Origin: Deltaproteobacteria bacterium
GTDB taxonomy: Bacteria; Desulfobacterota; Binatia; UBA9968; JAJDTQ01
NCBI GenBank assembly: GCA_026712905.1
Contig: JAPOPM010000175.1
Location: 4,419 to 68,418, forward strand
Direction of reading: 5' to 3'
Length of the DNA: 64,000 bases
Shown here: one piece after another, positions 1 to 64,000 of the stretch
Numbering within the stretch: position 1 is the stretch's first letter
Layout of the letters: each line of letters opens with the position of its first letter
Position numbers and translations under genes: made by a program
Notes under the pieces: generated by a model
Databases searched by the model: none
The model's input: the letters and a program-made list of their open reading frames with translations, nothing else
What the model was told of the DNA's origin: nothing

Positions 1-812
1 AGTCCGGCATCCGCCATGCGCAGAAACTCGTCGACTCCATAGAGGTTCTCGCCCCCTGCCAGCGGGATCGAGGTGGATTGCGCCAGACGCTCCCAGTCGG
101 CGCAGCCGGCATCCGCCGGAATCGGTTCTTCGGCGAAGAGTGGCTCAAATTCCTCCAGAGACCCGAGCATGGCCTCCGCCCGCGACACATCCCATGTCTG
201 GTTGCTGTCGATCATGATGTGTGTGCCGGGCGGGCGGATGGCGGCGGCCTTCCGCACGAAGGCGCGGTCGGCGGTGTCATCGAACCCCAGCTTCAGCTTG
301 AACTGCGACTGGCCCCGTTCCGCGTGGTGTTGCATCAACCGTTCAAGGTCGGGCGGATTGATCGAGCTGGCGTAGGTAGGGGCGCTGGCCTCGGCAAGGC
401 CGCTGTGCGCGGCGAACGTCCGCCCCGCGCTTCGGAGCACAAGATCCCAGAGCGCGACGTCCATTCCGGCGAGGATGTGCTCGAAGACGCGCTTCTGTCC
501 GACGTGCAGGAAGTAGGTCGACAATGCCCTTCGCAGGAACGCGTCGATTTCCACCGGCTCGGAGAACGCAACCCCCCTCAGACGAGGGGCGATCACATCC
601 TCGATGACCTGCGCCTTGTGGATATTCGCGCGTGGCGGAAAGTTCGCCCACACCTCGCCCCAGCCGACGCAGCCGTGGTCATCCCGGACGCGCACGAGCA
701 GCGCGGGACGGGTGGACATGACTCCGAGGGCCATGTTCGGGCTCACGCCGCCGGCGGCCCGGATCGGGTACGCATCGACGGATTCAACCGTCACCGAATG
801 CTTGAAATTCAT
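1..812 (-). CDS. Enolase-superfamily protein (mandelate racemase/muconate lactonizing enzyme family), partial; C-terminus lies beyond window start
   Basis: Manual translation of the minus-strand frame with ATG at 810-812 gives MNFKHSVTVESVDAYPIRAAGGVSPNMALGVMSTRPALLVRVRDDHGCVGWGEVWANF...EHILAGMDVALWDL...KLKLGFDD...IMIDSNQTWD. It has no stop down to position 1, so it is missing from the ORF track. The MDVALWDL motif, the KxK motif and the metal-ligand Asp motifs are typical of the enolase superfamily. Confidence 0.6.
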   Translation of the reverse strand, partial: MNFKHSVTVESVDAYPIRAAGGVSPNMALGVMSTRPALLVRVRDDHGCVGWGEVWANFPPRANIHKAQVIEDVIAPRLRGVAFSEPVEIDAFLRRALSTYFLHVGQKRVFEHILAGMDVALWDLVLRSAGRTFAAHSGLAEASAPTYASSINPPDLERLMQHHAERGQSQFKLKLGFDDTADRAFVRKAAAIRPPGTHIMIDSNQTWDVSRAEAMLGSLEEFEPLFAEEPIPADAGCADWERLAQSTSIPLAGGENLYGVDEFLRMADAG

Positions 813-844
813 CGGTCGCAACGAGCCGCTCCGCCCGGTGAACG

Positions 845-2350
845 TCAGGGGACGACGATGGCGCGCGGCAGAAGCTCATCGAGATAGCGTCTGCCCTCTT
901 CCTGAGTGAGGTAGTTCTCGGGCGGGAAATCCAGCGCAAGGTCCCAATCGTCTCCGGTCTGCTCCATGTGGGCCCGGATGCGCGCGTCGAAGTCATCCAT
1001 GAGCGCGCCGAACTGCCCGTCCTCGGCCAGGTTGTTCAGTTCGTCGGGGTCGTTGCGCAGGTCGAACAGCAGCTTGCGCCGTGTCGGTTGGCGCACGTAC
1101 AGCCAATCGCCGGTGCGGATGCCGCGCTCCGGGACCGGCGTAAACTCCGACACGTCGCCGTCGTGCATCTTCATGGACTGGTACATCACCGCGTCACGCG
1201 TTTCCGCGGCCGTGCCGTCGAGCAGGGGCAGGTAGCTGACACCGCTGACCGGGTCCGGCACCGGAACGCCGCACAGCTCCAGCAGGCTCGGCATGGTGTC
1301 CACGGCGACGTCGATCATCGAGTCCGCGGTGCCGCCCGCGGGGAACCGGGCGGGGTAACGGACGATGAACGGCACCTGCATGGCGGCCCGGTAGGCGGTC
1401 TTCTTGATGCCGCAGTAGTAGCCGTGCTGGCCCAGCATGTCGCCGTGGTCGCTCAGGAAGATCACCAGCGTGTCGCCGGCGATGTCCAGGGCATCAAGCC
1501 GGTTCAGCACCCGCCCCACGTTGTGGTCGATGTTGGCGATCATGCCGTAGTACTCGGCGATGAACCGCCGCACCTCCGCCTCCGTCTCCGCCTCCCCCGG
1601 CGTCTTGTGTCCATGGCCGGCATGGCTGCTCAATTCGGCCTTCACGTTGCCGGCGCAGTCGAATTGCAGGCGATCCCTGCGCGCCTTCTCACGCTCCTCG
1701 GGACCGAGAATGCCGGGAGGCAACGGGACCTCCTCGGGCTTGTAGAGATTCCGCAGGTACCCGGGCATGTTCATGGGGAAGTGCGGCGGCCCGTAGCACA
1801 CGAAACCGAAGAAGGGTTTGCCGGAGCCCTCGGTGACCGACGCGTCGATGAACTCGATCAGGTGGTCGGTCTGATAGTCCGGCTCGAAGCGGGGACAGTG
1901 ATACGGCTGGCCGTCGTCCTTGTAGTAGATCGACCGCAGGTAGTGATGGCCGCGGTTGAAGCCGACGAAGTGGTCGAACCCGAAGCGGCGTTCCCCGGGC
2001 GGCACGAACCCCGGCCTCGGCCCTCCTTCGAGATGCCACTTGCCGATGTAGCCGGTCTGGTAACCCGCGTCCTTCAAGAGCTGCGCCAGAAAGATCTGCC
2101 GGGCGTTCAGTGGAAAGTGGTTCTGGTACATGCCGTGCCCCTGGGCGTACTTTCCGGTGAACAGCGACGCACGGAAGGGGCAGCACACGGGATACGACAC
2201 GTAGGCGTTCCGGAAGTGGACACCCTCGCCGGCCAGCCGGTCGATATTCGGCGTCTTGATCACCGGGTTTCCGGCGCACCCCATGGCATCGTGCCGCATC
2301 TGGTCCGGGTAGAATATCAGTATATTGGGTCGTGTACGGGTATCCGGCAT
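845..2350 (-). CDS. Sulfatase (arylsulfatase family, formylglycine-dependent)
   Basis: 501-aa ORF. Sulfatase signature CCPFRASLFTGKY (CxPxRxxLxTGK) and GKWHLG motif. ATG at 2348-2350 is preceded by a GGAGGA ribosome-binding site; the track start at 2353 is GTG. Confidence 0.85.
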   Translation of the reverse strand: MPDTRTRPNILIFYPDQMRHDAMGCAGNPVIKTPNIDRLAGEGVHFRNAYVSYPVCCPFRASLFTGKYAQGHGMYQNHFPLNARQIFLAQLLKDAGYQTGYIGKWHLEGGPRPGFVPPGERRFGFDHFVGFNRGHHYLRSIYYKDDGQPYHCPRFEPDYQTDHLIEFIDASVTEGSGKPFFGFVCYGPPHFPMNMPGYLRNLYKPEEVPLPPGILGPEEREKARRDRLQFDCAGNVKAELSSHAGHGHKTPGEAETEAEVRRFIAEYYGMIANIDHNVGRVLNRLDALDIAGDTLVIFLSDHGDMLGQHGYYCGIKKTAYRAAMQVPFIVRYPARFPAGGTADSMIDVAVDTMPSLLELCGVPVPDPVSGVSYLPLLDGTAAETRDAVMYQSMKMHDGDVSEFTPVPERGIRTGDWLYVRQPTRRKLLFDLRNDPDELNNLAEDGQFGALMDDFDARIRAHMEQTGDDWDLALDFPPENYLTQEEGRRYLDELLPRAIVVP

Positions 2351-2374
2351 CACGCATCCTCCTGCCCGCTTGTC

Positions 2375-3367
2375 TCAGCCTTTCCTCCGCACGACCTCAC
2401 GTGCGGCGTCGACGATAGCGGCGCTGTCCAGTCCGAATTTCTTGAAAAGATACTGCGTGGATCCCCCTTCGGCGAAGCGATCGGCGACCCCGACCCGCCG
2501 GAACGGCACTCCGATTCCCGCGTCACACAGCACTTCGGCCACGGCGGAACCGAGACCGCCCAGGATCGTGTGATTCTCGGCGGTGACGATGGCGCCGGTG
2601 GCCTTCGCGCGATCGAGCACCAGCGCGGCGTCCAAGGGCTTGAGCGAGGCCATGTCGACGACCGAGGCGGCGATCCCCTCAGCGGCAAGCCGGTCCGCGG
2701 CGGCCACGGCCTCCGCCACCGCCAGGCCGGCGGCCATGATCGTGAGGTCGGCGCCGTCCCGGCGCAGGATGCCGCGGCCCGACACCAGCGGTTGCGCCGC
2801 AACCGGACCATCGGGCGGTGTCTCCGGCCGCTTCATCCTCAGGTAGACCGGACCCTCATGCTCGAGCGCCAGTCGCACGGCCGCGGCGAAATATTCGGGA
2901 GCCGATGGCTCGAGGACCATCATGTTCGGCACCGCCCGCATCGCGGCCACGTCCTCGGTCGCCTGGTGCGACACGCCCAACAGCGTCGCGAGGCCGGGAA
3001 GGAAGCCCACGATCTTGATGGGTAGGTTGGGGTAGGCCGCCTGCAGGATGATCTGGTCGTAGCAACGCCTGGTGGCGAACGCGCAGAAGGTGTGCACGAA
3101 GGGGATCTCGCCACAACGCGCCATGCCTCCCGCGAGACCGATCATGTTGGCCTCGGCGATGCCGACGTTGTGAAAGCGATCCGGGAAGGTATCGCGGAAG
3201 ATATCGGTTTCGGTGGGCGCGGCCAGGTCGGCGGCCAGACACACGATTCGGGGATCGTCGTGGGCCGCGGCCAGGAGCGCGTCGCCGTAAAACCGGGGAA
3301 TGGGACGCTGCGAGCGGTTGATGAAATCGGCCGCTTCCAACCGCGACAGGGGGTGGGATCCGGTCAT
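2375..3367 (-). CDS. Transketolase, C-terminal subunit (split transketolase)
   Basis: The internal Met MTGSHPLSRLEAADF... within the 548-aa ORF 2375..4021 is the real start (ATGA overlap with the upstream subunit stop). Pyrimidine-binding and C-terminal transketolase domain motifs (GIAEANMIGLAGGMA, VYLRMKR). The N-terminal 218 residues of the track ORF are out-of-frame read-through. Confidence 0.8.
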   Translation of the reverse strand: MTGSHPLSRLEAADFINRSQRPIPRFYGDALLAAAHDDPRIVCLAADLAAPTETDIFRDTFPDRFHNVGIAEANMIGLAGGMARCGEIPFVHTFCAFATRRCYDQIILQAAYPNLPIKIVGFLPGLATLLGVSHQATEDVAAMRAVPNMMVLEPSAPEYFAAAVRLALEHEGPVYLRMKRPETPPDGPVAAQPLVSGRGILRRDGADLTIMAAGLAVAEAVAAADRLAAEGIAASVVDMASLKPLDAALVLDRAKATGAIVTAENHTILGGLGSAVAEVLCDAGIGVPFRRVGVADRFAEGGSTQYLFKKFGLDSAAIVDAAREVVRRKG

Positions 3368-4203
3368 GGCGCGAGTCTTCCTTTCAGTTCCTGAACGGCG
3401 CCGGCGGCGATGTCGGGCGGGAAGCGCAACTGGTGCGCGATCATCCCTTCCAGGAAGGACACGCCCTTCCCGACGAGGGTCTCCGCGATCAGGAAGCTCG
3501 GTATGCCCTTGGTTCCCCGCGCCGCGGCGAGGGCATCCAACAGGGCCGCCAGGTCGTTGCCGTCCACCCTGCTCACCGAAAACCCGAAACTCTCCATCTT
3601 GCCGGCAATCGGCTCCAGCGTGAGGATGTTGTCCACATTTCCTTCGGACTGCATTCGATTGGAGTCGAGAATAAGGCACAGGTTGTCGAGTTTCCACGAG
3701 CCCGCGGTCATCGCCGCCTCCCAGACCTGACCTTCCTGCATCTCGCCATCGCCCAGGACCGCGTAGACGCGCGCGGACCTGCCCTGCCGCTTGAGCGCCA
3801 TGGCCGTGCCGACGGCAACGGACAGTCCCTGGCCGAGGGAACCGCAGGTCGCCTCGACGAACGGCCCCACCCGCTCCGAGGCGTTCGTCTCCAGCTCCGC
3901 GCCGTCCTGGCAGTAGGTCGCGAGACGGTCCGTCTCGAAGAATCCGCGTTCGGCCAGCGCGGCGTAGAAAATCGCGGTGTTGTGCGCCGTCGTCAGGAAG
4001 ACCCGGTCGCGGTCCGGCCACGTGGGATCGGACGGGTCCAGCCGCGCTTCGGCGAAATAGAGCGCCGTGAAGATATCCGCCGCGCCCAAGCCCTGCTGAA
4101 CATAGCCTTGCCCCAGAGGGGCGACCATCTCGACCACGTGCAGGCGAAGTGTCGCGGCAATCCGTTCCAGCACGGCGATGTCTGTAGTGCGGATGTCTGT
4201 CAT
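3364..4203 (-). CDS. Transketolase, N-terminal (ThDP-binding) subunit
   Basis: 279-aa ORF; GDGEMQEGQVWEA ThDP-binding motif; GGGAGG ribosome-binding site upstream of the ATG at 4201-4203. Confidence 0.85.
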   Translation of the reverse strand: MTDIRTTDIAVLERIAATLRLHVVEMVAPLGQGYVQQGLGAADIFTALYFAEARLDPSDPTWPDRDRVFLTTAHNTAIFYAALAERGFFETDRLATYCQDGAELETNASERVGPFVEATCGSLGQGLSVAVGTAMALKRQGRSARVYAVLGDGEMQEGQVWEAAMTAGSWKLDNLCLILDSNRMQSEGNVDNILTLEPIAGKMESFGFSVSRVDGNDLAALLDALAAARGTKGIPSFLIAETLVGKGVSFLEGMIAHQLRFPPDIAAGAVQELKGRLAP

Positions 4204-4301
4204 CTGCTCCTCCCTGAACGAGCCGTATACCAGTCTAGCTCTTCAGCCCTATATACTTCAAGCGAATGCAATCGACGTCCCCGAAAGAGGACATGGCGCG
4301 G

Positions 4302-5321
4302 TCACTCCATGGGGTGCGTCAGCGTCTCCAGGTAGGCCTGGATGACCGTGTTGTACCAGGGCGTGGCGCCGTGGCGCGCGTGAAAACCCACGTGGCCGCC
4401 GTCGCCGGTGAGCACCAGGGTCACGTTGGGTGGGGTGTCGCGGCCGATGTCCACGTAGGGATCGGCCGGTATCCAGGGATCGTTCCTGGCGTGAAGCAGC
4501 AGCAATGGGATGTCGATGCGGTCGAGCAATCCGGTCGCGGAGCAACGAGCGTAATAGTCGTCGGCGTCCGCAAAACCGTGGTGTGGCGCGGTGAAGGCGT
4601 CGTCGAACTCGCGGATGCTGCGCGCGTCCAGGACCGCCGCCTTTTGCCCCGGAGTTATCTCGGAGGCGCCGGCGATGACCGCATCCTTCATGCGCCCCAG
4701 CAGCCACCGGTGATAAAGAACATTGCGCGGCCGCATCAACCTGTGAATCACCGCCGCCAGGTCGAGGGGAGTCGACACCGTTACCGCGCAGATGGGCTGG
4801 ACCGCGCACGCGTGCCGCGCCAGACAGTGAAGGGTCACGGTGCCGCCGAGGGAGAACCCGATCAGCACGACCCCGTGGCGCGCCTCCTCGATGTCCAGGG
4901 CCGACAGCACCGCGGCGACGTTGTCTCCCGAACCCCCGCAATAGCTTCCGCGGCAGGTCTCCCGCGACGGACCCGCACCCCGGAGGTTGAGGCGCATGAC
5001 GGGATATCCGCGGGCGAGGAACGAGCGTGTGGTCTCGAACATGTACGAGCTGCCCTCGCATCCGGTGAGCCCGTGGACGAGGATGACCAGCGGCCGGTCC
5101 GTGGCGTGGTGCGGCCGATGCAGCCTGGCCACGAGCACATCACCACTCCCATCCGGCAGCGGGAAGCTCAGGCGCCTCGACGGCCACGCGGACAGATCCT
5201 CGCTGCAAGGAAAGAAATAGTAACGGAGCGTCTGGAGATCGCCGCCCAGCCACGGGAAGCGGGGGACGAAGCCGGGATAAACGGTGGACGGGCGGGTTTC
5301 GAAACCCGCCCGCGCCCGCAT
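4302..5321 (-). CDS. Alpha/beta-fold hydrolase (YheT/abhydrolase-like)
   Basis: HGLTG and GFSLGG nucleophile-elbow motifs. Start chosen at the internal ATG (MRARAGFETRP...) because the track start at 5465 would overlap the upstream enolase gene by about 100 nt. Confidence 0.7.
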   Translation of the reverse strand: MRARAGFETRPSTVYPGFVPRFPWLGGDLQTLRYYFFPCSEDLSAWPSRRLSFPLPDGSGDVLVARLHRPHHATDRPLVILVHGLTGCEGSSYMFETTRSFLARGYPVMRLNLRGAGPSRETCRGSYCGGSGDNVAAVLSALDIEEARHGVVLIGFSLGGTVTLHCLARHACAVQPICAVTVSTPLDLAAVIHRLMRPRNVLYHRWLLGRMKDAVIAGASEITPGQKAAVLDARSIREFDDAFTAPHHGFADADDYYARCSATGLLDRIDIPLLLLHARNDPWIPADPYVDIGRDTPPNVTLVLTGDGGHVGFHARHGATPWYNTVIQAYLETLTHPME

Positions 5322-5362
5322 CGCGCCATCGGCCGGCACGCATTGCTCGGAGGTCCGCGCCA

Positions 5363-6430
5363 CTAGTCCGCTCTCGTGACTCCCAGCCCCGGACCCTCCG
5401 GCACGCCGAGCTTTCCGTCCACCACCTTGATGCCCGTGAACGGGTCGCCGGTGAGGGCCTCGCACTCGCCGATCTCGCAGAACTCGGACACGCCCGGCGA
5501 GCTAAGGGCCACGTGCAGCAGTGCGGCGTCGCCCACCATGCAGGCGGCGATGTTGCTCAGGCCGCAATCGGTCCCGGTGAGCGCGCACATGTCGGCGATC
5601 TGCCGCGTCTGTTGCACGCCGCCGGCCTTGAGGATGCCGGTGTTGATGGAATCGCAGGCGTTGTCGCGGATGAGCCTGAAGGCATCGTGGACCGCGCTTG
5701 CCGACTGGTCGGCTTCGATCTTGATGCTCGACTGGGCCTTCACCTCGGCGAGCGCTACGTCATGATGCCGGGACAGCGGTTGCTCGAACACCGACACCCC
5801 CAACTCGGCCATGCCAGCGGCCATGCGAATGGCGGATTTGGCGTCGAAGGCTTCGTTGGCGTCCACCTTGATGTAGATGTCCGGCCCTACCGCGTCGCGC
5901 ACCGCGGTCACCCGCGCGAGGTCTAGACCCACCTCGCCCTTCACCTTGAGCTTGATCGCGCGGTAGCCCTGGCTCACCAGCTCGCGGCACTCCCGGGCCA
6001 TCTCCATCGGCGATCCGACGCTCACCATCTTGATGACGATGATCTCCTTGCGCACCAGTCCGCCCAAGAGCACGTAGAGGGGCGCGCCGTAGCACTTGCC
6101 CAACAGATCGTACAGGGCCATGTCCACGCCGCCCTTGGCGCGCCGGTTGTCCACCATACGGAAGTTGATGAGCTTGTTCAGCCGGTTGAGCTCTTCAATC
6201 GGCTGTCCCACCAGGAGCGGGCGCATGATCTCCTCGATGGCGCACCGGACCGAAGCGGGGGTCTCGCCGGTCCTGGGAAACACGTCGATATAGCCGTAGC
6301 CGGTGTGTCCCGAGTCCGCCTCCACGCTCACCAGGAAACCGTTGGACGAGTAGAACTGATTGGTGGCGGTGATGAGAGGCTTCGTGTACGGCAACTCCAG
6401 AGCCTCGAGCTGTACGTCCGTGATCTTCAT
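5363..6430 (-). CDS. Enolase-superfamily enzyme (mandelate racemase/muconate lactonizing enzyme family)
   Basis: 355 aa; MKITDV start, KxK (AIKLKVKG), DANEAF and other metal-ligand motifs. Confidence 0.8.
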   Translation of the reverse strand: MKITDVQLEALELPYTKPLITATNQFYSSNGFLVSVEADSGHTGYGYIDVFPRTGETPASVRCAIEEIMRPLLVGQPIEELNRLNKLINFRMVDNRRAKGGVDMALYDLLGKCYGAPLYVLLGGLVRKEIIVIKMVSVGSPMEMARECRELVSQGYRAIKLKVKGEVGLDLARVTAVRDAVGPDIYIKVDANEAFDAKSAIRMAAGMAELGVSVFEQPLSRHHDVALAEVKAQSSIKIEADQSASAVHDAFRLIRDNACDSINTGILKAGGVQQTRQIADMCALTGTDCGLSNIAACMVGDAALLHVALSSPGVSEFCEIGECEALTGDPFTGIKVVDGKLGVPEGPGLGVTRAD

Positions 6431-6442
6431 GATGGCACTCCT

Positions 6443-8605
6443 TCAGAGAGAAGACGTGTAGTCCCCCGCGGCACACCGCACCAGCGTGTCCACCGCCAGC
6501 ACGCCCTGTCCCTCGGGCAGGACCATGAGGGGGTTGAATTCGATCTCGTCCACTTCACCGCGATAGTCCAGCGCCAGCCGAGACAGCGCCACGATGGCCT
6601 CCGCCAGGGCGGCGACGTCGGCCTTGGACCGGCCGCGGGCTCCGGCGAGCAGCGGGTAGGTGCGGATCTCCCGGATCATGTCTTGAGCCTCCGGCAACCC
6701 CAGAGGCGGAAGCCGGAACGCCACGTCTTTCAGCACCTCGGTGTAGATGCCGCCCAGCCCGAACACGAGGCAGATTCCCAGATCCGGCGTGCGCGACGTG
6801 CCGATGATGACCTCGGCGACACCCTGCACCATCTTCTGCACCAGCACGCCGTCGATGCGAGCGCCGGGCGCGTTCCTTCCCACGTCCTCCAGCAGCCGGT
6901 CGTACGCCTGCGCCACCTCCGCGGCGCTCGCCAGGTTGAGCCGCACGCCTCCGGCCTCGGTCTTGTGGGGCAAGTCCGTGGACTCCACCTTCAGCACCAC
7001 CGGAAACCCCATTTCGCCGGCGGCTTCCGCCGCCTCCTCACGCGAGCCGGCCAGGCGCTCGGGAACCATGGGGATGCCGTAGGCCCGAAGCAGCCGCCGT
7101 ACGGTGGCGTGGGAGGCCTCGCCCCCGGCGAGGAGCGGACGCAGCGCCTCGGTCTCCGCCGGCTCCGCCACGGACGCCTCGGCCGCGGCGCCTGAGCGAC
7201 CCCGCGACAGCGCGAGGACGTCGCGCACCGCGCGCAGCGATTTCTCGTACTCCAGCAGCAAGGGAACCTGCAGCTCGTCGAAGAACTCGAACCAGGAGCG
7301 GTCGAGTTGCTCGCTGGCCCGGGAAAGGAACAGGAACGGTTTGCCGCCGCGCCGGAGCGCGGCCGTCGACTCCCGGTACAACTGCGTGAGCCGGTCGCTG
7401 GGACTCTTGGGCAGGTTCAGGCGGCAACAGATCACCGCGAAGTTGTCGTCGCCCATGAACGTTTCCAGGCATTCGAGATAACCGGACCGGTTCGCCCAGT
7501 GCAGTTCCTCGATGTCCAGGGGGTTGCCGTTGAAGCCCTCCTTGTCGAAATAGTTGCGCAGCGCCTCGTAGGTGGCGCCGGAGGGTTCGGGCAGGTCCAC
7601 GCCGTTGCGCTCGCAGATATCGGCGAGGAAGCTGCAATCGCCCCCCGAGATGGTGACGATGCCGACGCCGCCGGAGCCGGGCAGACGGTAGGGGTCCGGG
7701 GTCGCCACGGCCAGGGCGGTGACTTCCAGCATCTGGTCGAGGTTGTCCACCGGGATGACGCCCTTCTGCCGAAAGAGCCCGTCCCACACCGCGCCCGAGG
7801 TGGCCATGTTGCCCGAGTGCGACGCGACCGCGCGACCGCCCTTCTGCGAACGCCCGAGTCTCAGCGCGACCACCACTTTCTCCCGTTCCCGCGCAAGGTC
7901 CAGCAGGCCCGCCATCTCCTCGGGACGGCTCATGGACTCGATGACCACGACGATGACGCGGGTGCCGTCGTCATCCACCGCGGCCCGCAGGTAGTCGGTG
8001 AAGCCCGCGCCCACCTGGTTGCCCGGCGCGATGGCGTAGCGGAATCCCAAGCAACGGTCGGCGGCGGTGTTGAGGAAGAGGTTGAGCAGGCCGGCGCTGC
8101 TGAACACCGCGCTCACGGGCCCGGTGGTGAGGCGTTCGGGGAGCGGCGACGACCACAGCGCGGCGCCGCATTCGAGGGACAGATAGCCCAGGGTATTGGG
8201 GCCGGCCAGCGCGATGCCGCTCTCGCGCACGATGCGGGACAGCTCCGCCTGGTACTTCCGGCCCGTGTCATCGAACTCGCCGAAGCCCGTGGCCACGGTA
8301 AGCGCGGCGCGCACGCCCTTGGCGGCGCATTCCTCCATGACCTGCACGGTGCCGTCGCGCGGGATGGCGATGACCGCCAGGTCCACGTCGCCCGGGACCG
8401 CGCCCACGGAAGGGTGGCATGGCAGATCGAAAAGCCGCTCGTAACGCGGGTTGACCGGGTAGATGTTCTCTTTCGGGAAGCCGAACCGGAACAGGTTGCG
8501 CATGAGCGCGGCCGCGTGGGGAGCGCGCTCGGACGCTCCGATGAGCACGATGTTGCGGGGCCTGAGGAGGGCCGACATGCCGTCGGAGTTGGAAGCAGTA
8601 GCCAT
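6443..8605 (-). CDS. Acyl-CoA synthetase (ADP/NDP-forming), fused alpha/beta domains (acetate--CoA ligase [ADP-forming] family)
   Basis: 720 aa; N-terminal CoA-binding/succinyl-CoA-synthetase-like domain (VLIGASERAPH...) plus C-terminal ATP-grasp domain (GFPVVLKVES...). Confidence 0.75.
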   Translation of the reverse strand: MATASNSDGMSALLRPRNIVLIGASERAPHAAALMRNLFRFGFPKENIYPVNPRYERLFDLPCHPSVGAVPGDVDLAVIAIPRDGTVQVMEECAAKGVRAALTVATGFGEFDDTGRKYQAELSRIVRESGIALAGPNTLGYLSLECGAALWSSPLPERLTTGPVSAVFSSAGLLNLFLNTAADRCLGFRYAIAPGNQVGAGFTDYLRAAVDDDGTRVIVVVIESMSRPEEMAGLLDLAREREKVVVALRLGRSQKGGRAVASHSGNMATSGAVWDGLFRQKGVIPVDNLDQMLEVTALAVATPDPYRLPGSGGVGIVTISGGDCSFLADICERNGVDLPEPSGATYEALRNYFDKEGFNGNPLDIEELHWANRSGYLECLETFMGDDNFAVICCRLNLPKSPSDRLTQLYRESTAALRRGGKPFLFLSRASEQLDRSWFEFFDELQVPLLLEYEKSLRAVRDVLALSRGRSGAAAEASVAEPAETEALRPLLAGGEASHATVRRLLRAYGIPMVPERLAGSREEAAEAAGEMGFPVVLKVESTDLPHKTEAGGVRLNLASAAEVAQAYDRLLEDVGRNAPGARIDGVLVQKMVQGVAEVIIGTSRTPDLGICLVFGLGGIYTEVLKDVAFRLPPLGLPEAQDMIREIRTYPLLAGARGRSKADVAALAEAIVALSRLALDYRGEVDEIEFNPLMVLPEGQGVLAVDTLVRCAAGDYTSSL

Positions 8606-8663
8606 GATCGTCCTGGAGTTTGTGGCGTCCTTAGACTTCGCTACGCTACGCTCAGGACGAACG

Positions 8664-9137
8664 TCAACTCACGCCCAACCGTCCTGCCGCCGCGCGGACC
8701 GCGCGCATGATGTTGGGGTAGCCGCCGCAGCGGCACAGATTGCCCGAAAGGTACTCGCGGATCTGGTCGTCGGTGGGGTCCCGGTGTTCTTCGAGCAGTG
8801 CCTTGGCGGCCATGATGAATCCGGGGGTGCAGTAGCCGCACTGAGCGGCGTCGTTCTCGAGGAACGCCTGCTGGATCGGGTGCAGGGAGTCGCCGCCGTC
8901 CATCCCTTCCACGGTCTCCACGGCGCAGCCGTCCAGGCGCGACGCGAGCAGGAAGCACGCGCTCACCGGCCTCCCGTCCAGAAGGACCGTGCAGCTCCCG
9001 CAGGCACCCACGCCGCAGGATTCGCGGACGCTCCAGAGCTTGAGTCCGTCGCGCAGGACCTCCAGCAGGGTGTCGGCATCGTTGAGCTCCAACTCCCGCT
9101 GTTCCCCGTTCACCGTCAGGCTGATGGTACGTTCCAT
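8664..9137 (-). CDS. (2Fe-2S)-binding small subunit of a molybdenum hydroxylase (CoxS-like)
   Basis: 157 aa; CGxGxCGxC and CGYCTPG/CRCGGY cysteine motifs. Confidence 0.85.
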   Translation of the reverse strand: MERTISLTVNGEQRELELNDADTLLEVLRDGLKLWSVRESCGVGACGSCTVLLDGRPVSACFLLASRLDGCAVETVEGMDGGDSLHPIQQAFLENDAAQCGYCTPGFIMAAKALLEEHRDPTDDQIREYLSGNLCRCGGYPNIMRAVRAAAGRLGVS

Positions 9138-9334
9138 GACCTTCGCTCCGTCAACCTGTCCGCGGTGCTCTAGTGTTGCGTTTGGCCCGACACCGCTCCA
9201 GGTTCAAGCGAACCGTAGACGCTCCCAAGCCCGAAGGCAAGCTCCGTGAGCCGGACACGGCATAGCCGGGAAAAACGGCGCCGCCGCCATCACACGGTGG
9301 ATGAAATACACGGCCTGAAAGAGGGCGCGTCGAG

Positions 9335-11026
9335 TCAGCTCAACGCCTGGAGGCTCATTCTGTCGGGAACGACATCGCCCATGACGCGCACGTCCACGAC
9401 GGCCGGCAGCTTGCTCGCGAGGGCCTCCGACAAGGCGCCCTCCAGGTCGCCGCGGCGCTCCACCCGTATCCCCATGCAGCCGAACGCGCGCGAAATCGAC
9501 GCATAGTCGAGCTCGGAAAACTCCGTCGAGATGAACCGAGACTCGTGAAGCAACCGCTGATTCTCCCTGATGTACTGGAGGTTCGAGTTGTTCATGATGC
9601 AAACGGTGATTCCGGCGCCATTGCGAAGCGCCGTCTCCAGCTCCTGGATAACCATCGCGAAACCGCCGTCGCCGCACAAGGCTACGACTCTCTCGTCGGG
9701 TTTCGCCAGGGAATGCGCAATGGCGGCCGGCAGGGAGAACCCCATGACTCCGAAGCCGCGCGGCCCCATGTAGGTCCGCCCCGGTCTCCGAACTTCGAAA
9801 TATTGTCCGCCCCAGATCTGGTTGAAGCCCGAATCGCAGACAAGAACGTCTTCGGCGCTCATGGTGTTGCGCAACGCGCGAATGACCTGCAGCGGGTGGA
9901 CGGGCGACGCCTCATTGTCCCGGGCCACGGCCGAGTCGATGCCGATTTCCTCGCGCCATCGCGACGTGAGCGCGGAAGCCTCCTCCTGTTGCGAATGACT
10001 GGTGGCGAGGGCGCCGTCGGCTTCGATGATGTCCAGCATGGAGCGAAGAACGGCTTTGATGTCACCCGGCAGGGCCTGGTCCGTAAAGTAGTTGCGGCCG
10101 ATCTGGGTCGGTTCGATATCGATTTGGACGATCCGCGTCTTCTTGTCTGGAACTCGCCACGCGGCGGTGTCGACATTGGTGAACCGCGTCCCCAGGGCTA
10201 GGGCGAGGTCCGCGCCCAGAACATATTCGTTGGTGGATGGACGGCCCAACAGACCGAAGGGACCGAGGCACAACGGGTGGTCCTCCGCCAGCGTCCCCTT
10301 GCCCATGAAGGTGGTGGCGACGGGGATGCCCAGCAACTCCGCGAGTTCCCGGACTTCTTCCGTTGCGCCCGATGCGATGGTCCCACCTCCGGCCAGTATG
10401 ATCGGACGTGTCGCAGTCAGCAACAGACGCACGGCGGCGGCAACATCTTCCCTCGGCGGTGTGAGCCGGTTCGCCGGAAACCAGCCGTAGCGCTGGTCCA
10501 CCTCCTGTTCCGACGGACTGAAGCCGTGCGCACCCTTGAGCACGTCCAGCGGAAGGTTCACGAGTACGGGGCCGGGTCTGCCCGTGGTGGCGACTTGAAA
10601 AGCGCGTGCCAGGAACTCCGGGATACGCGCCACGTGATCCACGGAGAAGACCTTCTTGGTGACGGGCTTGAAGACGCCGACCTGGTCGATCTCCTGGAAC
10701 GAATCCCGTCCTCGCCAATCGGTCCGGATGTCCGAGATCAGGGCGATGACGGGGATGCCGGAGTTGGAGGCTTCCGCAATCCCGCTGATCAGGTTGGTGG
10801 CACCCGGCCCGACCGTGGCATCGCAGATTCCCACCTTGCCCGTCGTCCGCGCGTAGGCATCCGCCATGTGGGCGGCGGCCTGTTCGTGCCGAACCAACAC
10901 ATGACGAATTCCAGGTCGGCGATAGATGGCATCGTAGATGTGTGTCTGTTCGCCGGGCAATCCGAACATCATCTCGACGCCGAACCTCGTCAGCGTCTCC
11001 ACCACGGCTTCTCCACCGGTCTTCAT
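9335..11026 (-). CDS. Thiamine diphosphate-dependent enzyme (acetolactate synthase large-subunit-like)
   Basis: ThDP_N/central/C-terminal architecture and a GDGGF-type ThDP-binding motif. Start placed at the internal ATG (MKTGGEAVVETL..), which is preceded by GAGGG; an alternative start is 11053. Confidence 0.75.
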   Translation of the reverse strand: MKTGGEAVVETLTRFGVEMMFGLPGEQTHIYDAIYRRPGIRHVLVRHEQAAAHMADAYARTTGKVGICDATVGPGATNLISGIAEASNSGIPVIALISDIRTDWRGRDSFQEIDQVGVFKPVTKKVFSVDHVARIPEFLARAFQVATTGRPGPVLVNLPLDVLKGAHGFSPSEQEVDQRYGWFPANRLTPPREDVAAAVRLLLTATRPIILAGGGTIASGATEEVRELAELLGIPVATTFMGKGTLAEDHPLCLGPFGLLGRPSTNEYVLGADLALALGTRFTNVDTAAWRVPDKKTRIVQIDIEPTQIGRNYFTDQALPGDIKAVLRSMLDIIEADGALATSHSQQEEASALTSRWREEIGIDSAVARDNEASPVHPLQVIRALRNTMSAEDVLVCDSGFNQIWGGQYFEVRRPGRTYMGPRGFGVMGFSLPAAIAHSLAKPDERVVALCGDGGFAMVIQELETALRNGAGITVCIMNNSNLQYIRENQRLLHESRFISTEFSELDYASISRAFGCMGIRVERRGDLEGALSEALASKLPAVVDVRVMGDVVPDRMSLQALS

Positions 11027-11056
11027 TTGCTCGCCCTCGCTCGGCATCGGCATTTC

Positions 11057-12565
11057 CTACCCTTCGACCCCGCCGGCGTTGCGGCGCCGGAACCACGCGG
11101 TCACGGGACCCCAGAGGACCGTCAGCGCCAGCGCGGCGTAGATAAACAAGCCGATGGGCGTGTTGAAAAACTCCGCGACGCTGCCGTCCGCCACGGTCAG
11201 AGACTGCCGGAGCGAGTTTTCCAGTATCGGACCCAAAACGAAACCGATGGACAGCGGTGCGATGGAGTAACCGAGCTTTCGAACGACGTAGCCCAATATG
11301 CCGGCGGCGAGCAGAACGCCGACATTGAAGAAGCTGTTGGAAACGGCGTAGATGCCGACGAAGGACAACAGCATCACCGTGGGCACGATCACCGCCGTCG
11401 GCACCGTGATCAATCGCGCCGCGAAACGGATCGCCACGAGTCCGATGAACATCATCAGGATGTTGATGAGGAAGAGGCCGATGAAGATCGAGTACATCAA
11501 GTCCGGCCGTTCCGAGAACAGGCTCGGCCCCGGCGCCAGCCCGTGTATGAGGAACGCGCCCAGCAATACCGCCGCGGCGGGACTACCCGGAACGCCCAGC
11601 GTCAACGTCGGTACAAGCGCGCCGCCGACGGTCGCGTTGTTCGCGGTCTCCGGAGCGACGACCCCTTCCGGAATCCCGGTACCGAATCTCTCCGGCTCTT
11701 TCGAGCGCCGCTTGGCCTCGGAATAGGCGAAGAACGCGCCCACCGCCGCGCCCTCGCCCGGGATGATGCCGATCACCGTGCCGATGATCGACGAACGAAA
11801 AAGGAGCTCCTTCATTCTTCCAAGCGTTTTCAACCCGGGCAGCCTGACGGTGAGGCTCGCTTCGGTGAACTCGACCGTCTGAAGGGCGCGCTCCGCCCCG
11901 ATCAGCACTTCGGACATGGCGAAGAGCCCCACGAGAAACGGCACAAGCGGCAAGCCGTCGTAGAAGTGATAGCTGCCGAAGGTGTAGCGCTCCGTGCCAT
12001 TCAGCTCATCGAGCCCCCAGGTCGTCAGGAAGATCCCCAAGCCTCCGACCAGGAGGCCCTTGGCCAGACTCTCGCCCGCCACGCGCACCACCACCACAAG
12101 GCCGAAGACGCTGACGGCGAGGTACTCGCGCGGGCCGAACTTGACCGCCAGCTCACTGAGCAACGGCGAGATGAACGCGAGGCACACGACGCTGACCAGT
12201 CCGCCGATGATGGAGCCGGTGAGCGACAGGCCCAGCGCCTCGCCCCCGCGACCGGCCTTGAACATCTTGTGGCCGTCCTCCACCGTGGCAATGGCGGCGC
12301 CGGTGCCGGGGATTCCCACTGCGATGGCAGAGATCGAACCGCCGTAAATCGCCGCGGAATAGATCCCCAACAGCAGGATCAGCGAGGGAACCGGGTCGAG
12401 GTAGAAGGTGAAGGGCAGCGCCAGCGCGATGGCTATCGGCGGGCCGAGACCCGGCAGTATCCCTATGACCAGGCCGAGGACGATGCCGCCTATCAACAGG
12501 ACGATGCTGACCGGCTGCGTGAGTTGCGTAAGCGCAAGGATGAGAGCGTCGGGATCCGCGTACAT
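11057..12565 (-). CDS. tctA: Tripartite tricarboxylate transporter permease TctA family
   Basis: 502 aa; highly hydrophobic with typical TctA motifs (GILPGLGP, GGSISAI). Confidence 0.85.
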   Translation of the reverse strand: MYADPDALILALTQLTQPVSIVLLIGGIVLGLVIGILPGLGPPIAIALALPFTFYLDPVPSLILLLGIYSAAIYGGSISAIAVGIPGTGAAIATVEDGHKMFKAGRGGEALGLSLTGSIIGGLVSVVCLAFISPLLSELAVKFGPREYLAVSVFGLVVVVRVAGESLAKGLLVGGLGIFLTTWGLDELNGTERYTFGSYHFYDGLPLVPFLVGLFAMSEVLIGAERALQTVEFTEASLTVRLPGLKTLGRMKELLFRSSIIGTVIGIIPGEGAAVGAFFAYSEAKRRSKEPERFGTGIPEGVVAPETANNATVGGALVPTLTLGVPGSPAAAVLLGAFLIHGLAPGPSLFSERPDLMYSIFIGLFLINILMMFIGLVAIRFAARLITVPTAVIVPTVMLLSFVGIYAVSNSFFNVGVLLAAGILGYVVRKLGYSIAPLSIGFVLGPILENSLRQSLTVADGSVAEFFNTPIGLFIYAALALTVLWGPVTAWFRRRNAGGVEG

Positions 12566-12574
12566 CCGTGAGGC

Positions 12575-13036
12575 CTAGGTGAATTGAACACCGAGAAACT
12601 GGGTAAAGACGGCGTAGACAAGCCCGGTCAGAACGAGCACCGTGACGTAGATCCGAATGGAGCGGATGCCCATGGCGAGGAGACTTACGGGTCCCAGCAG
12701 AACCGCCATGGGCAAGAACCCGACGCTGAACCAGACGAGGTAGCACAAGACCGCGACGGCAAGCATGAGGAGGCCGCGCCGCGCATCCCCGGCGTCGCGG
12801 AACACCGTCCGCCTCGCGTCGTTGCCGGCGGAACCGCGCAGCGCGTACAAGACGCCCACGACGGCCGCGCACAGGGCCGTGAAGCCCAGCATCAGCTGCG
12901 GGAAGAACTTCGACGGCAAACCGGAACTTGCCAGCAATCCGGTGGTCTCGAACCCTTCCGCAAGCACGCCGAAGTAGCCGCAAGCCACGACCACAACGAT
13001 TGCAAAGACGATGTTTGCCAGACGTTGGGTCAGCAT
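12575..13036 (-). CDS. tctB: Tripartite tricarboxylate transporter TctB family small membrane protein
   Basis: About 153 aa with 4 predicted TM helices, sitting between tctA and tctC. The ATG is internal (MLTQRLANIV...); the track start at 13069 is GTG. Confidence 0.65.
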   Translation of the reverse strand: MLTQRLANIVFAIVVVVACGYFGVLAEGFETTGLLASSGLPSKFFPQLMLGFTALCAAVVGVLYALRGSAGNDARRTVFRDAGDARRGLLMLAVAVLCYLVWFSVGFLPMAVLLGPVSLLAMGIRSIRIYVTVLVLTGLVYAVFTQFLGVQFT

Positions 13037-13108
13037 GTTCGATGCCTTCGACGGGACGGCGAACGGCACCGCGCAGCCCCTGCCACGCGGCGCCGTAATG
13101 CCCTGGCC

Positions 13109-14074
13109 CTACTTGCGCAACAGGCCGAGGCTGTCGAGGATAGGCGAATAGAGGTCGATGCCGAACTGAATGTTCTTTCTCACCGCCTCCGGTCCGTGGA
13201 TCCAGTGATAGCTGACGCTCTTCGGAATTTGGGCGCGGAACTCGTCGGTGTTGAGCACTTCCATGGCCGCAAGCAGCTTGTCGATGACCTCCCGCGGGGT
13301 GCCGGCCTTCACCGCCATGCCGCCATGGACCCACACCGCCGCTTCCTTGCCCGGGAAGGCTTCACCCACGGTACGTACATCGGGGAGGTCCTTCTTGAAA
13401 AAGGCTTTGCGGTTGTTGTCGAGGATGATCAGCGGGCGCACCTTGTCGCCGTACTTGTGGATGGAAGCCACCTGCCCCACGGCTACATCCACCTGACCGC
13501 CGATCAGGCCCGCCATGGTCGCGGGTACGGTCTTGAGCGCCAGCGTCTTGAATTCCAGGCCGAATTCGCTGGCGAGCTGCACCGCGCTGAGGTTGGGCGG
13601 CGCGCCGAGGTTGTTCACGCCGATGGTCAGTTTCTTGGCCTTGGCACCCGTGATGAACTCCTCGAAGGTCTTGTACGGGCTGTCCGCGCGAACATACAGC
13701 GCGTTCGAGGCCGAAATGCCGGCCATCAGCGGTATGAAGTCCTCCAGCGGATTGTAGGGGACCTTGCGGGTCAGCGGCACGATCATGAAGCTCGGCGGCG
13801 ACCAGTTGAACAGGGTGTAGCCATCGGCCGGCTTTTCCAGGACGCTCATCGTAGCCGGGATATGCGCGCCGCCGGGTTTGTTCAAGACATTGACCGGCAC
13901 GCCGAGCTTCTCGCTGAGGGCCTTGGCATTCAGCCGGGCCATGATGTCGGCGTTTCCCCCTGCCGCGAAGGACACGACGATGGTGATGGGCTTGTCCGGA
14001 TACGCGGCCAGCGCGGCACCAGCACTGAGACCCAATGCGGCCAAAGTGGCGATGGCCATGGTTTTCAACTTCAT
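13109..14074 (-). CDS. tctC: Tripartite tricarboxylate transporter substrate-binding protein (Bug/TctC family)
   Basis: 321 aa; signal peptide followed by PDKPITIVVSFAAGGNADIMAR Bug-family motif; GGAGGGAGGA ribosome-binding site. Confidence 0.85.
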   Translation of the reverse strand: MKLKTMAIATLAALGLSAGAALAAYPDKPITIVVSFAAGGNADIMARLNAKALSEKLGVPVNVLNKPGGAHIPATMSVLEKPADGYTLFNWSPPSFMIVPLTRKVPYNPLEDFIPLMAGISASNALYVRADSPYKTFEEFITGAKAKKLTIGVNNLGAPPNLSAVQLASEFGLEFKTLALKTVPATMAGLIGGQVDVAVGQVASIHKYGDKVRPLIILDNNRKAFFKKDLPDVRTVGEAFPGKEAAVWVHGGMAVKAGTPREVIDKLLAAMEVLNTDEFRAQIPKSVSYHWIHGPEAVRKNIQFGIDLYSPILDSLGLLRK

Positions 14075-14332
14075 TATGGAGTCCTCCCTCCGTCCATTCG
14101 CAACCCTATGGCTACTAATGTGCTAGATGTATGGATCATTTCTGCTCGGTGCTCCCGTATTTGTCAACCCAAGGAGGCGCTTTTCCCGACTCTCGCCCAT
14201 GGCAGCCCATGGCTTGGAAGGCGTTTCCACCGTCGGACCGCAAGACGTTACGGTCGGACACGCTCCAAACACCCAGATTGGAAACGGAAATACAGCCAGA
14301 TCAACGAGGTGCCAGGGCGTGCCGGGGCCGGA

Positions 14333-16729
14333 TCACTTCCCCGCCGCCTTGAGCGCCTGGTGGATCCTCTCGGCGGTGAGCGGAATGTCGCGCAGGCGCA
14401 CGCCCACGGCGTCCTCCAGCGCGTTGGCCACGGCGGCGGCCACGGTCAGGGCGCCGGTCTCGCCGATGCCCTTGGCGCCGAACGGGCCGTCCTTGTGGGG
14501 CACCTGCACCACGATGGGGTGGCAGGCGGCGGGCACGTCCTTGATGGACGCGATCTGGTAGTCCAGCAGGGAACCGTTGAGGAGCTGCCCGTCCTGGAAC
14601 ACCATCTGCTCGAACAGCGTCAGGCCCAGGTGCATGGTGGCCGCGCCCACGAGCTGCTGCTCGCAGTACTTGGGGTTGATGGCGGTGCCGGCGTCGCCCG
14701 CGGCGTGGAACTGCAGCACCTCCAGGCGGCCGGTCTCCAGGTCCACCTCGACTTCCACCGCGCTGGCCGAGGCGAACCAGTACTCGGTGCACTTGTCGGA
14801 CAGGCCGGTCTCGGGGTCCGTGGGCGTCACCACGGGCTGGCACAGGCCCTCCCCCACCATGGTGGTGCCGAGGCTGCCGAACTTGGCCATGAACGCCTCG
14901 GCGACGGTCATCCCCAACTCTTCGGCGCCGCGCACGAACACGCGGCCGTCGCGCGCTTCCAGGTCGGCGGCGTCGATCTCGAGCTTGCCGGCCACCGCCT
15001 CGAACAGTTCCGCCTTGACGTTGGCCGCGGCGGTGCGCACGGCGTTGCCCATGTGGTAGGTGGAGCGGCTGCCCGCGCTGATGGTGTCGTAGGGCGTGAC
15101 GTCGGTGTCGGGCTGGACCACGTGCACCTTGTCGAAGGAGATCCCCAGCTCCTCGGCCGCGATCTGCGACAGCAGGCTCTCGGAGCCCTGGCCCATCTCG
15201 ACGGTGCTGCTCAGCACGTTGGCGCTGCCGTCGGCATTGAGGATGACGATGGCCCCGGAGATGGACGGCGTGAGCACCGCCTTGACGCCGCAGGCGATGC
15301 CCTTGCCGCGGCGCTTGGTACCCGAGACGGTTTTCCCGGGCTGCTCCGTCCCCGCCGCCTCGGTTGTCTGTTGCGCCTCCTCCGGAAGAGGCGGCTCATT
15401 GCCAGGAGCCGCCGCCGTGCTGTCCCAGCCCACGGCGTCCGCCGCCCGCCGCACCGCTTCCTTCAGCCCGCAGGCATGGACCGGCGTCCCGGTGACGAAC
15501 AGGTCCCCCTCCTCCAGCGCGTGTTCGAGCCGGAACTCCACCGGGTCCGCGCCCAGGCCCCGGGCGACGATGTCCATCTGCGAGTCGTAGGCCCAGATGA
15601 CCTGGGGCACGCCGAAACCGCGAAACGGCCCGGCCGGCGGCTTGTTGGTGTAGACGCAATAGGAATCGATGGAGACGTTGGGGATCTTGTACGGCCCGGA
15701 GGAGGTGTAGCCCGACTTGTGAACGATGCGCGGACCGATCTCGGCGAAGGCGCCCGTGTCCCAGTAGACCTCGCACTTGCGCGCGGTCATGGCCGAGCCC
15801 TTGACCGCGGTCTTGAGCTTCACCACCACGCCGTGCTTGGTGACGGTCTGGAATTCCTCCTCGCGGCTCAGGCTGTACTTGACGGGCCGGCCCGTCCTCA
15901 TGGCCAGTATCGCCACGATCGGCTCGAGCTTGTTGTAGAGCTTGGCGCCGTAGCCGCCGCCCAGATAAGGCACCCGCACCCGGATGCGGTTCATTGGCAC
16001 GCCCAGCATGCGCGCCAGCTCCCCGCGCACGAAGGACGGCGACTGGCTGGCGGTGTGGATGTTGATGCGCCCGCCCTCGTCCACGTAGGCCAGCGACACG
16101 TGCGGCTCCATGGGAACGTGCTGGGCCGGCGGCGCCGTGAACACGTCCTCGAAGATGCGGTCGGCCTCGACGAAGGCCTTGTCCACGTCGCCCTTGCGCA
16201 GCTTGTAGTGGTAGCAGATGTTGGAGCGGTCGCCGGCCTTGACGTGGGCCAGGTCCGCGAACGCTCCGGAGGGGCGGATCTCGTCGTGGACGATGGGGGC
16301 GTCCGGCTTGATGGCGTCGAGCACGTCCCGCACCACCGGCAGCGGCTCGTATTCCACTTCCACGAGCTCCAGCGCCTCCTCCGCCGCGCGCCGGTTCTCC
16401 GCCGCCACCGCCACCACCTGCTCGCCTTCGTGGCGCACCCGGTCGATGGCCAGCACCGGCTGGTCCGCGAACGCCGGCCCGTGGTAGGGCGTGATGCCGG
16501 GCATGGCGGCGATGTCCGCGCCCGTAAGCACCGCGACGACACCCGGATGGACCTCGGCCCGGGACTTGTCGATGCGCACGATGTGCGCGTGCGGGTGTGG
16601 ACTCCGGAGCACCGCCACCTGCAGCAGCCCGGGCGGCTCCATGTTGCCCACGTGGAGCGCCCGCCCTGTCACCTTCTGGACGGCGTCCCGGCGGTCGACC
16701 GGCTTGCCGACGATGGAATAGTCCGCCAC
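14333..16729 (-). CDS. Xanthine dehydrogenase/aldehyde oxidase-family molybdopterin-binding large subunit (CoxL-like)
   Basis: 798 aa; Ald_Xan_dh N-terminal hammerhead plus molybdopterin-binding domains. GTG start 9 nt after the coxM-like stop. Confidence 0.85.
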   Translation of the reverse strand: MADYSIVGKPVDRRDAVQKVTGRALHVGNMEPPGLLQVAVLRSPHPHAHIVRIDKSRAEVHPGVVAVLTGADIAAMPGITPYHGPAFADQPVLAIDRVRHEGEQVVAVAAENRRAAEEALELVEVEYEPLPVVRDVLDAIKPDAPIVHDEIRPSGAFADLAHVKAGDRSNICYHYKLRKGDVDKAFVEADRIFEDVFTAPPAQHVPMEPHVSLAYVDEGGRINIHTASQSPSFVRGELARMLGVPMNRIRVRVPYLGGGYGAKLYNKLEPIVAILAMRTGRPVKYSLSREEEFQTVTKHGVVVKLKTAVKGSAMTARKCEVYWDTGAFAEIGPRIVHKSGYTSSGPYKIPNVSIDSYCVYTNKPPAGPFRGFGVPQVIWAYDSQMDIVARGLGADPVEFRLEHALEEGDLFVTGTPVHACGLKEAVRRAADAVGWDSTAAAPGNEPPLPEEAQQTTEAAGTEQPGKTVSGTKRRGKGIACGVKAVLTPSISGAIVILNADGSANVLSSTVEMGQGSESLLSQIAAEELGISFDKVHVVQPDTDVTPYDTISAGSRSTYHMGNAVRTAAANVKAELFEAVAGKLEIDAADLEARDGRVFVRGAEELGMTVAEAFMAKFGSLGTTMVGEGLCQPVVTPTDPETGLSDKCTEYWFASASAVEVEVDLETGRLEVLQFHAAGDAGTAINPKYCEQQLVGAATMHLGLTLFEQMVFQDGQLLNGSLLDYQIASIKDVPAACHPIVVQVPHKDGPFGAKGIGETGALTVAAAVANALEDAVGVRLRDIPLTAERIHQALKAAGK

Positions 16730-16738
16730 GCGATTACC

Positions 16739-17596
16739 TCACGACGCCGCCAAGGCGCTGAGCGTCCGCTTGATCCAAACCCGGGTCATTTCGCGCTTGT
16801 AGTCCGCGCTGCCGCGCAGGTCCGACACCGGGGAAATCTGCGGGTCGACGACGTCGCACACCGCGTCCCAAAGCTCTTCCGAACAATGCTCCCCACGGAA
16901 CCGGTCCAGCCCGGCGGCCAAGAGCGGCGCTTCCGCCACGCCGCCGAGGCCCAGCCGAAGCTCCCCAACGTCATCCCCATCCAGGGACAGCAACGCCGCC
17001 ACCCCGATGCACGGCCAGTCGTTGGCCGAGAGCGAGCTGAACCGCGAATACGCCGTCCGGGCCGCCGCGTCCAGGTGCGGCACGTGCACCTCCACCACGA
17101 TCTCGCCCGGCTCCAGCACCGTCTCGTACATGCCGCGGTAGAAGTCCTTGAGCGGGACCAGCCGCGTGCCCTCCCCCTTGGCCAGGACCACCTCCGCATC
17201 GAGAACCAGAAGCGCCGGCGGCGGGTCGAGCCGGTAGTCCGCATGGGCCAGATTCCCGCCCACGGAAGCCGTCTCCCGGATGCGCACGTTGCCCACGTGG
17301 CTGAACGCCTGTGCCAACGCGGGCGCACGGCGCTGCACCAGCGGCGAGCGCTCCACCGACCGGTGCGTTGCCATCGCGCCGATGCTCAGGCCATCGTCGT
17401 TGTCGGTGATTCGTTCGAGCCCCGGAATCGACTGCAGGTCCACCAAATGGGAGAAGCGCAACGCCCGCTGCTTCATCAGGATCACGAGCGTCGTGCCCCC
17501 GGCGATGGCCCGCGCCTCGTCGCCGTGTTCGAGAAGCATCTCGCTGGCTTCAGCCACGGAGCCGGGTTTCAGCAGGTCGAAAGCGGGAATGGTCAT
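16739..17596 (-). CDS. FAD-binding medium subunit of molybdenum hydroxylase (CoxM-like)
   Basis: FAD_binding_5/CO_deh_flav_C motifs (AIAGGTTLV). Start at the internal ATG (MTIPAFDLL); the track start is TTG. Confidence 0.8.
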   Translation of the reverse strand: MTIPAFDLLKPGSVAEASEMLLEHGDEARAIAGGTTLVILMKQRALRFSHLVDLQSIPGLERITDNDDGLSIGAMATHRSVERSPLVQRRAPALAQAFSHVGNVRIRETASVGGNLAHADYRLDPPPALLVLDAEVVLAKGEGTRLVPLKDFYRGMYETVLEPGEIVVEVHVPHLDAAARTAYSRFSSLSANDWPCIGVAALLSLDGDDVGELRLGLGGVAEAPLLAAGLDRFRGEHCSEELWDAVCDVVDPQISPVSDLRGSADYKREMTRVWIKRTLSALAAS

Positions 17597-17680
17597 GGCG
17601 GTTCGGGTGCCCGGCAAAGCACGGGCCGGGATTGGCGGGATTTATAGCCTCTACGGTCGTCGTTGACAATTCACACCATA

Positions 17681-18022
17681 TCACGGCGCCGCACCGGCTC
17701 TGCCCGGCGGGAGCTTGGTGTCCGCCATGACTTCCACCGACAGCCTCAGCCCAAGGCTCTCCAAGACAGCCTCAAGAGTAGAGAAACGGGGATTGCCCTT
17801 CCGCGACAGCGTCCGATAAAGGCTCTCACGGCTCAAGTGCGTATCCTCCGCGAGTTGTCTGATGCCGCGGGCTTTCGCCACATCGCGCAGCGCCAACAGG
17901 AAGACATCCGATCCGATTCCGGACCTGTCTTCAAGAGCAGCGGTCAGATAGGCCGCAGCTTCCGCAGGGTCCTGAAGGTCTTGATGGAGGATGTCTTCGT
18001 AGGGAACCGTTCGTCTCGCCAT
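17681..18022 (-). CDS. higA: Addiction-module antidote protein (HigA-like HTH antitoxin)
   Basis: 113 aa; matches the 'putative addiction module antidote protein' family. Lies 4 nt downstream of the toxin gene in a toxin-first order. Confidence 0.7.
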   Translation of the reverse strand: MARRTVPYEDILHQDLQDPAEAAAYLTAALEDRSGIGSDVFLLALRDVAKARGIRQLAEDTHLSRESLYRTLSRKGNPRFSTLEAVLESLGLRLSVEVMADTKLPPGRAGAAP

Positions 18023-18026
18023 ATGC

Positions 18027-18359
18027 CTACCCTCCGAGATAGTCCGCCCAATACTCCTGAGCCTTCCTTATATCTTCCGTCTGGGTCCTCTTGGTTCCGC
18101 CGGACAGCAGGAGGATGAAACGGGGCCCATCCTGTCCAATATACACCCGATAACCCGGACCAATATCCACACGCAGTTCCAACACACCACCACCCACAGA
18201 CTTGTAGTCACCGAGATTGCCCAAGCGAAGTCGTGCAATCCTGACCCGAATACCGTTTCGCGCCCTTCGGTCCCCGAGATGCCGCAGCCAGTCCGCGAAC
18301 GGGGCGGCCCCGTCTCGCGTCACATACGCCACAACCTGTCGGAGACGTGTCTCACCCAT
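18027..18359 (-). CDS. higB: Addiction-module killer protein (RelE/ParE-superfamily, HigB/Gp49-like toxin)
   Basis: RARxRIxxRIxRLxLGNLGDxKxVGxGVxELRxxxGPGYRVY pattern typical of this family. ATG at 18357-18359; the track start at 18392 is TTG. Confidence 0.7.
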   Translation of the reverse strand: MGETRLRQVVAYVTRDGAAPFADWLRHLGDRRARNGIRVRIARLRLGNLGDYKSVGGGVLELRVDIGPGYRVYIGQDGPRFILLLSGGTKRTQTEDIRKAQEYWADYLGG

Positions 18360-18501
18360 ACCGCATGGTAGCGCATAGGCTACTTTTTGCAACCTTTGAC
18401 GGGGAGCGGGTCAATTCAAACCCGAGTGTGGCTGCATCGCCCTTACCTCCAACGAAACCCGCCTTGCCGTGCCACCCGCGCACTGCAAGAATGAAGCCCT
18501 C

Positions 18502-19107
18502 ATGACCATCGGGATTCTCGCGTATGGATCGCTGATTCCCAATCCGGGAGCGGAGATCGGACCTTTGACGGCGCGCCGGATCGGCGGTGTGGAGACGCCG
18601 TTTCGGGTGGAGTTCTCCCGCACCAGCCGCGTGCGCGACGGGGCGCCGACGCTGGTGCCGGTGGACCGGGGCGGGGCCAGGGTTACGGGGGTCGTGCTGG
18701 TGCTGCACGACTCGGTCACCGAGACCGCGGCCCAGGACATGCTCTACCGGCGGGAACGAAACCGGGTTGGCAGCGGCGATCGCTACGCGGACGTGGACCC
18801 GGACGACCCGGACAGTGCCTTTCTGGGGAGGTCCGACGGCTTCGCCGGGCTGGACGTGGTGTTCCACGCGGCGTTGCGGGCGAACATCGTGGAGCCGACG
18901 CCCGAACTGCTGGCGCGTCTGGCCATCGCGAGCGCCGCGGCGCCCTCGGGGGCCGTGGGCAGGGACGGCATCCGCTACCTCATGGACGCGATGCAGAGCG
19001 GCATCGGGACGCCGCTCATGCCGGAGTACGAAGCCGAAATCCTCCGCCAGACGGGCGGCCGCGACCTGGAGGAAGCCCGGACCATCGCCCTGGGCAGGTC
19101 GCGCTAG
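18502..19107 (+). CDS. ChaC-like gamma-glutamylcyclotransferase family protein
   Basis: IGILAYGSLIPNPG resembles the ChaC WIFGYGSLMWNP motif. Overall layout is similar to glutathione-specific gamma-glutamyl cyclotransferases. ATG at 18502; the track start is GTG. Confidence 0.55.
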   Translation: MTIGILAYGSLIPNPGAEIGPLTARRIGGVETPFRVEFSRTSRVRDGAPTLVPVDRGGARVTGVVLVLHDSVTETAAQDMLYRRERNRVGSGDRYADVDPDDPDSAFLGRSDGFAGLDVVFHAALRANIVEPTPELLARLAIASAAAPSGAVGRDGIRYLMDAMQSGIGTPLMPEYEAEILRQTGGRDLEEARTIALGRSR

Positions 19108-19124
19108 GCCCCGTATCCGTCGTT

Positions 19125-19282
19125 CTCGAAACAGCGGGAATCCAGGCGGCCGGGGCGGAGCCAACGCCCCGAAACGTCATTCCCGCGGAAGCGGGAATCC
19201 AGGCGGGGTGGTGGGGCACTACAGCGGCGTTTTTCCGCCTCGCCACCCCTGTATTCCCGCTTCCGCGGGAATGACGATTCGC
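19125..19282. repeat. Composite REP/MITE-like intergenic repeat, copy A (core palindrome GTCATTCCCGCGGAAGCGGGAATCCAGG and its inverted copy)
   Basis: Direct sequence comparison. The same 28-bp core and flanking modules recur at 24.1, 28.7, 46.7-47.0, 50.7, 52.4, 58.2 and 59.0-59.2 kb. Confidence 0.8.
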
Positions 19283-19556
19283 CCGCTGTTCGCGTATTGC
19301 AGTGGAGCCCGCGGAAAGCTATTCTGCCGTCGCACAACGCGGTCGCATGGATCAGGCGGAACCCCGTTGAGTCTAATAAAAGCCTCGGTCTGCCTGACGG
19401 CGGACCCGTGAGAATACCAGAGAAGGCCAAGGCGCAGGTCACGGTTATGTACACCCAGCCGGACGGCCCGTCAGACTCATCTTCAATCTACCAACCACGG
19501 CTCTACCGGCCGCGGCGGGCAGCGCCCACCGCGGGCCGGAGACAGGGGTCCCGCCC

Positions 19557-20873
19557 GTGAAACGCGTGGCGGTCACTCTCGTCGTCCTGGCGGTCGCCGG
19601 CGGCGTGCTCTACTACCTGGGCATCGGGCCTCCGCTCGGCCTCGGGCCGTTTGAAATCGGCGCGGCCAAGGGTAAGCCCGAGCAGGGCAACCGCGGGCAG
19701 GGTAATTCCGGACAGCGCAACTCGGGACAGCGTCGCGGCGGCGGCCGCGCGGTCACCGTCAAGGCCGAGGCGGTTCGGGTGGGGGACGTCGAGGCGACAT
19801 TGAGCTACGTGGGCTCGTTGGCGGCCAACGCGGCGGTCACCATCGCGCCCAAGACCTCGGGCCGGGTCGCCAAGCTGTTCGTCACCGTGGGCGAGCGCGT
19901 CAAGGAGGGCCAACTGCTGGGGCAGCTCGCGAAGGATGAGCTCACGGAGGAGTTGCGCGAGGCGCAGGCGTCGCTTCGGGTGGCCCAAGCCACGCTCAAG
20001 GGCCGCCAGGCGGAACTGGAGAACATCAAACGGCGCCAGCAGAACGTCAAGGTGCTGGCGGGCAAACAACTCGTGTCCCGTGAGGAGGTGAACAACCTGG
20101 AGACCCAGGTGCTGTCCGCCGAGTCCCAGGTGGAGCTGACCAAGGCCCAGATGCTGCAGATGCAGGCGCGACTGGACAACGCCCGCATTCGTCTGCGGCA
20201 CACCGAGGTCCGCTCGCCGTTCGCGGGTCACGTGAGCCGCCGCATGGTGGACCGCGGCGCCCTCGTGAGTGCCAGCACTCCCTTGTTCGAGGTCGTGGAC
20301 ATCGACCGGGTCAAGGTCGGCATTGCCGTGGTGGAGGGGGACTACCGCAAGGTTTCCCTGGGACAGCCGGTCGCCGTCAAGGTCGACGCCTACCCGGACA
20401 AGCGCTTCAACGGCACCATCACGCGCATGTCGCCGGTCCTCGACCCGCAGACGCGCACGGGCGAGGTGGAGATCGAGCTCGACAATCCCGGCGGGGCGCT
20501 CAAGCCCGGCATGTTCGCGCGTACGAACATCGTGGTGGAGCGCAAACGCGGCGTTCTGATGGTGCCGGAAGCCTCGCCGGTGAAGTCCGGCGAGGGGTAC
20601 GGCGTGTTCCGGCTGACGGACGAAGGCAGCAAGGTCGAACGCGTGGAAGTCACGCCGGGCCTGAACAACGGCGGTTGGGTGGAGGTGACGGGAGACCTGC
20701 GCAAGGGGGACCGGGTTGTCACCCTGGGCAGCAGCCTCGTGCGCCACGGCCAGCAAATCCGGGTTGCCGGCGACGGCCCGCGCGCGGGTGCCCGCCGTGG
20801 GCGGCGGGGGGCCGGGCGGGAAGGCCGGGCGGGCGGCGGTCGCGGCCGCGCGGAAAGGACGCAAAACCGATGA
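19557..20873 (+). CDS. Efflux RND transporter periplasmic adaptor subunit (HlyD/AcrA family)
   Basis: 438 aa; signal/TM segment, coiled-coil and beta-barrel membrane-fusion-protein motifs. GTG start; stop overlaps the RND start (ATGA). Confidence 0.8.
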   Translation: MKRVAVTLVVLAVAGGVLYYLGIGPPLGLGPFEIGAAKGKPEQGNRGQGNSGQRNSGQRRGGGRAVTVKAEAVRVGDVEATLSYVGSLAANAAVTIAPKTSGRVAKLFVTVGERVKEGQLLGQLAKDELTEELREAQASLRVAQATLKGRQAELENIKRRQQNVKVLAGKQLVSREEVNNLETQVLSAESQVELTKAQMLQMQARLDNARIRLRHTEVRSPFAGHVSRRMVDRGALVSASTPLFEVVDIDRVKVGIAVVEGDYRKVSLGQPVAVKVDAYPDKRFNGTITRMSPVLDPQTRTGEVEIELDNPGGALKPGMFARTNIVVERKRGVLMVPEASPVKSGEGYGVFRLTDEGSKVERVEVTPGLNNGGWVEVTGDLRKGDRVVTLGSSLVRHGQQIRVAGDGPRAGARRGRRGAGREGRAGGGRGRAERTQNR

Positions 20874-23800
20874 ATCTCACGGCGCTTTGCCTCAGACGTC
20901 CGGTGGCCACCTGCATGGCCGTCATGATCGTCGTGATCCTCGGGGTGATCTCGTTTCTCAAGATCCCGGTGGACCTCTTGCCCGAGATCACCTTCCCCAG
21001 GGTCACCGTCTCCACCACGTACCCCAACGTAGGACCGCTGGAGATGGAGACTCTGGTGACGGTGCCCGTCGAAAAGGCGGTGAGCTCCGTGGAAGGCGTG
21101 GAGGACATCACCTCCGTGTCCGTGGAAGGCCGCAGCCAGGTCCGGGTGGCCTTCGGCTGGAGCAAGGACCTGGAAGTGGCGGTGAGCGACGTGCGCGCAC
21201 GCATCGACCGCATCCGTGACGACCTTCCCCCGGGAGCCGAGGCCCCGGTGGTCTCGAAGTACGACGTCAACGCGTCGCCGATCATGTTCATCGGCGTATC
21301 GGGTCAGATGGACCCGGTGGCGCTGCGGACCTTCGTCGAGCAGGAGGTGCGTTATCGACTGGAACGGGTCGCCGGCGTGGCCGCGGCGGACATCCGTGGC
21401 GGACTGGAGCGCGAGATCCAGGTCCAGCTTTCCCTGGACCGGCTCAAGGCCTTCAATCTCTCGGCGGACCAGGTCATCCGGGCGCTGCGGGCGAGCAACA
21501 TCAACCTGCCGGCCGGTAGCGTCGGCCGGGCGCACCTGGAGGTATCGGTACGGACCCTGGGCGAATTCACCGACCTGAATCAACTGCGCAACACGGTGGT
21601 GGCCACCCGCGACGGCACCCCCATCTACGTCAAGGACCTCGGAGAGGTGAAGGACTCCTTCAAGGACCTGAACCACGCGGTGCGGATCCACGGCTCCCAC
21701 GCCGTGGTCATCTCCCTGCTGCGTCAGCCTTCCGCCAACACCATCACGGTGGTGGACCGCGTGAAGCAGGCCATCGAGGGCATCAATCAGGAACTCCCCA
21801 CCATCAAGGTGACCGTGCTGCGCGAGAATGCGCATTACATTCGCAACGCGGTGGACAACGTGACCCTGGCCGCGGCCTGGGGCGGCATGCTGGCCCTGGC
21901 CGTGCTGTTGTTCTTCCTGCGCAGCCTGCGCAGCACCGTGGTCATCGCCACGGCCATTCCCATCTCCATCGTGGCCACGTTCGCGCTCATGTTCTTCCAG
22001 GGCTTCAGCATCAACATCATCTCCTTCGGCGGCCTCGCCCTGGGGATCGGGCTCTTGCTGGACAACTCCGTGGTGGTGCTGGAGAACATCTACCGGCACC
22101 ACGAGACCGGCACCGACCGCCGGGAGGCCGTGCTCACGGGCACGCGGGAGGTGGCGGGAGCCATCACCGCGTCCACGTTGACCACGGTGGTGGTGTTTCT
22201 GCCGCTGATCTTCGTCCCCGGCTCCGCGGGCATCCTCTTCAAACAGCTCGCGTGGGTGGTGTTCTTCTCGCTCGCGGCCTCCCTGATGGTGGCCCTGACC
22301 GTGGTTCCGGTGCTGGCGCACCATCTCCTGGGGCGGCCGGGCCATGCGGGCCCAGGGGGCTTCCTGTCGCGTCTCATGCGCGCGGGCTCAAGTTCCCAAA
22401 GCGGTCTGGACCATGCCTACCAGGGACTGTTGCGCTGGAGCCTGCGCCATCGCTTCACCGTGGTGGCGGCGGCCGCGGTCCTGCTCTCCAGCAGCCTGTT
22501 CCTCTACCAGGGCATCGGCAGCGAGTTCATGCCCCGCGCCGACGAGGGCAACGTGTTGATCCTCGCGGAAACCGAAGCGGGTTCGAAGATCGAGGAAACG
22601 GACCGCACTTTCCGGCAACTCGAGGCCATCGTGAACCAGGAGGTCACAGAGCCCTACCGGAACTTCACGCACTTCGGCCAGTTCGGCTGGCGCGCCCGGG
22701 GCAAGAACAACGGGCACGTACACATTTGGCTGGGGTCCAGGAATACCCGGGAACGGTCCGACCAGGACATCGTCCGGGCCTTGCGGCGACGGGTCGGCGA
22801 GGTCCCCGGGGTGCGCGCCCGCGTGCGCGCAAGCTCCGGGCTGTGGATCTTCCGGCGCCTGGGATTCACCGACAACGACAACCTCGACGTGAAGGTGCGC
22901 GGTCACGACCTGGGCCAACTTCAGCGCATCTCCCGGCAGGTCAAGAACGCCATGGAGGGGGTTGACGGCATCGCGGGCGTGCGCATCAGCCGGCAGGCCG
23001 GACAGCCCGAAATGGGAATTCGCGTGGATCGGGAGCGCGCGGCGAGCCTCGGCATACCGGTGGAGACCATCGCCCGCGGCCTGCAAGCGAGCCTGGGCGG
23101 CACCCGGGCGACCTTCTACCGCGAGGGCGGCAACGAATACGACGTGCGCGTCCGGCTCGGCGACGACGACCGCGCCGACCTGAGCGCCCTGCTGGATCAG
23201 AGCGTCTCCGACGGCTCGGGCCGGGTGCTGTCGCTCAAGAACCTGGTCCGGCTGGAGGAACGCCGCGGACCCATGTCGATCCAGCGCCTCAACCAGGAGC
23301 GGGTGGTGTCCATCTCCGGCGAAGTCTCGGGACGCGACATGGCCGGGGCCGTGGCCGACCTGCAGGCAGCGCTGGGACAGATCCCGCTGCCGCAAGGCAT
23401 GGTCCTCCAGGTCGGCGGGGACTTCGAGGAACAGCAGAAGGCCTTCGGCGAACTGCGGATCGGCCTGCTCCTGGCCTTGATCATGGTCTACATGGTCATG
23501 GCGGGCCAGTTCGAGCGCCTGATCGATCCGTTCGTGATCATGTTCGCGGTTCCCTTCGCCGCCATCGGCGTACTGGCGTCGCTTCACGTCACCGGCACGA
23601 CCTTCAACATCAACTCCTACATCGGCATCATCCTGCTGGTGGGCATCGTCGTGAACAACGCCATCGTGCTGGTGGACTACATCAACCTCAAGATGCGCGA
23701 GGGAAACCTGAGCGTCGTCGACGCGGTGGTCCTCGCGGGCCGCACCCGTCTGCGACCGATCCTCATGACGACCCTCACCACGGTCCTCGCGCTGGTGCCG

Positions 23801-24034
23801 CTGGCACTGGCATGGGGCGAGGGCGGCGAGATTCAGGCACCCATGGCCCGCGTCGTGATCGGCGGACTGATCACCTCCATGCTGGTGACCCTGGTGCTGA
23901 TCCCGGTGCTCTACGCCACCGTACGCGAACGGGCGTGGCGGAAAGCCGAGGCCCGTGAGGCGGCGGACGCGACCGGGCCAGTACAGGATCCGGCGGCGTT
24001 GCAGTCGGACCGTGTCCGGGAGAACCCGCTGTAG
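20870..24034 (+). CDS. RND efflux transporter permease (AcrB/HAE1 family)
   Basis: About 1054 aa from the internal ATG (MNLTALCLRRPVATCMAV...), with a 12-TM AcrB-like layout. The track ORF's first 65 residues are read-through of the adaptor gene's 3' end. Confidence 0.9.
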   Translation: MNLTALCLRRPVATCMAVMIVVILGVISFLKIPVDLLPEITFPRVTVSTTYPNVGPLEMETLVTVPVEKAVSSVEGVEDITSVSVEGRSQVRVAFGWSKDLEVAVSDVRARIDRIRDDLPPGAEAPVVSKYDVNASPIMFIGVSGQMDPVALRTFVEQEVRYRLERVAGVAAADIRGGLEREIQVQLSLDRLKAFNLSADQVIRALRASNINLPAGSVGRAHLEVSVRTLGEFTDLNQLRNTVVATRDGTPIYVKDLGEVKDSFKDLNHAVRIHGSHAVVISLLRQPSANTITVVDRVKQAIEGINQELPTIKVTVLRENAHYIRNAVDNVTLAAAWGGMLALAVLLFFLRSLRSTVVIATAIPISIVATFALMFFQGFSINIISFGGLALGIGLLLDNSVVVLENIYRHHETGTDRREAVLTGTREVAGAITASTLTTVVVFLPLIFVPGSAGILFKQLAWVVFFSLAASLMVALTVVPVLAHHLLGRPGHAGPGGFLSRLMRAGSSSQSGLDHAYQGLLRWSLRHRFTVVAAAAVLLSSSLFLYQGIGSEFMPRADEGNVLILAETEAGSKIEETDRTFRQLEAIVNQEVTEPYRNFTHFGQFGWRARGKNNGHVHIWLGSRNTRERSDQDIVRALRRRVGEVPGVRARVRASSGLWIFRRLGFTDNDNLDVKVRGHDLGQLQRISRQVKNAMEGVDGIAGVRISRQAGQPEMGIRVDRERAASLGIPVETIARGLQASLGGTRATFYREGGNEYDVRVRLGDDDRADLSALLDQSVSDGSGRVLSLKNLVRLEERRGPMSIQRLNQERVVSISGEVSGRDMAGAVADLQAALGQIPLPQGMVLQVGGDFEEQQKAFGELRIGLLLALIMVYMVMAGQFERLIDPFVIMFAVPFAAIGVLASLHVTGTTFNINSYIGIILLVGIVVNNAIVLVDYINLKMREGNLSVVDAVVLAGRTRLRPILMTTLTTVLALVPLALAWGEGGEIQAPMARVVIGGLITSMLVTLVLIPVLYATVRERAWRKAEAREAADATGPVQDPAALQSDRVRENPL

Positions 24035-24104
24035 GAGCTTGCGCCGTGGAAAGCGGGTCGGTTGAATTGTCATGCCCTGTTGCGCGCGTCATTTCCACGC
24101 AACA

Positions 24105-24305
24105 GACCGTGTCAAGACTCCGCTCGGATGAGAATTGGCACCAATGCCCCGAGTCGTCATTCCCGCGAAAGCTTGCCCTCGACCCCGATCGGGGGCGGGA
24201 ATCCCTGCCCCACCCCGCCTGGATTCCGGCTTCCGCGGGGATGACGTATTCGTCACGTCTCCGCCTGGCGGGTTTTGACACGGCCTGTTCCGCGGGAATG
24301 ACGAA
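24105..24305. repeat. Composite REP/MITE-like repeat, copy B
   Basis: Contains the tgtcaagactccgct module, the gtcattcccgcgaaagc core, the cccgatcgggggcgggaatcc module and an inverted core. Confidence 0.75.
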
Positions 24306-24325
24306 CAAGGGCCTCCCCGTCGATC

Positions 24326-25465
24326 ATGATTGAATCGCTTGGTATCGCCCACCTCTTCGAACTCTCGCGCACGGAAGCGACGCTGGGGTTCTTTACCCCG
24401 CTGGTGATCTTCGCCGCGTTCTTTCTGGCGCAGATGGCCCTGCCGGCGAGGCGGGTTCCCGGCTACGTCATCGATCCGCGGACCGGCGCACCCCGCAGCT
24501 ATCGCCTGAACGGCCTTCTGGTATTCGCCATCGCGCTCGTCGTGTGGGCCTTCGAGCTCACTGGGATGCCGCGCGACTGGTTCTACCGGTCCTCGATTTA
24601 CGCCGTGGCCGGCGGGACCGTCGTCGCCACCCTCGTTACCATCATCGCGGTGTTCAGCCAGCCGCAAGGCAGGGTAAGGAACCCGCTGCTGGCGCTGTGG
24701 TTCGGTCGGGCCCAGGAGCTGGCGTTCCTGAACCAACGCTTCGACGTAAAGATGTACCTCTATGTGGTCGGCGGGGCGATGCTGTCCCTCAACGCCCTTT
24801 CCGGGGCCGTGTACCACTACGAGATCTTTGGCGAAGACTCCAATCCGGGCGTCTTCCTGTACGCGGCGTTCTTCACGTTCTACATACTGGACTACTTCAT
24901 CTTCGAGCGCGTCCAGCTATACACCTACGACCTGATCCATGAGAATCTTGGCTTCAAGTTGTTCTGGGGTTGCTTCGTCGTATACGGGTGGCTGTTCATT
25001 CTCCCGTTGTGGGGCATGGCCGCTTACCCGGATCCGGGATTCTCGCCGGCCTGGACGTATGTCTGGCTCATCGGAACGGCCGCGCTGTTCCTCCTCGGGT
25101 GGGGCATCTCGCGCGGCGCCAACATGCAAAAGTACACGTTCAAGCGTTGGCCCGACCGGAAGTTTCTCGGGCTCATCGAGCCTGTCTTCATCGAGGCCGG
25201 CGACCGCAAGATCCTGTGCAGCGGCCTATGGGGTGTCGCCCGCCACTTCAACTACCTGGGCGAGGGTTTCCTCGCCCTGTCCATCGCCCTGTCGTTCGGC
25301 TACTTCACCAATCCCTGGGCCTGGACCTACTTTGCCTTCATCGTCTCGATGTTCGTCTACCGTCAACGCGATGACGACATGCACTGTGCCGGAAAATACG
25401 GCGCCGACAAGTGGGCGGAGTATCAGGCAAGGGTGAAGTACCGGATCTGTCCGGGCATCTATTGA
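24326..25465 (+). CDS. ERG4/ERG24-family sterol reductase homolog (DHCR7/DHCR14/TM7SF2-like polytopic membrane reductase)
   Basis: C-terminal GLWGVARHFNYLGEG...YRQRDDDMHCAGKYGADKWAEYQARVKYRICPGIY matches the sterol-reductase family signature (RHPNYxGD...RDxxxCxxKYGxxWxxYxxxVPYRIIPxIY). Eight or more predicted TM segments. Confidence 0.7.
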   Translation: MIESLGIAHLFELSRTEATLGFFTPLVIFAAFFLAQMALPARRVPGYVIDPRTGAPRSYRLNGLLVFAIALVVWAFELTGMPRDWFYRSSIYAVAGGTVVATLVTIIAVFSQPQGRVRNPLLALWFGRAQELAFLNQRFDVKMYLYVVGGAMLSLNALSGAVYHYEIFGEDSNPGVFLYAAFFTFYILDYFIFERVQLYTYDLIHENLGFKLFWGCFVVYGWLFILPLWGMAAYPDPGFSPAWTYVWLIGTAALFLLGWGISRGANMQKYTFKRWPDRKFLGLIEPVFIEAGDRKILCSGLWGVARHFNYLGEGFLALSIALSFGYFTNPWAWTYFAFIVSMFVYRQRDDDMHCAGKYGADKWAEYQARVKYRICPGIY

Positions 25466-25496
25466 GAAATTCTTCCCGGCGCGTGCCCGGGCCGCC

Positions 25497-26969
25497 TCAC
25501 GCGCCCCCGGTGAGCCGTTGGTCCACGTGCCACATGGCGACGCAGTCGTCCTCGTTGTAGCGGACGGCCTTTTCGGCCAGGGAGCGGTCGCCGGTGTCGA
25601 CGGCGTCCCAGTAGCAGAGCAGCGCCTCGTAGGCGCCGAATCCCTGCTGGCGCCAGTTGAAGCCCAAGGCCGGGGCGACGCTCTTGATGGAGAAGCGCGG
25701 CACGGGCAGGTAGACGGCGTCCTGGATGCATCGCTTCAGGTCGACGCAGGAGCCCATGAGACGCGCCAGCCGTCCCTCCAGCCGCGGCCAGCGGCGCATG
25801 ACCGCCTTCATCTGCCACACCTCGTAGTCGGTCCAGTGATACAGGCGCACGGCTTCGAGGTCGTCGCCCACGTAGTCGAGGAATTCTTCGAAGATCTCCG
25901 CCTCGTCTTCGGGGCCACGGGCCAGGAACCTGACGAACTGGTCGCGGGAGCCGTCCCAGCAGCCGATGAGGTAGACGTGGGGCGGCATGGTGGGATGCGT
26001 GTCGTCGGAGGTCTCGAAGTCGAAGTAGAGTAGCCGTCTCGCCCTGGGAATCCGCAACTCGCGGCCGGGTTTGGGGACGGGTTGCCCCGTCCTGTAGCTC
26101 TGGGCCACGTGGTAGGCGGTGGCGCCGTGGTGCGGTCCCAGGATCTCCTCGGTCTCACCAAGGGAACTTGTCCACAGTTCATCCACATTGTGGATACCGG
26201 CGGCGCGGAGCTTGGCCCGCTCGGGCGCCCGCACCCCGGCCAGCAGCACCAGGTCGCGGCGCTCGTGCACCAGCCGGTTGCCGTACGCGCGCCAGGGGGA
26301 GTCGGTGACGTCGGGGGGTCTGCCCGGCTCCGGCTCCTCCACCGTACGGTCCCGCAGCGCGCACCAGCGCGCGGCTACGTCGTCCATCCTCTTCCCGAAG
26401 CCCGAGACATCCACCGGACGGACCTCTTCCCGCAGGGCCACGGTCACGCGTTCCGGCATGTAGCCCTGGACGGCGCCCACGGTGCGGTTGTAGAAGGCCG
26501 CCTGGAGCACGTAGGCGTCCCGAAGCTTGCGCGCGCGCTTTATCTCGATGACGCGATAGTGGTAGGGGCCGAGGTCCGAGGCGTGGCTGTCGTCCCGCAC
26601 CAAGAGGTCGCCGCGGCCGTAGACGTCCCGGCCGAGGTCCCACAGTTGCGGCTGGTGGATGGCGGGAACGCCCTCCAGCATGGCCCGAAGGGTGCGGACG
26701 AGGGCCTGGTGGCCGAAGTCGGGCCGGATGGCCAGGACGCCCGGGTAATGCGCGGCCACCCAGGCATCCTCGTGCTCGACGCCCCGGCGGTAGCGCATCT
26801 GCTCGTAGCGGCCGATCTCGTTTACCGCCTCGGCCTTGGGTGCATGGTGCTGGCACCAAACCCAGAACGGGTCCCGCAGAACCTTGTCCACCAGGGACGG
26901 GCGCAAGCGGGAGCGGCCATGGATCCTCTGGCCGGCGGTGGCGCGGTCGAGCAGCGCGCGCAGCCGCAC
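25497..26969 (-). CDS. RecB-family nuclease, TM0106-type (N-terminal PD-(D/E)XK/Cas4-like region plus C-terminal RNase H-like exonuclease domain)
   Basis: YFDFETS motif and a YHWTDYE region in the C-terminal half; conserved Cys (WVWCQHH) near the N-terminus. Start uncertain (GTG at 26967-26969 or TTG about 60 nt downstream). The first ~230 residues of track ORF 25497..27665 are low-complexity read-through over the AbgB-like gene. Confidence 0.55.
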   Translation of the reverse strand: MRLRALLDRATAGQRIHGRSRLRPSLVDKVLRDPFWVWCQHHAPKAEAVNEIGRYEQMRYRRGVEHEDAWVAAHYPGVLAIRPDFGHQALVRTLRAMLEGVPAIHQPQLWDLGRDVYGRGDLLVRDDSHASDLGPYHYRVIEIKRARKLRDAYVLQAAFYNRTVGAVQGYMPERVTVALREEVRPVDVSGFGKRMDDVAARWCALRDRTVEEPEPGRPPDVTDSPWRAYGNRLVHERRDLVLLAGVRAPERAKLRAAGIHNVDELWTSSLGETEEILGPHHGATAYHVAQSYRTGQPVPKPGRELRIPRARRLLYFDFETSDDTHPTMPPHVYLIGCWDGSRDQFVRFLARGPEDEAEIFEEFLDYVGDDLEAVRLYHWTDYEVWQMKAVMRRWPRLEGRLARLMGSCVDLKRCIQDAVYLPVPRFSIKSVAPALGFNWRQQGFGAYEALLCYWDAVDTGDRSLAEKAVRYNEDDCVAMWHVDQRLTGGA

Positions 26970-26992
26970 CTCCGGCCCCTGGAGCGGCAGGG

Positions 26993-28438
26993 TTAGCTGA
27001 ATGCGGGCTTCTCCTTGGGATAGTGCGCTTCCATGGCCGAGCGGTAGCGCTCCATGAGGATCCGGTTGAGCTCCAGCGGCGGCTGCTGGTCGTCGGGCAG
27101 CAGCGGGCGGTACTCCACGTCGCCGATCTCCTCCTTGAAGGTCTCCTTGGCCCGGGCCACCAGTTGCGGGTCCATCAGCAGGTCGACGGCCGACGCGGCC
27201 ATGGTCTTGGCGCCGGCCACCGCGCCCTTGTGGGCCACGGTGGTGGCCAGGGACACCCCCGCGCCCCAGTGGTGGTAGGCGATGCCCGGGATGTTGGACG
27301 GGAAATTCACCACGCCCGAGGGCACCACCCAGCACACGTCGCCCGAGTCGTTGGCGGACACGGACTGCACCGCCTCCCGGAGCTGGGCCACCTGTGTGGG
27401 CATTCCCGTGGCCTTGACGTTGACCTTGGCCTGGACGTCGGTGACGAGTTTCTGTTCGGCGTCGCTCCACCGCGGCATGCCCACGGCCTCGATGTTCTGC
27501 TGGATCACCTCCGCCAGCACGCGGTTGCAGCGGGTGGGCGCCACCGCGCTCAGCACGTTCACCGAGTAGGAAGTGTCGGTCATGGTGGCCGCTCCCTGGG
27601 CGACGCGCTTGGCCTTCTCGAACAAAGCGCGGGCCTTCTCGGCCGTGGCCTCGCGGAAGAACCACCAGATGGTCGAAGTGTTGGGGATGACGTTGGGCTG
27701 GTCGCCGCCGTTGGTGATGACCCGGTGGCTACGCTGGGAGGGCTCCAGGTGTTCCCGAAGCTTGTCCCAGCCGATGTCCATCAGCACCGTCGCGTCCACC
27801 GCGTCGCGCGCGTTCCACGGCGAGGTGGCGGCGTGGGCGCTCTCGCCCTTGAAGGTGAACTCGGCCGAGATGAGCGCGTACTGGCGCAGACCGTACACCG
27901 TGCCGAGGTTGGAGCCGATGTGGTCGTGCAGCGCCACGTCCACGTCCTTGAAATAGCCGTCGCGCACGAAGTACGGCCGGCTCACGAGCTGCTCCTCGGC
28001 CGGGGCGCCGTAGACCCGGAGCGTCCCCTGGATGTCGAACTGCTCCATGGTCTTCTTGACCGCCACCGCCGCCCCGGTCATCACCGCAGCGTTGACGTTG
28101 TGCCCTTCGGTGTGCCCCGGCGCACCGTCCACGATGGCCTTTTGCTCGGCCACGCCCGGCATCTGCGAGCTCGACGGCGTGGCATCGAACTCCGTGTGCA
28201 GCGCCACCACCGGCTTGCCCGACCCGTAGGTGGCGATGAACGCCGTGGGCATCCCCGAGATGCCCCGCTCGATCTCGAAGCCCGCCCGCTCCAGGATCTC
28301 GGTCATGAGCCCAGTGGTGCGGTATTCCTGCATCCCCAGCTCGGCGAAGTAGAAGATATTGTCGCCGAGGAGCGCGATGTTGTTCCGGTTCTCCTCGACC
28401 GCGTCGATGACGAACTGTTTCTGTTTCGAATCCTGCAT
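26993..28438 (-). CDS. M20-family amidohydrolase, AbgB-like (aminobenzoyl-glutamate utilization protein B family)
   Basis: 481 aa from the internal ATG (MQDSKQKQFVIDAVEE...), preceded by GGGGAGGAAACC. Strong similarity pattern to AbgB (GKPVVALHTEFDA, HAATSPWNARDAVDATVLM, VAHKGAVAGAKTMAAS). The track N-terminal 155 residues run through repeat copy C. Confidence 0.8.
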   Translation of the reverse strand: MQDSKQKQFVIDAVEENRNNIALLGDNIFYFAELGMQEYRTTGLMTEILERAGFEIERGISGMPTAFIATYGSGKPVVALHTEFDATPSSSQMPGVAEQKAIVDGAPGHTEGHNVNAAVMTGAAVAVKKTMEQFDIQGTLRVYGAPAEEQLVSRPYFVRDGYFKDVDVALHDHIGSNLGTVYGLRQYALISAEFTFKGESAHAATSPWNARDAVDATVLMDIGWDKLREHLEPSQRSHRVITNGGDQPNVIPNTSTIWWFFREATAEKARALFEKAKRVAQGAATMTDTSYSVNVLSAVAPTRCNRVLAEVIQQNIEAVGMPRWSDAEQKLVTDVQAKVNVKATGMPTQVAQLREAVQSVSANDSGDVCWVVPSGVVNFPSNIPGIAYHHWGAGVSLATTVAHKGAVAGAKTMAASAVDLLMDPQLVARAKETFKEEIGDVEYRPLLPDDQQPPLELNRILMERYRSAMEAHYPKEKPAFS

Positions 28439-28661
28439 GGTTTCCTCCCCTGGGCGCGGCGGCCGGAGGCGCGTCACGGCGGCTCCGGCGGGCCAGCCCT
28501 CATGGCATGCGCGGATCATATTACAAGGAGGGGGGCGCGTCGACACCCGCCGTCCAGGCTGTGTCCATGCCCCGCTCGGACCAGCAACGGCGCGGATCCC
28601 CTCTCCGTCCGGACACGTAAACGATTCGCCCCTTCTTGGCTCAGACACAGGGACGGCACGG

Positions 28662-28878
28662 ACTCCCGAAACGTCATTCCCGCGGAAGCTTGCCCTCGAC
28701 CCCGATCGGGGGCGGGAATCCAGGAGGGGTGAGGCGGGGAATACGGCCGCTTGGCCCCTCCCCGCCCCTGGATTCCCGCCCCCGATCGGGGTCGAGGGCA
28801 AGCTTTCGCGGGAATGACGTTTCGGGGCGTTGGTACTTCGGGGGTATTGACACAGCTTGTACCGCCGGAATGACGGAG
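28662..28878. repeat. Composite REP/MITE-like repeat, copy C (near-palindromic overall)
   Basis: aaacgtcattcccgcggaagcttgccctcgaccccgatcgggggcgggaatccagg ... cctggattcccgcccccgatcggggtcgagggcaagctttcgcgggaatgacgttt; the two halves are inverted copies. Confidence 0.8.
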
Positions 28879-28953
28879 AGGTGGAATGACCGTCATAAGA
28901 CATCGTTGCCGTGAAACTTGCCCGACCTTCCCGGACGTTATAAGGTCGCTTCC

Positions 28954-30408
28954 ATGTCGACGAATCGGCCTGTCATCCGGGGCGCGGCCACCGCCCTCGC
29001 TCACACCCCGAGCTTGGTCCGCTACGGCTCCAAGCCGTTCCGCGAAGCCCAGGCCCGCCCGGACTTCCTGGCGGAGCTGGCGCGGAACCTGTGGAGCTAC
29101 GACGACGCGTGCCGATACCTGCCGAACCAGGTGTTCATCGGAAGCCGGTCGCCGGCGCGGCTGTGGGAGGTGGAGCAGCCCTGGTTCGACAAGCTGGCCG
29201 ACGCGGACGGCGGCGACCCGCCCTTCGGGCACATCATGGACGAACGGCGTTTCCTCGCCTTGCTGGCCTGCGCGGACCCGTTCAAGCACGTACTGCTGCG
29301 GGAACGGTTCTGGGACGAGATGGGTCCGGTTCTGGAATCCGCGCCGCTCACGGCGCCGCTGACCGCCAGGACGCCGGCGCTGCTCACCGATGCGCAGATG
29401 GACGCCGAGCTGGAGTCCGCCGACAGCCTGCCGCTCTTCGCCGGGGGCGAAGGCGCGCCCGTGGGAGTCGTGAAGACGGGCCACTCCGAGGACGAAGCGC
29501 TCTCCGCATCGGTGCTGCTGGAAAACCTCTGCTGCAAGGTCTCGGGCGCCCTGGCCGTGCACGAACTGCTGAACCACGTCGACGGCCTGGGCCCGGGCGA
29601 CGTCGACCTGGTGCTGAGTTGCTCGGAGGAAGCGGTGGGCGACCGCTACCAGCGCGGCGGCGGCAACCTGGCCAAGGCCATCGCCGAGTTCGCGGGCTGC
29701 GATCTCGGCACCGGCATCGACATCAAGGACTTCTGTGCCGCGCCAATTCCCGCCATGGTCATCGGCGCTTCGCTGGTGGAGAGCGGCGTGTTCGAGAACG
29801 TCGTCGTGGTGGGCGGCGGTTCGCTTCCCAAGCTCGGGATGAAGTCCCTCTACCACCTCGAACAAGGCATCCCGGTGCTGGAGGACGCGCTGTCCGCGGT
29901 GGCCGTGTGGATCGGCCGCGACAACGGCAGCAGCCCGACGGTGAATTTGCAAGCCGTCGGACGCCATCCCGTCAAGGCCGGCGCCGCCCTCGACAAGCAG
30001 TTCCGGGAGCTTGTTCTGGAGCCGCTGAGGCGGCTAGAATGGGGCGTCGACCGGCTCGACCGCGTGGTCACCGAGCTGCACAACCCGGACATCACCGTGG
30101 CCGCCAAGGCCGGCGACGTGGCCGCCCGCAACTACAAGATGATGGCCGCCATGCTCGCCATGGCCAAGGAGATCGACCGCAGCGACATCGCCGGCTTCGC
30201 CCGCGCCAAGGGCGTGTGCGGCTACGCCCCCACTCAAGGGCACATCGCCTCGGGTTTCGTGTACGTGCCCCACGCGCTGCGGGAGATGGCCGCCGGGAAC
30301 ATCCGGAACTGCATGCTGGTGGCCAGGGCGAGCCTATTCCTGGGCCAGATGACCGAGCTGACGGACGGAATGTCGGTGCTGATCGAACGGAACGGCGCGT
30401 CTCAGTAG
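28954..30408 (+). CDS. Glycine/sarcosine/betaine reductase complex component C-like protein (GrdC-like, thiolase/PlsX-like fold)
   Basis: About 484 aa from the ATG (MSTNRPVIRGAATALAHTPSLV...). It lies immediately upstream of grdA. Motifs CSEEAVGDRYQRGGGNLAKAIAEFAGC, NVVVVGGGSLPKLGM, NPDIT, NYKMMAA, APTQGHIASG and SLFLGQMTELTDG resemble what I recall of GrdC. This assignment is made from memory and not verified by alignment. Confidence 0.55.
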   Translation: MSTNRPVIRGAATALAHTPSLVRYGSKPFREAQARPDFLAELARNLWSYDDACRYLPNQVFIGSRSPARLWEVEQPWFDKLADADGGDPPFGHIMDERRFLALLACADPFKHVLLRERFWDEMGPVLESAPLTAPLTARTPALLTDAQMDAELESADSLPLFAGGEGAPVGVVKTGHSEDEALSASVLLENLCCKVSGALAVHELLNHVDGLGPGDVDLVLSCSEEAVGDRYQRGGGNLAKAIAEFAGCDLGTGIDIKDFCAAPIPAMVIGASLVESGVFENVVVVGGGSLPKLGMKSLYHLEQGIPVLEDALSAVAVWIGRDNGSSPTVNLQAVGRHPVKAGAALDKQFRELVLEPLRRLEWGVDRLDRVVTELHNPDITVAAKAGDVAARNYKMMAAMLAMAKEIDRSDIAGFARAKGVCGYAPTQGHIASGFVYVPHALREMAAGNIRNCMLVARASLFLGQMTELTDGMSVLIERNGASQ

Positions 30409-30490
30409 CGCTCAACCTTACGAAAATACGGGACTTTTACACGGATAGGGCTACTACAAGAATTGACCCTACCAAAACGAGGAGGACCCC

Positions 30491-30961
30491 ATGTCGGCAC
30501 AACCCATCACCCTCAACGGCAAAAAGCTCATCATCCTCGGCGAACGGGACGGCGTCCCCGCCCCGGTCATCCAACAGGCCATCGCTGGACTGGGAGGCGA
30601 AGTCGCGTACGCCGCCACCCAGTGCTTCGTTTGAACAGCCGCTGGGGCCATGGACCTTGAGGATCAAGGTCGAATAAAAGAACTCGCGGAAGCCTACGGA
30701 AAAGACGACATCGTGGTGCTGCTCGGCGCCCCCACAACCGAGAGCAGCCAGGTCCAGTTCGAGACCGTTACCACCGGCGACCCCTCCTACGCCGGCCCCC
30801 TCGCCGGCGTGGAACTCGGGCTCCCGGCCTACCACGTCTTCGAGCCCAACGTGAAAGCCGCCATCGACCCCGCCCAGTACGCCGAGAACATCGAGATTCT
30901 GGAAATGGGGCTGGAGGCGGACGCCATCGTGGACGCGCTGGCGGGGATGCGGGCGGGGTAG
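30491..30961 (+). CDS. grdA: Glycine/sarcosine/betaine reductase selenoprotein A (GrdA), with selenocysteine encoded by in-frame TGA at 30632-30634
   Basis: ATG at 30491 is preceded by GAGGAGG. Translation gives [59 protein letters not shown]...ETVTTGDPSYAGPLAGVELGLPAYHVFEP..., the GrdA architecture including the CxxU redox motif. The track shows only the C-terminal piece (30650..30961) because of the UGA. Confidence 0.9.
30653..30671 (+). promoter_or_regulatory. SECIS-like stem-loop downstream of the grdA UGA (GACCTTG-AGGAT-CAAGGTC)
   Basis: Perfect 7-bp stem with a 5-nt loop beginning 18 nt 3' of the UGA codon. Position and shape fit a bacterial selenocysteine insertion element, but the full element has not been modelled. 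Confidence 0.4.
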
Positions 30962-30967
30962 ACGTAA

Positions 30968-31105
30968 CGCGGCAAGGGAAGTCACCTCACGTTGTACTAC
31001 GGCGGTCGGAAGACCATCGTGAAGGATCGCCGGAAGGAGATTAGCCGGAGTCTTCTCGCCGCCAGGATCCGCCAGCTTGGACTCGATCCGAATGACCTTA
31101 GGTAG
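30968..31105 (+). pseudogene. hicA: hicA toxin remnant (5'-truncated; encodes only the C-terminal ~45 residues GKGSHLTLYYGGRKTIVKDRRKEISRSLLAARIRQLGLDPNDLR)
   Basis: In the same frame as grdA, beginning right after its TAG and a TAA. Matches the C-terminal half of HicA (GSHxxxxHP...KxLxxGTLRxILKQAGL) but lacks the N-terminal ~20 residues and any start codon. Confidence 0.6.
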
Positions 31106-31124
31106 GGTAGGAGTAAGGATCGTT

Positions 31125-31553
31125 ATGCAATTTCGCTATCCAGCCAGACTCCAAGCGGACCCCTCGGGAGAACTCGTTGTCTCCTTCCGGGACTTCCCCG
31201 AGTGTCTCACGTCTGGAGCCGATCAAGCCGAAGCACTCGTTGAGGCGCGGGACGCGCTTGAAGAAGCCGTCGCCGGCCGCATTGACGACGACGAGCCGAT
31301 CCCAACGCCAAGCCGACGGCGCACCGGCGAACATCTGATCGCGGTGCCGCCCGATATGGCGGCAAAGGCCGCGTTCGTCCTCGCTTTACGTGCCAGCGGG
31401 TTGTCGCGCAACGCATTTGCACAGCGCCTCGGTGTCGACGAGAAGGTCGTACGCCGGATGCTCGACCCACGGCACCACACCGCCGCCAACCGGATTCACA
31501 AAGCGTTGCGAGTGCTGGGACAGGAACTCATCGTCGAATCTCACGCGGCATGA
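31125..31553 (+). CDS. hicB: HicB-family antitoxin
   Basis: MQFRYPARLQADPSGELVVSFRDFPECLTSGADQAEALVEARDALEEAV is the classic HicB N-terminal domain, followed by a C-terminal HTH-like domain. AGGAG ribosome-binding site; ATG is internal to the track ORF. Confidence 0.75.
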   Translation: MQFRYPARLQADPSGELVVSFRDFPECLTSGADQAEALVEARDALEEAVAGRIDDDEPIPTPSRRRTGEHLIAVPPDMAAKAAFVLALRASGLSRNAFAQRLGVDEKVVRRMLDPRHHTAANRIHKALRVLGQELIVESHAA

Positions 31554-31598
31554 CCGGCGCGGCGGTTCTGGGAGCTCGTCCTTGAGCCGTTGCGGGGT

Positions 31599-31994
31599 CT
31601 ACAGGGTCGGGACGAGCCGGGACTGGATGATGCGCGCGTCGCGTGTCAGCACCGTTGCGCCGAGAAGCTGTGCCGAGGCGACAATGACCCGGTCGGCCGG
31701 GTCGCGATGAAAGGCGGCGGGAAGGGCGGCCACGGCCGCGGCAACCGCGGGTGAGATGCCGACCCGCTGCACCAAGGGCGGGGCGGTCGCAGCCTCGAGC
31801 CACTCCCTCAGCGGCAAATGAAACGAGATCCGCTTGAGGTTGTACAGCGTGGCAATCTCCCACAGGCTGATGTCGGAAACCCACAGCGGATTCTCGGGAC
31901 CGGCCTCTCGAAGGACTTCTTCCTGCTCCGCCGAAAGATGGCGGTCCGCGCCCATCCAGTGAATCAGAATGTGTGTATCGAGGAGCGCCTTCAC
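31599..31994 (-). CDS. vapC: PIN-domain toxin VapC
   Basis: 131 aa; MKALLDTHILIHW start (GTG) with PIN acidic residues. Overlaps the phd stop by 4 nt (GTGA). Confidence 0.8.
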   Translation of the reverse strand: MKALLDTHILIHWMGADRHLSAEQEEVLREAGPENPLWVSDISLWEIATLYNLKRISFHLPLREWLEAATAPPLVQRVGISPAVAAAVAALPAAFHRDPADRVIVASAQLLGATVLTRDARIIQSRLVPTL

Positions 31995-32239
31995 CCCGTC
32001 TTCCCCGCCTCGGCCTCCCAGAAGTCGGCATCCAGGACCGGCCCCACAATATCTCCGTGTACCTCCACCGTTCCAAAAAGCGCATGCTGCGGGTAGCGGT
32101 GCTGCCTGGGGACCGGCGGGACAAGCTGGGCGACCGGCTTGCCGCGTTTCAGGATCGTAACCGCCTGTCCCGTCTGTACGACTTCATCGAGGATGGCCAA
32201 GCACTTTGCCTTGAATTCCGAGGCATTGATTTCCTTCAT
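31991..32239 (-). CDS. Phd/YefM-family antitoxin (VapB-type partner)
   Basis: 82 aa; MKEINASEFKAKCLAILDEVVQTGQAVTILKRGKPVAQLVP matches the Phd/YefM signature. Confidence 0.75.
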   Translation of the reverse strand: MKEINASEFKAKCLAILDEVVQTGQAVTILKRGKPVAQLVPPVPRQHRYPQHALFGTVEVHGDIVGPVLDADFWEAEAGKTG

Positions 32240-32309
32240 GTGACCAGACTATATGACTAGTCAATGGAAATCAACGCAAGGCATGGAACCATGCAGAAGG
32301 AGACCCACC

Positions 32310-33125
32310 ATGGCAAACCACATCCAAGGACCCCTCTACTACGAGCGCATGGGCCGCACCGGCCCGGTGATGGCGTTCATCCATCCGAACCCGATGGACC
32401 AGTCGTGCTGGATCTTCCAGATGGCGCATCTGTCGACATGGTACCGGTGCATATCCATCGACATTCCGGGGTATGGGCGGTCGCCGAAGGCAGAGGCGGG
32501 GCTGACCATGGATGACATGGCAGAGGCGTGCTGGGAGGCCATCGACGACGCGACGCCCGGGGAGGATGCCATCCTGGTGGGCTCTTCGGTGGGATCGGCC
32601 ATCGCCCCGTACATGTATCACCAGCATCCGGACCGGACGAAGGCGATCATCCTGTCGGGCAAGGGATATTCCACCGACAAGAGCAACTTCCAGCGGCGCA
32701 TCGACACCTACCGCGCCAACGGCATCGGCTTTCGCTGGAGGTACACGTTCGAGGACTTGAGCCCGGCGTTCCGCGCGACGCCGCTGGCGCATTTCTTCGC
32801 CAACCTGTTCACCGAACGCAACGAGTTCGCGGATGTGGACACGATCTGTCACCAGTTCGGCGCGCTTCAGGAGCAGGAACCCGAGGGCCATTACTCAGGC
32901 ATCGGGTGCCCGGTCACCATCCTCACCGGCAGCGAGGACAACGCCCATCTGCGCTCGTTCGCCTTGCAGGCACAAATACCGGGTTGCGAGTTGAAGGTGT
33001 TGCCCGGTGCCGGGCACGCATGCCAGATGGAGCAGCCCTGGCTGTACGACCGCTTCATGATCGAGTTCCTCACCAAATACGGCCTGTTTCCGAAAACGCC
33101 GAAGCCGGCTTCTTCCGGATTCTGA
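32310..33125 (+). CDS. Alpha/beta hydrolase (paralog 1)
   Basis: GSSVGS nucleophile elbow; MANHIQGPLYYERMGR start preceded by GAAGGAG. Close paralog of 37560..38375. Confidence 0.75.
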   Translation: MANHIQGPLYYERMGRTGPVMAFIHPNPMDQSCWIFQMAHLSTWYRCISIDIPGYGRSPKAEAGLTMDDMAEACWEAIDDATPGEDAILVGSSVGSAIAPYMYHQHPDRTKAIILSGKGYSTDKSNFQRRIDTYRANGIGFRWRYTFEDLSPAFRATPLAHFFANLFTERNEFADVDTICHQFGALQEQEPEGHYSGIGCPVTILTGSEDNAHLRSFALQAQIPGCELKVLPGAGHACQMEQPWLYDRFMIEFLTKYGLFPKTPKPASSGF

Positions 33126-33175
33126 ACCGGAGGCCTCCAACCGCGCCTTCCCACCTGTCCGAGTGCCACGAGGCT

Positions 33176-33204
33176 AGGCCGGGGACCGTTCGAAACCCCG
33201 GCCT
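33176..33204 (+). terminator. GC-rich hairpin downstream of hydrolase paralog 1 (AGGCCGGGG-11 nt-CCCCGGCCT), possible intrinsic terminator without a T-tract
   Basis: 9-bp perfect stem located 50 nt after the stop codon; no U-run, so tentative. Confidence 0.3.
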
Positions 33205-33327
33205 GGCCTACGCAGGTTAGACAACCAAATGTAGTAGGCTACTTTGTTAGACTGGCCAGATGTAGTGTGCTAGCCTTCCTGTTGGAAGCCGTTCAGTAAC
33301 CGTCCACACCCATGGGAGGCCTCGGAC

Positions 33328-34950
33328 ATGCTTGAAACATCCGCAAGGCATCGCCCCGGAACATCCACCCGGACGCTGTTCATCGTCCTCATCGCCGCGT
33401 TGCTGCTGGGGGTTTCCTCCGCCCACGCGGCCACGAACATCCTTCAGCGGGGCAACGGAGCGGAGCCGGAGACCCTCGACGTGCACAAGTCGTCGGGCGT
33501 GCCCGAGGCGAACATCCAGCGCGACCTGTTCGAGGGGCTGGTGGCGGAGGGAGCGGACGGTTCCATCATTCCGGGGGTGGCGGAGAGCTGGAGCCTGAGC
33601 GAGGACGGCAAGGTCTACACCTTCCGGCTGCGGCGGAACGCCAAGTGGTCCAACGGGGACCCGGTGACGGCCCATGACTTCGCGTTCGCGCTCACGCGGG
33701 GGGTGGACCCGTCGGTGGGCTCGGACTACGCGTTCATCCTGTGGCCCATCGCCAACGCGGAGGAAATCACCAAGGGCAAGGTCAAGGAACTGGGGCGGCT
33801 CGGGGTGAAAGCGGTGGACGCGCACACGCTGAAGTTGACCCTCAAGGCGCCCACGCCCTACTTCATCGGGCTCCTGACGCACCACCAGGCGTACCCGGTG
33901 CATCGCAAGACCCTGGAGCAACACGGCGACAAGTGGACCCGGGCCGGCAACATGGTCTCCAACGGGGCCTACCAACTGGCGGAATGGGTGCCCCAAAGCC
34001 ACGTGCGCCTGGAGCGCAATCCCCACTACTGGGACGCCGCCAACGTGCGCATCGACGCGGTGGTGTTCCACCCGACGGAGGACAAGAGCACCGAGCTGAA
34101 GAGGTTCCGGAGCGGCGAGATGGACGTCACCTATGACGTGCCCATCGACCAGATCGGATGGGTGGAGAAGAACCTCGCCCAACAGTTCCGCAACACCGCG
34201 TATCTGGGCACTTACTACTACTCCCTCAACCTCACCAAGACGCCGTTCCGCGACCGGCCGGGGCTGCGCAACGCGCTGGCCATGACCATCGACCGGGAGA
34301 TCCTCACCGGGAAGGTCACCAAGGGCGGCGAGATCCCCGCCTACGCCTGGGTGCCGCCGGGCGTGAACCAGTACGCGGGCGCGAAGGTACCCTGGCAGGG
34401 CCTATCCAAGGCCGAACGCCTGGCCAGGGCGAAGAAGCTCTACGCCGAGGCCGGCTACTCCAAGGACAACCCGTTGAAGGTGCAGATCCTGTACAACACC
34501 AGCGAGAGCCACAAGCGCATCGCCATCGCCATCGGCGGCATGTGGAAAAAGGCCCTCGGCGTCCAGACCGAGCTCTTCAACCAGGAATGGAAGGTCTACC
34601 TCACCACCCGGCGGGCGAAGCAGTTCGACGTGCTCCGGGCCGGCTGGATCGGCGACTACAACGACGCCAACACCTTTCTGGAGCTGCTCAAGGGCACCGT
34701 CGGCACCATGAACCCGGCGGGCTACGCCAGCTCCGAGTACGACGCCCTCATGCAAAAGGCCGAAACCGAAACCGACCTGCAGGCGCGGGCGAAGCTCATG
34801 CAGAAGGCGGAGAGCATCCTGCTCGCGGACATGCCCATCATCCCCATCTACCACTACACGACCCAGCACCTGGTGAACCCGCGGGTCAAGGGATGGGTGG
34901 ACAACGTCATGGACGTGCACCCGACCCGGCATTTGTCGCTGGCGCCGTGA
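33328..34950 (+). CDS. Peptide/nickel ABC transporter substrate-binding protein (SBP family 5, OppA/DppA-like)
   Basis: 540 aa; signal peptide, family-5 SBP motifs; GGGAGG ribosome-binding site. Confidence 0.85.
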   Translation: MLETSARHRPGTSTRTLFIVLIAALLLGVSSAHAATNILQRGNGAEPETLDVHKSSGVPEANIQRDLFEGLVAEGADGSIIPGVAESWSLSEDGKVYTFRLRRNAKWSNGDPVTAHDFAFALTRGVDPSVGSDYAFILWPIANAEEITKGKVKELGRLGVKAVDAHTLKLTLKAPTPYFIGLLTHHQAYPVHRKTLEQHGDKWTRAGNMVSNGAYQLAEWVPQSHVRLERNPHYWDAANVRIDAVVFHPTEDKSTELKRFRSGEMDVTYDVPIDQIGWVEKNLAQQFRNTAYLGTYYYSLNLTKTPFRDRPGLRNALAMTIDREILTGKVTKGGEIPAYAWVPPGVNQYAGAKVPWQGLSKAERLARAKKLYAEAGYSKDNPLKVQILYNTSESHKRIAIAIGGMWKKALGVQTELFNQEWKVYLTTRRAKQFDVLRAGWIGDYNDANTFLELLKGTVGTMNPAGYASSEYDALMQKAETETDLQARAKLMQKAESILLADMPIIPIYHYTTQHLVNPRVKGWVDNVMDVHPTRHLSLAP

Positions 34951-35003
34951 TGCCCCCGGCGTTCCGTCCGAGGCTCCCGGAGGCCTGACCACCCAAATTT
35001 CCC

Positions 35004-35930
35004 TTGTGGACCTACGCGATACGGCGGTTGGCGTCGGCGGTGCCGACCCTCTTCATCATCATCGCCATCGCCTTCTTCATGATCCGGCTGGCGCCGGGCG
35101 GTCCCTTCGACCGGGAGCGGGTGGTCCCGCCTGAGATCTCGGCCAACCTGAACCGCGTCTACCACCTCGACGAGCCCCTGCCGCAACAGTTCCTCCGCTA
35201 CCTCAAGGGCCTCGCCCGCGGCGACTTCGGCCCGTCCTTCAAGTACCGCGACTTCACCGTCACCGAGCTCATCGCCGCGGGCTTCCCGGTGTCGCTCAAG
35301 ATCGGCCTCCTGGCCATGGCCGCGGCGTTGCTGCTCGGGGTCGGCCTTGGCGCATGGGCGGCGCGGCGGCGCAATTCCCTCGCGGACCACCTGGTCATGG
35401 GGCTTGCCATGACCGGCGTCGCGGTGCCCAACTTCGTGGTGGCGCCGCTCTTGTCGCTGGTCATCGGCGTCTACCTGAACCTCCTGCCCGTGGGCGGGCT
35501 GGGGGACGGCGGCATCCGCCACCTGCTGCTGCCCGTGATCTCCCTGGCCCTGCCCCAGGTGGCCTACATCGCGCGCCTCTCGCGCGGCAGCATGCTCGAA
35601 GTGCTGAACGCCGACTACATCCGCACCGGCCGCGCCAAGGGGCTCACGGAACGGCGCATCGTCTTCCGCCACGCCCTCAAGAACGCGCTCACGCCGGTGG
35701 TATCCTACCTCGGCCCGGCCACCGCGGCCATCATCACGGGTTCGGTGGTGATCGAGCAGATCTTCGGCATCCCCGGCCTCGGCCGCTACTTCGTGCAGGG
35801 CGCCCTCAACCGCGACTACACCCTGGTGATGGGGGTGGTGATCACCTACGGCACGCTCATCATCGCCCTCAACCTGGTCGTGGATCTGCTCTACGGCGTC
35901 CTCGATCCACGGGTGCGGTCACATGAATAG
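35004..35930 (+). CDS. ABC transporter permease (OppB/DppB-like)
   Basis: 308 aa; N-terminal MWTYAIRRLASAVPTLFIIIAIAFFMIRLAPGGPFD matches DppB; EAA loop; TTG start. Confidence 0.85.
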   Translation: MWTYAIRRLASAVPTLFIIIAIAFFMIRLAPGGPFDRERVVPPEISANLNRVYHLDEPLPQQFLRYLKGLARGDFGPSFKYRDFTVTELIAAGFPVSLKIGLLAMAAALLLGVGLGAWAARRRNSLADHLVMGLAMTGVAVPNFVVAPLLSLVIGVYLNLLPVGGLGDGGIRHLLLPVISLALPQVAYIARLSRGSMLEVLNADYIRTGRAKGLTERRIVFRHALKNALTPVVSYLGPATAAIITGSVVIEQIFGIPGLGRYFVQGALNRDYTLVMGVVITYGTLIIALNLVVDLLYGVLDPRVRSHE

Positions 35931-35971
35931 CGTCATGAAGCCATCCATGAGGCCGCACCCAAAGGTGCGTC

Positions 35972-36868
35972 ATGATTGAGGCCGCGACCGCGACCGGAAG
36001 CCGCCGGGCGACGCCCGCCGCGGGCCGGAGCCCCTGGCGCGACGCCGCGACCCACCTCCGGCGGAACCGCGCCGCCATGGCCGGCCTCACAACGTTGTGC
36101 GTGCTCGCCGTCCTCTCGGTGGCCGTCCCCATGCTCTCGCCCTACGCCATCGACGAGATCTTCTGGGACGCCATCGGCACCGGCCCCAGCCTGGGTAGCG
36201 GCCACCCGTTCGGCACCGACGCCAACGGCCGGGACCTGCTCCTGCGCACGCTCTACGCCGGACGCATGTCCCTCTCGGTAGGGCTCGCCGCGTCGGTGGT
36301 TAGCGTCCTGGTAGGAGTGTTCTGGGGCACCGTGTCGGGATACGCCGGCGGCACCACCGACTCCTTGATGATGCGCTTCGTGGACATCCTCTACGCCCTG
36401 CCCTTCATGTTCTTCGTGATCCTGCTGATGGTCTACTTCGGGCGCCACGTGGTGCTGATCTTCGTCGCCATCGGCATGGTGGAGTGGCTGGACATGGCGC
36501 GCATCGTGCGTGGCGAAACCCTCTCCCTCAAGCGCCGGGAGTTCGTCGAGGCCGCCCGGGCCATGGGCGCGGCGCCGGCGTGGATCGTCCTGCGCCACGT
36601 CATTCCCAACGTCGTCGGCCCCGTGGCGGTCTTCGCCACCCTCACCGTCCCCCGCGCCATCCTGTTCGAGAGCTTCCTGAGCTTTCTCGGCCTGGGCATC
36701 CAGGAACCCATGACGAGCTGGGGCGTGCTGATCAGCGAAGGCGCCACACAGATGGAAACCCAACCCTGGGCGCTCATCTTCCCAGCCACCTTCCTCGCCG
36801 CCACCCTCTTCAGCCTGAATTTCCTGGGCGACGGCCTGCGCGACGCGCTGGATCCGAAGCAGCGGTAA
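35972..36868 (+). CDS. ABC transporter permease (OppC/DppC-like)
   Basis: 298 aa; BPD_transp_1 domain. No ATP-binding subunit gene follows. Confidence 0.85.
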   Translation: MIEAATATGSRRATPAAGRSPWRDAATHLRRNRAAMAGLTTLCVLAVLSVAVPMLSPYAIDEIFWDAIGTGPSLGSGHPFGTDANGRDLLLRTLYAGRMSLSVGLAASVVSVLVGVFWGTVSGYAGGTTDSLMMRFVDILYALPFMFFVILLMVYFGRHVVLIFVAIGMVEWLDMARIVRGETLSLKRREFVEAARAMGAAPAWIVLRHVIPNVVGPVAVFATLTVPRAILFESFLSFLGLGIQEPMTSWGVLISEGATQMETQPWALIFPATFLAATLFSLNFLGDGLRDALDPKQR

Positions 36869-36916
36869 CCGGACGGACTTGCGCGCACGCGCGACGGACC
36901 GCGTAAGCAAACCCGG

Positions 36917-37252
36917 TCAAGCCGTTGCCAAGACGCGGGAGAGGGCCGTCCTGATGGCGCGGGCGTCCCGCGTCGACAACGAGCCGATCCTGCGAACGAT
37001 CATACCGTCATCAACGGTGAAGAGCTTGAAGCGGACCTTGCAGGGGACACTGAGGCCCACTCCCTGCCAGTCCTGAATATCCACGTCACTCGGCCAGGGG
37101 GCACGCACCGAGGTGATCATGGTCAAGATCGATTGTTCGTGAGCGGCGTTGAAGTCCGCCGATGAGACGACCAGGGCTGGCCGACGCTTGCTGGTCTCGC
37201 GGTCCGCGAAAGGGAAAGGGACGACGACCACGTCGAGCGTGTCAAAGGTCAC
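36917..37252 (-). CDS. mazF: PemK/MazF-family toxin (endoribonuclease)
   Basis: 111 aa; VVVVPFPFADRETSKRRPALVV motif; GTG start overlapping the mazE stop. Confidence 0.75.
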   Translation of the reverse strand: MTFDTLDVVVVPFPFADRETSKRRPALVVSSADFNAAHEQSILTMITSVRAPWPSDVDIQDWQGVGLSVPCKVRFKLFTVDDGMIVRRIGSLSTRDARAIRTALSRVLATA

Positions 37253-37466
37253 GCCACGCTTCCTCGTCCTCGGGAGAGACCCATTCGCTGAGGACTTCGG
37301 AGAGACCCTTCAGGTAGTCGTCCTCTGCCGGAATGACCTTGCGAACCACGACATGATCATCCGCGACCTCGAAAGTGATCAAATCACCCTCCCGGAGGTT
37401 CGCCGCCTGGCGTATCTTCTTGGGAATCGTCGTCTGCCCGCGTGAGGTAATCTTGGCGAGTTCCAT
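37242..37466 (-). CDS. mazE: AbrB/MazE/SpoVT-family antitoxin
   Basis: 74 aa (MELAKITSRGQTTIPKKIRQAANLREGDLITFEV...), the 3' tail of track ORF 37242..38330. The rest of that ORF is antisense to the hydrolase gene. Confidence 0.65.
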   Translation of the reverse strand: MELAKITSRGQTTIPKKIRQAANLREGDLITFEVADDHVVVRKVIPAEDDYLKGLSEVLSEWVSPEDEEAWRDL

Positions 37467-37559
37467 TTGCCTGCCCCCGAACATACAGAATATAAGCAAT
37501 ACAGAATTTCGGTGCAACCACGGGCGAACGGTTCTGAACCACCGCAACGGAGGAACATC

Positions 37560-38375
37560 ATGGCAAACAACGTTGAAGGACCACTCTACTACGAACGCAT
37601 GGGGCGTGAGGGGCCGGTCATGGCCTTCATCCATCCCAACCCCATGGACCAGTCGTGCTGGATCTTCCAGATGGCGCACCTGTCCACCTGGTACCGGTGC
37701 ATCAGCATCGATATCCCGGGGTACGGACGCTCGCCCAAGGGAGCCGAGGGGCTCAGCATGGACGACATGGCCGCGGCGTGCTGGGAGGCGGTGGACGATG
37801 CGCTGCCGGGAGAGACCGCCATCCTCGTGGGCTGCTCCACGGGTTCGGCCATCAGCCCCTTCATGTACCACCAGCGTCCCGACCGCACCGCCGCCATGAT
37901 CCTGACGGGCACGGGCTACACTCACGGCAAGGAGTTCGCGCAGCGGCGCATCGACGCCTACACGGCCTTGGGGGTCGACTACCGCTGGCGTTACACCTTC
38001 GAGGACCTGAGCCCGGCATTCCGCGCGACTCCGCTGGCGCATTTCTTTGCCAACCTGTTCGCGGAACGGAACAAGTTCGCGGACGTGGAGACCATCATCC
38101 ACCAGTTCCGGGCGCTGCAGACGCAGGAACCCGAGGGGCATCACGCGCGCATCGCCTGCCCGGTCATCATCCTCACCGGCAGCGAGGACGGCGCCCATCC
38201 CACCGCCTTCGCGCTGCAGGAGCGTATCCCGGGCTGCGAGCTTAAAGTGCTGCCCGGAGCCGGCCATGCCTGCCAGATCGAACAGCCCTGGCTCTTCGAT
38301 CGCTTCATGATCGAGTTCCTGGACAAGCACGGCCTCTTCTCGGGGGATCCCAAGCCGCTGGCGGCGGGGTTCTGA
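37560..38375 (+). CDS. Alpha/beta hydrolase (paralog 2)
   Basis: MANNVEGPLYYERMGREGPVMAFIHPNPMDQSCWIFQMAHLSTWYRCISIDIPGYGRSPK is near-identical to paralog 1 over long stretches. GGAGGAACATC ribosome-binding site. Confidence 0.75.
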   Translation: MANNVEGPLYYERMGREGPVMAFIHPNPMDQSCWIFQMAHLSTWYRCISIDIPGYGRSPKGAEGLSMDDMAAACWEAVDDALPGETAILVGCSTGSAISPFMYHQRPDRTAAMILTGTGYTHGKEFAQRRIDAYTALGVDYRWRYTFEDLSPAFRATPLAHFFANLFAERNKFADVETIIHQFRALQTQEPEGHHARIACPVIILTGSEDGAHPTAFALQERIPGCELKVLPGAGHACQIEQPWLFDRFMIEFLDKHGLFSGDPKPLAAGF

Positions 38376-38425
38376 GCGGGCGCGGCGTTTGACCGGCGCG
38401 GCCCGCTGCTCTTATTCTGGCGGAC

Positions 38426-39664
38426 ATGTTCCTGTTGGGACCCTATCTGAGACGCGCCCACGCCCGCGCCGAGAAGCGCTGGACGCGGGAGGTGGAGCGG
38501 TGCGTGACGGTGGACCATCTCCGCCAGGTGATGGAGAAGCGTGTACCGCCCATCGTCCGGGAATATTACCGCGGTGGGGCCGACGAGGAGATCACCCTTC
38601 GGGACAACGTCGAGGCCTTCCGGCGGGAACGGTTCAAGCCGAGGTCCGGTGTCCGGCTCGAGTCGGTGGAGATGCGCACCGAGATCCTTGGTCACGAGAT
38701 CGAACTGCCCGTGATCGCCGGACCCATCGGCAGCCCCAGAATGATCTGGCCCATGGGCGAGGCCGTGGCCGCCCGAGCCGTGGGCGAAGCGGGTACCATC
38801 TGCGTGCTCTCGACGCTCACCGGCACCGACCTGGAGGAGGTCCGGGCCGCCACCCAGGGGCCTTGCTGGTTCCAGCTCTACCTCGTCGGCGGTGAGGAAG
38901 TAGCCGCGCGCGGCATCGCCAGGGCCAAGAGCGCCGGCTACTCCGCCATCGTCCTCACCATCGATACCGCGGTGCCCGGAAACCGGGCACACCACGAGTG
39001 GATGGGGGCCTCGCGGGCCATCAACGGGACCCCCGGCCAGAAGCTCAGGTTCGCGCCGCAGATGCTGCGGCACCTCTCCTGGCTCAAGAGCTTCTACGCC
39101 GACGGCGGGATGATGCAGTTCCGCAATGTCATCCTGAAGGACGGCACACCCATGCCGTATACCGACATCGGTACACAACTCCGTGCATCCGCCGTCACCT
39201 GGGAACATATCCCGTGGGTGCGCGAGCACTGGGGCGATGCGCCAATCGTCATCAAGGGCGTCCAATGCGCCGAAGACGCCCGCCTCGCGGTCGAGCACGG
39301 CGCCGACGCCATCGTGGTCTCCAACCACGGAGGCCGGCAACTGGACCGCGTCTACCCCACCCTCTACATGCTGAAAGAGATCGCGCCGGCGCTGAAGGGC
39401 TCCGGTGTGAAGATCCTGCTGGACGGCGGCATCCGATCCGGCGCCGACGCCGTCATCGCCATGGCGCACGGAGCGCACGCCGTGCTCGCGGGACGCGCTT
39501 ACGTCTATGGTCTCGGCGCGGGCGGCCTCGCGGGGGTCCGCAAGGCGTTGTCGATAATGAGAAAGGAGATAGAGGACACCATGCGGCTCCTGGGCTGCGC
39601 TTCCATCCACGAACTGCGGGCGGAAAACCACCTCCTCCCCCATCCCTTCGAAGCCCGTCGTTGA
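38426..39664 (+). CDS. FMN-dependent alpha-hydroxy acid dehydrogenase/oxidase (LldD/glycolate oxidase family)
   Basis: 412 aa; FMN_dh motifs (SNHGGRQLD, GGIRSGADAV). Confidence 0.85.
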   Translation: MFLLGPYLRRAHARAEKRWTREVERCVTVDHLRQVMEKRVPPIVREYYRGGADEEITLRDNVEAFRRERFKPRSGVRLESVEMRTEILGHEIELPVIAGPIGSPRMIWPMGEAVAARAVGEAGTICVLSTLTGTDLEEVRAATQGPCWFQLYLVGGEEVAARGIARAKSAGYSAIVLTIDTAVPGNRAHHEWMGASRAINGTPGQKLRFAPQMLRHLSWLKSFYADGGMMQFRNVILKDGTPMPYTDIGTQLRASAVTWEHIPWVREHWGDAPIVIKGVQCAEDARLAVEHGADAIVVSNHGGRQLDRVYPTLYMLKEIAPALKGSGVKILLDGGIRSGADAVIAMAHGAHAVLAGRAYVYGLGAGGLAGVRKALSIMRKEIEDTMRLLGCASIHELRAENHLLPHPFEARR

Positions 39665-39963
39665 AAACAACCGAGATCGCGCTTCGCGCCATCCTCATTC
39701 CGCGCACGCCATCCGAGGCGGAGCCAATGCGCGAAGCTAACCTCTGTTTCGTGTATGCTCGACTATTTTCGCCAAATGGATCGCCGGTACGGTTCGCGAA
39801 TCGCCAAGAATCTATCAACCGTCCACGCTGCGGGGTTTGCGTCTGTAACAAAAATGTAACACAGTAACCTACGCTTCGTTATATGATCCTGAAACAAATT
39901 CTGTTAGATTCACCCCCATGTCCTCCCGATGGTCAAGGATTAATCAACAGCGGAGTTGGTTCT

Positions 39964-40551
39964 ATGGGTAGACCAAAGGAATTCGACGAACACGAAGCGT
40001 TGATGAAGGCCATGCACCTGTTTTGGGTGCACGGCTACAAGGCCACCTCGATCCAGGACCTCGTAGATGGCATGGGCATAGGGCGCGGAAGCCTCTACGG
40101 GACCTTCGGCGGCAAACGCTCACTCTTCATGCGCGCTCTGCGCCATTACGACAGAACGCGTGAGGAGAACCTGGCACAGCTTGCCGAGGAAATGGATCCC
40201 CGCAAAGCCGTGTTGGCCACGTTCGAAGGGGTCGTGGAGTCCGTGCTGTCCAACGGTGGACGCGACGGCTGCTTCCTCGTCAACACCGCCCTTGAGCTGG
40301 CGGCGCACGACGCGGAGATCGCCTCGGTTGTCGCGAGTGGATTCGCGGATTCGGAAGGCTTCTTCCGCATGATGATCGAGCGCGGCCAAGCCTCCAGGGC
40401 AATCCCTAACAACGTGGATGCCCCTACTACGGCACGGTCGCTGCTGACGCTGTTACTGGGCTTGTTCGTGCTGTCGCGGAGCCGCCCGGAAACGGTGTTG
40501 CTGCGGTCCGTCGTCCAGCAGGCGGACGCATTGATCGACGGCGCCAACTGA
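39964..40551 (+). CDS. TetR/AcrR-family transcriptional regulator
   Basis: HTH near the N-terminus (TSIQDLVDGMGIGRGSLYGTFGGKRSLF). Internal ATG (MGRPKEFDE...) preceded by GGAG. Confidence 0.8.
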   Translation: MGRPKEFDEHEALMKAMHLFWVHGYKATSIQDLVDGMGIGRGSLYGTFGGKRSLFMRALRHYDRTREENLAQLAEEMDPRKAVLATFEGVVESVLSNGGRDGCFLVNTALELAAHDAEIASVVASGFADSEGFFRMMIERGQASRAIPNNVDAPTTARSLLTLLLGLFVLSRSRPETVLLRSVVQQADALIDGAN

Positions 40552-40631
40552 ACGGCCCCACTCCACCGAGAGATCACGCCACCCCGGTCCGGAACCGTTC
40601 CTTCGCTGGACGAGCGGTCGGTCTGCGCTGG

Positions 40632-42518
40632 TCACGACCGCGTGGTCGCGCGCGCCGCTCCCTCCACCAGATCCTCGGGCAAATCGTCGAATGACGTATA
40701 GTTGAGCGCATAGAGCCGCGCGTACAAGCCTTTTCGCGCGATCAGCTCTTGGTGCGTGCCGGTTTCCACGATGCGCCCTTCCTGGAGCACGATGATGCGG
40801 TCCACGTCGCGCACGGTGGCAAGCCGGTGGGCGATGACGATGCCGGTGCGCCCTTCCAGGAGCGCGGTCAGGCCGATCTGGATCTGCCGTTCGGTGTAGG
40901 AATCGATGTTGGCGGTGGCCTCGTCCAGCACGAGCACCCGGGCGTCGGCCACCAGGGCGCGGGCAAAGCTCAGGAGCTGGCGCTGTCCCAACGACAGGTT
41001 CCCCCCTCCCTGCTCCAGCATGGTGTCATAGCCGTCGGGCCAGCGCATGATGAAATCATGGGCGCCGACGATCCGGGCCGCCCGCTCGACATCCCGGTCG
41101 GTGGCGCCGGTGGTGCGAAAGCGGATGTTCTCCCGGATCGTACCGGTAAACAGGAACGGGTCCTGCAGCACCATGGCGATGTGCCCGCCCAGGGACGCCG
41201 CCGCGTAGTCGCGCACGTCTCGCCCGTCGAGCAGGATGGCCCCCTCCCACACGTCGTAGAAGCGGTGCAGCAGCGCCGTGGTGCTGGTCTTGCCGGAACC
41301 GGTGGGGCCCACCAGCGCCACGGTCTCCCCAGGCTCGATGGTGAAGTTGATGTCCTTGAGCACCGGCTGGTTCTTCTCGTAGCCGAAGGTAACGCCGCGG
41401 AACTCGATGCGGCCCTCGACATCATCCGGCGCGATGGCGTCGGGCCGGTCGTTGATGGCCAGCGGCACGTCCAGCACCTCGAAGATGCGCTGGCCCGAGG
41501 CCATGGCCCGCTGCATCACGCTGTACTGGATGGTGAGGGAGCGGATCGGGTCGAAGAACCGCTGCACGTAGAACAGGAAGGCGACCATCACGCCGATGTC
41601 CAGAGAGTCGCTGAGCACCTGCGCGCCGCCCACGACGATCACCACACCCCATGCCGCGCCGGTGAGGGTGTCGACGATGGGCACCATGACCTGGGCATAC
41701 TGCGCCGAACGCAGGTGCGCGTCCAGGTTTTCCGTGGCCTTCTCGTCGTAGAGCTCGAAGTTGACCGCCTCGCGCCGCATCCCCTGGACCGTGCGCACCG
41801 CGTGAATGCCCTCGGCCAGGGCGCCGTTGGCGATGGAGCTGGTCTCCCGGGCGCGGCGGAAGGCGGCGCGCGCCCGCGGCAGCCACACCAGCCGGACGAA
41901 GAACAGCACGGGAACCACCGACAGCGTCAGCAGCCCGAGCTGGAAGTCGAGCCACAGCATGATGGCGACGATGCCGAAGAGCAGCACGAGATCGCCCAGC
42001 GCGGTGATGGAGTTCTCCAGAAACTCCTGCAGCGAGTACACGTCGCCCTGAAGGCGCGACATCATGCGGCCCACCTCGGTCTTGTCCATGAAGGCCATGG
42101 CGACGTACTGGAGGTGGACGAACATGGCCCGGCGCAGGTCGAAGATGACCTCCTCCCCGGTGCGGCTCACGATCCAGTCCTGGACGAAACTGGCGCCGTA
42201 GTTGAGCAGGATCGCCGCGAAGAAGGCCAGCACGACCAGCGACAGGAGAGAAGCGTCCCCACCCGCGGGAATGATGGCATGGTCGATGGCGTGGCGGATG
42301 ATCAGGGGAATCGCCAACTGCGCGCCGGTGAAGAGCAGCAGCGCGACGATGGCGGTATAGAGATGCCGCCGGTAGGGGTAGACGTAGGCAAAAAAGCGCC
42401 GGATGACGTGCCGGTCGAAGGCGGCGCCGAACATCTCCTCGTCGCGGCTGATCTGCGAGCCCACCACGGCCCGCGGCGGACGATCCCGTCCGGCCCACGC
42501 CTTGGCCGCCGGCGTCAC
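40632..42518 (-). CDS. ABC transporter ATP-binding/permease protein (type I exporter half, MdlB-like)
   Basis: 6 TM helices plus NBD with Walker A GPTGSGKT, signature LSLGQRQ and Walker B VLVLDEAT. GTGA overlap with the upstream partner. Confidence 0.85.
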   Translation of the reverse strand: MTPAAKAWAGRDRPPRAVVGSQISRDEEMFGAAFDRHVIRRFFAYVYPYRRHLYTAIVALLLFTGAQLAIPLIIRHAIDHAIIPAGGDASLLSLVVLAFFAAILLNYGASFVQDWIVSRTGEEVIFDLRRAMFVHLQYVAMAFMDKTEVGRMMSRLQGDVYSLQEFLENSITALGDLVLLFGIVAIMLWLDFQLGLLTLSVVPVLFFVRLVWLPRARAAFRRARETSSIANGALAEGIHAVRTVQGMRREAVNFELYDEKATENLDAHLRSAQYAQVMVPIVDTLTGAAWGVVIVVGGAQVLSDSLDIGVMVAFLFYVQRFFDPIRSLTIQYSVMQRAMASGQRIFEVLDVPLAINDRPDAIAPDDVEGRIEFRGVTFGYEKNQPVLKDINFTIEPGETVALVGPTGSGKTSTTALLHRFYDVWEGAILLDGRDVRDYAAASLGGHIAMVLQDPFLFTGTIRENIRFRTTGATDRDVERAARIVGAHDFIMRWPDGYDTMLEQGGGNLSLGQRQLLSFARALVADARVLVLDEATANIDSYTERQIQIGLTALLEGRTGIVIAHRLATVRDVDRIIVLQEGRIVETGTHQELIARKGLYARLYALNYTSFDDLPEDLVEGAARATTRS

Positions 42519-44464
42519 GCGCCGGCTCCCTTCCGCACCCCGGCTTCGGCCGCGAGATCGACGATGTCCTGGAGGGGACCGTCGAGCGTCTGAAGGGCGA
42601 ACAGCGCGGCGTACCGGCCGCGCAGAGCCACCAACTCATCGTGGGTGCCGCGTTCCATGATCTTTCCGTTCTCGACGAAAAGGATCTCGTCGGCATGACG
42701 CAGCGCGCCGAGACGGTGCGAGACGATCAGCGTCGCGCAGTTGGCGGTGTGTTCTCCGAGCGCTTCGCGAATGCGCTGCTCGGTGCCCGCGTCGATGGCC
42801 GCCATGGAATCGTCGAGCACGAGCACCGCGGGACGCAGCATGGCGGTGCGCGCGATGGCCACACGTTGCTTCTGGCCACCGGAGAGCGACACGCCGCGTT
42901 CTCCCACCAACGTCTCGTACCGCTCCGGCAACTGGTGGATGAACCCATCGATCTGAGCGGTGGCGGCGGATCCCTCGATGGCCGCGTCATCCGCCCACGG
43001 GTCGCCGTAGGCGATGTTGTTTTCCAGCGACGAGGTGAACAGGAACGGGTCCTGCTGCACCACGCGCATGGCCCGGCGCAGGGACTCGAGGGTAACGTCG
43101 CGGATATCCTGGCCGTCCACGGTGATGCGCCCGCCGGTGACGTCGTAGTAGCGCGGCAGCAGGTGCGCGATGGTGGACTTGCCGCTTCCGGGGGGACCGA
43201 CGATGCCCAGGGTCTTGCCCCGTTCCACCCGGAACGAGACTCCCTCCAGGATCGGCGGCGAACCCTCCCCGGGGTAGGCAAAGGAGACGTCCTCGAACTC
43301 CAGCACTCCGTCGGTGACCTCCAGGGGCTTGGCGTCCTCGCCGTCCCGGATCGGCGCCTCGAGATCCAGCACCGCGAACAGCCGCGAGCCGCAGGTGGAC
43401 GCGCGCGCGAACGCGTTCACCACCATGCCGAGCTGGCGCACCGGCTGCTGGAGAATGGTCATGAAGGTGAGAAACTCGGTCAGCGTGCCCACGGTCATGT
43501 CGCCGTTGATGACGCGCGATCCGCCCATCCACAGCACCAGTCCCATGGCCGCGAAAAACGCGAAGTTCATGACGGTGGTGGAGGAGACCCGCGTGCGGAT
43601 GCGCCGTTCAGCCAGTGCCAGCGCGTGGTCCGAGGCGTCCTGGTACTTGTCCAGCTCGTAGGGCTCGGCGCCGAAGGCGCGCACCACCCGGATGCCGGTG
43701 AGGTTCTCGTCCATGATGCGGCCCAACACCCCCATCCGCTCCTGCAGCGCGAACCACATCTCGCGCAGCCGCAGCCGAACGGTGGTGGAGCGCCAGGCCA
43801 CGAACGGCACGAAGCTCAGGCTCAGGAACCCGAGGAACACGTCCGTGGACAGCAGCCGGTAGGCGCCCACGCCGACCAGGATCATGAACAGCAAGACCCG
43901 CAGCACCCCCATGTTCATGAAGGACCGCACCCCTTCCAGGTCGAGCATGCCCCGGGTGATCAACTCGCCCGTGTGCACGCGGTCGTGGAAGGAGAAGTTC
44001 AGGTACTGGAGCCTGTCGTAGAAGGCCATCCGGAGCCGGTAGGCGAGGTGGTGGCCCAGGGTCTCGCCACAGTAGTTGTGGGTGAGGGTGAAGAGGCCGC
44101 GCAGGGTCGAGACCCCGAGCAGTATCCATGCGGTGCCGTAGAGATAATCGAGCGCCGCCTCGTTCGACACCGATCCGGTCTCCAGCAACCCGACGGCGCC
44201 GTCGACGGCGTCCCCGAGGTACTGGGGGATCATGAGCTGGAAGGTGGCCGCGATGACGATGGCCACCGCGCCCAGGACAAGCCGGAACCGCTGCTGCGCC
44301 GCGAGCTTGAAGATACGCCACAAGACCGCGAGGTCTTCGGTGGCGTCGCGGTCCTTGTCGATGTCCATGCCGGCGTACGCACGGGCGTACACCTTCTTTT
44401 CGGGCGGCCGGTCGGCGCCGTTGCCGGATGCCGCCCCGTTGGCCTTGCTGTCCATCGTGTTCAT
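42515..44464 (-). CDS. ABC transporter ATP-binding/permease protein (type I exporter half, MdlA-like)
   Basis: TM domain plus NBD (GPPGSGKS, LSGGQKQR, VLVLDDS). Forms a heterodimeric exporter with 40632..42518. Confidence 0.85.
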   Translation of the reverse strand: MNTMDSKANGAASGNGADRPPEKKVYARAYAGMDIDKDRDATEDLAVLWRIFKLAAQQRFRLVLGAVAIVIAATFQLMIPQYLGDAVDGAVGLLETGSVSNEAALDYLYGTAWILLGVSTLRGLFTLTHNYCGETLGHHLAYRLRMAFYDRLQYLNFSFHDRVHTGELITRGMLDLEGVRSFMNMGVLRVLLFMILVGVGAYRLLSTDVFLGFLSLSFVPFVAWRSTTVRLRLREMWFALQERMGVLGRIMDENLTGIRVVRAFGAEPYELDKYQDASDHALALAERRIRTRVSSTTVMNFAFFAAMGLVLWMGGSRVINGDMTVGTLTEFLTFMTILQQPVRQLGMVVNAFARASTCGSRLFAVLDLEAPIRDGEDAKPLEVTDGVLEFEDVSFAYPGEGSPPILEGVSFRVERGKTLGIVGPPGSGKSTIAHLLPRYYDVTGGRITVDGQDIRDVTLESLRRAMRVVQQDPFLFTSSLENNIAYGDPWADDAAIEGSAATAQIDGFIHQLPERYETLVGERGVSLSGGQKQRVAIARTAMLRPAVLVLDDSMAAIDAGTEQRIREALGEHTANCATLIVSHRLGALRHADEILFVENGKIMERGTHDELVALRGRYAALFALQTLDGPLQDIVDLAAEAGVRKGAGA

Positions 44465-44586
44465 TTGTGAAGACGCCGCGCGCGGGTTCTCTCCTCCGAA
44501 ACCCGCGACGACGCCGGTGTCCGTTCAGACGTTATTCAAGATAGTTCCTGCGCGTGCCGCGGTCAAACCGTTCGTTTCCGGAAGGG

Positions 44587-45402
44587 CTAAAGGAAACGGT
44601 CCACCACCATCATCACCACCGCGAGCACGACCACGCCCACCACCACCGCCTGGAGCCGTCGCGGCTCCAGGCGCTTGCACAGGGCGGCGCCGTAGTGAAC
44701 CCCCGGGAACGACCCCACGGACATGAACGCGGCCGCGGCGAGATCCACGTCCTGCGCGCCCTGTCCCCGGCCGATGAGGGCGTAGAGCGTGGACATGACC
44801 GTCATCAGCAGCACCGCGACGAAGATCGACGTGCCCACGTAACGCGACGTCTCCCGGTAGAACAGCAGCAGCGACGGAATGATCAGGATGCCTCCTCCGA
44901 CCGAGGTCATGCCCATCACGGCCCCCACGAGGAAAAGGCACGGGAACTTCACCACCGCGCCGCGCCGGGAGGAGAGGAAACGCGTGTCCAACCGATTGTA
45001 ATCGAAGAGCAGCGCCACCAGCGCAAAGCTGATGGACGCCATCACCATGTAGCTGACGATCTCCTGGAGCATCTCGACCCCGCTCGGAGGGAGCGAGACG
45101 CGGCTCCACTTTACCGCCAGGGCACCCAGCAGCACCCCGGGCACGGCCGCCAGGAAGAACCGGATGCCCACGTCGAGGTTCAAGGTCCCCTGCCGGTAGT
45201 GCCGGATGCCGGCCCAGATCTTGGTGAGAACGCCGTAAAGCCCGGCGGTCCCCACCGCCGCGATGGGCTCCAGCTTGATGACCAGCAGCAGGAAGGGAAC
45301 CGTCAGCACCCCGCCGCCGATGCCCGTCAGCCCGATGAGGAAGCCCAACACCAAGCCGGAGAGGAGGAGCAGGATGAGGTCGGAGAGGATGATATCGGGC
45401 AT
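44587..45402 (-). CDS. Sulfite exporter TauE/SafE-family membrane protein
   Basis: GIGGGVLTVPFLL and VGGGILIIPSLL duplicated motifs. ATG at 45400-45402; the track start is GTG. Confidence 0.75.
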   Translation of the reverse strand: MPDIILSDLILLLLSGLVLGFLIGLTGIGGGVLTVPFLLLVIKLEPIAAVGTAGLYGVLTKIWAGIRHYRQGTLNLDVGIRFFLAAVPGVLLGALAVKWSRVSLPPSGVEMLQEIVSYMVMASISFALVALLFDYNRLDTRFLSSRRGAVVKFPCLFLVGAVMGMTSVGGGILIIPSLLLFYRETSRYVGTSIFVAVLLMTVMSTLYALIGRGQGAQDVDLAAAAFMSVGSFPGVHYGAALCKRLEPRRLQAVVVGVVVLAVVMMVVDRFL

Positions 45403-45614
45403 GGTGGTTTGTCGCACGCCTCAACGAAACCCACGGACCAATCGGCAGGGTTGATGTCGTCGGGAGCGGGATCGGGGGGTGGGATACCTTCCAGTCTTAG
45501 CGCATGCGCCTCGGTCGTGTCCAGGACAACCGGTCAACAGACCAGCACGGCGAAACCGCATGTTGACAGGTTCCACCGGCAAGGGTACGAACTGCCCAGA
45601 ACGCGGGCCGGCCC

Positions 45615-46619
45615 ATGGATTACGGAGTATTCGACCATCTCGACCGCGGCGACATGCCGCTGACGGACTACTACGAGGCGCGTCTCAGGCTCGTGGAGGC
45701 GTACGACCGGGAGGGGTTCTACGCCTACCACCTGGCGGAACACCACTCGACGCCGCTCGGCATGGCGCCGTCGCCGAGCGTCTTCCTCGCCGCGGTGGCG
45801 CAACGCACCCGGCGGCTCCGCTTCGGCCCCATGGTCTACGCGCTGCCCCTGTACCATCCCATCCGGCTGATCGAGGAAATCTGCATGCTCGACCAGATGA
45901 GCGGAGGGCGGCTGGACATCGGCTTCGGGCGCGGCGCCTCGCCCATCGAGCTGGCGGCGTACGGCCAGGACCCGAAGCAGGCCCAGCGCATCTACGCGGA
46001 GGGCCTCGACCTCATCCTCCAGGGACTCACTCAAAAGACTCTCGACTTCGCCGGAGAATTCTTCAACTTCAGGGACGTGCCCATGGAGCTGCAACCGTTG
46101 CAGCAGCCCCACCCGCCGCTGTGGTACGGCGTCCACTCCCTGGAAAGCGCCGAACGGGCCGCCCGCCGGCGACTCCACATCGTCAGCCTGGACCCGCCGG
46201 AGCCGACACGCACCTTCACCGACCTGTTCCGCGAGGTCTGGAACGAGGTTCACGGGAACGGCGCGGACCTGCCCAAGATCGGGTTGGGCCGCTTCATCGT
46301 GGTGGCCGACGACGACGAAACCGCCCTGCGCATCGCGCGCCGCGCCTACCCCGTCTGGCACCGGAGCTTCACCTACCTGTTCCGCCTCCGGGGCAGCTCC
46401 CCCACCCACCCGCGCCCGCCCGACTTCGACGGCGCCGTCGCTTCCGGCCAAGGCGTCGCCGGCGGCCCGGAGACAGTGAAGACCTTGCTCCGCGCGCAAC
46501 TCCAGAGCGCCGGCGCCAACTACTTCATCGGCCAGTTCGCATTCGGCGACATCTCCCTCGACGAAGCCCTCCGGTCCGTGGGACTCTTCGCCGAGCACGT
46601 CGCGCCGGGCCTGGACTGA
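45615..46619 (+). CDS. LLM-class flavin-dependent oxidoreductase (luciferase-like monooxygenase)
   Basis: 334 aa; Bac_luciferase-like TIM-barrel motifs. Confidence 0.75.
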   Translation: MDYGVFDHLDRGDMPLTDYYEARLRLVEAYDREGFYAYHLAEHHSTPLGMAPSPSVFLAAVAQRTRRLRFGPMVYALPLYHPIRLIEEICMLDQMSGGRLDIGFGRGASPIELAAYGQDPKQAQRIYAEGLDLILQGLTQKTLDFAGEFFNFRDVPMELQPLQQPHPPLWYGVHSLESAERAARRRLHIVSLDPPEPTRTFTDLFREVWNEVHGNGADLPKIGLGRFIVVADDDETALRIARRAYPVWHRSFTYLFRLRGSSPTHPRPPDFDGAVASGQGVAGGPETVKTLLRAQLQSAGANYFIGQFAFGDISLDEALRSVGLFAEHVAPGLD

Positions 46620-46674
46620 CCAAGGACACCGGACCAGCGGAAGCGGTTGCGTCGAACAGAAAACGGCCGGACGC

Positions 46675-47000
46675 CCTATACGTCATTCCCGCGAAACAGG
46701 CTGTGTCAACAACTCCATCCGAGAGAGGCACCCACGCCCCCAAATCGTCATTCCCGCGGAAGCGGCTGTGTCAAAACGTCGTCCGGACAAGAGTTGGCGC
46801 CAACCCCCCGAATCGTCATTCCCGCGGAAGCGGGAATCCAGGGGCGGGGAGGGGCTGAAACGAGCCTGTTTCCCCGCCTCACCCCTCCTGGATTCCCGCG
46901 TCCGCGGGAATGACGATTTGGGGGCGTGGGTGCCTATTCTCATCCAACCGGAGTTTTGACACAGTCCGGGAAGCGGGAATCCAGGGGCGGGGCGGTGAGC
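46675..47000. repeat. Composite REP/MITE-like repeat cluster, copy D (about 325 bp; three core units plus tgtcaaaac modules)
   Basis: Three copies of gtcattcccgcg[ga]a[ga]c, with a full gtcattcccgcggaagcgggaatccaggggcgggg ... ccctcctggattcccgcgtccgcgggaatgacg inverted pair. Confidence 0.8.
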
Positions 47001-47010
47001 GGCGTCTCCT

Positions 47011-48375
47011 TCAGAAGAGGATTTCCCAGCATGCTTCCAGCGTTGCGACCCCGACCAACTCGGGTTCCTTGACATGCGGCAACTGCCGGCAATTCCCCTG
47101 CGGCAGGATACACCTGCGGAAACCGAGTTTGCCCGCTTCCGCCACCCGTGCCTCGGCTCGCGTTACGGTGCGGATTTCCCCGGCCAGACCGACTTCGCCG
47201 ACGAAGATCGTGTGCGGGTCCAGCGCCCGGTCGAGCGCGCTTGAGGCCACTCCCACCGCGATCCCCAAATCCACCGCGGGTTCGGACACGCTGACACCGC
47301 CGGCCACGTTGATGAACACGTCCTTGTCGTAGAAGTTCATCCCCTTGCGCTTCTCCAGGATGGCGAGGATCAGCGCCACCCGGTTGGTGTCGACGCCGAT
47401 GCAGGTGCGCCGCGGCAGCGTAAGGAACGAGCGCGTCACCAGGGACTGGATCTCCACCAGGATCGGGCGGGTGCCCTCCATGCTGGGAACCACAACCGAG
47501 CCCGATCCGCCCAAGGGACGCTCGGAGAGAAAGATCTCGGAGGGGTTGGACACTTGGCGCAGCCCCGCCTCCTGCATTTCGAACACGCCGATCTCGTTGG
47601 TGGAGCCGAAGCGGTTCTTCACGGCGCGCAGGATGCGGAAGCTGTGGCCGCGCTCGCCCTCGAAGTAGAGCACCGTGTCCACCATATGCTCCAGGACACG
47701 CGGACCGGCGATGGCGCCGTCCTTGGTCACGTGACCCACCAGGAAGGTGCCGATGCCGCTCTTCTTGGCCAGGGAGATCAGCGCGCTCGAACATTCCCGG
47801 ACCTGTCCGATGCTTCCCGGCGCCGAGGGGATGGCCGAAGTGTGTACCGTCTGGATGGAATCCACCACCAGCACCGCGGGCTTGACCGCCTTGACCTGCT
47901 CCAGGATGCGCTCCAGCGACGTCTCGCTCAGCACCAGCAGGTTCGAGGCGCCCAAGGCGATCCGCCGGGCGCGCATCTTGACCTGCTGCTCGGACTCCTC
48001 GCCCGAGACGTAGAGACAAGGGGCCCCGTCCTGGCTCAAGGCCGCCACCGCCTGGAGCAGCAGCGTCGACTTGCCGATGCCGGGGTCGCCGCCGATGAGC
48101 ACGGCCGAGCCGTCCACCAGCCCGCCGCCGAGAACCCGATCGAACTCCTCGATGCCGGAGCGCAGGCGCCGGTCCGTATCCGCCGTCACCGCGTCGATGG
48201 GCGATGGCGCGTGCGCCGGCCCGGCCTCAACGCCGCCGCCGCGCCCGCCCGGGTCGCCCGTGACCGCTTCCTCCACCAGCGAGTTCCACTGCCCGCAGTC
48301 CGGACACCGCCCGAGCCACTTGGGCGACTGGAAACCGCAGTTCTGACATTCGTAGATGACCCGCGCCCGCGCCAT
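47011..48375 (-). CDS. radA: DNA repair protein RadA (Sms)
   Basis: N-terminal zinc finger CxxC...CxxC, RecA-like Walker A GDPGIGKST, Lon-like C-terminal domain. Confidence 0.9.
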   Translation of the reverse strand: MARARVIYECQNCGFQSPKWLGRCPDCGQWNSLVEEAVTGDPGGRGGGVEAGPAHAPSPIDAVTADTDRRLRSGIEEFDRVLGGGLVDGSAVLIGGDPGIGKSTLLLQAVAALSQDGAPCLYVSGEESEQQVKMRARRIALGASNLLVLSETSLERILEQVKAVKPAVLVVDSIQTVHTSAIPSAPGSIGQVRECSSALISLAKKSGIGTFLVGHVTKDGAIAGPRVLEHMVDTVLYFEGERGHSFRILRAVKNRFGSTNEIGVFEMQEAGLRQVSNPSEIFLSERPLGGSGSVVVPSMEGTRPILVEIQSLVTRSFLTLPRRTCIGVDTNRVALILAILEKRKGMNFYDKDVFINVAGGVSVSEPAVDLGIAVGVASSALDRALDPHTIFVGEVGLAGEIRTVTRAEARVAEAGKLGFRRCILPQGNCRQLPHVKEPELVGVATLEACWEILF

Positions 48376-48447
48376 GCACCACTCCCTTCCGTGTGACTGT
48401 TCATTATAGACTGCCCGGCGCCAAGACTGTTAACATTTCCCCGAGAC

Positions 48448-49566
48448 ATGGCGTTTTACCTGCACATCGACATGGACTCCTTCTACGTGTCCGTGGAACG
48501 CGTCCTCGACCCATCCCTCGAAGGCAAGCCGGTGATGGTCGGCGGCGCCGGCCGTGGCGTGGTGACCTCGGCTTCGTACGAGGCGCGCCAATACGGGGTG
48601 CGCTCCGCCATGCCCGGGTTCCAGGCGCGCCGGCTCTGTCCCGATGGCATCTTCGTTCCCGGCCGGCGCAGGGTCTACAGCGAATTCTCGCAGAAGGTGT
48701 TCGACCTGCTGCGCTCGTTCTCGCCGGACGTGCGCGCGTACTCCATCGACGAAGGGCTCGTCGATCTCACCGGCACGGAAAAGCTGATGGGCCATCCCGT
48801 GGGCACGGCGCACGACATCATCGGACGCATCAAGCAGGAGCTGGGGCTGCCGTCGTCCGGCGGCCTCGCCACGCACCCGACCCTGGCCAAGATCGCCGCC
48901 ACCGCCGTGAAACCCCGCGGCCTGCTCTACGTGCCGCCCGGCGCCGAGGAGCGTTTCCTCGGACCGCTGGACGTGTCGGTCATCCCCGGCGTCGGCCCCA
49001 AGACACACCGCGAGATGGTGAGCCGCGGCGTCGCCACGGTTGCCCAGCTTCTTTCCCACCCCCGGCTGGGCAAGCGCTACCTGAACCTGGAGCGGCAAGG
49101 CGCCGTCCCGCACGCGCACGAGCACTCGATCGGGAGCGAGACCACGCTGTCGCAGCCGCTCACGGAGCCCGCGGACATGGAACAGGTGCTGGGCGGCCTC
49201 GTGGGCGAGGTGGCCGCGCGGCTTCGCCGCCAGGACGGGCGCGCCCGGCGCATCACCGTGAAGATCCGCTATTCCGATTTCAAGACCATCACCCGGTCGC
49301 GCACCCTGAAGGCGCCCACCTGCTTCGACGTGGACATCTTCAAGGTGGCGCGTGAACTGCTCGCGCACAACGTATCGCCGGGCCGGCCCGTGCGCCTCCT
49401 CGGGATCAGCACGAGCGGCATCACCACCGAAGGCTGGCAGGACACGATCTTCGACTACCGCGAGCGCGCCTCCATGGACAAGCTCTACAAGGGGATCGAC
49501 AAACTGCAGGACAAGTACGGCAAGGGAGCCGTGACCCTGGGGGCGGGGAAGCGGCGCTCGGACTAG
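48448..49566 (+). CDS. dinB: DNA polymerase IV (DinB, Y-family)
   Basis: HIDMDSFYVSVE and SIDEGLVD catalytic motifs. Confidence 0.9.
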   Translation: MAFYLHIDMDSFYVSVERVLDPSLEGKPVMVGGAGRGVVTSASYEARQYGVRSAMPGFQARRLCPDGIFVPGRRRVYSEFSQKVFDLLRSFSPDVRAYSIDEGLVDLTGTEKLMGHPVGTAHDIIGRIKQELGLPSSGGLATHPTLAKIAATAVKPRGLLYVPPGAEERFLGPLDVSVIPGVGPKTHREMVSRGVATVAQLLSHPRLGKRYLNLERQGAVPHAHEHSIGSETTLSQPLTEPADMEQVLGGLVGEVAARLRRQDGRARRITVKIRYSDFKTITRSRTLKAPTCFDVDIFKVARELLAHNVSPGRPVRLLGISTSGITTEGWQDTIFDYRERASMDKLYKGIDKLQDKYGKGAVTLGAGKRRSD

Positions 49567-49583
49567 TGAACGACAGAACGACA

Positions 49584-50618
49584 ATGACCGACACATCATC
49601 ACAACACCCGTTTCTCACCGCCTGCCGTCGCGGCAAGACCCCTTACACCCCGGTGTGGCTCATGCGCCAGGCCGGGCGCTACATGAAGGAGTACCGCGAC
49701 GTGAGGGCCAAGGTCGGCTTTCTGGAGCTGTGCAAGACGCCCGACCTCGTCGCCGAGGTGACGGTGACGCCGGTGGAGCGCCTCAACGTGGACGCCGCCA
49801 TCCTGTTCGCCGACATCCTGTTGCTGCTGGAGCCCATGGGCGTGGGGCTGGAATACGCCACGGGCGGGCCGGTGATCGAGCGGCCGGTGAGGACCGGTGC
49901 GGACGTCGACGCGCTACGGGACCCGGTCCCGGAAGAGTCCCTGGCCTACGTCTACGCCGCCGTCCGCAGCACCCGCGCCGCGCTGGCCGGACGTGTGCCC
50001 TTGATCGGATTCTGCGGCGCTCCGTTCACGCTCGCCTCGTACCTGATCGAGGGCGGCGCCTCGCGCAACTACATCCACACCAAGCGGCTGTTCCAAACCG
50101 ACCCCGGCGCTTGGAGCGCGCTCATGGACCGGCTCGTGGACGCCACCGTGACCTACGTCAACGCCCAGATCGAGGCCGGCATCGACGCTCTCCAGGTCTT
50201 CGATAGCTGGGTGGGTAGCCTGGCGCCCGGGGACTACCGCGAATACGTCCTGCCGCACATGCGCCGGCTGATGGCGGCCGTCACCCCCGGCGTCCCGGTC
50301 ATCCACTTCGGCACCGCCACCAGCGGCCTGCTGGAGCTCATGCGCGAGGCCGGCAGCGACGTGATGGGCGTCGACTGGCGCGTGGACCTGGACGAGGCCT
50401 GGAGCCGAATCGGCCACGACGTCGCCATCCAGGGGAACCTCGATCCCGTGGCCCTGTTCGCGCCCCCCGCCGAGATCCGCCGCCGCGTCAAGGATATTCT
50501 CCAACGGGCCGCGGGCCGCCCCGGCCACATCTTCAACCTCGGCCACGGCATCCTCCCGGAGACCCCCGTGGACCACGTGCGCGCCATGGTGGACGCGGTG
50601 CACGAGCTCAGCGGGTAG
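49584..50618 (+). CDS. hemE: Uroporphyrinogen decarboxylase
   Basis: PVWLMRQAGRYMKEY signature. Start at ATG 49584; the track GTG at 49566 overlaps the dinB stop. Confidence 0.9.
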   Translation: MTDTSSQHPFLTACRRGKTPYTPVWLMRQAGRYMKEYRDVRAKVGFLELCKTPDLVAEVTVTPVERLNVDAAILFADILLLLEPMGVGLEYATGGPVIERPVRTGADVDALRDPVPEESLAYVYAAVRSTRAALAGRVPLIGFCGAPFTLASYLIEGGASRNYIHTKRLFQTDPGAWSALMDRLVDATVTYVNAQIEAGIDALQVFDSWVGSLAPGDYREYVLPHMRRLMAAVTPGVPVIHFGTATSGLLELMREAGSDVMGVDWRVDLDEAWSRIGHDVAIQGNLDPVALFAPPAEIRRRVKDILQRAAGRPGHIFNLGHGILPETPVDHVRAMVDAVHELSG

Positions 50619-50689
50619 GAAACATGTCCCGCCATCACGGGCACGACCACCACGGGTATGACCACCACCGGCACGAGAACGCCGCCCAG

Positions 50690-50806
50690 ACCCCGAATCC
50701 GTCATTCCCGCGGAAGCGGGAATCCAGGGGTGGAGAGGGGTCCAGCGGCCGTGGGTCCTCCCCTCACCCCGCCTGGATTCCCGCTTTCGCGGGAATGACT
50801 GTCGGG
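50690..50806. repeat. Composite REP/MITE-like repeat, copy E
   Basis: ccgtcattcccgcggaagcgggaatccaggggtgg ... ccgcctggattcccgctttcgcgggaatgac inverted pair. Confidence 0.8.
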
Positions 50807-50849
50807 TGTTCCGCACCAACCGCTACTTGAGCATGCCGGATTCGCAGCC

Positions 50850-52298
50850 ATGAACAGGCACGTCATCGTCATCGGCGGAGGCATCTCGGGTCTGGCCGCC
50901 GCGCATCGGCTGACCGAGCTGAGCCGCGCGGGAGCCCTGGAGATGAGAGTCACGCTGCTGGAGGCCTCCGACCGCCTCGGCGGCGTCATCGCCACCGAGC
51001 AGACCGGCGACCTCCTTCTGGAACTCGGCCCCGACTCCTACATAACCGACAAGCCGGCCGCGTTGAGCCTCTGCGAGCGTCTGGGGCTCACCGACCGCCT
51101 CATAGCCCCGCAACGTGCAGACGGGCTGAAACTCTACACCGTCAACCGCGGCCGCCTGGAGCCGCTCCCCGAGGGCTTCCTGCTGATGGCCCCCACCCGA
51201 GTCGGCTCGGTGCTGCGCAGCCCGCTGTTCTCCTGGATCGGCAAGCTACGCATGGCCCTGGAGCCCCTGGTCCCGCGCCGCTCCGGCGCCGGCGACGAAA
51301 GCCTCGCCTCGTTCGTGCGCCGCCGGCTGGGCCGGGAAGTCCTGGAGCGTGTCGCGCAACCACTCATCGGCGGCATCTACGCCTCCGACCCGGAGCACCT
51401 CAGCCTCGCCGCCACCATGCCCCGCTTCCCGGAGATGGAGCGCAACCACGGCAGCGTCATCCTCGGGAGCCGTCAGGCGCAGAAGCGCCGCGCCCAGTCG
51501 GCCAGCGAAACCGGCGCCCGCTGGAGCCTGTTCGTCAGCATCGACGGCGGCATGGAAGTGCTCGTGCGGAGCATCGAGCAAGCACTCGCCCCCGGCGTGG
51601 TGCGACTTGGCGAGGAGGTCCGGGAGCTGTCCTGGAACGCGGACGCCCGCCGCTGGCGCGTCGCCACCGGGCGCACCGGATCAGAGCCAGATTCCAGCGA
51701 GCTGGAAGCCGACGCCGTCATCTGCACCCTGCCGGCTCATGTAGCGGGCGATGCCCTGACAACGCTGGACCCCGACTTGGCCAACGAACTCAAAGCGATC
51801 CCCTTCTCGTCCACCGCCACCGTCAACCTCGCCTACCGCCGTAGCGATATCGCCCATCCCCTGGACGGCTACGGCTTCGTGGTCCCCCACGTGGAAAACC
51901 GGGCGATCATGGCCTGCACGTTCAGCAGCGTGAAGTACGCCGGAAGGGCACCGAAAGACATCGCCCTGCTGCGCTGCTTCGTCGGCGGCGCCCTGCAAAC
52001 CCACCTGCTCGACCAGTCCGACGAGTCAATGGAAGCCCAGGTGCACGACGACCTGACCGCCCTCCTCGGCATTTCCGGCGAACCGATCCTCCGGCGCACC
52101 ACCCGCTATCCCGACTGCATGCCCCAATACAACGTCGGCCACCTGGAACGCGTCGAGAGAATCGAGAGCAGACTCAAGCACTTTCCTGCCCTCGCCCTCG
52201 CTGGCAAGAATTATCGGGGCGTTGGCATCGCCGACTGCGTCGCGGGAGGCGAAACAGCAGCGGAGACGATTGTGGAGAGACTTCCACACACGGGGTGA
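50850..52298 (+). CDS. hemY: Protoporphyrinogen/coproporphyrinogen III oxidase (FAD-dependent, HemY-type)
   Basis: 482 aa; N-terminal GxGxxG (VIVIGGGISGLAAA), amine-oxidase fold; adjacent to hemE. Confidence 0.8.
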   Translation: MNRHVIVIGGGISGLAAAHRLTELSRAGALEMRVTLLEASDRLGGVIATEQTGDLLLELGPDSYITDKPAALSLCERLGLTDRLIAPQRADGLKLYTVNRGRLEPLPEGFLLMAPTRVGSVLRSPLFSWIGKLRMALEPLVPRRSGAGDESLASFVRRRLGREVLERVAQPLIGGIYASDPEHLSLAATMPRFPEMERNHGSVILGSRQAQKRRAQSASETGARWSLFVSIDGGMEVLVRSIEQALAPGVVRLGEEVRELSWNADARRWRVATGRTGSEPDSSELEADAVICTLPAHVAGDALTTLDPDLANELKAIPFSSTATVNLAYRRSDIAHPLDGYGFVVPHVENRAIMACTFSSVKYAGRAPKDIALLRCFVGGALQTHLLDQSDESMEAQVHDDLTALLGISGEPILRRTTRYPDCMPQYNVGHLERVERIESRLKHFPALALAGKNYRGVGIADCVAGGETAAETIVERLPHTG

Positions 52299-52339
52299 TC
52301 ACTGCACTTCCACCGAGGTCTCCGTACACCAGACGTCGC

Positions 52340-52516
52340 TTGGACATTGCCTTTGTCATTCCAGGCTATGTCAAGACTCCGCTTGGCCACGCAACGGCAC
52401 CGCCGTACGAGTCGTCATTCCCGCGGAAGCGGGAAGGTGGATTCCCGCTTCCGCGGGAATGACGACTCGGGGCGTTGGTGTCAATTCTCATCCAAGCGGA
52501 GTTTTGACACAGCCTG
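52340..52516. repeat. Composite REP/MITE-like repeat, copy F
   Basis: tgtcaagactccgcttggccacg module, gtcattcccgcggaagcgggaaggtggattcccgcttccgcgggaatgacg inverted pair, gagttttgacacagcc module. Confidence 0.8.
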
Positions 52517-52520
52517 ATTC

Positions 52521-52553
52521 GGCAACAGAATTCTTGCCAAGAATTCTGTTGCC
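52521..52553. promoter_or_regulatory. AT-rich 33-bp perfect palindrome GGCAACAGAATTCTTG-C-CAAGAATTCTGTTGCC (candidate operator)
   Basis: Perfect 16-bp arms around a central C; AT-rich in a 68% GC context. Lies between repeat copy F and the divergent VOC gene, and carries two GAATTC sites. Confidence 0.4.
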
Positions 52554-52624
52554 AAACAGCGGGTTCCTGCCGGACAGAGGGATGCCGCGACGTGACTGCT
52601 GATACGAGATGAAGCCCGTGGAAA

Positions 52625-53044
52625 TCAGCCGCCGCGGATACTCTGCCCGCTCAGCGTCGGCTCATAAAGCATCTGGATCACCACCCCGTCCGGGTCCGCG
52701 CAGTAGAACGAGGCGCTGCCGTCGCGGTGGCGTTTGAAGGGTTTGATGATGGTGACCTGTTTGGCGCGGAACTCGGCTTCGAGTTCCTGGACGCGGTCGA
52801 TGTCGGAGACGATGAAGCCGAGGTGATCGAGGGCGGAGGTGGCGGCGTCGGGAGGCCGGCCGACGGGGGTTTCGTGGAGGGCGAGGTTGTCGGAGCCGGA
52901 GCTCAGGTAGGCGTTTTGGGGGTCGGGCTGCCACACGACCTCCATGCCCAGGATATCGTGGTAGAAGGCTTTGGAGCGCTCGACGTCCTCGACGTTGAGG
53001 GCGATGTGGCGCATTCCCATGAGGCCACTGAGCGCCTTGGGCAT
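52625..53044 (-). CDS. VOC-family protein (glyoxalase/bleomycin resistance/dioxygenase fold)
   Basis: About 139 aa from the internal ATG (MPKALSGLMGMRHIALNVEDVERSKAFYHDILGMEVV...). Confidence 0.65.
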   Translation of the reverse strand: MPKALSGLMGMRHIALNVEDVERSKAFYHDILGMEVVWQPDPQNAYLSSGSDNLALHETPVGRPPDAATSALDHLGFIVSDIDRVQELEAEFRAKQVTIIKPFKRHRDGSASFYCADPDGVVIQMLYEPTLSGQSIRGG

Positions 53045-53181
53045 GGTTTGGTCCTTGCTGGGGTTGGTACGCGAAACCTCGCCGCGTAATCGAGTCGTGG
53101 CCCGCAGGGGCGACCCGCCGGTCGTCCCTGCACGGATCATTTCCATGCCTCGCGGTGGATTCCCGACTCTCGGACAGACTG

Positions 53182-54039
53182 CTAACCGTTCATAGCGTCC
53201 TGGATGGCCCGGGCGGTGTTGAGCCGGGCCAGGTGGGCGCGGAACTCGCCGGACGCGTGGATGTCGTCCAGGGCGTCGGCGCCGTCGGCTACCCCGGCCG
53301 CGGCCGCGGTGATGTTGTCGGTGGTCAGCGCCTTGCCTCGGAGCTGGTCCTCCACCGCGCCGGCGCGGAAGGGCGTGCCGGCCAGGCCGGTGACGCCGAT
53401 GGCGATGTCGGAGCAGGTGTCGCCGTCGGCCTTCAGGCAGACCGCGATGCCGACGATGGCGAAGCCCGAGGCCTTCTGCTTGACCTTGCGATACGCGGCG
53501 CGGGTGCCGGCGGCGGCCACGGGAACGCTCACGCCCGTCAGGATCTCGGAAGCCTCGATGGCGGTGGTCAGGGGGCCGAGGAAGAAGTCCCCGGCGGCCA
53601 CCGAGCGAGAGCCGCCGCTGCTGGTCAGCGTCAGTTCGGCGCCCATGGCGAGCAGCGCCGCGGGCCAGTCCGCGGCCGGGTCGCCGTGGACCACGCTGCC
53701 GCCGATGGTGCCGCGGTTGCGCACCTGGGGGTCGCCGATGCTGCCGGCGGTGAGGGCCAGCAACGCGCCGTTGTTCTTGACGTCGCTGGAGGTCTCCACC
53801 TGATGATGCGTGACCAGGGCGCCGATGCGGAGCGTGCCGCCGTCCACCTGGATCTGCCGCAGGGTGTCCAGCCGCTTGAGGTCGATGACGACCCCGGGCT
53901 GAGCCAGCCTCAGCTTCATCATCGGCAGCAGGCTGTGTCCGCCGGCCATCACCTTGCCGTTGTCGCCGGCCTCCGCCAGGCTGGCGGCCGCGGCCTCGAG
54001 GCTGTCGGGAACGATGTAATCGAAGGCTGCTGGTATCAT
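53182..54039 (-). CDS. FAD-binding medium subunit of molybdenum hydroxylase (CoxM-like), cluster 2
   Basis: 285 aa; MAGGHSLLPMMK FAD-binding motif. Confidence 0.8.
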   Translation of the reverse strand: MIPAAFDYIVPDSLEAAAASLAEAGDNGKVMAGGHSLLPMMKLRLAQPGVVIDLKRLDTLRQIQVDGGTLRIGALVTHHQVETSSDVKNNGALLALTAGSIGDPQVRNRGTIGGSVVHGDPAADWPAALLAMGAELTLTSSGGSRSVAAGDFFLGPLTTAIEASEILTGVSVPVAAAGTRAAYRKVKQKASGFAIVGIAVCLKADGDTCSDIAIGVTGLAGTPFRAGAVEDQLRGKALTTDNITAAAAGVADGADALDDIHASGEFRAHLARLNTARAIQDAMNG

Positions 54040-54073
54040 GATCGGCTCTCGCTATCTTCTTGTTTCGTAGTGG

Positions 54074-56401
54074 TCACTTGTTACCGCCCTGGCACAGGCG
54101 CCAGATCTTCTCGGGCTTGAGCGGCATGTCGATGTGCTTGACGCCGAACGGAGCGAGCGCGTCCACCACCGCGTTGACGATGGACGGCGTGGAGCCGATG
54201 GTGCCGGCCTCGCCCACTCCCTTCACCCCCATGGGGTTCACCGGCGACGGCGTCTCCGTGCGGTCGAACTCCAGGGGCGGCAAGTCTTCGGCGCGGGCCA
54301 CGGCGTAGTCCATCAGGCTGCCGGTGACGAGTTGGCCGTCCTCGTCGTAGATCACCTCTTCCAGGAGCGCCTGTCCCAGGCCCTGGGCGATGCCGCCCTG
54401 CACCTGACCGTCCACGATCATCGGGTTGATGACCTTGCCGCAGTCGTCCACCGCCACGTACTTCTTGATCTCGATCTCGCCGCTCTGAGTGTCCACCTCC
54501 ACCACGCAAATGTGCGTGCCGAAGGGGAACGTGAAGTTGGACGGCTCGAACACCGAGGTCGCCTGAAGCCCCGGCTCCATGCCGGCCGGCAGCTTGGTGG
54601 CCACGTGCGCCTGCAGCGCCACCTCCTGGATGGTGATGCCCTTGTCGGGCACGCCCTTGACCGTGAACTTGCCGTCCTCGAACTCCAGGTCATCGGTGCT
54701 GCATTCCAGCACGTTGGCGGCGATGGCCTCGGCCTTCTCGCGAACTTGCTGCGTCGCCATGTACACCGCGGTGCCGCCCACCGAGATGCCGCGGCTGCCG
54801 AAGGTGCCGATGCCGTTGGGCACCACCGCCGTGTCGCCGTGCTTCACGGCCACGTCCTCGATGGGAACGCCGAGATCGTCGGAGACGATCTGCGCGAAGG
54901 TGGTCTCTTCACCTTGGCCGTGGGGCGAGACGCCCGTCAGCACGGTGGCCTTGCCGGTGAAGTCCATGCGCACGGTGCCGCTCTCCCAGCCGCCCGCCGG
55001 CAGCGCCGCGGATGGCCCCATGGCGCAGATCTCGACATAGGTGGAGAAGCCGATGCCCAGGTGGCGGCCTTCTTCCCGCAGCCGCTTCTGCTCGGCGCGA
55101 AGGTCCTGGTAGCCCACCATCTCCAACGCCCGGTCCAGCGCCGCCTGGTAGTTGCCGCTGTCGTAGGCGAGGCCGGTGGCCACCTGCAGCGGGAAGTCGG
55201 AGGGCTGGGCGAAGTTCTTGCGGCGCAGCTCCACCGGGTCCATGTCCAGCTCCCGCGCGATCAGGTCCAGGGTGCGCTCGATCACCAGGGTGGCTTCGGG
55301 CCTGCCGGCGCCGCGGTAGGCGTCGGTGGCCACCTTGTTGGTGAAGCCGCCGGTGGAGGTGAACTTCAGGGTCGGGATCTTGTACGAACCGCTGATCATC
55401 AGGCCGGTGAGCGGCGGCATTCCCGGCGTCAAGAGCTGGTGATAGGCGCCGGTGTCCAGCAGGCTGTCGTAAGTGACGCCCAGGATCGTGCCGTCCTTCT
55501 TCACCGCGGCTTCCACGGTGCCCACCTGTCCGCGGCCGTGGATCGTCGCCTGCATGTTCTCGCGGCGTCCTTCGATCCACTTCACCGTGCCCTTGAGCTT
55601 CATCGCCAGGTGGGCCAGCAGGCCCTCCTCCCGGTAGACGTTGAGCTTGCAGCCGAAGCCGCCGCCCACCTCCGGGGCGATGATGCGGATGCGGTGTTCC
55701 GGGTAGTTGAGCATGAGCGCCAGCATGGCCCGCAGGAGATGCGGGATCTGCGTAGAGCTCCAGACGGTCAGCTCGTCCTCGCCCGGGAAGTACCGCGCCA
55801 CCACGCCGCGCGTCTCCACCGAGATCGGCGCGAGCCGCTGGTGAATGAACTTCTGCTTGACGACGACGTCCGCCTCGGCGCGGGCCTTGTCCATGTCCCC
55901 GGTGCCGCACTCGAAGGTGAAGGCCTGGTTGCTGTCCCACTGGGAATGGACCAGCGGCGAACCCGGCTGCAGCGCCTTCTCCAGGTCCGAGACCGCCGGC
56001 AGCGGCTCATAGTCCACCTCGATGAGGTCGCGAGCGTCCCGGGCCGTGTACGAGTCCCCGGCCACCGCCACCGCCACCGGCTCCCCGACATACCGCACTT
56101 CGTCCTGGGCCAGCACCGGGTGCGGCGGCGTGCGCAGGGTCGGATTGGCGGCGGCGCAGGGCACCGAGCCCACGCTGTCGCCGATGTCCGCGCCGGTGAC
56201 GACGGTGACGACGCCGGGCAAGGCCCGCGCCGCGTCCGTGTTGATGCCGATGATGCGGGCGTGGGCGTGGGGGCTCCGCAGGATGGCCGCGTGCATCACG
56301 TCCGCCATCCGGAGATCGTCCACGTAGTGCGACAACCCCTGCACCAGGCGGGGGTCTTCACGCCGCTTTACCTTGGTTCCTACAAGCTTGCTTACCGGCA
56401 T
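54074..56401 (-). CDS. Form II CO-dehydrogenase-like molybdopterin large subunit (CoxL form II, active-site loop AYRGAGR)
   Basis: 775 aa; VATDAYRGAGRPE motif is diagnostic of form II CoxL homologs, whose substrate is not established. Confidence 0.85.
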   Translation of the reverse strand: MPVSKLVGTKVKRREDPRLVQGLSHYVDDLRMADVMHAAILRSPHAHARIIGINTDAARALPGVVTVVTGADIGDSVGSVPCAAANPTLRTPPHPVLAQDEVRYVGEPVAVAVAGDSYTARDARDLIEVDYEPLPAVSDLEKALQPGSPLVHSQWDSNQAFTFECGTGDMDKARAEADVVVKQKFIHQRLAPISVETRGVVARYFPGEDELTVWSSTQIPHLLRAMLALMLNYPEHRIRIIAPEVGGGFGCKLNVYREEGLLAHLAMKLKGTVKWIEGRRENMQATIHGRGQVGTVEAAVKKDGTILGVTYDSLLDTGAYHQLLTPGMPPLTGLMISGSYKIPTLKFTSTGGFTNKVATDAYRGAGRPEATLVIERTLDLIARELDMDPVELRRKNFAQPSDFPLQVATGLAYDSGNYQAALDRALEMVGYQDLRAEQKRLREEGRHLGIGFSTYVEICAMGPSAALPAGGWESGTVRMDFTGKATVLTGVSPHGQGEETTFAQIVSDDLGVPIEDVAVKHGDTAVVPNGIGTFGSRGISVGGTAVYMATQQVREKAEAIAANVLECSTDDLEFEDGKFTVKGVPDKGITIQEVALQAHVATKLPAGMEPGLQATSVFEPSNFTFPFGTHICVVEVDTQSGEIEIKKYVAVDDCGKVINPMIVDGQVQGGIAQGLGQALLEEVIYDEDGQLVTGSLMDYAVARAEDLPPLEFDRTETPSPVNPMGVKGVGEAGTIGSTPSIVNAVVDALAPFGVKHIDMPLKPEKIWRLCQGGNK

Positions 56402-56404
56402 GGC

Positions 56405-56887
56405 TTACGTCCCAGCTTTCATTTGTTCGGCGGCTTGCTGCACCGCGTCGACGATATGCTTGTACCCGGTGCACCGGCAGATGTTGCCTTCGAGCCCGTG
56501 GCGGATCTCCTTCTCCGACGGGCTCGGGTTCTCCTGAAGGAGCTGCCGCGTGGCCATGATCATGCCCGGCGTGCAGAAGCCGCACTGGAGCCCGTGACAG
56601 TCCCAGAAGGCTTCCTGTATCGGATGCAGCCCGTCATCGGTGGCGAGGGATTCGATGGTCTCGACCTCGCATCCGTCCACCTGCACGGCCAGCAGGGTGC
56701 AGGATTTCGCCGCCGCGCCGTCCACCATCACCGTGCACGCGCCGCACAGGCTCGTCTCGCAACCGATGTGGGTACCCGTGAGAGCCAGCACGTCCCGCAG
56801 GTAGTGCACCAGCAAGAGGCGCGGCTGGACTTCGTCCGTCCGGCTGACGCCGTTGACTCGAACCTGAATCGTGGTTGTGTTGCTCAT
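56405..56887 (-). CDS. (2Fe-2S)-binding small subunit (CoxS-like), cluster 2
   Basis: 160 aa; CETSLCGAC and CGFCTPG/CRCTGY motifs. Confidence 0.85.
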   Translation of the reverse strand: MSNTTTIQVRVNGVSRTDEVQPRLLLVHYLRDVLALTGTHIGCETSLCGACTVMVDGAAAKSCTLLAVQVDGCEVETIESLATDDGLHPIQEAFWDCHGLQCGFCTPGMIMATRQLLQENPSPSEKEIRHGLEGNICRCTGYKHIVDAVQQAAEQMKAGT

Positions 56888-57179
56888 GATCCTCCGTCCT
56901 CGATGGACCGCGAATATACTATTCCGCCAAACGGCGGGTCAACAAGAAATCAGCCGGTTGCCACGGTTTTGCCGGACACGGTTGCCGCGCCGCACACATA
57001 GGGCGGACACCGGCCACGCGGCTTGCGCGGGAACGAGGACAGGGCGTTCAACCAGAGAGGAGTTTACCTGGCGGTCGGCACCGTCCTTGACGATTCGCGG
57101 ACGCATGTGACAGATTCTTCGCGTTCGCGGCGGAACAAATGTTTCGGCGGAACACGAACCCCCGACCGGGAGGAGAAAC

Positions 57180-58127
57180 ATGAAGGTATTTGTCACTGGC
57201 GCCGGCATGCTCGGATGTCACACGGCCAGGGAGCTGGCGAAGGCGGGGCACTCGGTCCACATCTACGACCTGAGCCCCGATCCCGCTTACGTCGCGGCCA
57301 TCGCCGGGAAGCGGCGCGTGACCACGGTGCGCGGCGACCTCCTGGACCTGCCCAACCTGATGCGCGCCCTGGCGCAAGCCAAGCCGGCCGTGCTGGTGCA
57401 CACCGCCGGACTCATCGGCGGCCAGGTGGAGAACCCGCCCTACCGCGGCTTCCACACCAACACCGTCGGGTCGGTGAACGTCTTCGAGGCCTGTCAGCTC
57501 GCCGGGATCAAGCGGCTGGTGCACGTCAGCACCTTCGGCGTCTACGACTGGGCCAACATCCGCAAGGGACCGGTCACGGAGGACGCCCCGCGCTGGGGCA
57601 ACCGCTTCTATCCCTCCACCAAGGTCGCCAACGAGGTGATGCTGGACGCCTACGAGAACTACTACGGCATGGAGTGCGTGCGCATCCGCCCCAGCGGCGT
57701 GTACGGGCCCGGCCACTACCGCGGCGGCTCCGGCGGCGGCATCGCCATGAACCACTTGGTGCGCGCGTGCGTGGGTGAGGGGCCCGTGGTGCTCGAGAAG
57801 CGCCACGTGGGACCCAACGACTTCATCTACGCCACGGACGTGGGCCGCGGCATCGCCCTGGCCTGCACCGCCAAGGACGCGCCCGGCAAGGCCTTCAACA
57901 TCGCCGTGGGAACGAATTACGGCCCGAAGGACTTCGTCAAGGCGCTGCGCAACCTGTTGCCGGGCCGCGAGATCGCGCTGGCCGAAGGCGCGGATCAAGG
58001 GAAGGGGCGCCCGCGCGTGGACCTGTCCGCGGCCAGGAGCATCCTCGGCTACGAACCGGAATATACGCTGGAGAAAGGGCTCGCGGACTACATGGAGGTG
58101 GTGCGGCGCCACGGCTTCTGGCACTGA
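57180..58127 (+). CDS. NAD-dependent epimerase/dehydratase (extended SDR family)
   Basis: GAGMLG Rossmann motif and YxxxK (YPSTKVANE); GGAGGAGAAAC ribosome-binding site. Confidence 0.8.
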   Translation: MKVFVTGAGMLGCHTARELAKAGHSVHIYDLSPDPAYVAAIAGKRRVTTVRGDLLDLPNLMRALAQAKPAVLVHTAGLIGGQVENPPYRGFHTNTVGSVNVFEACQLAGIKRLVHVSTFGVYDWANIRKGPVTEDAPRWGNRFYPSTKVANEVMLDAYENYYGMECVRIRPSGVYGPGHYRGGSGGGIAMNHLVRACVGEGPVVLEKRHVGPNDFIYATDVGRGIALACTAKDAPGKAFNIAVGTNYGPKDFVKALRNLLPGREIALAEGADQGKGRPRVDLSAARSILGYEPEYTLEKGLADYMEVVRRHGFWH

Positions 58128-58159
58128 GGCCGTGGCGGAGATTGGAGTCTCGCTTTCCA

Positions 58160-58230
58160 GGCCGTGTCAAACAGCGGGACCATACGGGCCATACGAAACG
58201 TCATTCCCGCGGAAGCGGGAATCCAGCCTT
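58160..58230. repeat. REP/MITE-like repeat, short copy G (single core unit plus gtgtcaaacagcgg module)
   Basis: aaacgtcattcccgcggaagcgggaatccag. Confidence 0.7.
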
Positions 58231-58232
58231 GC

Positions 58233-58907
58233 CTACGCTGTCTTTCCCGCGCGGGCGGCGTAGTCCCGCAGGATGCCGTCGACGTCGACTCCCAGCTCGC
58301 GTCCCTCGCGGATGACGCCTTCCTTCTGGCTGCTCCAGCTCTGCACGAACATGTTCTCCAGGAACTCGCGGTTGGCGGGCTCTTCGGCAAAGCGTGCGAG
58401 CTTTTCCGTGACCATGTCCTCGTGCCCTTCCTCGTCGTCCACGATGTCCTTGGCGAGTTGCCGCACCACCGGGTCCGGCGTGTTGTCGCGCATGTGCTCC
58501 ATGAACACCACCGCGGACTTCTCGGCGATGTTGCACAAGCGGAACGAGCGCACGTCGCCGGTGAGGAACTGGCCGAAGTAGCCGTCGTAGGCCGCCACGG
58601 GAACATCGTCCGCGGCGCCGCGGCTGTCGAGGTAATCCCTGATCAGCGCGTGGTGCTTGTACTCGTCCGCCGCCTGCTCCGCCACGTGGGCGCGCTCGTG
58701 GGGCTCCAACTCGTCGTACTGCAACAGCGCCTTGGTGAACGCCACGGCGTGGGCCAGCTCCTTCTTGGACTGGCGCTGCATCAGCGCGACGAACTCCGGC
58801 GAGCGCGGGTCCAGCTCGGCCAGCGCCTTGCGGATGGCGATGACGGGCCCTTCCAGCTCATCGTGGTAGCGGCTCCACAGCGATTCGACGAATTCCCTTC
58901 CGGTCAT
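58233..58907 (-). CDS. Ferritin-like diiron-carboxylate domain protein (function unknown)
   Basis: 224 aa; two ExxH motifs (EQAADEYKHH, DDEEGHEDM) in predicted helical segments. No closer family recognised. Confidence 0.5.
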   Translation of the reverse strand: MTGREFVESLWSRYHDELEGPVIAIRKALAELDPRSPEFVALMQRQSKKELAHAVAFTKALLQYDELEPHERAHVAEQAADEYKHHALIRDYLDSRGAADDVPVAAYDGYFGQFLTGDVRSFRLCNIAEKSAVVFMEHMRDNTPDPVVRQLAKDIVDDEEGHEDMVTEKLARFAEEPANREFLENMFVQSWSSQKEGVIREGRELGVDVDGILRDYAARAGKTA

Positions 58908-58954
58908 GACATCACTCCTCCGCTTCGGGTTGACTCAAACTACCTGCCGGGCCG

Positions 58955-59225
58955 TTGCGGTGTCAATTGGGGATGCCTCGGGCAGGACCCCGCCCCGCTC
59001 TTGGATTCCCGCTTTCGCGGGTGTGTCAAGACTCCGCTTGGCCACGAGACGGCACCGCCCTACGGATCGTCATTCCCGCGGAAGCGGGAATCCAGGGGTG
59101 GTGGTGGGGGTTAAACGAGGCGGTTTCCCCGCCTCACCCCTCCTGGATTCCCGCTTCCGCGGGAATGACGATCCGTAGAATCCCGCCTCACGAGTCTTGG
59201 CACAGCCGCTTCCACCGGGATGACG
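58955..59225. repeat. Composite REP/MITE-like repeat cluster, copy H
   Basis: tggattcccgctttcgcggg, tgtgtcaagactccgcttggccacg, gtcattcccgcggaagcgggaatccaggggtggtggtggggg ... cccctcctggattcccgcttccgcgggaatgacg. Confidence 0.8.
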
Positions 59226-59354
59226 GATGGAGCACCTGGTCCAGCTCTTTGCCGTGTGTAACGGTACTGCTACAAGAAAACCCACGAGGATGCGGTTGCC
59301 GCGGGTGCGATCGATACACTGCCGCGGCGGCCCGTTTGGGAAAGGAGACTCGAC

Positions 59355-59729
59355 ATGGCGAAGGATGCACGCGAGGCTTTCGAAAGTGTCTCGCTAGGGG
59401 CCGGGAACAAGGCCTACGAGATCATCGCCGATCTCGACCCGGAATACGCGCGGCACCTGACGGGGCTGTTCGTGGACGGGACCTTCGGGCGTGAGGGCGC
59501 CCTCGACCGGAAGACCAAGGAGCTGATCATGGTCGGCATCACCTGCGCGCTGAACCGGCCCCGGGGGGTGCGCCTCCACAGCGAACGGGCGCTCAAGCTC
59601 GGCGCGACGCCGCGGCAGGTACTGGAGGCGGTGGAGGTGGCCGCGATACCCGGGGGCATGCCGGGACTGTGGCTTGGAGCCGAGACGCTGGACGCGATCC
59701 TGCGCGAACAGGGAATCGAGTTCAAATGA
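59355..59729 (+). CDS. Carboxymuconolactone decarboxylase-family protein (AhpD-like)
   Basis: 124 aa; CMD-domain motif region (ELIMVGITCALNRPRGVRLHSERALKLGAT). Confidence 0.75.
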   Translation: MAKDAREAFESVSLGAGNKAYEIIADLDPEYARHLTGLFVDGTFGREGALDRKTKELIMVGITCALNRPRGVRLHSERALKLGATPRQVLEAVEVAAIPGGMPGLWLGAETLDAILREQGIEFK

Positions 59730-60928
59730 GCCTGGCCCACGGGCCGCTCCACGGGGTCCGGGTGCTGGACCTGACGCGGGTCCTGGCGGGTCCCTACTGC
59801 ACCATGTTCCTGGGCGACCTGGGAGCGGAGGTCGTCAAGGTCGAACAGCCGGGCGTGGGTGACGACACGCGCAGTTGGGGGCCGCCCTTCCAGGGAGGCG
59901 AGAGCGCCTATTTCCTGTGCGTCAACCGCAACAAGCGCAGCGTGACCCTGGACCTCCGGACGCCGGACGGCATCGCGTTGCTGCGCCGCCTGGCGCTGCG
60001 GGCCGATGTGCTGATGGAGAACTTCCGGCCGGGCACCCTCGCCGGCTGGGGCCTGCCCGAAACGGAGATCCGGCGGGAGAACCCGCGGCTGATCTACGCC
60101 TCGCTTTCGGCCTTCGGCGCCAGCGGCCCGCTGAAGGACCTGCCCGGCTACGACCTCGCCATGCAGGCCTGGGGCGGCCTCATGAGCATCACCGGCCCGG
60201 CCGGCGGCGAGCCCTCCAAGGTGGGCGTCGCCATCATCGACGTCGTCGCCGGCCTGATGCTGGGGCAATCCATCGCCGCGGCCCTCTACGCACGCGAAAA
60301 GACCGGTGAAGGACAAAGGATCGAGACCTCCCTCATGGAGGCGGAGGTGGCGAGCCTCATCAACGCCGGCAGCAACTACCTCGTCACCGGCGAGGTGCCC
60401 GGACGCTGGGGCAACGCCCACCCCAACATCGTGCCCTACCAGAGTTTCCCGACGGCCGACGGCCACTTGGTGGTGGCCATGGCCAACGACGCCATCTGGA
60501 CGCGGTTTTGCAAGGCGGCGGGCCAGCCGGAGCTGGCGGAAGACCCGCGTTTCGACACCAATGCGCACCGCGTGGAGCACCGAGACGTCCTCATCGAGCT
60601 CTTGAACGAGATGTTCCGCTCGCGTCCGCGCGGGGAATGGATCGAGATCCTGAACGACGCGGGCGTGCCGTGCTCGCCGGTCCAGAACATCCAGGAAGTG
60701 TTCGAATCCCCACAGGTCCTGGCCACGGGGATGCTGCGGGAGATCGACCACCCGACCGCCGGCAAGGTGCGTATGGCCGGGCCGCCGGTGAAGTTCTCGG
60801 GCACGCCCGCGTCCATCCGGCTGGCGCCACCGCTCCTGGGGGAACACAACGAGCAGGTGCTCAAGGAATGGCTGGATCTGGAGGAGGCGGAGGTCGCGGA
60901 GGTTCGGAGACGGGGGACCCTCGGTTAG
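59726..60928 (+). CDS. CoA-transferase family III (CaiB/BaiF family)
   Basis: GPLHGVRVLDLTRVLAGPYCTMFLGDLGAEVVKVE N-terminal signature. ATGA overlap with the CMD gene stop. Confidence 0.85.
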   Translation: MSLAHGPLHGVRVLDLTRVLAGPYCTMFLGDLGAEVVKVEQPGVGDDTRSWGPPFQGGESAYFLCVNRNKRSVTLDLRTPDGIALLRRLALRADVLMENFRPGTLAGWGLPETEIRRENPRLIYASLSAFGASGPLKDLPGYDLAMQAWGGLMSITGPAGGEPSKVGVAIIDVVAGLMLGQSIAAALYAREKTGEGQRIETSLMEAEVASLINAGSNYLVTGEVPGRWGNAHPNIVPYQSFPTADGHLVVAMANDAIWTRFCKAAGQPELAEDPRFDTNAHRVEHRDVLIELLNEMFRSRPRGEWIEILNDAGVPCSPVQNIQEVFESPQVLATGMLREIDHPTAGKVRMAGPPVKFSGTPASIRLAPPLLGEHNEQVLKEWLDLEEAEVAEVRRRGTLG

Positions 60929-60959
60929 CGGCACGGGCCGCTGCGCAAGGACGGTGCAC

Positions 60960-61124
60960 CTAGTGTCCTGCGTCACAAATAGCTTGATGAATCCGCGGGT
61001 CCTTTTCGCCGTCGGCTGCGTTACTCTTCCTCGCGTGGTGCCCGCCACTGCTCGTCATCGCGCCTTGCCGACGACAAAAATGCCCTCGCGGATTCATCAA
61101 GCTATTTGTGACGCAGGACACTAG
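60960..61124. mobile_element. MITE-like element: perfect 38-bp terminal inverted repeats (CTAGTGTCCTGCGTCACAAATAGCTTGATGAATCCGCG) around an 89-bp core, bounded by CTAG
   Basis: Seen directly: 60960-60997 is the exact reverse complement of 61087-61124. Arm GC (~47%) is well below genome GC. No ORF inside. Lies in the intergenic gap between the CoA-transferase and MaoC genes. Confidence 0.45.
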
Positions 61125-61152
61125 CGGGAAGCGGACAAGCGAGGACAACGGC

Positions 61153-61608
61153 ATGCGACAGGGAATGCACTTTGAAGAGTACCGCCCGGGCGACGTTTTC
61201 CGAACCGCCCGGCGCACCGTGACGGAGACCGACGTGGTCCAGTTCGTGAACCTGGTCGGGCTCATGGAACCGCTGTTCATTGATGCCGAGTACATGCGCG
61301 ACGAGACCGAGTACGGCGGGCGCATCGCCCCCGGCAGCCTCACGTTCGCGCTGGCCGAGGGGCTGACCACCCAGACCGGCATGCTGCACGGGACGGGCCT
61401 GGCCTTCGTCGGCCTCGAAGGCATGCGGCTGTTCAGGCCGGTGAAGGTGGGCGACACGATCGCCGTCGAGATCGAGGTGCTCGACGGCCGCGAGACCAAG
61501 TCGCGCAAAGCCGGTATCGTTCGTTGCCGGCACGTAATCACCAACCAGCACGGCGAGACGGTGATGGACTATACGGTGAAACGCTTGATCCGCGGTCAGG
61601 ACGCCTGA
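61153..61608 (+). CDS. MaoC-family dehydratase (hot-dog fold, R-specific enoyl-CoA hydratase-like)
   Basis: Internal ATG (MRQGMHFEEYRPGDVF...); MaoC_dehydratas hot-dog motif region. Confidence 0.75.
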   Translation: MRQGMHFEEYRPGDVFRTARRTVTETDVVQFVNLVGLMEPLFIDAEYMRDETEYGGRIAPGSLTFALAEGLTTQTGMLHGTGLAFVGLEGMRLFRPVKVGDTIAVEIEVLDGRETKSRKAGIVRCRHVITNQHGETVMDYTVKRLIRGQDA

Positions 61609-61659
61609 CACCACACCAGGCGCGGCGGGACGCGCACTGGATCTTCGCGCTACGGCCGC

Positions 61660-62712
61660 TTATGGCCCCCGCGTGTCGCCCGCGGGCTCATCGGGGAAGA
61701 GCGCCTTGCGCAGTTGCACGAGAAACTTGGGGTCCAGCTCGAACAGCCCATTGACGGTCTTCTCGATGGCCGCGCCGTCCAGCGGGCGCACCTCCAAACC
61801 CAGCCTGTTGGCCCCCGCGACAAACGCCGGATCGGCCATGGTGTCCGCAAACGCCTTGCGCAGTTTGGCCACCTGCTCTTTCGGCGTCCCGGGAGGGAGC
61901 GTATAGGCCCGCGCCAGCCTCGCCGGGTCGTGAACACCGTACATGACCAGCATGCGGGCGTTCTCGGACTTGGCCAGGTCCACCGCGTTGGGGACGGACG
62001 GCAGATCCGGGTGCGGCCCGGACATGGCCTGAAGCACGACCTGCGCTTCGCCCACGGCAAGCATCCTGGCCCACGTTTTCTTGACCGACTGCCAGTGCCA
62101 GCAGCCGCCGGCCACTTCCTGCCTGCCGGCGGCCAGTCGGAGATTCTCAAGGCCCTTGTAACCGGGGATGAGCTTGATCGGCAGGCCCAGGGCGGTCGCG
62201 ACGACGCGGGACATGTTTGTCGCGGCCTCGTTACGCCCGATGCCGCCCAGCTTGACGGGCCGCTTGCCGCCGGCCCAACCGGCCACGTCCGCGATGCCGC
62301 TCGCCTTGGTGAGGACGCAGACCGGATGCAGGGGCGCCACCGCGCCGACCCACTCGAAGCGCCGCGTGTCCACCTTCACATCTGTTCGACCGAATATCTG
62401 CTTGTGGATGAGGTCGCCCGCCCAGTGGCCCACGGTGCGGCCGTCGGGCTTGGCTTCGCGGTAGAGGTACTCCGCCGCCACGCTGCCGCCGCCTCCGGCC
62501 AGGTTTCGCACCGCCACCTTGGGGCGTTCCGGCAGATGCCGTCCGATGTGGCGTGCCAGAAGGCGGGTGTAGCTGTCGAAGACGCCGCCGGCGCCGGCGC
62601 CCACCACGAAGGTCAGTGGGCGCTCATCGGCTCCGGCCGCTCGGATGGGAAACGGCACAAGCACCAGCAACAGCGCGGCTGCGAGAATGGCTCTGGATAG
62701 AATCGCCACCAC
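61660..62712 (-). CDS. Periplasmic substrate-binding protein, Bug/TctC-like family
   Basis: 350 aa; signal peptide; C-terminal PPGTPKEQVAKLRKAFADTMADPAFVAGANRLGLEVRPLDG matches the Bug-family C-terminal pattern. Confidence 0.55.
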   Translation of the reverse strand: MVAILSRAILAAALLLVLVPFPIRAAGADERPLTFVVGAGAGGVFDSYTRLLARHIGRHLPERPKVAVRNLAGGGGSVAAEYLYREAKPDGRTVGHWAGDLIHKQIFGRTDVKVDTRRFEWVGAVAPLHPVCVLTKASGIADVAGWAGGKRPVKLGGIGRNEAATNMSRVVATALGLPIKLIPGYKGLENLRLAAGRQEVAGGCWHWQSVKKTWARMLAVGEAQVVLQAMSGPHPDLPSVPNAVDLAKSENARMLVMYGVHDPARLARAYTLPPGTPKEQVAKLRKAFADTMADPAFVAGANRLGLEVRPLDGAAIEKTVNGLFELDPKFLVQLRKALFPDEPAGDTRGP

Positions 62713-62782
62713 GGCTCCGGAGTCGTTGCGTTCCCTTGCTTGCGGCGCGAGGTGCGCGGCCGTGTGGGCGGTCGCGTGGGCG

Positions 62783-63925
62783 CTACGCCCCGTTCAGCCG
62801 CGGCATGACCTCTTTGTGGAACAGGTTCAGGGAGTCGATCACCTTGTCGTGGGCAAGGTTGCCGATGTGGAACATGCCCATGAAGTGATCGGCGCCGATC
62901 TGGCTCATCTGCTGATTGACCTGCGCCGCCACCGTGTCGGGGCTGCCGGCGATGACGAACCCGGTGTCGATGAGCTGCTCCCAGGTCATGGGATGGAAGT
63001 TGACCCGCTGCTCGTTGCCCGGGCGGAAGTAGCTGCCGGACCGGTCACTGACCATGGCGGCCTTGACCTTCTGCTGGTCGACCGCGACGTCGGTCTTGGC
63101 CTCGTTGAAGCCGCGGTTCCACAGCGTGAAGAAGTAACGCAACGGCGGCTCCGCCACCGCCCGCGCCTGCTCGTCGGTCTCGGCCACGTGGATGTGGCGG
63201 CAGAGGATGAACTTGTCCGGTCCGCTTTCCCAGCCGCTGTCCCGCGCCACCTTGCGGTAGTAGCTGAACGTGTCCTCGATCTGGCCCGTGGTCTGGTACA
63301 CCTGCGCGATGGGGATCTGGCGCGCGCAGCACCATTCAATGGACTCGGCGCTGCGCGCCGCCACCCAGATGGGCGGATGCGGCTGCTGCACCGGGCGCGG
63401 CCAGATGGCACAGTTCTCGAACTGGAAGAAGTCGCCCTCGTAGCTCCACACCGGCTCGGTCCACGCCTTCATGATCACGTCGAAGGCCTCGCCGAAGCGC
63501 CCGCGGGATTCCTGCGGCTTGACGTTGTACCACAGGTATTCCGAGGGGATGCCGCGGACAAAGCCGGCTATCAGGCGTCCTTCGGACAGACAGTCGATCA
63601 TGGCGTATTCTTCGGCCACTCGTACCGGGTGCTGGCGCAGCGGCAGGATGTTGCCGAGCACGCCGATCTTCATGCGGCTGGTCTTCTGGCTCAGCGCCGC
63701 CGCGATGAGGTTGGGCGACGGCATGGTGCCGTAGGCGCTGTAGTGGTGCTCGTTGAAGACCACCCCCTCGAAGCCCAACTCCTCGCAGTAGGCCATTTCT
63801 TCCAGGTGTTCCCGGTAGTTGCGCGAGCCCACCGGCGGATCGAAAAAAGAGCTCGGCACGGGCGTTCCCGGAACATCCTCGGGGACTTCCGGATAGGCCA
63901 GCAGGTCGAAGTTGTAGACTTTCAT
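62783..63925 (-). CDS. LLM-class flavin-dependent oxidoreductase (luciferase-like monooxygenase)
   Basis: 380 aa; Bac_luciferase-like fold motifs (MKVYNFDLLAYPE..., GFEGVVFNEHH). Confidence 0.75.
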   Translation of the reverse strand: MKVYNFDLLAYPEVPEDVPGTPVPSSFFDPPVGSRNYREHLEEMAYCEELGFEGVVFNEHHYSAYGTMPSPNLIAAALSQKTSRMKIGVLGNILPLRQHPVRVAEEYAMIDCLSEGRLIAGFVRGIPSEYLWYNVKPQESRGRFGEAFDVIMKAWTEPVWSYEGDFFQFENCAIWPRPVQQPHPPIWVAARSAESIEWCCARQIPIAQVYQTTGQIEDTFSYYRKVARDSGWESGPDKFILCRHIHVAETDEQARAVAEPPLRYFFTLWNRGFNEAKTDVAVDQQKVKAAMVSDRSGSYFRPGNEQRVNFHPMTWEQLIDTGFVIAGSPDTVAAQVNQQMSQIGADHFMGMFHIGNLAHDKVIDSLNLFHKEVMPRLNGA

Positions 63926-64000
63926 CAGGGTCTATCTCCTTTGCGGGCGGCTTGGTGCCCACTCTATCCCGTGAACATCTCGATCAGCGTTCCCGGCGGG

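Follow-up and report, generated by a model that had tools for sequence, protein, structure and literature searches.

The 64-kb stretch of Binatia DNA that was analysed (hereafter the window) carries the gene pair grdC and grdA between a divergent M20-family gene and a hicA remnant that is followed by an intact hicB. The locus comprises the following elements, listed with the evidence that identifies them.

25497-26960 (start codon approximate), minus strand: TM0106-family RecB-like putative nuclease (Pfam RNase_H_2, PF13482, 1.2e-24)
26993-28441, minus strand: M20-family amidohydrolase/peptidase of 481-482 aa, divergent from grdC (TIGR01891, 201.3 bits vs 153.75)
28515-28543, minus strand: candidate sigma-70-like promoter of the M20 gene, TCGACG-17-TATGAT (consensus scan only)
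28665-28826, no strand assigned: REP-like palindrome with 70-nt arms (94% complementary) and a 22-nt centre
28917-28953, plus strand: promoter-like motif of grdC, CTTGCCCG-N13/14-TTATAAGGT, conserved across relatives
28954-30408, plus strand: grdC, component C beta subunit, 484 aa (NCBIfam and Pfam profile matches)
30436-30485, plus strand: grdC-grdA spacer elements, namely a promoter-like TTTACA-16-AAGAAT (30436-30463) and the grdA RBS GAGGAGG (30479-30485)
30491-30961, plus strand: grdA, selenoprotein A, 156 codons (NCBIfam and Pfam, in-frame UGA)
30653-30671, plus strand: SECIS-like hairpin GACCUUGA-GGA-UCAAGGUC, beginning 21 nt past the U of the UGA
30968-31105, plus strand: 45-codon hicA remnant (22 bits over positions 17-58 of 58 in Pfam HicA_toxin, gathering score 27)
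31125-31553, plus strand: intact hicB antitoxin gene (25.7 bits against Pfam HicB-like_2, whose gathering score is 30)
31599-32239, minus strand: PIN (VapC-like) toxin and Phd/YefM antitoxin pair (Pfam PIN 62.3 bits, PhdYeFM 37.2 bits)

The grdC product is identified by profile search as the component C beta subunit of the Grd complex, scoring 507.8 bits against the NCBIfam equivalog reduct_C_beta (cut-off 450) over model positions 1-476 of 477 and 1.2e-42 against Pfam DUF5940, and it is 39% identical to GrdC of Enterococcus gilvus. In a profile alignment its invariant Cys261 coincides with the acyl-accepting nucleophile cysteine of KAS III (1mzj) and FadA thiolase (4b3h). GrdC is predicted to adopt a thiolase/KAS III-like fold with Cys261 as acyl-accepting nucleophile; the likeness to this superfamily amounts to a weak local match (E about 2e-4), and for the remainder of GrdC, DUF5940 included, no solved relative was found.

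The grdA product, searched with U written as C and with one extra residue, scored 202.5 bits against NCBIfam reduct_selen_A (cut-off 130) and 2e-59 against Pfam GRDA. Its selenocysteine UGA at 30632-30634 is codon 48, within the motif C-F-V-U-T-A-A-G, such that the attributes of a Grd selenoprotein A (CxxU, UGA read-through and SECIS) are represented by CFVU and by a conserved hairpin. The hairpin stem is nucleotide-invariant in seven relatives, whose GrdA proteins are 67-90% identical to that of the window, and a single loop base is changed in L009; no Rfam family matched the hairpin.

Profile matches and coordinates bear out the initial annotation in that only grdC and grdA are present, in the order C then A. 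The two genes are separated by a spacer of 82 nt, which ranges from 22 to 194 nt among relatives. The promoter-like motif of grdC is kept in nearly all of L014-L038 amid variable surrounding sequence. Since the ATG lies 9-10 nt downstream of the -10-like hexamer and no Shine-Dalgarno sequence precedes grdC, its mRNA would appear to be leaderless or nearly so. The leader had been described as AT-rich, whereas region 28600-28999 has a GC content of 64% against a window mean of 66%. No terminator-like site was found by scanning between grdC and hicB.

The pair forms part of a four-gene block, RecB-like nuclease and M20 amidohydrolase on the minus strand followed by grdC and grdA on the plus strand, which recurs in ~30 genomes of related Binatia, including 17 closed chromosomes. 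The lineage holds 25 GTDB species, and these, like the 17 closed chromosomes, have one grdC-grdA locus apiece (25/25 for the pair). The nuclease, which scores 179.9 bits against NCBIfam TIGR03491 (cut-off 97.45), is the conserved outer member of the block, adjoining the M20 gene in 22 of the 25 species as well as in L010, L011, L012 and L086. Synteny of the four genes holds from 62% to 100% GrdC identity with variable outer flanks, although the M20 gene is missing near grdC in L035 and L037. GrdC, GrdA, M20 and nuclease are all under purifying selection as judged from dN/dS values computed with saturated dS, which for the window against its relatives are 0.10-0.22 for grdC and 0.06-0.36 for grdA. 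The M20 proteins are 76-97% identical among relatives (dN/dS 0.07-0.17); among proteins of solved structure, HmrA, Xaa-Arg dipeptidase and an aminobenzoyl-glutamate utilization protein come closest to that of the window. The M20 gene proposed earlier is thus genuine, with TIGR01891 above cut-off; the suggested link to the grd pair holds as conserved synteny and no further. The companion proposal of a ChaC-like enzyme is baseless, as the ORF concerned (18469-19107) has no Pfam or NCBIfam match.

The REP-like palindrome sits between the divergent M20 and grdC promoters, and related sequence continues to about 28881. At least eight further sites of the same family lie in the window, with 0 expected by chance for the core, including copies at about 19161-19281, 24140-24303, 46663-46995, 50692-50784, 52394-52479, 58194-58216 and 59048-59154. 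The element is therefore a dispersed, multi-copy palindrome of the REP/MITE kind. It resembles REP/BIME-like repetitive extragenic palindromes in being intergenic, dispersed, multi-copy and hairpin-forming, although its 162 bp and 70-nt arms exceed the usual size of a REP. It is missing from relatives with an M20-grdC intergenic region of 136-149 nt, and the short-read contigs L001-L005 all end inside it. The initial annotation had placed the repeat correctly but regarded it as bounding a cassette, whereas it occurs on one side only: there is a single upstream copy and none between grdA and hicB.

The hicA remnant begins two codons past the grdA stop in the same frame, as had been reported, though it lacks the start codon and 26 codons relative to L029 rather than about 20. 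An intact 71-codon hicA followed by hicB lies behind grdC-grdA in L016, L019, L029 and L030. Excising the 177 bp between two GCGGCA repeats of L029 yields the 169-nt interval of the window at its exact length, with eight mismatches; relative to these loci, the deletion removed the 26 hicA codons together with the hicAB promoter/operator. Independent hicA deletions were found in L027 and L028. The window therefore has no intact hicA toxin ORF, and the truncated, sub-threshold remnant is predicted to be non-functional. The hicB ORF is intact, as previously annotated, and lies downstream of hicA as expected for HicAB, although the Pfam matches of the module are sub-threshold. It is 94-99% identical in seven relatives, standing beside an intact hicA in four of them, and has a dN/dS of 0.05 against L007. 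Because its own promoter is deleted and no terminator follows grdA, hicB is probably transcribed by read-through from grdC-grdA. The window shares with HicAB type II toxin-antitoxin modules the order of hicA before hicB, preceded in relatives by a palindromic operator, and retains the N-terminal domain and HTH of HicB, but its toxin gene is 5'-truncated and promoterless and the antitoxin alone survives. The PIN/Phd pair belongs to a variable, toxin-antitoxin-rich island downstream of grdA; L037 has no such island between grdA and the FMN_dh gene.

The initial annotation had found no grdB, grdE, grdD or thioredoxin gene nearby, and this stands for the full 64 kb: neither tblastn with Binatia and Enterococcus queries (GrdB, GrdE, GrdD, GrdH, GrdI, Trx and TrxB) nor Pfam scans of all about 50 window ORFs revealed a homologue. 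No protein B gene lies within 10 kb in the 25 lineage species, and no B/E gene lies within 10 kb of grdC-grdA in four deeper relatives. The 17 closed chromosomes contain no core-type GrdB as defined by one exact seven-residue motif, DNYFHEH, a scan that divergent B genes would escape, because two secondary GrdB paralogues ascertained without the motif (DNFFAEH and DNYFHEQ) lack it, as do canonical GrdH and GrdB. An Enterococcus GrdD query (tblastn, E<=1e-4) matched two Firmicute reference loci only, with no match in the window or in 80-plus Binatia loci. Neither GrdD nor TrxB nor Trx is encoded in any Binatia locus within up to 10 kb per side, genomic copies elsewhere being possible; grdD adjacency and linked Trx are thus both lacking. 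Ramirez et al. 2023 (PMC9999580) detected no grdH in sponge MAGs, Binatota among them.

The sister clade carries grdB-grdE-grdC-grdA operons (examples are L009, GCA_016210115.1 JACQUW010000020, and L040-L045, L049 and L050), likewise without grdD and trx, of which no description was found in the searchable literature. It also has further, unlinked grdB/grdE loci with an NMT1 binding protein, as in MAG JACQUW01 with five GrdB loci. These operons have the same GrdC/GrdA subfamily as the window (58-60% and 63-69% identity, respectively) and share with it the C-then-A order, the lack of grdD/trx, a Sec GrdA and an identical SECIS stem. They differ in that grdB(Sec)-grdE and genes for NMT1-type binding proteins immediately precede the pair and an M20 gene is lacking, whereas the window lineage has no local B/E or NMT1 and has M20 and RecB-like nuclease genes adjacent. 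GrdB of Binatia carries UxxCxxS. In an NJ tree the orphan grdC-grdA clade is sister to the B-E-C-A clade, in which the M20-linked L010 is basal, and the C-then-A order is ancestral.

To our knowledge, GrdA has no described role other than shuttling carboxymethyl groups between proteins B and C in the glycine, sarcosine and betaine reductases of clostridia, enzymes that belong to strictly anaerobic bacteria. The canonical Firmicutes reference, E. gilvus pCR1A, is arranged trxB-trx-grdA-grdC-grdD-grdI-grdH-BCCT. Its GrdA is 53% identical to that of the window, with CxxU and SECIS in common, and both GrdC proteins are full length with invariant Cys223 and Cys261 and the motifs CSEEA.GD..QRGGGN and APTQGHI. 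In contrast with this system, the window has no grdD, trxA, trxB or linked protein B and places C before A, while its GrdC is shorter by a C-terminal extension of some 30 aa and carries three conserved cysteines specific to its clade. The host also differs from those of canonical Grd systems in that its genome looks aerobic and heterotrophic; other window genes encode aerobic-type Mo-hydroxylases, luciferase-like monooxygenases and an amine oxidase.

Taken together, it is reasonably probable that grdC-grdA is a functional operon, passed down vertically in the chromosome of a Binatia lineage whose protein B is encoded elsewhere. The pair would belong to a Binatia-type glycine/sarcosine/betaine-family reductase with no grdD, no linked trxA/trxB and grdC before grdA, standing alone in the window lineage with its own conserved promoter beside the divergent M20 gene. 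By analogy with the canonical mechanism, Sec48 of GrdA would take a carboxymethyl group from a protein B of GrdB/GrdE type, encoded at another site in the genome. Judging from the alignment, GrdC would accept the two-carbon unit as a thioester on the thiolase-type Cys261. Without GrdD, GrdC itself would probably pass the acetyl group on to CoA or phosphate, and a housekeeping thiol system would probably re-reduce oxidised GrdA. In the clostridial enzyme, acetyl-thioester and acetyl-phosphate release is said to have been assigned to GrdD, not GrdC, by Kohlstock et al. 2001. The hicAB module would be a crown-group acquisition behind grdA that lost its promoter and 26 codons of hicA in the window, and the upstream palindrome would be one copy of a genome-wide REP-like family that inserted between the M20 and grdC promoters.

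The abutment of a truncated hicA on the grdA stop, with a repeat upstream, had suggested that a mobile grd fragment landed in, or a rearrangement broke, a pre-existing hicAB locus. This is now very improbable: the four relatives with intact hicA-hicB past grdA, an arrangement that the initial annotation itself held to speak against insertion, and the reconstructed 177-bp deletion led to its rejection, and L027 and L028 lost hicA sequence independently. The pair is universal in the lineage whereas hicB is patchy (8/25 species), and no locus with hicAB but without grd was found among the lineage loci compared. The proposed analysis of GC and codon usage pointed away from the grd genes: the GC3 of grdC (0.91) is native and that of grdA (0.81) falls inside the range of the window (mean 0.877, sd 0.045), and the compositional outliers are hicB (0.68) and the hicA remnant (0.74), both low. 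Pfam scans revealed no flanking integrase or transposase, and the repeat is one-sided and dispersed; grdC-grdA, present in every relative, thus displays neither the odd composition nor the mobility genes nor the presence/absence variation of a mobile cassette. Local absence of partner genes might suggest decaying, non-functional leftovers of a lost grd operon, which is scarcely credible given dN/dS of 0.06-0.36 over saturated synonymous divergence, intact ORFs in about 30 genomes, a retained UGA and SECIS and a conserved promoter. That an assembly artefact split the pair from a full operon is barely conceivable: short-read contigs do end at the upstream REP element, but 17 closed long-read chromosomes, as well as independent assemblies, show the same arrangement.

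An alternative of a different kind, which we consider unlikely, is that in the window lineage GrdA and GrdC function with no protein B of the GrdB/GrdE type. The GrdA selenol could be loaded differently, for instance through direct alkylation, with an alpha-halo acid or some other compound as the carboxymethyl donor; or the pair could serve as a selenol/thiol redox couple, in which the M20 enzyme or an AhpD-like CxxU protein might take part. Consistent with this are the lack of B/E genes within 10 kb and of core-type GrdB in closed chromosomes, the purifying selection on a pair that keeps Sec and SECIS, an M20 adjacency persisting to 62% GrdC identity, the AhpD-like selenoprotein behind grdA in L011, L012 and L086, and other window genes unlike those of a Stickland fermenter. 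Carboxymethylated selenoprotein A, prepared chemically, was reportedly a substrate of protein C in the hands of Arkowitz and Abeles. Against it, the GrdB scan used a single exact motif absent from secondary paralogues and canonical proteins, L035 and L037 have no M20 gene near grdC, and no known biochemistry joins M20 enzymes to GrdA. Because sister-clade grdB/grdE loci are routinely unlinked from grdC-grdA, a partner elsewhere is the simpler reading.

The locus indicates that the Binatia, a whole bacterial class, have a differently built system (no GrdD, no linked thioredoxin, C then A, GrdB with UxxCxxS), of which one lineage, in 17 or more closed genomes, retains only the substrate-independent half, with a peptidase gene beside it. 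Were protein B absent genome-wide, this would be the first GrdA/GrdC working outside the classical reductase. A long-kept Sec GrdA and GrdD-less GrdC without protein B, acting as a selenol module in an apparently aerobic heterotroph with electrophilic carboxymethyl donors such as haloacetates, AhpD-like CxxU recycling and release of acetyl-CoA rather than acetyl phosphate, is a speculative picture to which we give slightly less weight again. The locus also illustrates neatly how the decay of a toxin-antitoxin module next to a conserved operon can mimic an insertion breakpoint. As a separate observation, the gene for the AhpD-like CxxU selenoprotein lies directly 3' of grdA in the three basal relatives L011, L012 and L086, a position that hints at a redox partnership outside the canonical scheme.

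The window has a GC content of 66% and carries a grdC gene followed by grdA, flanked by the features below.

25497-26960, minus strand, RecB-like nuclease gene
26993-28441, minus strand, M20 amidohydrolase gene
512 nt, M20-grdC intergenic region
28954-30408, plus strand, grdC, followed by an 82-nt spacer to grdA
30491-30961, plus strand, grdA
30968-31105, hicA fragment
31125-31553, hicB
next after hicB, minus strand, PIN/Phd toxin-antitoxin pair

GrdC matches the NCBIfam equivalog for component C subunit beta over its full length (507.8 bits; cut-off 450), and GrdA matches the selenoprotein A model with 202.5 bits (cut-off 130). The in-frame TGA of grdA, at 30632-30634, lies within the motif C-F-V-U-T-A-A-G and is followed 21 nt 3' by a hairpin, GACCUUGA-GGA-UCAAGGUC, whose stem is invariant, synonymous positions included, in seven relatives with GrdA proteins 67-90% identical to that of the window. 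Such conservation would be expected of a working bacterial SECIS. An Rfam search revealed neither a SECIS nor any other family above threshold; its miRNA matches at 28694-28798, all far below gathering scores, are artefacts of a palindrome. GrdC also matches Pfam ACP_syn_III, and Cys223 and Cys261 are common to all GrdC proteins aligned. In the GrdC profile, Cys261 aligns with the cysteine that accepts the acyl group in KAS III (PDB code 1mzj) and FadA thiolase (PDB code 4b3h). A PDB search returned no solved GrdC; the similarity to KAS III and thiolase was weak and confined to local stretches. Three further cysteines of the alignment, Cys193 (29530-29532), Cys249 (29698-29700) and Cys453 (30310-30312), are kept in all aligned Binatia GrdC proteins, in contrast to canonical GrdC of Enterococcus and Acetoanaerobium, from which they are missing, and might make up for the absent GrdD.

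The pair stands without partner genes in the window, as the initial annotation had proposed. As tblastn queries against the 64 kb, GrdB and GrdE of a Binatia relative and five proteins of the annotated betaine reductase operon of Enterococcus gilvus (GrdD, GrdI, GrdH, TrxB and Trx) found only grdC and grdA, and in Pfam scans the ~50 plausible ORFs of the window all lacked GRDB, Gly_reductase, FA_synthesis and thioredoxin domains. GTDB species genomes were scanned with a chimeric GrdC+GrdB alignment and the patterns RYLPNQVF (GrdC) and DNYFHEH (GrdB). No DNYFHEH-type GrdB was found in the 17 closed chromosomes of the lineage, while the same scan gave up to five per MAG in the sister clade, the Binatia with grdB-grdE-grdC-grdA operons; since the pattern is clade-specific, so that divergent B genes would escape it, this blank is partial evidence of absence only. 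The pattern is missing from both secondary GrdB paralogues not ascertained by motif and from Firmicute proteins. A search of a 5.8-billion-protein set with GrdB of a sister-clade contig (L009; GCA_016210115.1, JACQUW010000020) gave at least 120 matches; those listed all came from the sister clade, at 67-100% identity, and saturated the listing. Weak support for the absence of protein B also comes from sponge MAGs, including Binatota, in which grdH was not detected (Ramirez et al. 2023, PMC9999580).

The sister clade, whose MAGs are labelled Deltaproteobacteria or Binatia and whose GrdC proteins are 56-60% identical to that of the window, displays an operon comprising an NMT1-type binding protein gene, grdB (with a Sec codon), grdE, grdC and grdA, often with extra grdE and NMT1 paralogues upstream. 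No grdD, trxA or trxB was found in these loci or in flanks of up to 10 kb each side. The same MAGs contain further grdB/grdE loci without grdC-grdA, five GrdB loci in one MAG, and each of the up to five grdB/grdE loci lies beside NMT1-type binding-protein genes, which suggests that many substrates would share one GrdC-GrdA pair. Binatia GrdB proteins contain Sec in all cases (L009, 7341-8681, and ~40 other GrdB genes, L039-L083), in a U-G-T-C-S-R-S motif (UxxCxxS) that differs from the canonical UxxCxxC. In a neighbour-joining tree of GrdC, the orphan clade, with a grdC-grdA pair but no local grdB or grdE, is sister to the B-E-C-A clade, and both are far from Firmicute proteins. L010 branches basally within the B-E-C-A clade; this contig has the order nuclease-M20-grdC-grdA and carries, at its end, a convergent grdE. 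The tree and this layout together indicate that the C-then-A order and the lack of GrdD are ancestral in Binatia, as is probably the M20 adjacency. The peculiarity of the window lineage is that no B or E gene lies nearby. The locus is a variant of the known Grd system, a GrdD-less Binatia-type reductase of which the C-A half is kept alone. No account of an orphan grdC/grdA pair, of Binatia grd genes or of systems lacking GrdD was found in the searchable literature.

Conservation of the locus shows that the grdC-grdA pair has been passed on vertically and remains functional. An identical GrdC protein, which NCBI annotates as from a 'Deltaproteobacteria bacterium' MAG, is encoded on 13 further public contigs, and the GTDB scan revealed 25 species with GrdC 79-94% identical, the majority labelled Candidatus Binatia; 17 of these are represented by closed chromosomes, each with a single locus. 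In 23/25 species the 10 kb upstream of grdC contain the M20 gene, which is directly adjacent in 22/25 and is accompanied by the nuclease gene in 22/25. The nuclease-M20-grdC-grdA block is also present in deeper relatives (GrdC identity of 74%, 72%, 63% and 62%), where the outer flanks are unrelated. Pairwise dN/dS values were 0.10-0.22 for GrdC, 0.06-0.36 for GrdA and 0.07-0.17 for M20, synonymous sites being saturated in the deeper comparisons.

The first of two readings in the initial annotation took the pair as a cassette inserted into, or a breakpoint within, a hicAB locus. The pair itself is confirmed; its insertion is refuted by an intact hicA-hicB behind grdA in four relatives, by the native GC3 of grdC and by the conserved synteny. 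Relatives with the same gene order and an intact hicA are the outcome that the annotation itself had set against insertion, and among the lineage loci of the 25 species none has hicAB without grd genes. A comparison of the pair with its flanks does detect deviating GC3, in the toxin-antitoxin genes rather than in grd: grdC (0.91) and grdA (0.81) lie around the window mean of 0.877 (sd 0.045), while hicB, the hicA remnant and Phd have values of 0.68, 0.74 and 0.75, respectively. The foreign-looking genes here are the toxin-antitoxin genes.

In the four relatives (L016, L019, L029 and L030), grdA is followed by a spacer of ~100 nt containing the palindrome GGACAG(A/T/C)TCTGTCC, a complete hicA of 71 codons that starts with GTG, and hicB. 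In L029 the spacer has one GCGGCA hexamer, 10 nt in, and hicA codon 27 has the other; removing in silico the 177 bp between them leaves 169 nt, exactly the length in the window, with 8 mismatches. The window is therefore explained by a simple repeat-mediated deletion, which took the hicAB promoter and 26 hicA codons, and the reading frame shared by the hicA remnant and grdA is a coincidence. Other independent hicA deletions, with hicB kept, are found at 12012-12101 of L027 (same chromosome as L007) and 12009-12106 of L028; in these and in the window the toxin was lost and the antitoxin retained. hicB is present in only 8/25 species. As the window has no terminator-like site between grdC and hicB, hicB is probably now transcribed by read-through. 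Downstream of grdA, up to a gene for an FMN-dependent dehydrogenase (FMN_dh), the window has a variable island (30962-38400) in which the orphan hicB is joined by PIN/Phd, PemK/MazE, a peptide-type ABC importer and two genes for alpha/beta-hydrolases. The FMN_dh gene directly follows grdA in L037, and in L007 and L008 the island position holds defence-type genes (AAA_21/DUF4276 and SNF2/DUF1156).

In canonical systems, known from the work of Andreesen and Abeles and summarised in PMC13188914, protein B hands a carboxymethyl group to the GrdA selenol, protein C turns it into an enzyme-bound acetyl thioester and then acetyl phosphate, and GrdA is re-reduced by thioredoxin. From the alignment, GrdC of the window would hold the acetyl group on Cys261 and, without GrdD, would pass it to CoA, like its superfamily relatives, or to phosphate. 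That protein B is encoded elsewhere, or that the function is otherwise canonical, is the reading we favour and consider reasonably probable. A stand-alone function of grdC-grdA, the minimal module that was the second reading of the initial annotation, is the less probable alternative, and the three deepest orphan relatives provide a hint towards it. There, an AhpD-like 'peroxidase-related enzyme' gene of ~203 codons follows grdA by ~15-110 nt (L011, 11952-12563; L086, 8244-8885; L012, ~10416-11024, frameshifted). Its product scores 122.9 bits against TIGR01926 (cut-off 81.8), and its NACGY-U-SVSHG motif (CxxU) contains an in-frame TGA, so that two selenoprotein genes, grdA and this one, stand side by side. 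The gene is found neither in the window nor in the flanks of the crown group, the window's close lineage, and so is not counted as part of this locus.

Upstream of grdC, the motif CTTGCCCG-N13/14-TTATAAGGT (28917-28953), ending 9-10 nt before the ATG, is kept in the 40 nt before grdC across the lineage (L014-L038), where the surrounding sequence is variable. No Shine-Dalgarno sequence precedes grdC. We infer that grdC is transcribed from a promoter of its own into an mRNA with no leader or almost none. The 'AT-rich leader' described initially is 64% GC. Between this motif and an M20 promoter candidate (28515-28543) lies a palindrome (28665-28826) with 70-nt arms that are 94% complementary. It is missing from relatives with an M20-grdC intergenic region of 136-149 nt, and its family has copies in eight or more further intergenic regions of the window; copies or fragments lie at 19161-19281, 24140-24303, 46663-46995, 50692-50784, 52394-52479, 58194-58216 and 59048-59154. 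The palindrome is a genome-wide REP-like element, uninformative on grd mobility. Five independent short-read contigs (L001-L005) all end within the 28665-28826 copy, and the family is the cause of short-read assembly breaks.

Elsewhere in the window, the 212-aa ORF at 18469-19107 was rejected as ChaC, the initial label, having no Pfam or NCBIfam match; it has high GC3 and occupies the same place, beside a CO-dehydrogenase-type flavoprotein gene, in L086. The ORF at 24326-25465 falls in the ERG4/ERG24 family of sterol reductases (Pfam, 4.3e-32), an unusual find for a bacterium. Aerobic-type molybdenum hydroxylases (CoxS/M/L-like) are encoded by two gene sets (8664-9137 with 14333-17617, and 53182-56887), and the window also encodes TctABC transporters, an amine oxidase and two monooxygenases of the luciferase-like type. 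By this gene content the host resembles an aerobic heterotroph, in which a selenoprotein of the glycine-reductase type would be unexpected.

What the first reader, a model, noticed from the sequence alone, without database searches (positions are those of the whole stretch)
30962..31105. 5'-truncated hicA toxin gene fused in-frame behind grdA
Translation from 30968 gives GKGSHLTLYYGGRKTIVKDRRKEISRSLLAARIRQLGLDPNDLR*. This matches the C-terminal two-thirds of HicA (dsRBD-like mRNA interferase, the GSH...KKxLxxGTLRxILKQAGL pattern). There is no start codon or N-terminal helix; stop codons TAG (grdA) and TAA lie at 30959-30967. The partner hicB (31125..31553) is intact with a good ribosome-binding site. 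An orphaned antitoxin next to a decapitated toxin is a typical scar of gene insertion or deletion.
Basis: seen in the sequence. Interest (0 to 1): 0.55.

Follow-up and report, generated by a model that had tools for sequence, protein, structure and literature searches.

The report
Decapitated hicA toxin, orphan hicB antitoxin
A roughly 180-base deletion has removed the promoter, start codon and first 26 codons of a HicA toxin gene just downstream of grdA in an uncultured Binatia bacterium, leaving an intact HicB antitoxin gene; this is an ordinary, well-documented way in which toxin-antitoxin pairs decay.

Summary
Window 30968-31105 encodes residues 27-71 of a 71-residue HicA toxin, 96% identical to full-length relatives. 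It has no start codon and sits behind two stop codons (grdA TAG, then TAA). hicB (31125-31553) is intact.

Five related Candidatus Binatia species carry grdA, intact hicA and hicB in the same order. Against them the window lacks about 177-180 bp. The lost stretch runs from a few bases after the grdA stop to hicA codon 26. It held a conserved promoter-like block (TTGATA, TTCGGACA-N4-TGTCC palindrome, TA-rich hexamer, GTG start) and the coding sequence for helix α1 and strand β1.

Six other assemblies ≥99% identical to the window carry the same junction, so it is a real allele. The remnant has M59R at a position invariant in 50 homologues.

Other Binatia species lost hicA at this locus through different deletions. 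About half of 50 species with this HicB subfamily lack a usable hicA. Their hicB stays under purifying selection (dN/dS about 0.1).

The remnant+hicB block is a recombinant import: 97-98% identical to another clade, against 86% in the flanks.

Verdict: a toxin pseudogene plus orphan antitoxin, a known kind of toxin-antitoxin erosion. Low to moderate interest.

The parts
30436..30463 (+). Promoter-like site (TTTACA-16-AAGAAT) upstream of grdA; a possible source of read-through transcription into hicB
   Evidence: Consensus scan. It was the only promoter-like hit in 30350-31700, and no terminator-like site lies between grdA and hicB. Its function is inferred, not shown.
30491..30961 (+). grdA, glycine reductase selenoprotein A, complete, with the in-frame selenocysteine codon TGA at 30632-30634; forms the left border of the deletion
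   Evidence: Pfam GRDA, E 2.7e-61, profile 1-147/147. Sequence read. Orthologues lie upstream of hicAB in L001, L007, L010-L014, L016 and L056.
30962..30967 (+). Stub of the grdA-hicA spacer (ACGTAA) holding the deletion junction; it contains the second stop codon, TAA at 30965-30967
   Evidence: Alignments. Intact orthologues have 105-110 nt of spacer here followed by hicA codons 1-26. L014 and L001 read GTAAAGCG at this point, so the TAA probably comes from the left flank.
30968..31105 (+). hicA remnant: codons 27-71 plus the TAG stop. It has no start codon, ribosome-binding site or promoter. The catalytic His32 codon is at 30983-30985, the M59R change at 31064-31066 and the F70L change at 31097-31099
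   Evidence: M59 is invariant in an alignment of 50 HicA homologues. In the AlphaFold2 model of full-length orthologue P0001, the missing residues 1-26 form helix α1 (3-17) and strand β1 (21-25).
31110..31119 (+). Shine-Dalgarno region of hicB (GGAGTAAGGA), 5 nt upstream of the ATG
   Evidence: Read from the sequence. Conserved in all orthologues aligned.
31125..31553 (+). hicB, an intact orphan antitoxin gene (142 codons) of the E. coli type: N-terminal HicB domain plus C-terminal helix-turn-helix
   Evidence: Pfam HicB-like_2 (E 1.3e-5) and HTH_31 (weak). PDB 6hpb_B and 6u0i_A, E about 3e-20, residues 3-136. The protein is 100% identical to the HicB of L001, which has an intact hicA. There are 9 synonymous and 0 non-synonymous differences from L001.

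Best explanation
This is an eroded type II toxin-antitoxin locus of the HicAB family in an uncultured Candidatus Binatia bacterium.

Shown: the ancestral arrangement was grdA, about 105 nt of spacer, hicA (71 codons, GTG start), 19 nt, then hicB. One deletion of about 177-180 bp removed most of the spacer, the conserved promoter-like block and hicA codons 1-26. That block consists of a TTGATA -35-like hexamer, a TTCGGACA-N4-TGTCC palindrome in the 17-nt spacer, a TA-rich -10-like hexamer, and the GTG start about 11 nt further on.

Inferred: the remnant cannot be made into a toxin. It has no start codon, ribosome-binding site or promoter, it lacks helix α1 and strand β1 of the double-stranded-RNA-binding-domain-like fold, and it has begun to collect damaging changes (M59R, F70L).

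Inferred: both breakpoints lie in a short imperfect direct repeat (AAAGCGGCA / AAACGCGGCA). This fits slipped-strand or microhomology-mediated deletion.

Inferred, not shown: hicB survives intact with its own ribosome-binding site but without its native promoter. It is now most likely transcribed by read-through from grdA.

The outcome follows the usual order of toxin-antitoxin decay. Losing the toxin is harmless, while losing the antitoxin first would be lethal. The orphan antitoxin can then persist either as a neutral leftover or because it still neutralises related HicA toxins or regulates something.
For: - **HicA identity of the remnant:** Pfam profile 17-58/58. It is 96% identical to the 71-aa HicA P0001, and there are 125 hits.
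- **Intact orthologous loci:** L007/L016, L001, L010, L012 and L013 have grdA, intact hicA and hicB. The grdA-stop-to-hicB gap is 340-343 nt there against 163 nt in the window.
- **Base-level alignment:** one clean gap with conserved sequence on both sides.
- **Real allele:** the same junction is in L002-L006 and L063, six other assemblies ≥99% identical to the window.
- **Conserved promoter/operator-like block:** it lies upstream of hicA in about 25 loci from several phyla, while the rest of the spacer is not conserved.
- **Structure:** the AlphaFold2 model of the full-length orthologue (pLDDT 90.8) has α1 at 3-17 and β1 at 21-25. The best PDB fold match is Yersinia pestis HicA3, TM 0.65-0.68.
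- **Relaxed constraint on the remnant:** M59 is invariant in 50 homologues but is R in the window. Against L001 the remnant shows 2 synonymous and 2 non-synonymous changes, while hicB shows 9 and 0.
- **No terminator-like site** between grdA and hicB.
- **Independent hicA deletions** with other breakpoints at the same locus in L011, L014 and L056.
- **Literature:** toxin truncation precedes antitoxin loss (PMC13617665), and orphan antitoxins are abundant (PMC7192599).
Against: - Nothing contradicts the deletion itself.
- The expression and function of the orphan hicB are untested, and there are no transcript data.
- The conserved upstream block was not called by the strict sigma-70 scan, because its -10-like hexamer in Binatia (TAGACA/TAAACA) is poor. 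'Promoter/operator' therefore rests on conservation and on analogy with characterised HicB operators (PMC11594946).
- The contrast between remnant and hicB substitutions rests on few changes (Fisher P about 0.08, my calculation from the counts).
- Only 64 kb of the genome is visible, so another hicA elsewhere cannot be excluded.
Confidence: 0.92

Rival explanations
1. The deletion was not a later event in a resident operon. It arose during horizontal import of a partial hicAB fragment by homology-facilitated illegitimate recombination: a donor fragment beginning inside hicA was joined to the recipient at the short repeat AAAGCGGCA / AAACGCGGCA on the left and by homology or another junction on the right.
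For: In the grd flank the window groups with L011, L013 and L016 (89-90% identity) and is only 86% identical to L001, L010 and L012. The remnant+hicB block, in contrast, is 97-98% identical to L001, L010 and L012, within that clade's own diversity. The left edge of the high-identity block coincides with the deletion junction (30968). The right edge (31595) coincides with the vapBC insertion/deletion difference.
Against: The deleted bases are gone, so the true left end of the imported block cannot be located. Import of a whole module by ordinary homologous recombination, followed by a deletion, gives the same present-day sequence. No donor with vapBC next to this hicB was found.
Confidence: 0.3
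2. The remnant is still expressed as a small protein, for example 37 aa from TTG 30992 behind the AAGGGA at 30974-30979. Such a protein would have a function such as binding HicB.
For: An in-frame TTG with a weak purine-rich stretch 12 nt upstream exists. The C-terminal helix of HicA is retained.
Against: The product would lack the catalytic His32, α1, β1 and part of β2. The only substitutions specific to this allele hit an invariant position (M59R) and a conserved one (F70L). Other lineages delete hicA almost entirely (L011, L014, L020/L021, L032), so no selection to keep this piece is evident.
Confidence: 0.03
3. The grd genes were inserted into hicA, or a rearrangement moved the 5' part of hicA elsewhere.
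Against: grdA immediately upstream of an intact hicA is the shared arrangement in at least five Binatia species. Neither the missing 180 bp nor the missing 26 residues occur elsewhere in the window beyond chance matches.
Confidence: 0.01
4. Assembly or sequencing artefact.
For: None specific. Metagenome assemblies can collapse repeats.
Against: The identical junction appears in six further contigs from different projects and assemblers (JGI, ENA, Logan). The region contains no long repeat.
Confidence: 0.01
5. Stop-codon read-through of grdA yields a GrdA-HicA fusion protein.
For: The remnant is in the grdA reading frame.
Against: Two different stop codons (TAG and TAA) lie two codons apart. 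The shared frame follows from the deletion length and has no counterpart in any orthologue. The piece that would be fused is a folding-incompetent fragment.
Confidence: 0.01

Closest known systems
Escherichia coli K-12 HicAB (hicA-hicB operon; structures 6hpb/6hpc of the HicAB complex and 6u0i of HicB)
   Same: The gene order is the same, with the toxin first. HicB is of the same type (N-terminal HicB domain plus C-terminal helix-turn-helix) and aligns over residues 3-136 at E about 3e-20. The HicA His aligns with E. coli His23 (PMC11594946). In intact relatives a palindrome sits in the promoter region, as expected for a HicB operator.
   Different: In the window the toxin gene is decapitated and the promoter/operator block is gone. 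HicA here is only weakly similar to E. coli HicA (E 0.29). The intact relatives appear to have a single promoter with the GTG start about 11 nt after the -10-like hexamer, which looks leaderless. E. coli has the two-promoter P1/P2 arrangement.
Eroded chromosomal toxin-antitoxin loci and orphan antitoxins (ccdO157 decay in E. coli; Photorhabdus TA erosion, PMC13617665; Klebsiella orphan antitoxins, PMC7192599)
   Same: The toxin is inactivated by truncation while the antitoxin ORF stays intact. The locus sits in a variable islet beside other TA pairs (vapBC, mazEF). Related lineages show loss of the toxin first and of the antitoxin later (L052, L053, L056 and L060 also have a degraded hicB).
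   Different: This is a different TA family and a different, uncultured host. Here the deletion also removed the autoregulated promoter and placed hicB directly behind a metabolic gene (grdA).
Yersinia pestis HicA3/HicB3 (4p78)
   Same: It is the best structural match for the modelled full-length HicA orthologue (TM 0.65-0.68, rmsd 2.7 Å). HicB3 binds inverted repeats overlapping the -10 box (PMC11594946).
   Different: HicB3 has a ribbon-helix-helix DNA-binding domain, whereas this HicB is the helix-turn-helix type.

Membership tests
HicA toxin (Pfam PF07927) | Significant sequence match to the HicA profile or to bona fide HicA proteins | tested here: met
   As a fragment it matches profile positions 17-58/58 (E 1.8e-4, 22 bits, below the 27-bit cut-off). 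It is 96% identical to 71-aa proteins that carry PF07927.
HicA toxin (Pfam PF07927) | Conserved catalytic histidine in the G-S-H motif (E. coli His23) | tested here: met
   His32 is encoded at 30983-30985. It is invariant in 50 homologues and aligns with E. coli HicA His23 (PMC11594946).
HicA toxin (Pfam PF07927) | Complete α1-β1-β2-β3-α2 double-stranded-RNA-binding-domain-like fold | tested here: not met
   Residues 1-26 (α1 at 3-17, β1 at 21-25 in the AlphaFold2 model, pLDDT 90.8) are deleted.
HicA toxin (Pfam PF07927) | Translatable gene: start codon with ribosome-binding site or leaderless start, and a promoter | tested here: not met
   The GTG start and the upstream promoter-like block are deleted. 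Two stop codons lie immediately upstream. The only in-frame start-like codon is TTG at 30992, after the His codon.
HicB antitoxin, E. coli type | Full-length homology to solved HicB, covering the N-terminal HicB domain and the C-terminal helix-turn-helix | tested here: met
   6hpb_B and 6u0i_A, E about 3e-20, query residues 3-136 of 142.
HicB antitoxin, E. coli type | Pfam HicB family match above the curated cut-off | tested here: inconclusive
   HicB-like_2 scores 25.7 bits against a cut-off of 30; HicB_lk_antitox scores 23.5 against 27. E-values are 1e-5 to 7e-5.
HicB antitoxin, E. coli type | Neutralises its cognate HicA and binds an operator | not testable with these tools
   This needs a kill/rescue assay and a gel-shift assay. 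The candidate operator GGACA-N4-TGTCC is absent from the window beyond chance.
Functional type II toxin-antitoxin module | Intact toxin and antitoxin genes in one autoregulated operon | tested here: not met
   The toxin gene is truncated and the promoter/operator block is deleted.
Eroded TA locus / orphan antitoxin | Antitoxin ORF intact, toxin reduced to a non-coding remnant, and orthologous loci with the intact pair | tested here: met
   The pattern matches that described in PMC13617665 and PMC7192599.

The most novel reading that the evidence does not exclude
The orphan HicB is not a leftover. It has repeatedly been kept by selection after toxin loss, as stand-alone immunity against incoming HicA toxins. 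This hicAB family moves between phyla in the same communities, so such toxins would be encountered. In the Binatia lineages the antitoxin has been re-wired to constitutive read-through expression from grdA.

Support:
- About half of 50 species representatives with this HicB subfamily lack a usable hicA. At least three deletions with different breakpoints occurred at the grdA locus alone.
- Orphan-only pairs that share one ancestral deletion still show hicB dN/dS of about 0.1 over dS 0.2-0.45.

Not shown: any expression or neutralising activity, or that the window lineage itself has been under such selection since its deletion.
Probability: 0.3. Interest if true: 0.45.

Novelty: new member of a known kind. 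Interest (0 to 1): 0.22.

Why it matters
For annotation, 30968-31105 should be marked as a hicA pseudogene and hicB as an orphan antitoxin. This genome should not be counted as having a working HicAB module at this site.

More broadly, the locus is a clean natural example of toxin-first decay. It has base-level breakpoints, several independent deletions at one orthologous site, and orphan antitoxin genes that stay under purifying selection. That makes it a convenient test case for whether orphan antitoxins serve as anti-addiction or anti-toxin immunity. It does not change what is known about toxin-antitoxin systems.

Tried and rejected
- **Missing 5' part elsewhere in the window.** I searched with blastn (the deleted 180 bp from L001 and L007) and tblastn (full-length HicA and its N-terminal 32 residues). 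Only chance matches of at most 16 nt or E ≥ 0.04 appeared.
- **Operator-like sites elsewhere in the window.** GGACA-N4-TGTCC with one mismatch gave 2 hits against 2.6 expected, so no alternative HicB target is visible.
- **Rfam scan of the whole window.** No family reached its threshold.
- **Strict sigma-70 scan on the intact locus L001.** It did not call the conserved block upstream of hicA. The promoter reading rests on cross-phylum conservation.
- **Metagenome scan with a 21-mer from the left flank,** meant to find same-species contigs with an intact hicA. It found one contig, which again carries the deletion.
- **Literature search for 'Foliamicus',** to document the habitat of the MAGs sharing this module. 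It found nothing. From memory I suspect these are sponge-associated MAGs, but I did not verify this and do not use it.
- **Insertion of grd genes, assembly artefact and read-through fusion.** All rejected on the comparative evidence.

Full report
**What is in the sequence**

grdA (30491-30961, with the selenocysteine codon TGA at 30632-30634) is complete. It matches Pfam GRDA at E 2.7e-61 across the whole profile. It ends with TAG at 30959-30961, followed by ACG and then TAA at 30965-30967.

The same reading frame then gives RGKGSHLTLYYGGRKTIVKDRRKEISRSLLAARIRQLGLDPNDLR and a stop at 31103-31105. hicB follows at 31125-31553, behind GGAG/AAGGA at 31110-31119. The only start-like codon in frame within the fragment is TTG at 30992, which lies after the His codon.

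**Is it HicA, and is it more than chance?**

The 45-residue peptide matches Pfam HicA_toxin positions 17-58 of 58 (E 1.8e-4). The score of 22 bits is below the 27-bit cut-off only because a third of the domain is absent.

Against 5.8 billion proteins it finds 125 relatives, nearly all 71-79 residues long and carrying PF07927. The best is 96% identical over all 45 residues (E 2.9e-19). The fragment corresponds to residues 27-71 of a 71-residue protein.

**What the missing part is**

An AlphaFold2 model of the full-length orthologue P0001 (50-sequence alignment, pLDDT 90.8) has these elements:
- α1 at residues 3-17
- β1 at 21-25
- β2 at 33-37
- β3 at 40-44
- α2 at 53-62

Its best solved-structure match is Yersinia pestis HicA3 (4p78_C, TM 0.65-0.68), followed by double-stranded-RNA-binding domains. 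The missing residues 1-26 are therefore helix α1 and strand β1.

The catalytic histidine is retained. It is His32, encoded at 30983-30985, and aligns with E. coli HicA His23 (PMC11594946).

HicB of the window aligns over residues 3-136 with solved E. coli HicB (6hpb_B and 6u0i_A, E about 3e-20). It is therefore the E. coli type, with a C-terminal helix-turn-helix.

**How the truncation arose**

Looking up where close HicA and HicB relatives are encoded gave orthologous loci. A scan of one genome per species identified the organisms as Candidatus Binatia MAGs.

Five species (L001, L007=L016, L010, L012, L013) carry grdA, then 105-110 nt of spacer, then an intact hicA with a GTG start, then 19-22 nt, then hicB. 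The distance from the grdA stop to the hicB start is 340-343 nt there and 163 nt in the window.

Base-level alignments show one clean gap of about 177-180 bp in the window. It begins a few bases after the grdA stop and ends at hicA codon 26. Sequence is conserved on both sides.

The order grdA-hicA-hicB is therefore ancestral. The event was a deletion, not an insertion of grd genes.

Both breakpoints lie in a short imperfect direct repeat: AAAGCGGCA just after grdA (as seen in L014 and L016) and AAACGCGGCA at hicA codons 25-28. This fits slipped-strand or microhomology-mediated deletion, which is an inference. The TAA at 30965-30967 probably comes from the left flank, because L014 and L001 read GTAAAGCG there.

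**Is it a real allele?**

Five contigs from different projects (L002-L006) are 99.3-100% identical to the window over up to 8.3 kb. A sixth (L063) was found with a left-flank 21-mer. All six carry exactly the same junction.

No contig of this species with an intact hicA was found. The nearest species representatives are only 86-90% identical to the window across the grd genes (where other flank segments range from 82% to 94%).

**What else was lost**

I compared the 70 nt upstream of hicA in 31 loci. About 25 of them, from several phyla, share one block while the rest of the spacer varies freely. The phyla include Binatia, Latescibacterota, Rhodothermales, Gemmatimonadota, Gammaproteobacteria, Dehalococcoidia and Bryobacterales. 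The block consists of:
- TTGATA, TTGCTA or TTGACA
- TTCGGACA-N4-TGTCC, a palindrome that fills a 17-nt spacer
- a TA-rich hexamer (TATTCT, TATATT, TACAAT; TAGACA or TAAACA in Binatia)
- the GTG start about 11 nt further on

I read this as the hicAB promoter with a HicB operator in its spacer and a near-leaderless start. That reading is by analogy with the HicB operators characterised in E. coli, Y. pestis and Burkholderia pseudomallei (PMC11594946). It is an inference from conservation. The strict sigma-70 scan did not call it in Binatia.

The deletion in the window removed the whole block. No similar palindrome occurs elsewhere in the 64 kb beyond chance. Neither the missing DNA nor the missing peptide is present elsewhere in the window.

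**State of the two genes**

Compared with L001, whose HicB protein is identical:

| Gene | Synonymous differences | Non-synonymous differences |
|---|---|---|
| hicB | 9 | 0 |
| hicA remnant (45 codons) | 2 | 2 |

The two non-synonymous changes in the remnant are M59R (31064-31066) and F70L (31097-31099). Both are specific to the deletion allele. M59 is invariant in an alignment of 50 HicA homologues.

The numbers are small (Fisher P about 0.08, my calculation from the counts). They point to a remnant that is drifting and a hicB that is still constrained.

No promoter-like or terminator-like site lies between grdA and hicB. One promoter-like site lies upstream of grdA at 30436-30463. Read-through from grdA is therefore the most likely source of hicB transcripts. 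This is inferred, not shown.

**Wider pattern**

At the same grdA-hicAB locus, other Binatia species lost hicA through different deletions:
- L011 keeps only the last seven codons of hicA.
- L014 lost all of hicA and part of the -35-like hexamer.
- L056 lost hicA and part of hicB.

I surveyed 50 informative species representatives with this HicB subfamily:

| State of hicA | Number of loci | Detail |
|---|---|---|
| Apparently intact | about 24 | Start codon not verified in every case |
| Point lesions | 8 | Frameshift, stop codon, internal deletion or lost start; some may be long-read assembly errors |
| Wholly or partly deleted | 18 | Many different breakpoints |

Several of the deleted loci keep the operator directly in front of hicB (L020, L021 and L032, at -41 to -48 nt). 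hicB remains a full-length ORF in 13 of the 18. It is itself degraded in L052, L053, L056, L060 and possibly L057. This is the expected second step of decay.

Pairs that share one ancestral deletion diverged as orphans, yet hicB remains constrained:
- L020 and L021 share an identical junction and show dN/dS 0.11 at dS 0.21.
- L028 and L030 show dN/dS 0.12 at dS 0.19.
- L023 against L028 or L030 shows dN/dS 0.08-0.10 at dS 0.45.

Orphan hicB genes of this family are therefore maintained by purifying selection for long periods.

**Mosaic origin**

In the grd genes the window groups with L011, L013 and L016 (89-90% identity) and is 86% identical to the L001/L010/L012 clade. The remnant+hicB block, however, is 97-98% identical to that clade, within the clade's own diversity.

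The block was therefore exchanged by recombination. Its left edge is the deletion junction. Its right edge (31595) is where a vapBC pair is present in the window but absent from L001, L010 and L012.

I cannot decide whether the deletion happened during the import of a partial fragment or after the import of a whole module.

**Comparison with what is known**

Toxin truncation with a surviving antitoxin is the common route of chromosomal toxin-antitoxin erosion. [quoted passage not shown] Decay of chromosomal toxin-antitoxin systems is also discussed in PMC7167474. Orphan antitoxins are abundant in Klebsiella and have been proposed to act as anti-addiction modules (PMC7192599).

The window's locus fits this kind. 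As a HicA family member it fails two defining features, a complete fold and a translatable gene, so it should be filed as a hicA pseudogene. HicB passes the tests that sequence can address.

**Verdict**

This is a new instance of a known phenomenon and is of low to moderate interest.

The most interesting reading still open is that the orphan HicB is kept as stand-alone protection against incoming HicA toxins and is now expressed from grdA. I give that about 0.3 probability.

Noticed in passing
window 28450-28916 (inverted repeat arms 28665-28734 and 28757-28826); partial copies near 19160-19280, 24140-24204, 46675-46995, 50692-50784, 52394-52479, 58194-58216 and 59048-59154: A 70-nt-arm inverted repeat (94% complementary) lies in a roughly 467-bp stretch between the divergent upstream gene and the grd genes. 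The 85-91%-identical relatives have a shorter stretch here (about 150 bp in L001) that matches only the first ~100 nt and lacks this repeat. Pieces of the same palindromic unit are scattered through intergenic regions of the window, as in a REP- or MITE-like repeat family.
   Followed up: partly
window 31599-31994 (-) and 31991-32239 (-): A vapC (PIN domain) and phd/yefM antitoxin pair lies directly downstream of hicB. It is present in the window's own lineage but absent at this site in L001, L010, L012 and L011. L007 carries a type I restriction-modification system with AbiEii downstream of hicB instead. The stretch after grdA is therefore a variable toxin-antitoxin/defence islet.
   Followed up: partly
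loci L010-L060 (genome-contig hits): This hicAB module is shared among MAGs of Binatia, Latescibacterota, Rhodothermales, Gemmatimonadota, Gammaproteobacteria, Dehalococcoidia and Bryobacterales. HicB is 62-99% identical to the window's, and the upstream promoter/operator-like block is the same. This suggests cross-phylum horizontal transfer.
   Followed up: partly
loci L020, L021, L032, L050, L051: In these genomes hicA has been removed almost precisely while the promoter/operator-like block is kept directly in front of hicB. In L020, L021 and L051 the first four hicA codons also remain. This yields what looks like an autoregulated stand-alone hicB.
   Followed up: partly
window 30968-31595 compared with 28917-30961: The sequence is a mosaic. 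The remnant+hicB block is 97-98% identical to the L001/L010/L012 clade, while the adjacent grd genes are only 86% identical to that clade and 89-90% identical to L011, L013 and L016.
   Followed up: yes
window 32253-33125; L001 6889-8583; L003 3573-5267: The α/β-hydrolase gene downstream is present as two tandem paralogues (about 83% identical) in L001 and in L003, a strain 99.3% identical to the window. It is a single copy in the window and L002, another small structural polymorphism in this neighbourhood.
   Followed up: no
window 30491-30961 (TGA at 30632-30634): grdA is a selenoprotein gene whose in-frame TGA causes automatic gene callers to split it into 47-aa and 103-aa products in every contig examined. 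The gene upstream (28918-30408; DUF5940 plus a weak ketoacyl-synthase III-like hit) may be another glycine-reductase-type subunit. It was not examined further.
   Followed up: no
window, about 36900-37470 (inferred from L002 8180-8729): A mazF/pemK-mazE pair lies a few kilobases downstream, after the peptide ABC-transporter genes. It adds to the density of toxin-antitoxin genes in this region.
   Followed up: no

Follow-up and report, generated by a model that had tools for sequence, protein, structure and literature searches.

Three genes in the 64-kb window (the whole stretch of DNA analysed here) form a cluster that encodes a carboxymuconolactone decarboxylase (CMD) family protein, a family III CoA-transferase and a MaoC-like hydratase, and the spacer between the last two harbors a hairpin-forming element of 165 bp (Table 1). 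This spacer measures 224 nt from the stop of the CoA-transferase gene (60928) to the ATG of the MaoC gene (61153), both on the plus strand, and is mostly filled by the element. The ribosome-binding region of the MaoC gene (GAGGA) is intact after the insertion. An exact look-up of the 419-aa CoA-transferase ORF found it not to be on record, because the called gene begins later. In the identical locus L124 (L numbers denote loci fetched for comparison), the gene call is 400 aa long and overlaps the CMD gene by 4 nt.

Table 1. Genes and element parts at the CoA-transferase/MaoC locus (window positions)
Feature	Position	Strand	Basis
CMD family gene, first of the interrupted cluster	59355..59729	+	ORF; 124-aa gene with PF02627 in identical locus L124
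Family III CoA-transferase gene, stop 31 nt upstream of element	59726..60928	+	PF02515, E = 6.7e-139
Whole feature, CTAG + 157 bp + CTAG, 165 bp	60960..61124	.	Sequence; modal family length
Left copy of putative TA target-site duplication (in C-TA-G)	60961..60962	.	Sequence
Element proper under the IS630 model, 159 bp, GTGTCC...GGACAC	60963..61121	-	Inferred from IS630 parentage and target rule (PMC2577343)
Upstream terminal inverted repeat arm	60963..60997	+	Exact complement of 61087-61121
89-nt core, outer parts prolong the hairpin imperfectly	60998..61086	-	Repeat, fold and alignment analyses
Invariant "head" of core, alignment columns 59-108, ~97% identical across subfamilies	61017..61066	-	Family alignment
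Downstream terminal inverted repeat arm	61087..61121	-	Exact complement of upstream arm
Right copy of putative TA target-site duplication	61122..61123	.	Same basis as left copy
MaoC-like hydratase gene, start 28 nt downstream of element	61153..61608	+	PF01575/PF13452

The ends of the element form a perfect inverted repeat of 38 nt, in that positions 60960-60997 (CTAGTGTCCTGCGTCACAAATAGCTTGATGAATCCGCG) are the reverse complement of 61087-61124, and CTAG is the outer tetranucleotide on both sides. Recomputation thus reproduced the repeat and the CTAG ends that the original prediction had placed in this spacer. Its judgement that such a repeat is unlikely to arise by chance also held, since 100 dinucleotide shuffles of the window yielded no inverted-repeat match at all. 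The repeat extends imperfectly to 47 nt at 91% complementarity, and an inner stem (GTCGTCGGC/GCCGACGGC) pairs inside the core, such that only the central ~50 nt are asymmetric. The description of the 89-bp core as not palindromic is therefore correct for this center, but not for the outer core, which pairs. As RNA, the element region folds into a single rod of -106.9 kcal/mol (z = -11.5), and none of 200 shuffles was as stable. The arms have a GC content of 50% and the core of 63%, in a window of 66.3%; the values given originally, ~47% for the arms and ~68% for the genome, were somewhat off.

With its size of 165 bp, its 38-nt perfect inverted repeat and no transposase gene, the element has the make-up of a bacterial MITE. 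No transposase gene was found anywhere in the 64-kb window, and the window copy is hence non-autonomous. The window contains no second full copy, and CTAG is 12-fold under-represented there (16 observed versus ~200 expected). A scan of positions 60000-62000 on both strands with the Rfam 15 covariance models (E <= 10) returned no relevant match, and apart from two meaningless microRNA matches elsewhere, Rfam gave nothing at this threshold. Likewise, no match was obtained among PLSDB plasmids (blastn with the 185-bp region) or among IMG/VR viral contigs with the core 20-mer GCGCGATGACGAGCAGTGGC, which sits in the invariant head and was used for finding the family.

Empty orthologous sites and copies elsewhere

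In the window organism, a relative of Binatia, the CMD / CoA-transferase / MaoC cluster is syntenic with that of the Binatia chromosome OZ241976 (80% MaoC identity). In three other relatives (L132, L134 and L135; MaoC identity 85-87%), the CoA-transferase/MaoC spacer is 30-33 nt long and lacks the element. The closest relative, L136, with a MaoC identity of 94%, has an element-free spacer of 59 nt, compared with 63 nt in the window after subtraction of the element. The right flank GGGAAGCGGACA.ACGAGGACAACG.CATG is conserved in L136, which carries CGAG where the window has CTAG. Filled and empty orthologous sites, as expected for a MITE, are thus both present, though the spacers have diverged and the comparison is not base-exact. 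From the 30-33-nt spacing in the relatives and the 4-nt overlap with the CMD gene, the three genes are probably co-transcribed. Furthermore, the spacer is a recurrent insertion site, since in OZ241976 (L133, ~750-2450) it holds an unrelated IS of ~1.7 kb with a 496-aa DDE_Tnp_1 transposase; the termini of this IS begin GGAGTCCGTAC, and its flanks are TAG/CTAG.

These relatives bear on the question whether the structure could be a native hairpin that arose at this very locus as an attenuator, terminator or processing site and controls read-through from the CoA-transferase into the MaoC gene. The very stable fold would agree with this, as would the location between co-oriented, probably co-transcribed genes that lie only 30-33 nt apart in relatives. 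However, the hairpin is missing from the orthologous spacer in four relatives, including the one with 94% MaoC identity, and near-identical copies sit at unrelated loci in other genomes. Moreover, scans for sigma-70 promoters and intrinsic terminators between 60700 and 61400 found nothing within the element, no T-run follows the stem, and no Rfam family matches; the combination of a GC-rich stem with a T-run, conserved in orthologous loci, that marks an intrinsic terminator or attenuator is thus not seen here. The conserved regulatory hairpin that the original prediction had offered as its second option is contradicted by the many copies elsewhere and by its absence from the orthologous loci. 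As the origin of the element, a native hairpin is already refuted, and we give it next to no credence, while a secondary RNA-level effect on MaoC may exist.

A search for additional copies, as proposed in the original prediction, did reveal near-identical ones in other genomes at unrelated sites. Among GTDB species representatives, an arm 20-mer found three loci. The first (L001), on an uncultured Binatia chromosome, carries a full copy at an unrelated site with 2/165 mismatches to the window copy and with the core in the opposite orientation. The second (L002), in a Thermodesulfobacteriota MAG, is a solo arm that adjoins a second 165-bp element with different arms but the same core, and the third (L003), from another Binatia MAG, likewise has only a solo arm. 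The core 20-mer is found at more than 120 loci among the matches listed, in sponge-microbiome metagenomes as well as Binatia and Thermodesulfobacteriota MAGs; about nine of the sampled matches are chance matches in coding DNA. From the matches listed, 48 distinct complete elements with different flanks were extracted, 37 of which are exactly 165 bp long, and CTAG is present at 44 of the 48 left ends and 47 of the 48 right ends.

The arm subtype of the window copy occurs at at least five different sites. These copies are 97.6-100% identical to the window copy at aligned positions (0-4 mismatches in 165 nt), and the one in L065 carries an extra insertion of 24 nt. The genome that harbors the L001 copy is only 80-89% nucleotide-identical to the window in orthologous genes. 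Finding near-identical copies despite such diverged host genes points to recent activity or horizontal spread among sponge-associated bacteria, and makes these copies a marker for recent exchange of mobile DNA in the sponge microbiome. At the window's own locus, the element is present in all eight independent assemblies with 0 mismatches. Six of these assemblies end inside the element, and many matches of the core 20-mer sit at contig ends; the family thus fragments metagenome assemblies. The MKWU01 source series stems from the microbiome of the sponge Aplysina aerophoba (PMC5649159). Our search for literature on such a family in sponge symbionts or Binatia returned nothing, and this is apparently a large, previously undescribed MITE family of Binatia and other bacteria of the marine-sponge microbiome.

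Besides complete copies, several kinds of remnants were seen. Solo termini of 12-27 nt exist in many loci, for instance CTAGTGTCCTGCGTCACAAATAGCTTG, with the same cut base in L002/L068/L035 and in L003. In the window itself, positions 9170-9185 (CTAGTGTTGCGTTTGG) are a 16-nt exact match to the terminus of the L099/L121 arm subtype of the same MITE family, with neither a core nor a second arm nearby, and this is probably a solo-terminus remnant. Core-less mini-hairpins that consist of two arms only are further decay products (L084 8229-8275; L061, reverse-complement ~8138-8190). The copy in L025 (a 2978-nt locus with the core 20-mer at 2197-2216, minus) has lost the stretch between two CACCAC microhomologies, which lie in the core and in the right terminus, respectively. 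Finally, a second palindromic repeat family (…GCGCCCTTCGACTTCGCTTCGC…CCCTTCGACAAGCTCAGG…GCGAAGCGAAGTCGAAGGGCGC) is present in L002 (2300-2440), L035, L068, L020, L006, L117 and L138, often beside or nested in MITE copies of the same genomes.

IS630-family partners and the CTAG target

Two complete IS630-family elements of ~1.16-1.19 kb have termini that match MITE arms. The first (L095, 94-1251) came from a search of the fetched loci (~1 Mb) for matching TAGTGT...ACACTA termini 0.25-6 kb apart; it is 1,158 bp long, flanked by CTAG, and contains one ORF of 360 aa. The encoded protein is an IS630-family transposase (NCBIfam NF033545, 260 bits, cutoff 100) in which Pfam recognises DDE_3 and HTH domains, and the termini of the element (TAGTGTGGTGTCTGGTTAATTCG) equal one MITE arm subtype. 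The second (L134, 4213-5402) lies 1.3 kb from the orthologous locus and encodes a transposase with 46% identity to that of L095. Its termini (CTAGTGTCCTGTCTCACAAATAGG) are a perfect repeat of ~30 nt, and both agree with the window arms in 22 of 24 positions and with the MITE subtype of L061/L059 in all 24. Termini shared with an autonomous IS that encodes a DDE_3 transposase are what is expected of an IS630-derived MITE. The likeness to the IS comprises the outer ~24-30 nt only, and the 89-nt MITE core is unrelated to the IS interior. A transposase with termini identical to those of the window subtype (TGCGTCAC instead of TGTCTCAC) was not found in the fetched loci.

The original prediction of a non-autonomous transposable element is thus borne out by near-identical copies at unrelated sites, empty orthologous spacers and autonomous partners with matching termini, but its attribution to the IS5 group is not, because these partners encode IS630-family transposases. 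Taken together, the sequences make it very probable that the window element is an IS630-mobilised MITE without a transposase of its own. A derivation from, and mobilisation by, an IS5-family element would likewise account for the CTAG on both sides, then as a 4-bp target-site duplication, since this and a TA duplication within CTAG give identical sequence. There is also a precedent in MITEPsy1, a documented IS5-related MITE that duplicates CTAG (PMC3189936). However, the sole autonomous elements found with these termini belong to the IS630 family, no IS5-type transposase bounded by TAGTGT termini was present in the ~1 Mb of fetched loci, and the DDE_Tnp_1 IS in the same spacer of L133 has unrelated termini. 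We consider an IS5 origin very improbable.

The multi-copy, intergenic occurrence and the long hairpin are also features of REP/REPIN-type and other hairpin repeats that are moved by an HUH (RAYT/IS200-like) enzyme. REP/REPIN repeats proper are short palindromes in inverted pairs, accompanied by a RAYT gene and lacking a target duplication. For the present family, though, the terminal inverted repeats and the putative target duplication are typical of DDE transposons, the arms match IS630 termini, and the partners are DDE transposases. Furthermore, no RAYT-like gene was noticed among the genes seen beside the copies. A mere chance palindrome is excluded by the shuffles of repeat and fold, and we see practically no prospect for either of these explanations.

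IS630 inserts at CTAG with a 2-bp duplication of TA (PMC2577343, Table 1, citing Tenzen & Ohtsubo 1991). With IS630 as the parent, the CTAG ends can be read as the classic IS630 target with TA duplicated, and the structure is best read as C-TA, followed by a 159-bp element (60963-61121) and TA-G. Since CTAG is palindromic, 2-bp and 4-bp duplications look alike, and the preference for TA comes from the family identity. The same holds for the length of the duplication, as the divergence of the empty sites precludes a base-exact comparison of before and after. Several other observations fit the IS630 model. CTAG is scarce in the window, and tandem copies of the element have a single CTAG in common. 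Also, the terminal TAG of the element is the stop codon of the neighboring gene at 22 of 46 distinct insertion sites (L001-L123; e.g., L002 2105-2117), suggesting that C-TAG stop codons are often the exact point of insertion and that the stop is regenerated. The window copy does not overlap a stop codon, but lies 31 nt past that of the CoA-transferase gene.

We thus propose that IS630-family (Tc1/mariner-like DDE) transposases would recognise the ~24-30-nt termini of the MITE and mobilise it in trans, the outer ~24 nt of each arm presumably being the transposase-binding terminus. In the window, a MITE would have inserted at the TA of a CTAG within the ~63-nt spacer of the probable CMD / CoA-transferase / MaoC operon, duplicated the TA, and so regenerated CTAG on both sides. 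The arms have probably diversified along with different IS630 transposase lineages, the central core remaining almost constant. By this mechanism, the window copy may still be able to move. An abundant MITE family of Binatia and other symbionts of marine sponges is thus defined together with its IS630 partners.

A peculiarity of the L095 element is that its transposase ORF (93-1175, minus) passes through the terminus and ends with the TAG of the adjacent CTAG (...RINQTPH-stop). The MITE copies of L010, L027 and L032, which have the L095 arm subtype, encode the same ...RINQTPH-stop tail in frame 0.

A constant core with different arms

In an alignment of 35 distinct 165-bp copies, the mean pairwise identity is 84% in the outer 12 nt and only 60% at arm positions 13-38, as compared to 92% over the whole core and 97% over the inner core (positions 56-117). 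Within each copy, arm positions 13-30 are 94-100% paired. RNAalifold on 23 diverse copies returns a rod with compensatory double changes in 29 of 57 pairs, including 45-122 and 49-118 in the short stem that adjoins the arms on their inner side. No variation is seen in the head (columns 59-108, window 61017-61066), which is for this reason outside the reach of covariation. Both ends must fit one and the same transposase, and since the various arm subtypes correspond to the termini of different IS630 lineages, this accounts for much of the covariation in the arms. Pairing past the IS-homologous ~24-30 nt suggests an extra preference for a hairpin.

A core that is more conserved than the termini is the opposite of simple MITE decay, and it may be constrained or homogenised by something more than selfish transposition. 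In part, this conservation is an ascertainment effect, because most copies were gathered with the core 20-mer; a search of the fetched loci by termini only found no element with another core. One possible cause of the constancy is purifying selection, for instance on a site that would aid synapsis of ends only ~90 bp apart. The analogy here is the internal IHF site of long Correia elements (PMC2229807). Another possibility is gene conversion between copies, and such homogenisation is supported by core variants with nested hairpins that occur with several arm types.

These nested GC-rich hairpins (CCCCGGGTCAAGGCCCGGGG...; GGGGCGACCnnCGGTCGCCCC) were found only inside MITE cores, where they are combined with several different arms, which suggests recombination or gene conversion between cores. 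Nested hairpins of ~24-27 nt (CCCCGGGTCAAGGCCCGGGGTGACGT, TTGTAGGGGCGACCTGCGGTCGCCCCC), neither of them in the window, sit at fixed core positions. One follows GGAAGA (L065, L066, L072, L104, L118, L120, L017 and L021), and the other follows GATGAC (L002 5570-5600, L008, L021, L068, L086 and L138). Copies interrupted between GATGAC and TTGTA were considered as a possible full-length parent, but this was rejected, as what interrupts them is a GC-rich hairpin of ~27 nt within the core.

The original prediction saw no ORF inside the element. Strictly, mechanical ORFs do cross it, and frame 0 is free of stops over the whole 165 bp in 30 of 35 copies on one strand and 32 of 35 on the other. However, differences within the core are non-synonymous in 75 cases versus 27 synonymous ones, which gives no sign of coding, so that the element is not protein-coding. 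A peptide from the 54-codon open frame was rejected on the same count.

In at least 11 loci, a genomic island abuts the MITE core at one fixed position, in place of the right arm (L097 1-1270 (minus), L137 9577-12418, L138 9520-12427, L004, L006, L010, L038, L039, L072, L073 and L087). These copies carry CTAG, the left arm and the whole core to ...GGCGAAAAAGACC(C/A), and then continue into a shared sequence, ATATATTGTGTAyTGATCTCACC...CTCGGGTAGCGGACAAGCGCTG; at the junction, ...GGCGAAAAAGACC is joined directly to ATATATTGTG.... A tyrosine integrase gene with Arm-DNA-bind_3, SAM-like and catalytic domains begins ~290 nt further on, and two complete chromosomes that have this junction show two tandem tyrosine integrases of 393 aa and 404-407 aa after it. 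Beyond the integrases, there are more than 10 kb of variable cargo, including restriction-modification genes of Eco57I-, XhoI- and XamI-like type, a transposase of IS3 type and an AAA_16 protein of 1,698 aa. For the L137 half-copy, the predicted right arm is CCGCAGATTATGACCCGAATTAACCAGACACCACACTAG.

The half-copies at the island junction represent at least three arm subtypes, which suggests that the core serves as the attachment site, and the simplest reading would be that islands integrate site-specifically at the 3' border of this conserved core. A stretch of L008 (~3338-3385) that was considered as the far junction of the island may be just a truncated copy. Integrase-bearing "long variants" were also considered as the parent of the MITE, but were rejected as the source of the arms, since the IS630 elements have matching termini.

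The core could thus be a functional module that is carried between IS630 lineages, either as a binding or bending site for the joining of ends, or as a dispersed attachment site for islands. We offer this tentatively, as an idea that is more probably wrong than right. If it were true, the MITE would offer integrative islands a portable landing pad in the genomes of sponge symbionts. The constant core with its swappable arms and the integrase island docked there are in any case the parts worth following up.

Possible effect on MaoC and comparison with known systems

For the host locus, the odd low-GC hairpin is explained as a recent insertion into a probable operon, which predicts an effect on MaoC expression. 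A transcript of the operon would carry a very stable hairpin, with the family core antisense to transcription, as the "core-plus" orientation of the family corresponds to the minus strand of the window. Across the family, the orientation bias with respect to transcription is 20:9, which is not significant (p = 0.06), and the window copy has the minority orientation. Any influence on MaoC would be exerted by way of RNA processing or stability, by impeded elongation or by translation coupling; effects of this type at the RNA level have been proposed or shown for Correia and ERIC elements (PMC2229807).

Extending this thought, the MITE may have been exapted, with the core as a functional module (a site for a host factor or recombinase, or an RNA element) and the window copy modulating stability or translation of the CoA-transferase/MaoC transcript. 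This would be in keeping with the difference between core (~97% identical) and arms (~60%), with the compensatory changes (in 29 of 57 pairs) that keep the rod paired over its full length, with the two-integrase island always abutting the same core position, and with the weak orientation bias (20:9, p = 0.06). The RNA-level effects of Correia and ERIC and the internal IHF site of Correia are precedents (PMC2229807). Against it, the element contains neither a promoter motif nor a terminator motif and matches no Rfam family, its invariant head is without covariation, and the window copy is in the minority orientation. Moreover, gene conversion could homogenise the core without any function, and the nested-hairpin variants span several arm types. 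All in all, we regard exaptation as unlikely, though worth keeping in mind.

The element is of an ordinary kind, very probably an IS630-mobilised MITE, and what is new is its family, of which we found no earlier description in the literature and which has no sequence similarity to RUP, Correia or ERIC elements. Members of the IS630 family (IS630; Tc1/mariner superfamily) use CTAG as target with TA duplication (PMC2577343), and their L095 and L134 representatives have termini that match the MITE arms. Their transposases have a DDE_3 catalytic domain and an N-terminal HTH, whereas the window element has no transposase. With respect to the target, MITEPsy1 of Pseudomonas syringae is similar in being a small MITE that inserts at CTAG (PMC3189936). 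However, it is derived from the IS5 family with a 4-bp duplication, while the autonomous elements that match the new family belong to IS630.

In proposed RNA-level or host-factor features, Correia and ERIC are the closest known elements. The Correia/NEMIS elements of Neisseria resemble the new family in being MITEs, ~107-155 bp in size, that end in TA and have long terminal repeats; their long form contains an internal module of ~50 bp with an IHF site, and the hairpins of their transcripts are cleaved by RNase III, which alters the expression of neighboring genes (PMC2229807). They differ from the new family in sequence, no IHF consensus is conserved in the core of the latter, and a partner transposase has been identified for the new family, but not for Correia in that review (PMC2229807). 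The ERIC/IRU elements of enterobacteria are imperfect palindromes of ~127 bp that are co-transcribed and have an orientation-dependent effect on mRNA stability (PMC2229807). They have a different sequence, different hosts and much shorter perfect terminal repeats than the new family, and no IS630 partner is described for them in PMC2229807.

The closest known system in mechanism is RUP (repeat unit of pneumococcus) of Streptococcus pneumoniae, for which IS630-Spn1 is the suggested mobiliser and which is present in ~100 copies per genome (PMC2229807). Like the window MITE, RUP is small, non-coding and intergenic, has IS630-like termini, inserts at TA and forms a stem-loop (PMC2229807). However, RUP measures 107 bp with 9 contiguous terminal pairs, as compared to 165 bp and 32-38 perfect pairs in the new family, and it has stops in all six frames, whereas frame 0 of the new family is open on both strands. 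The two also differ in sequence and in host, which here is a high-GC, uncultured, sponge-associated bacterium. In further distinction from RUP, the new family combines many arm subtypes with one constant core.
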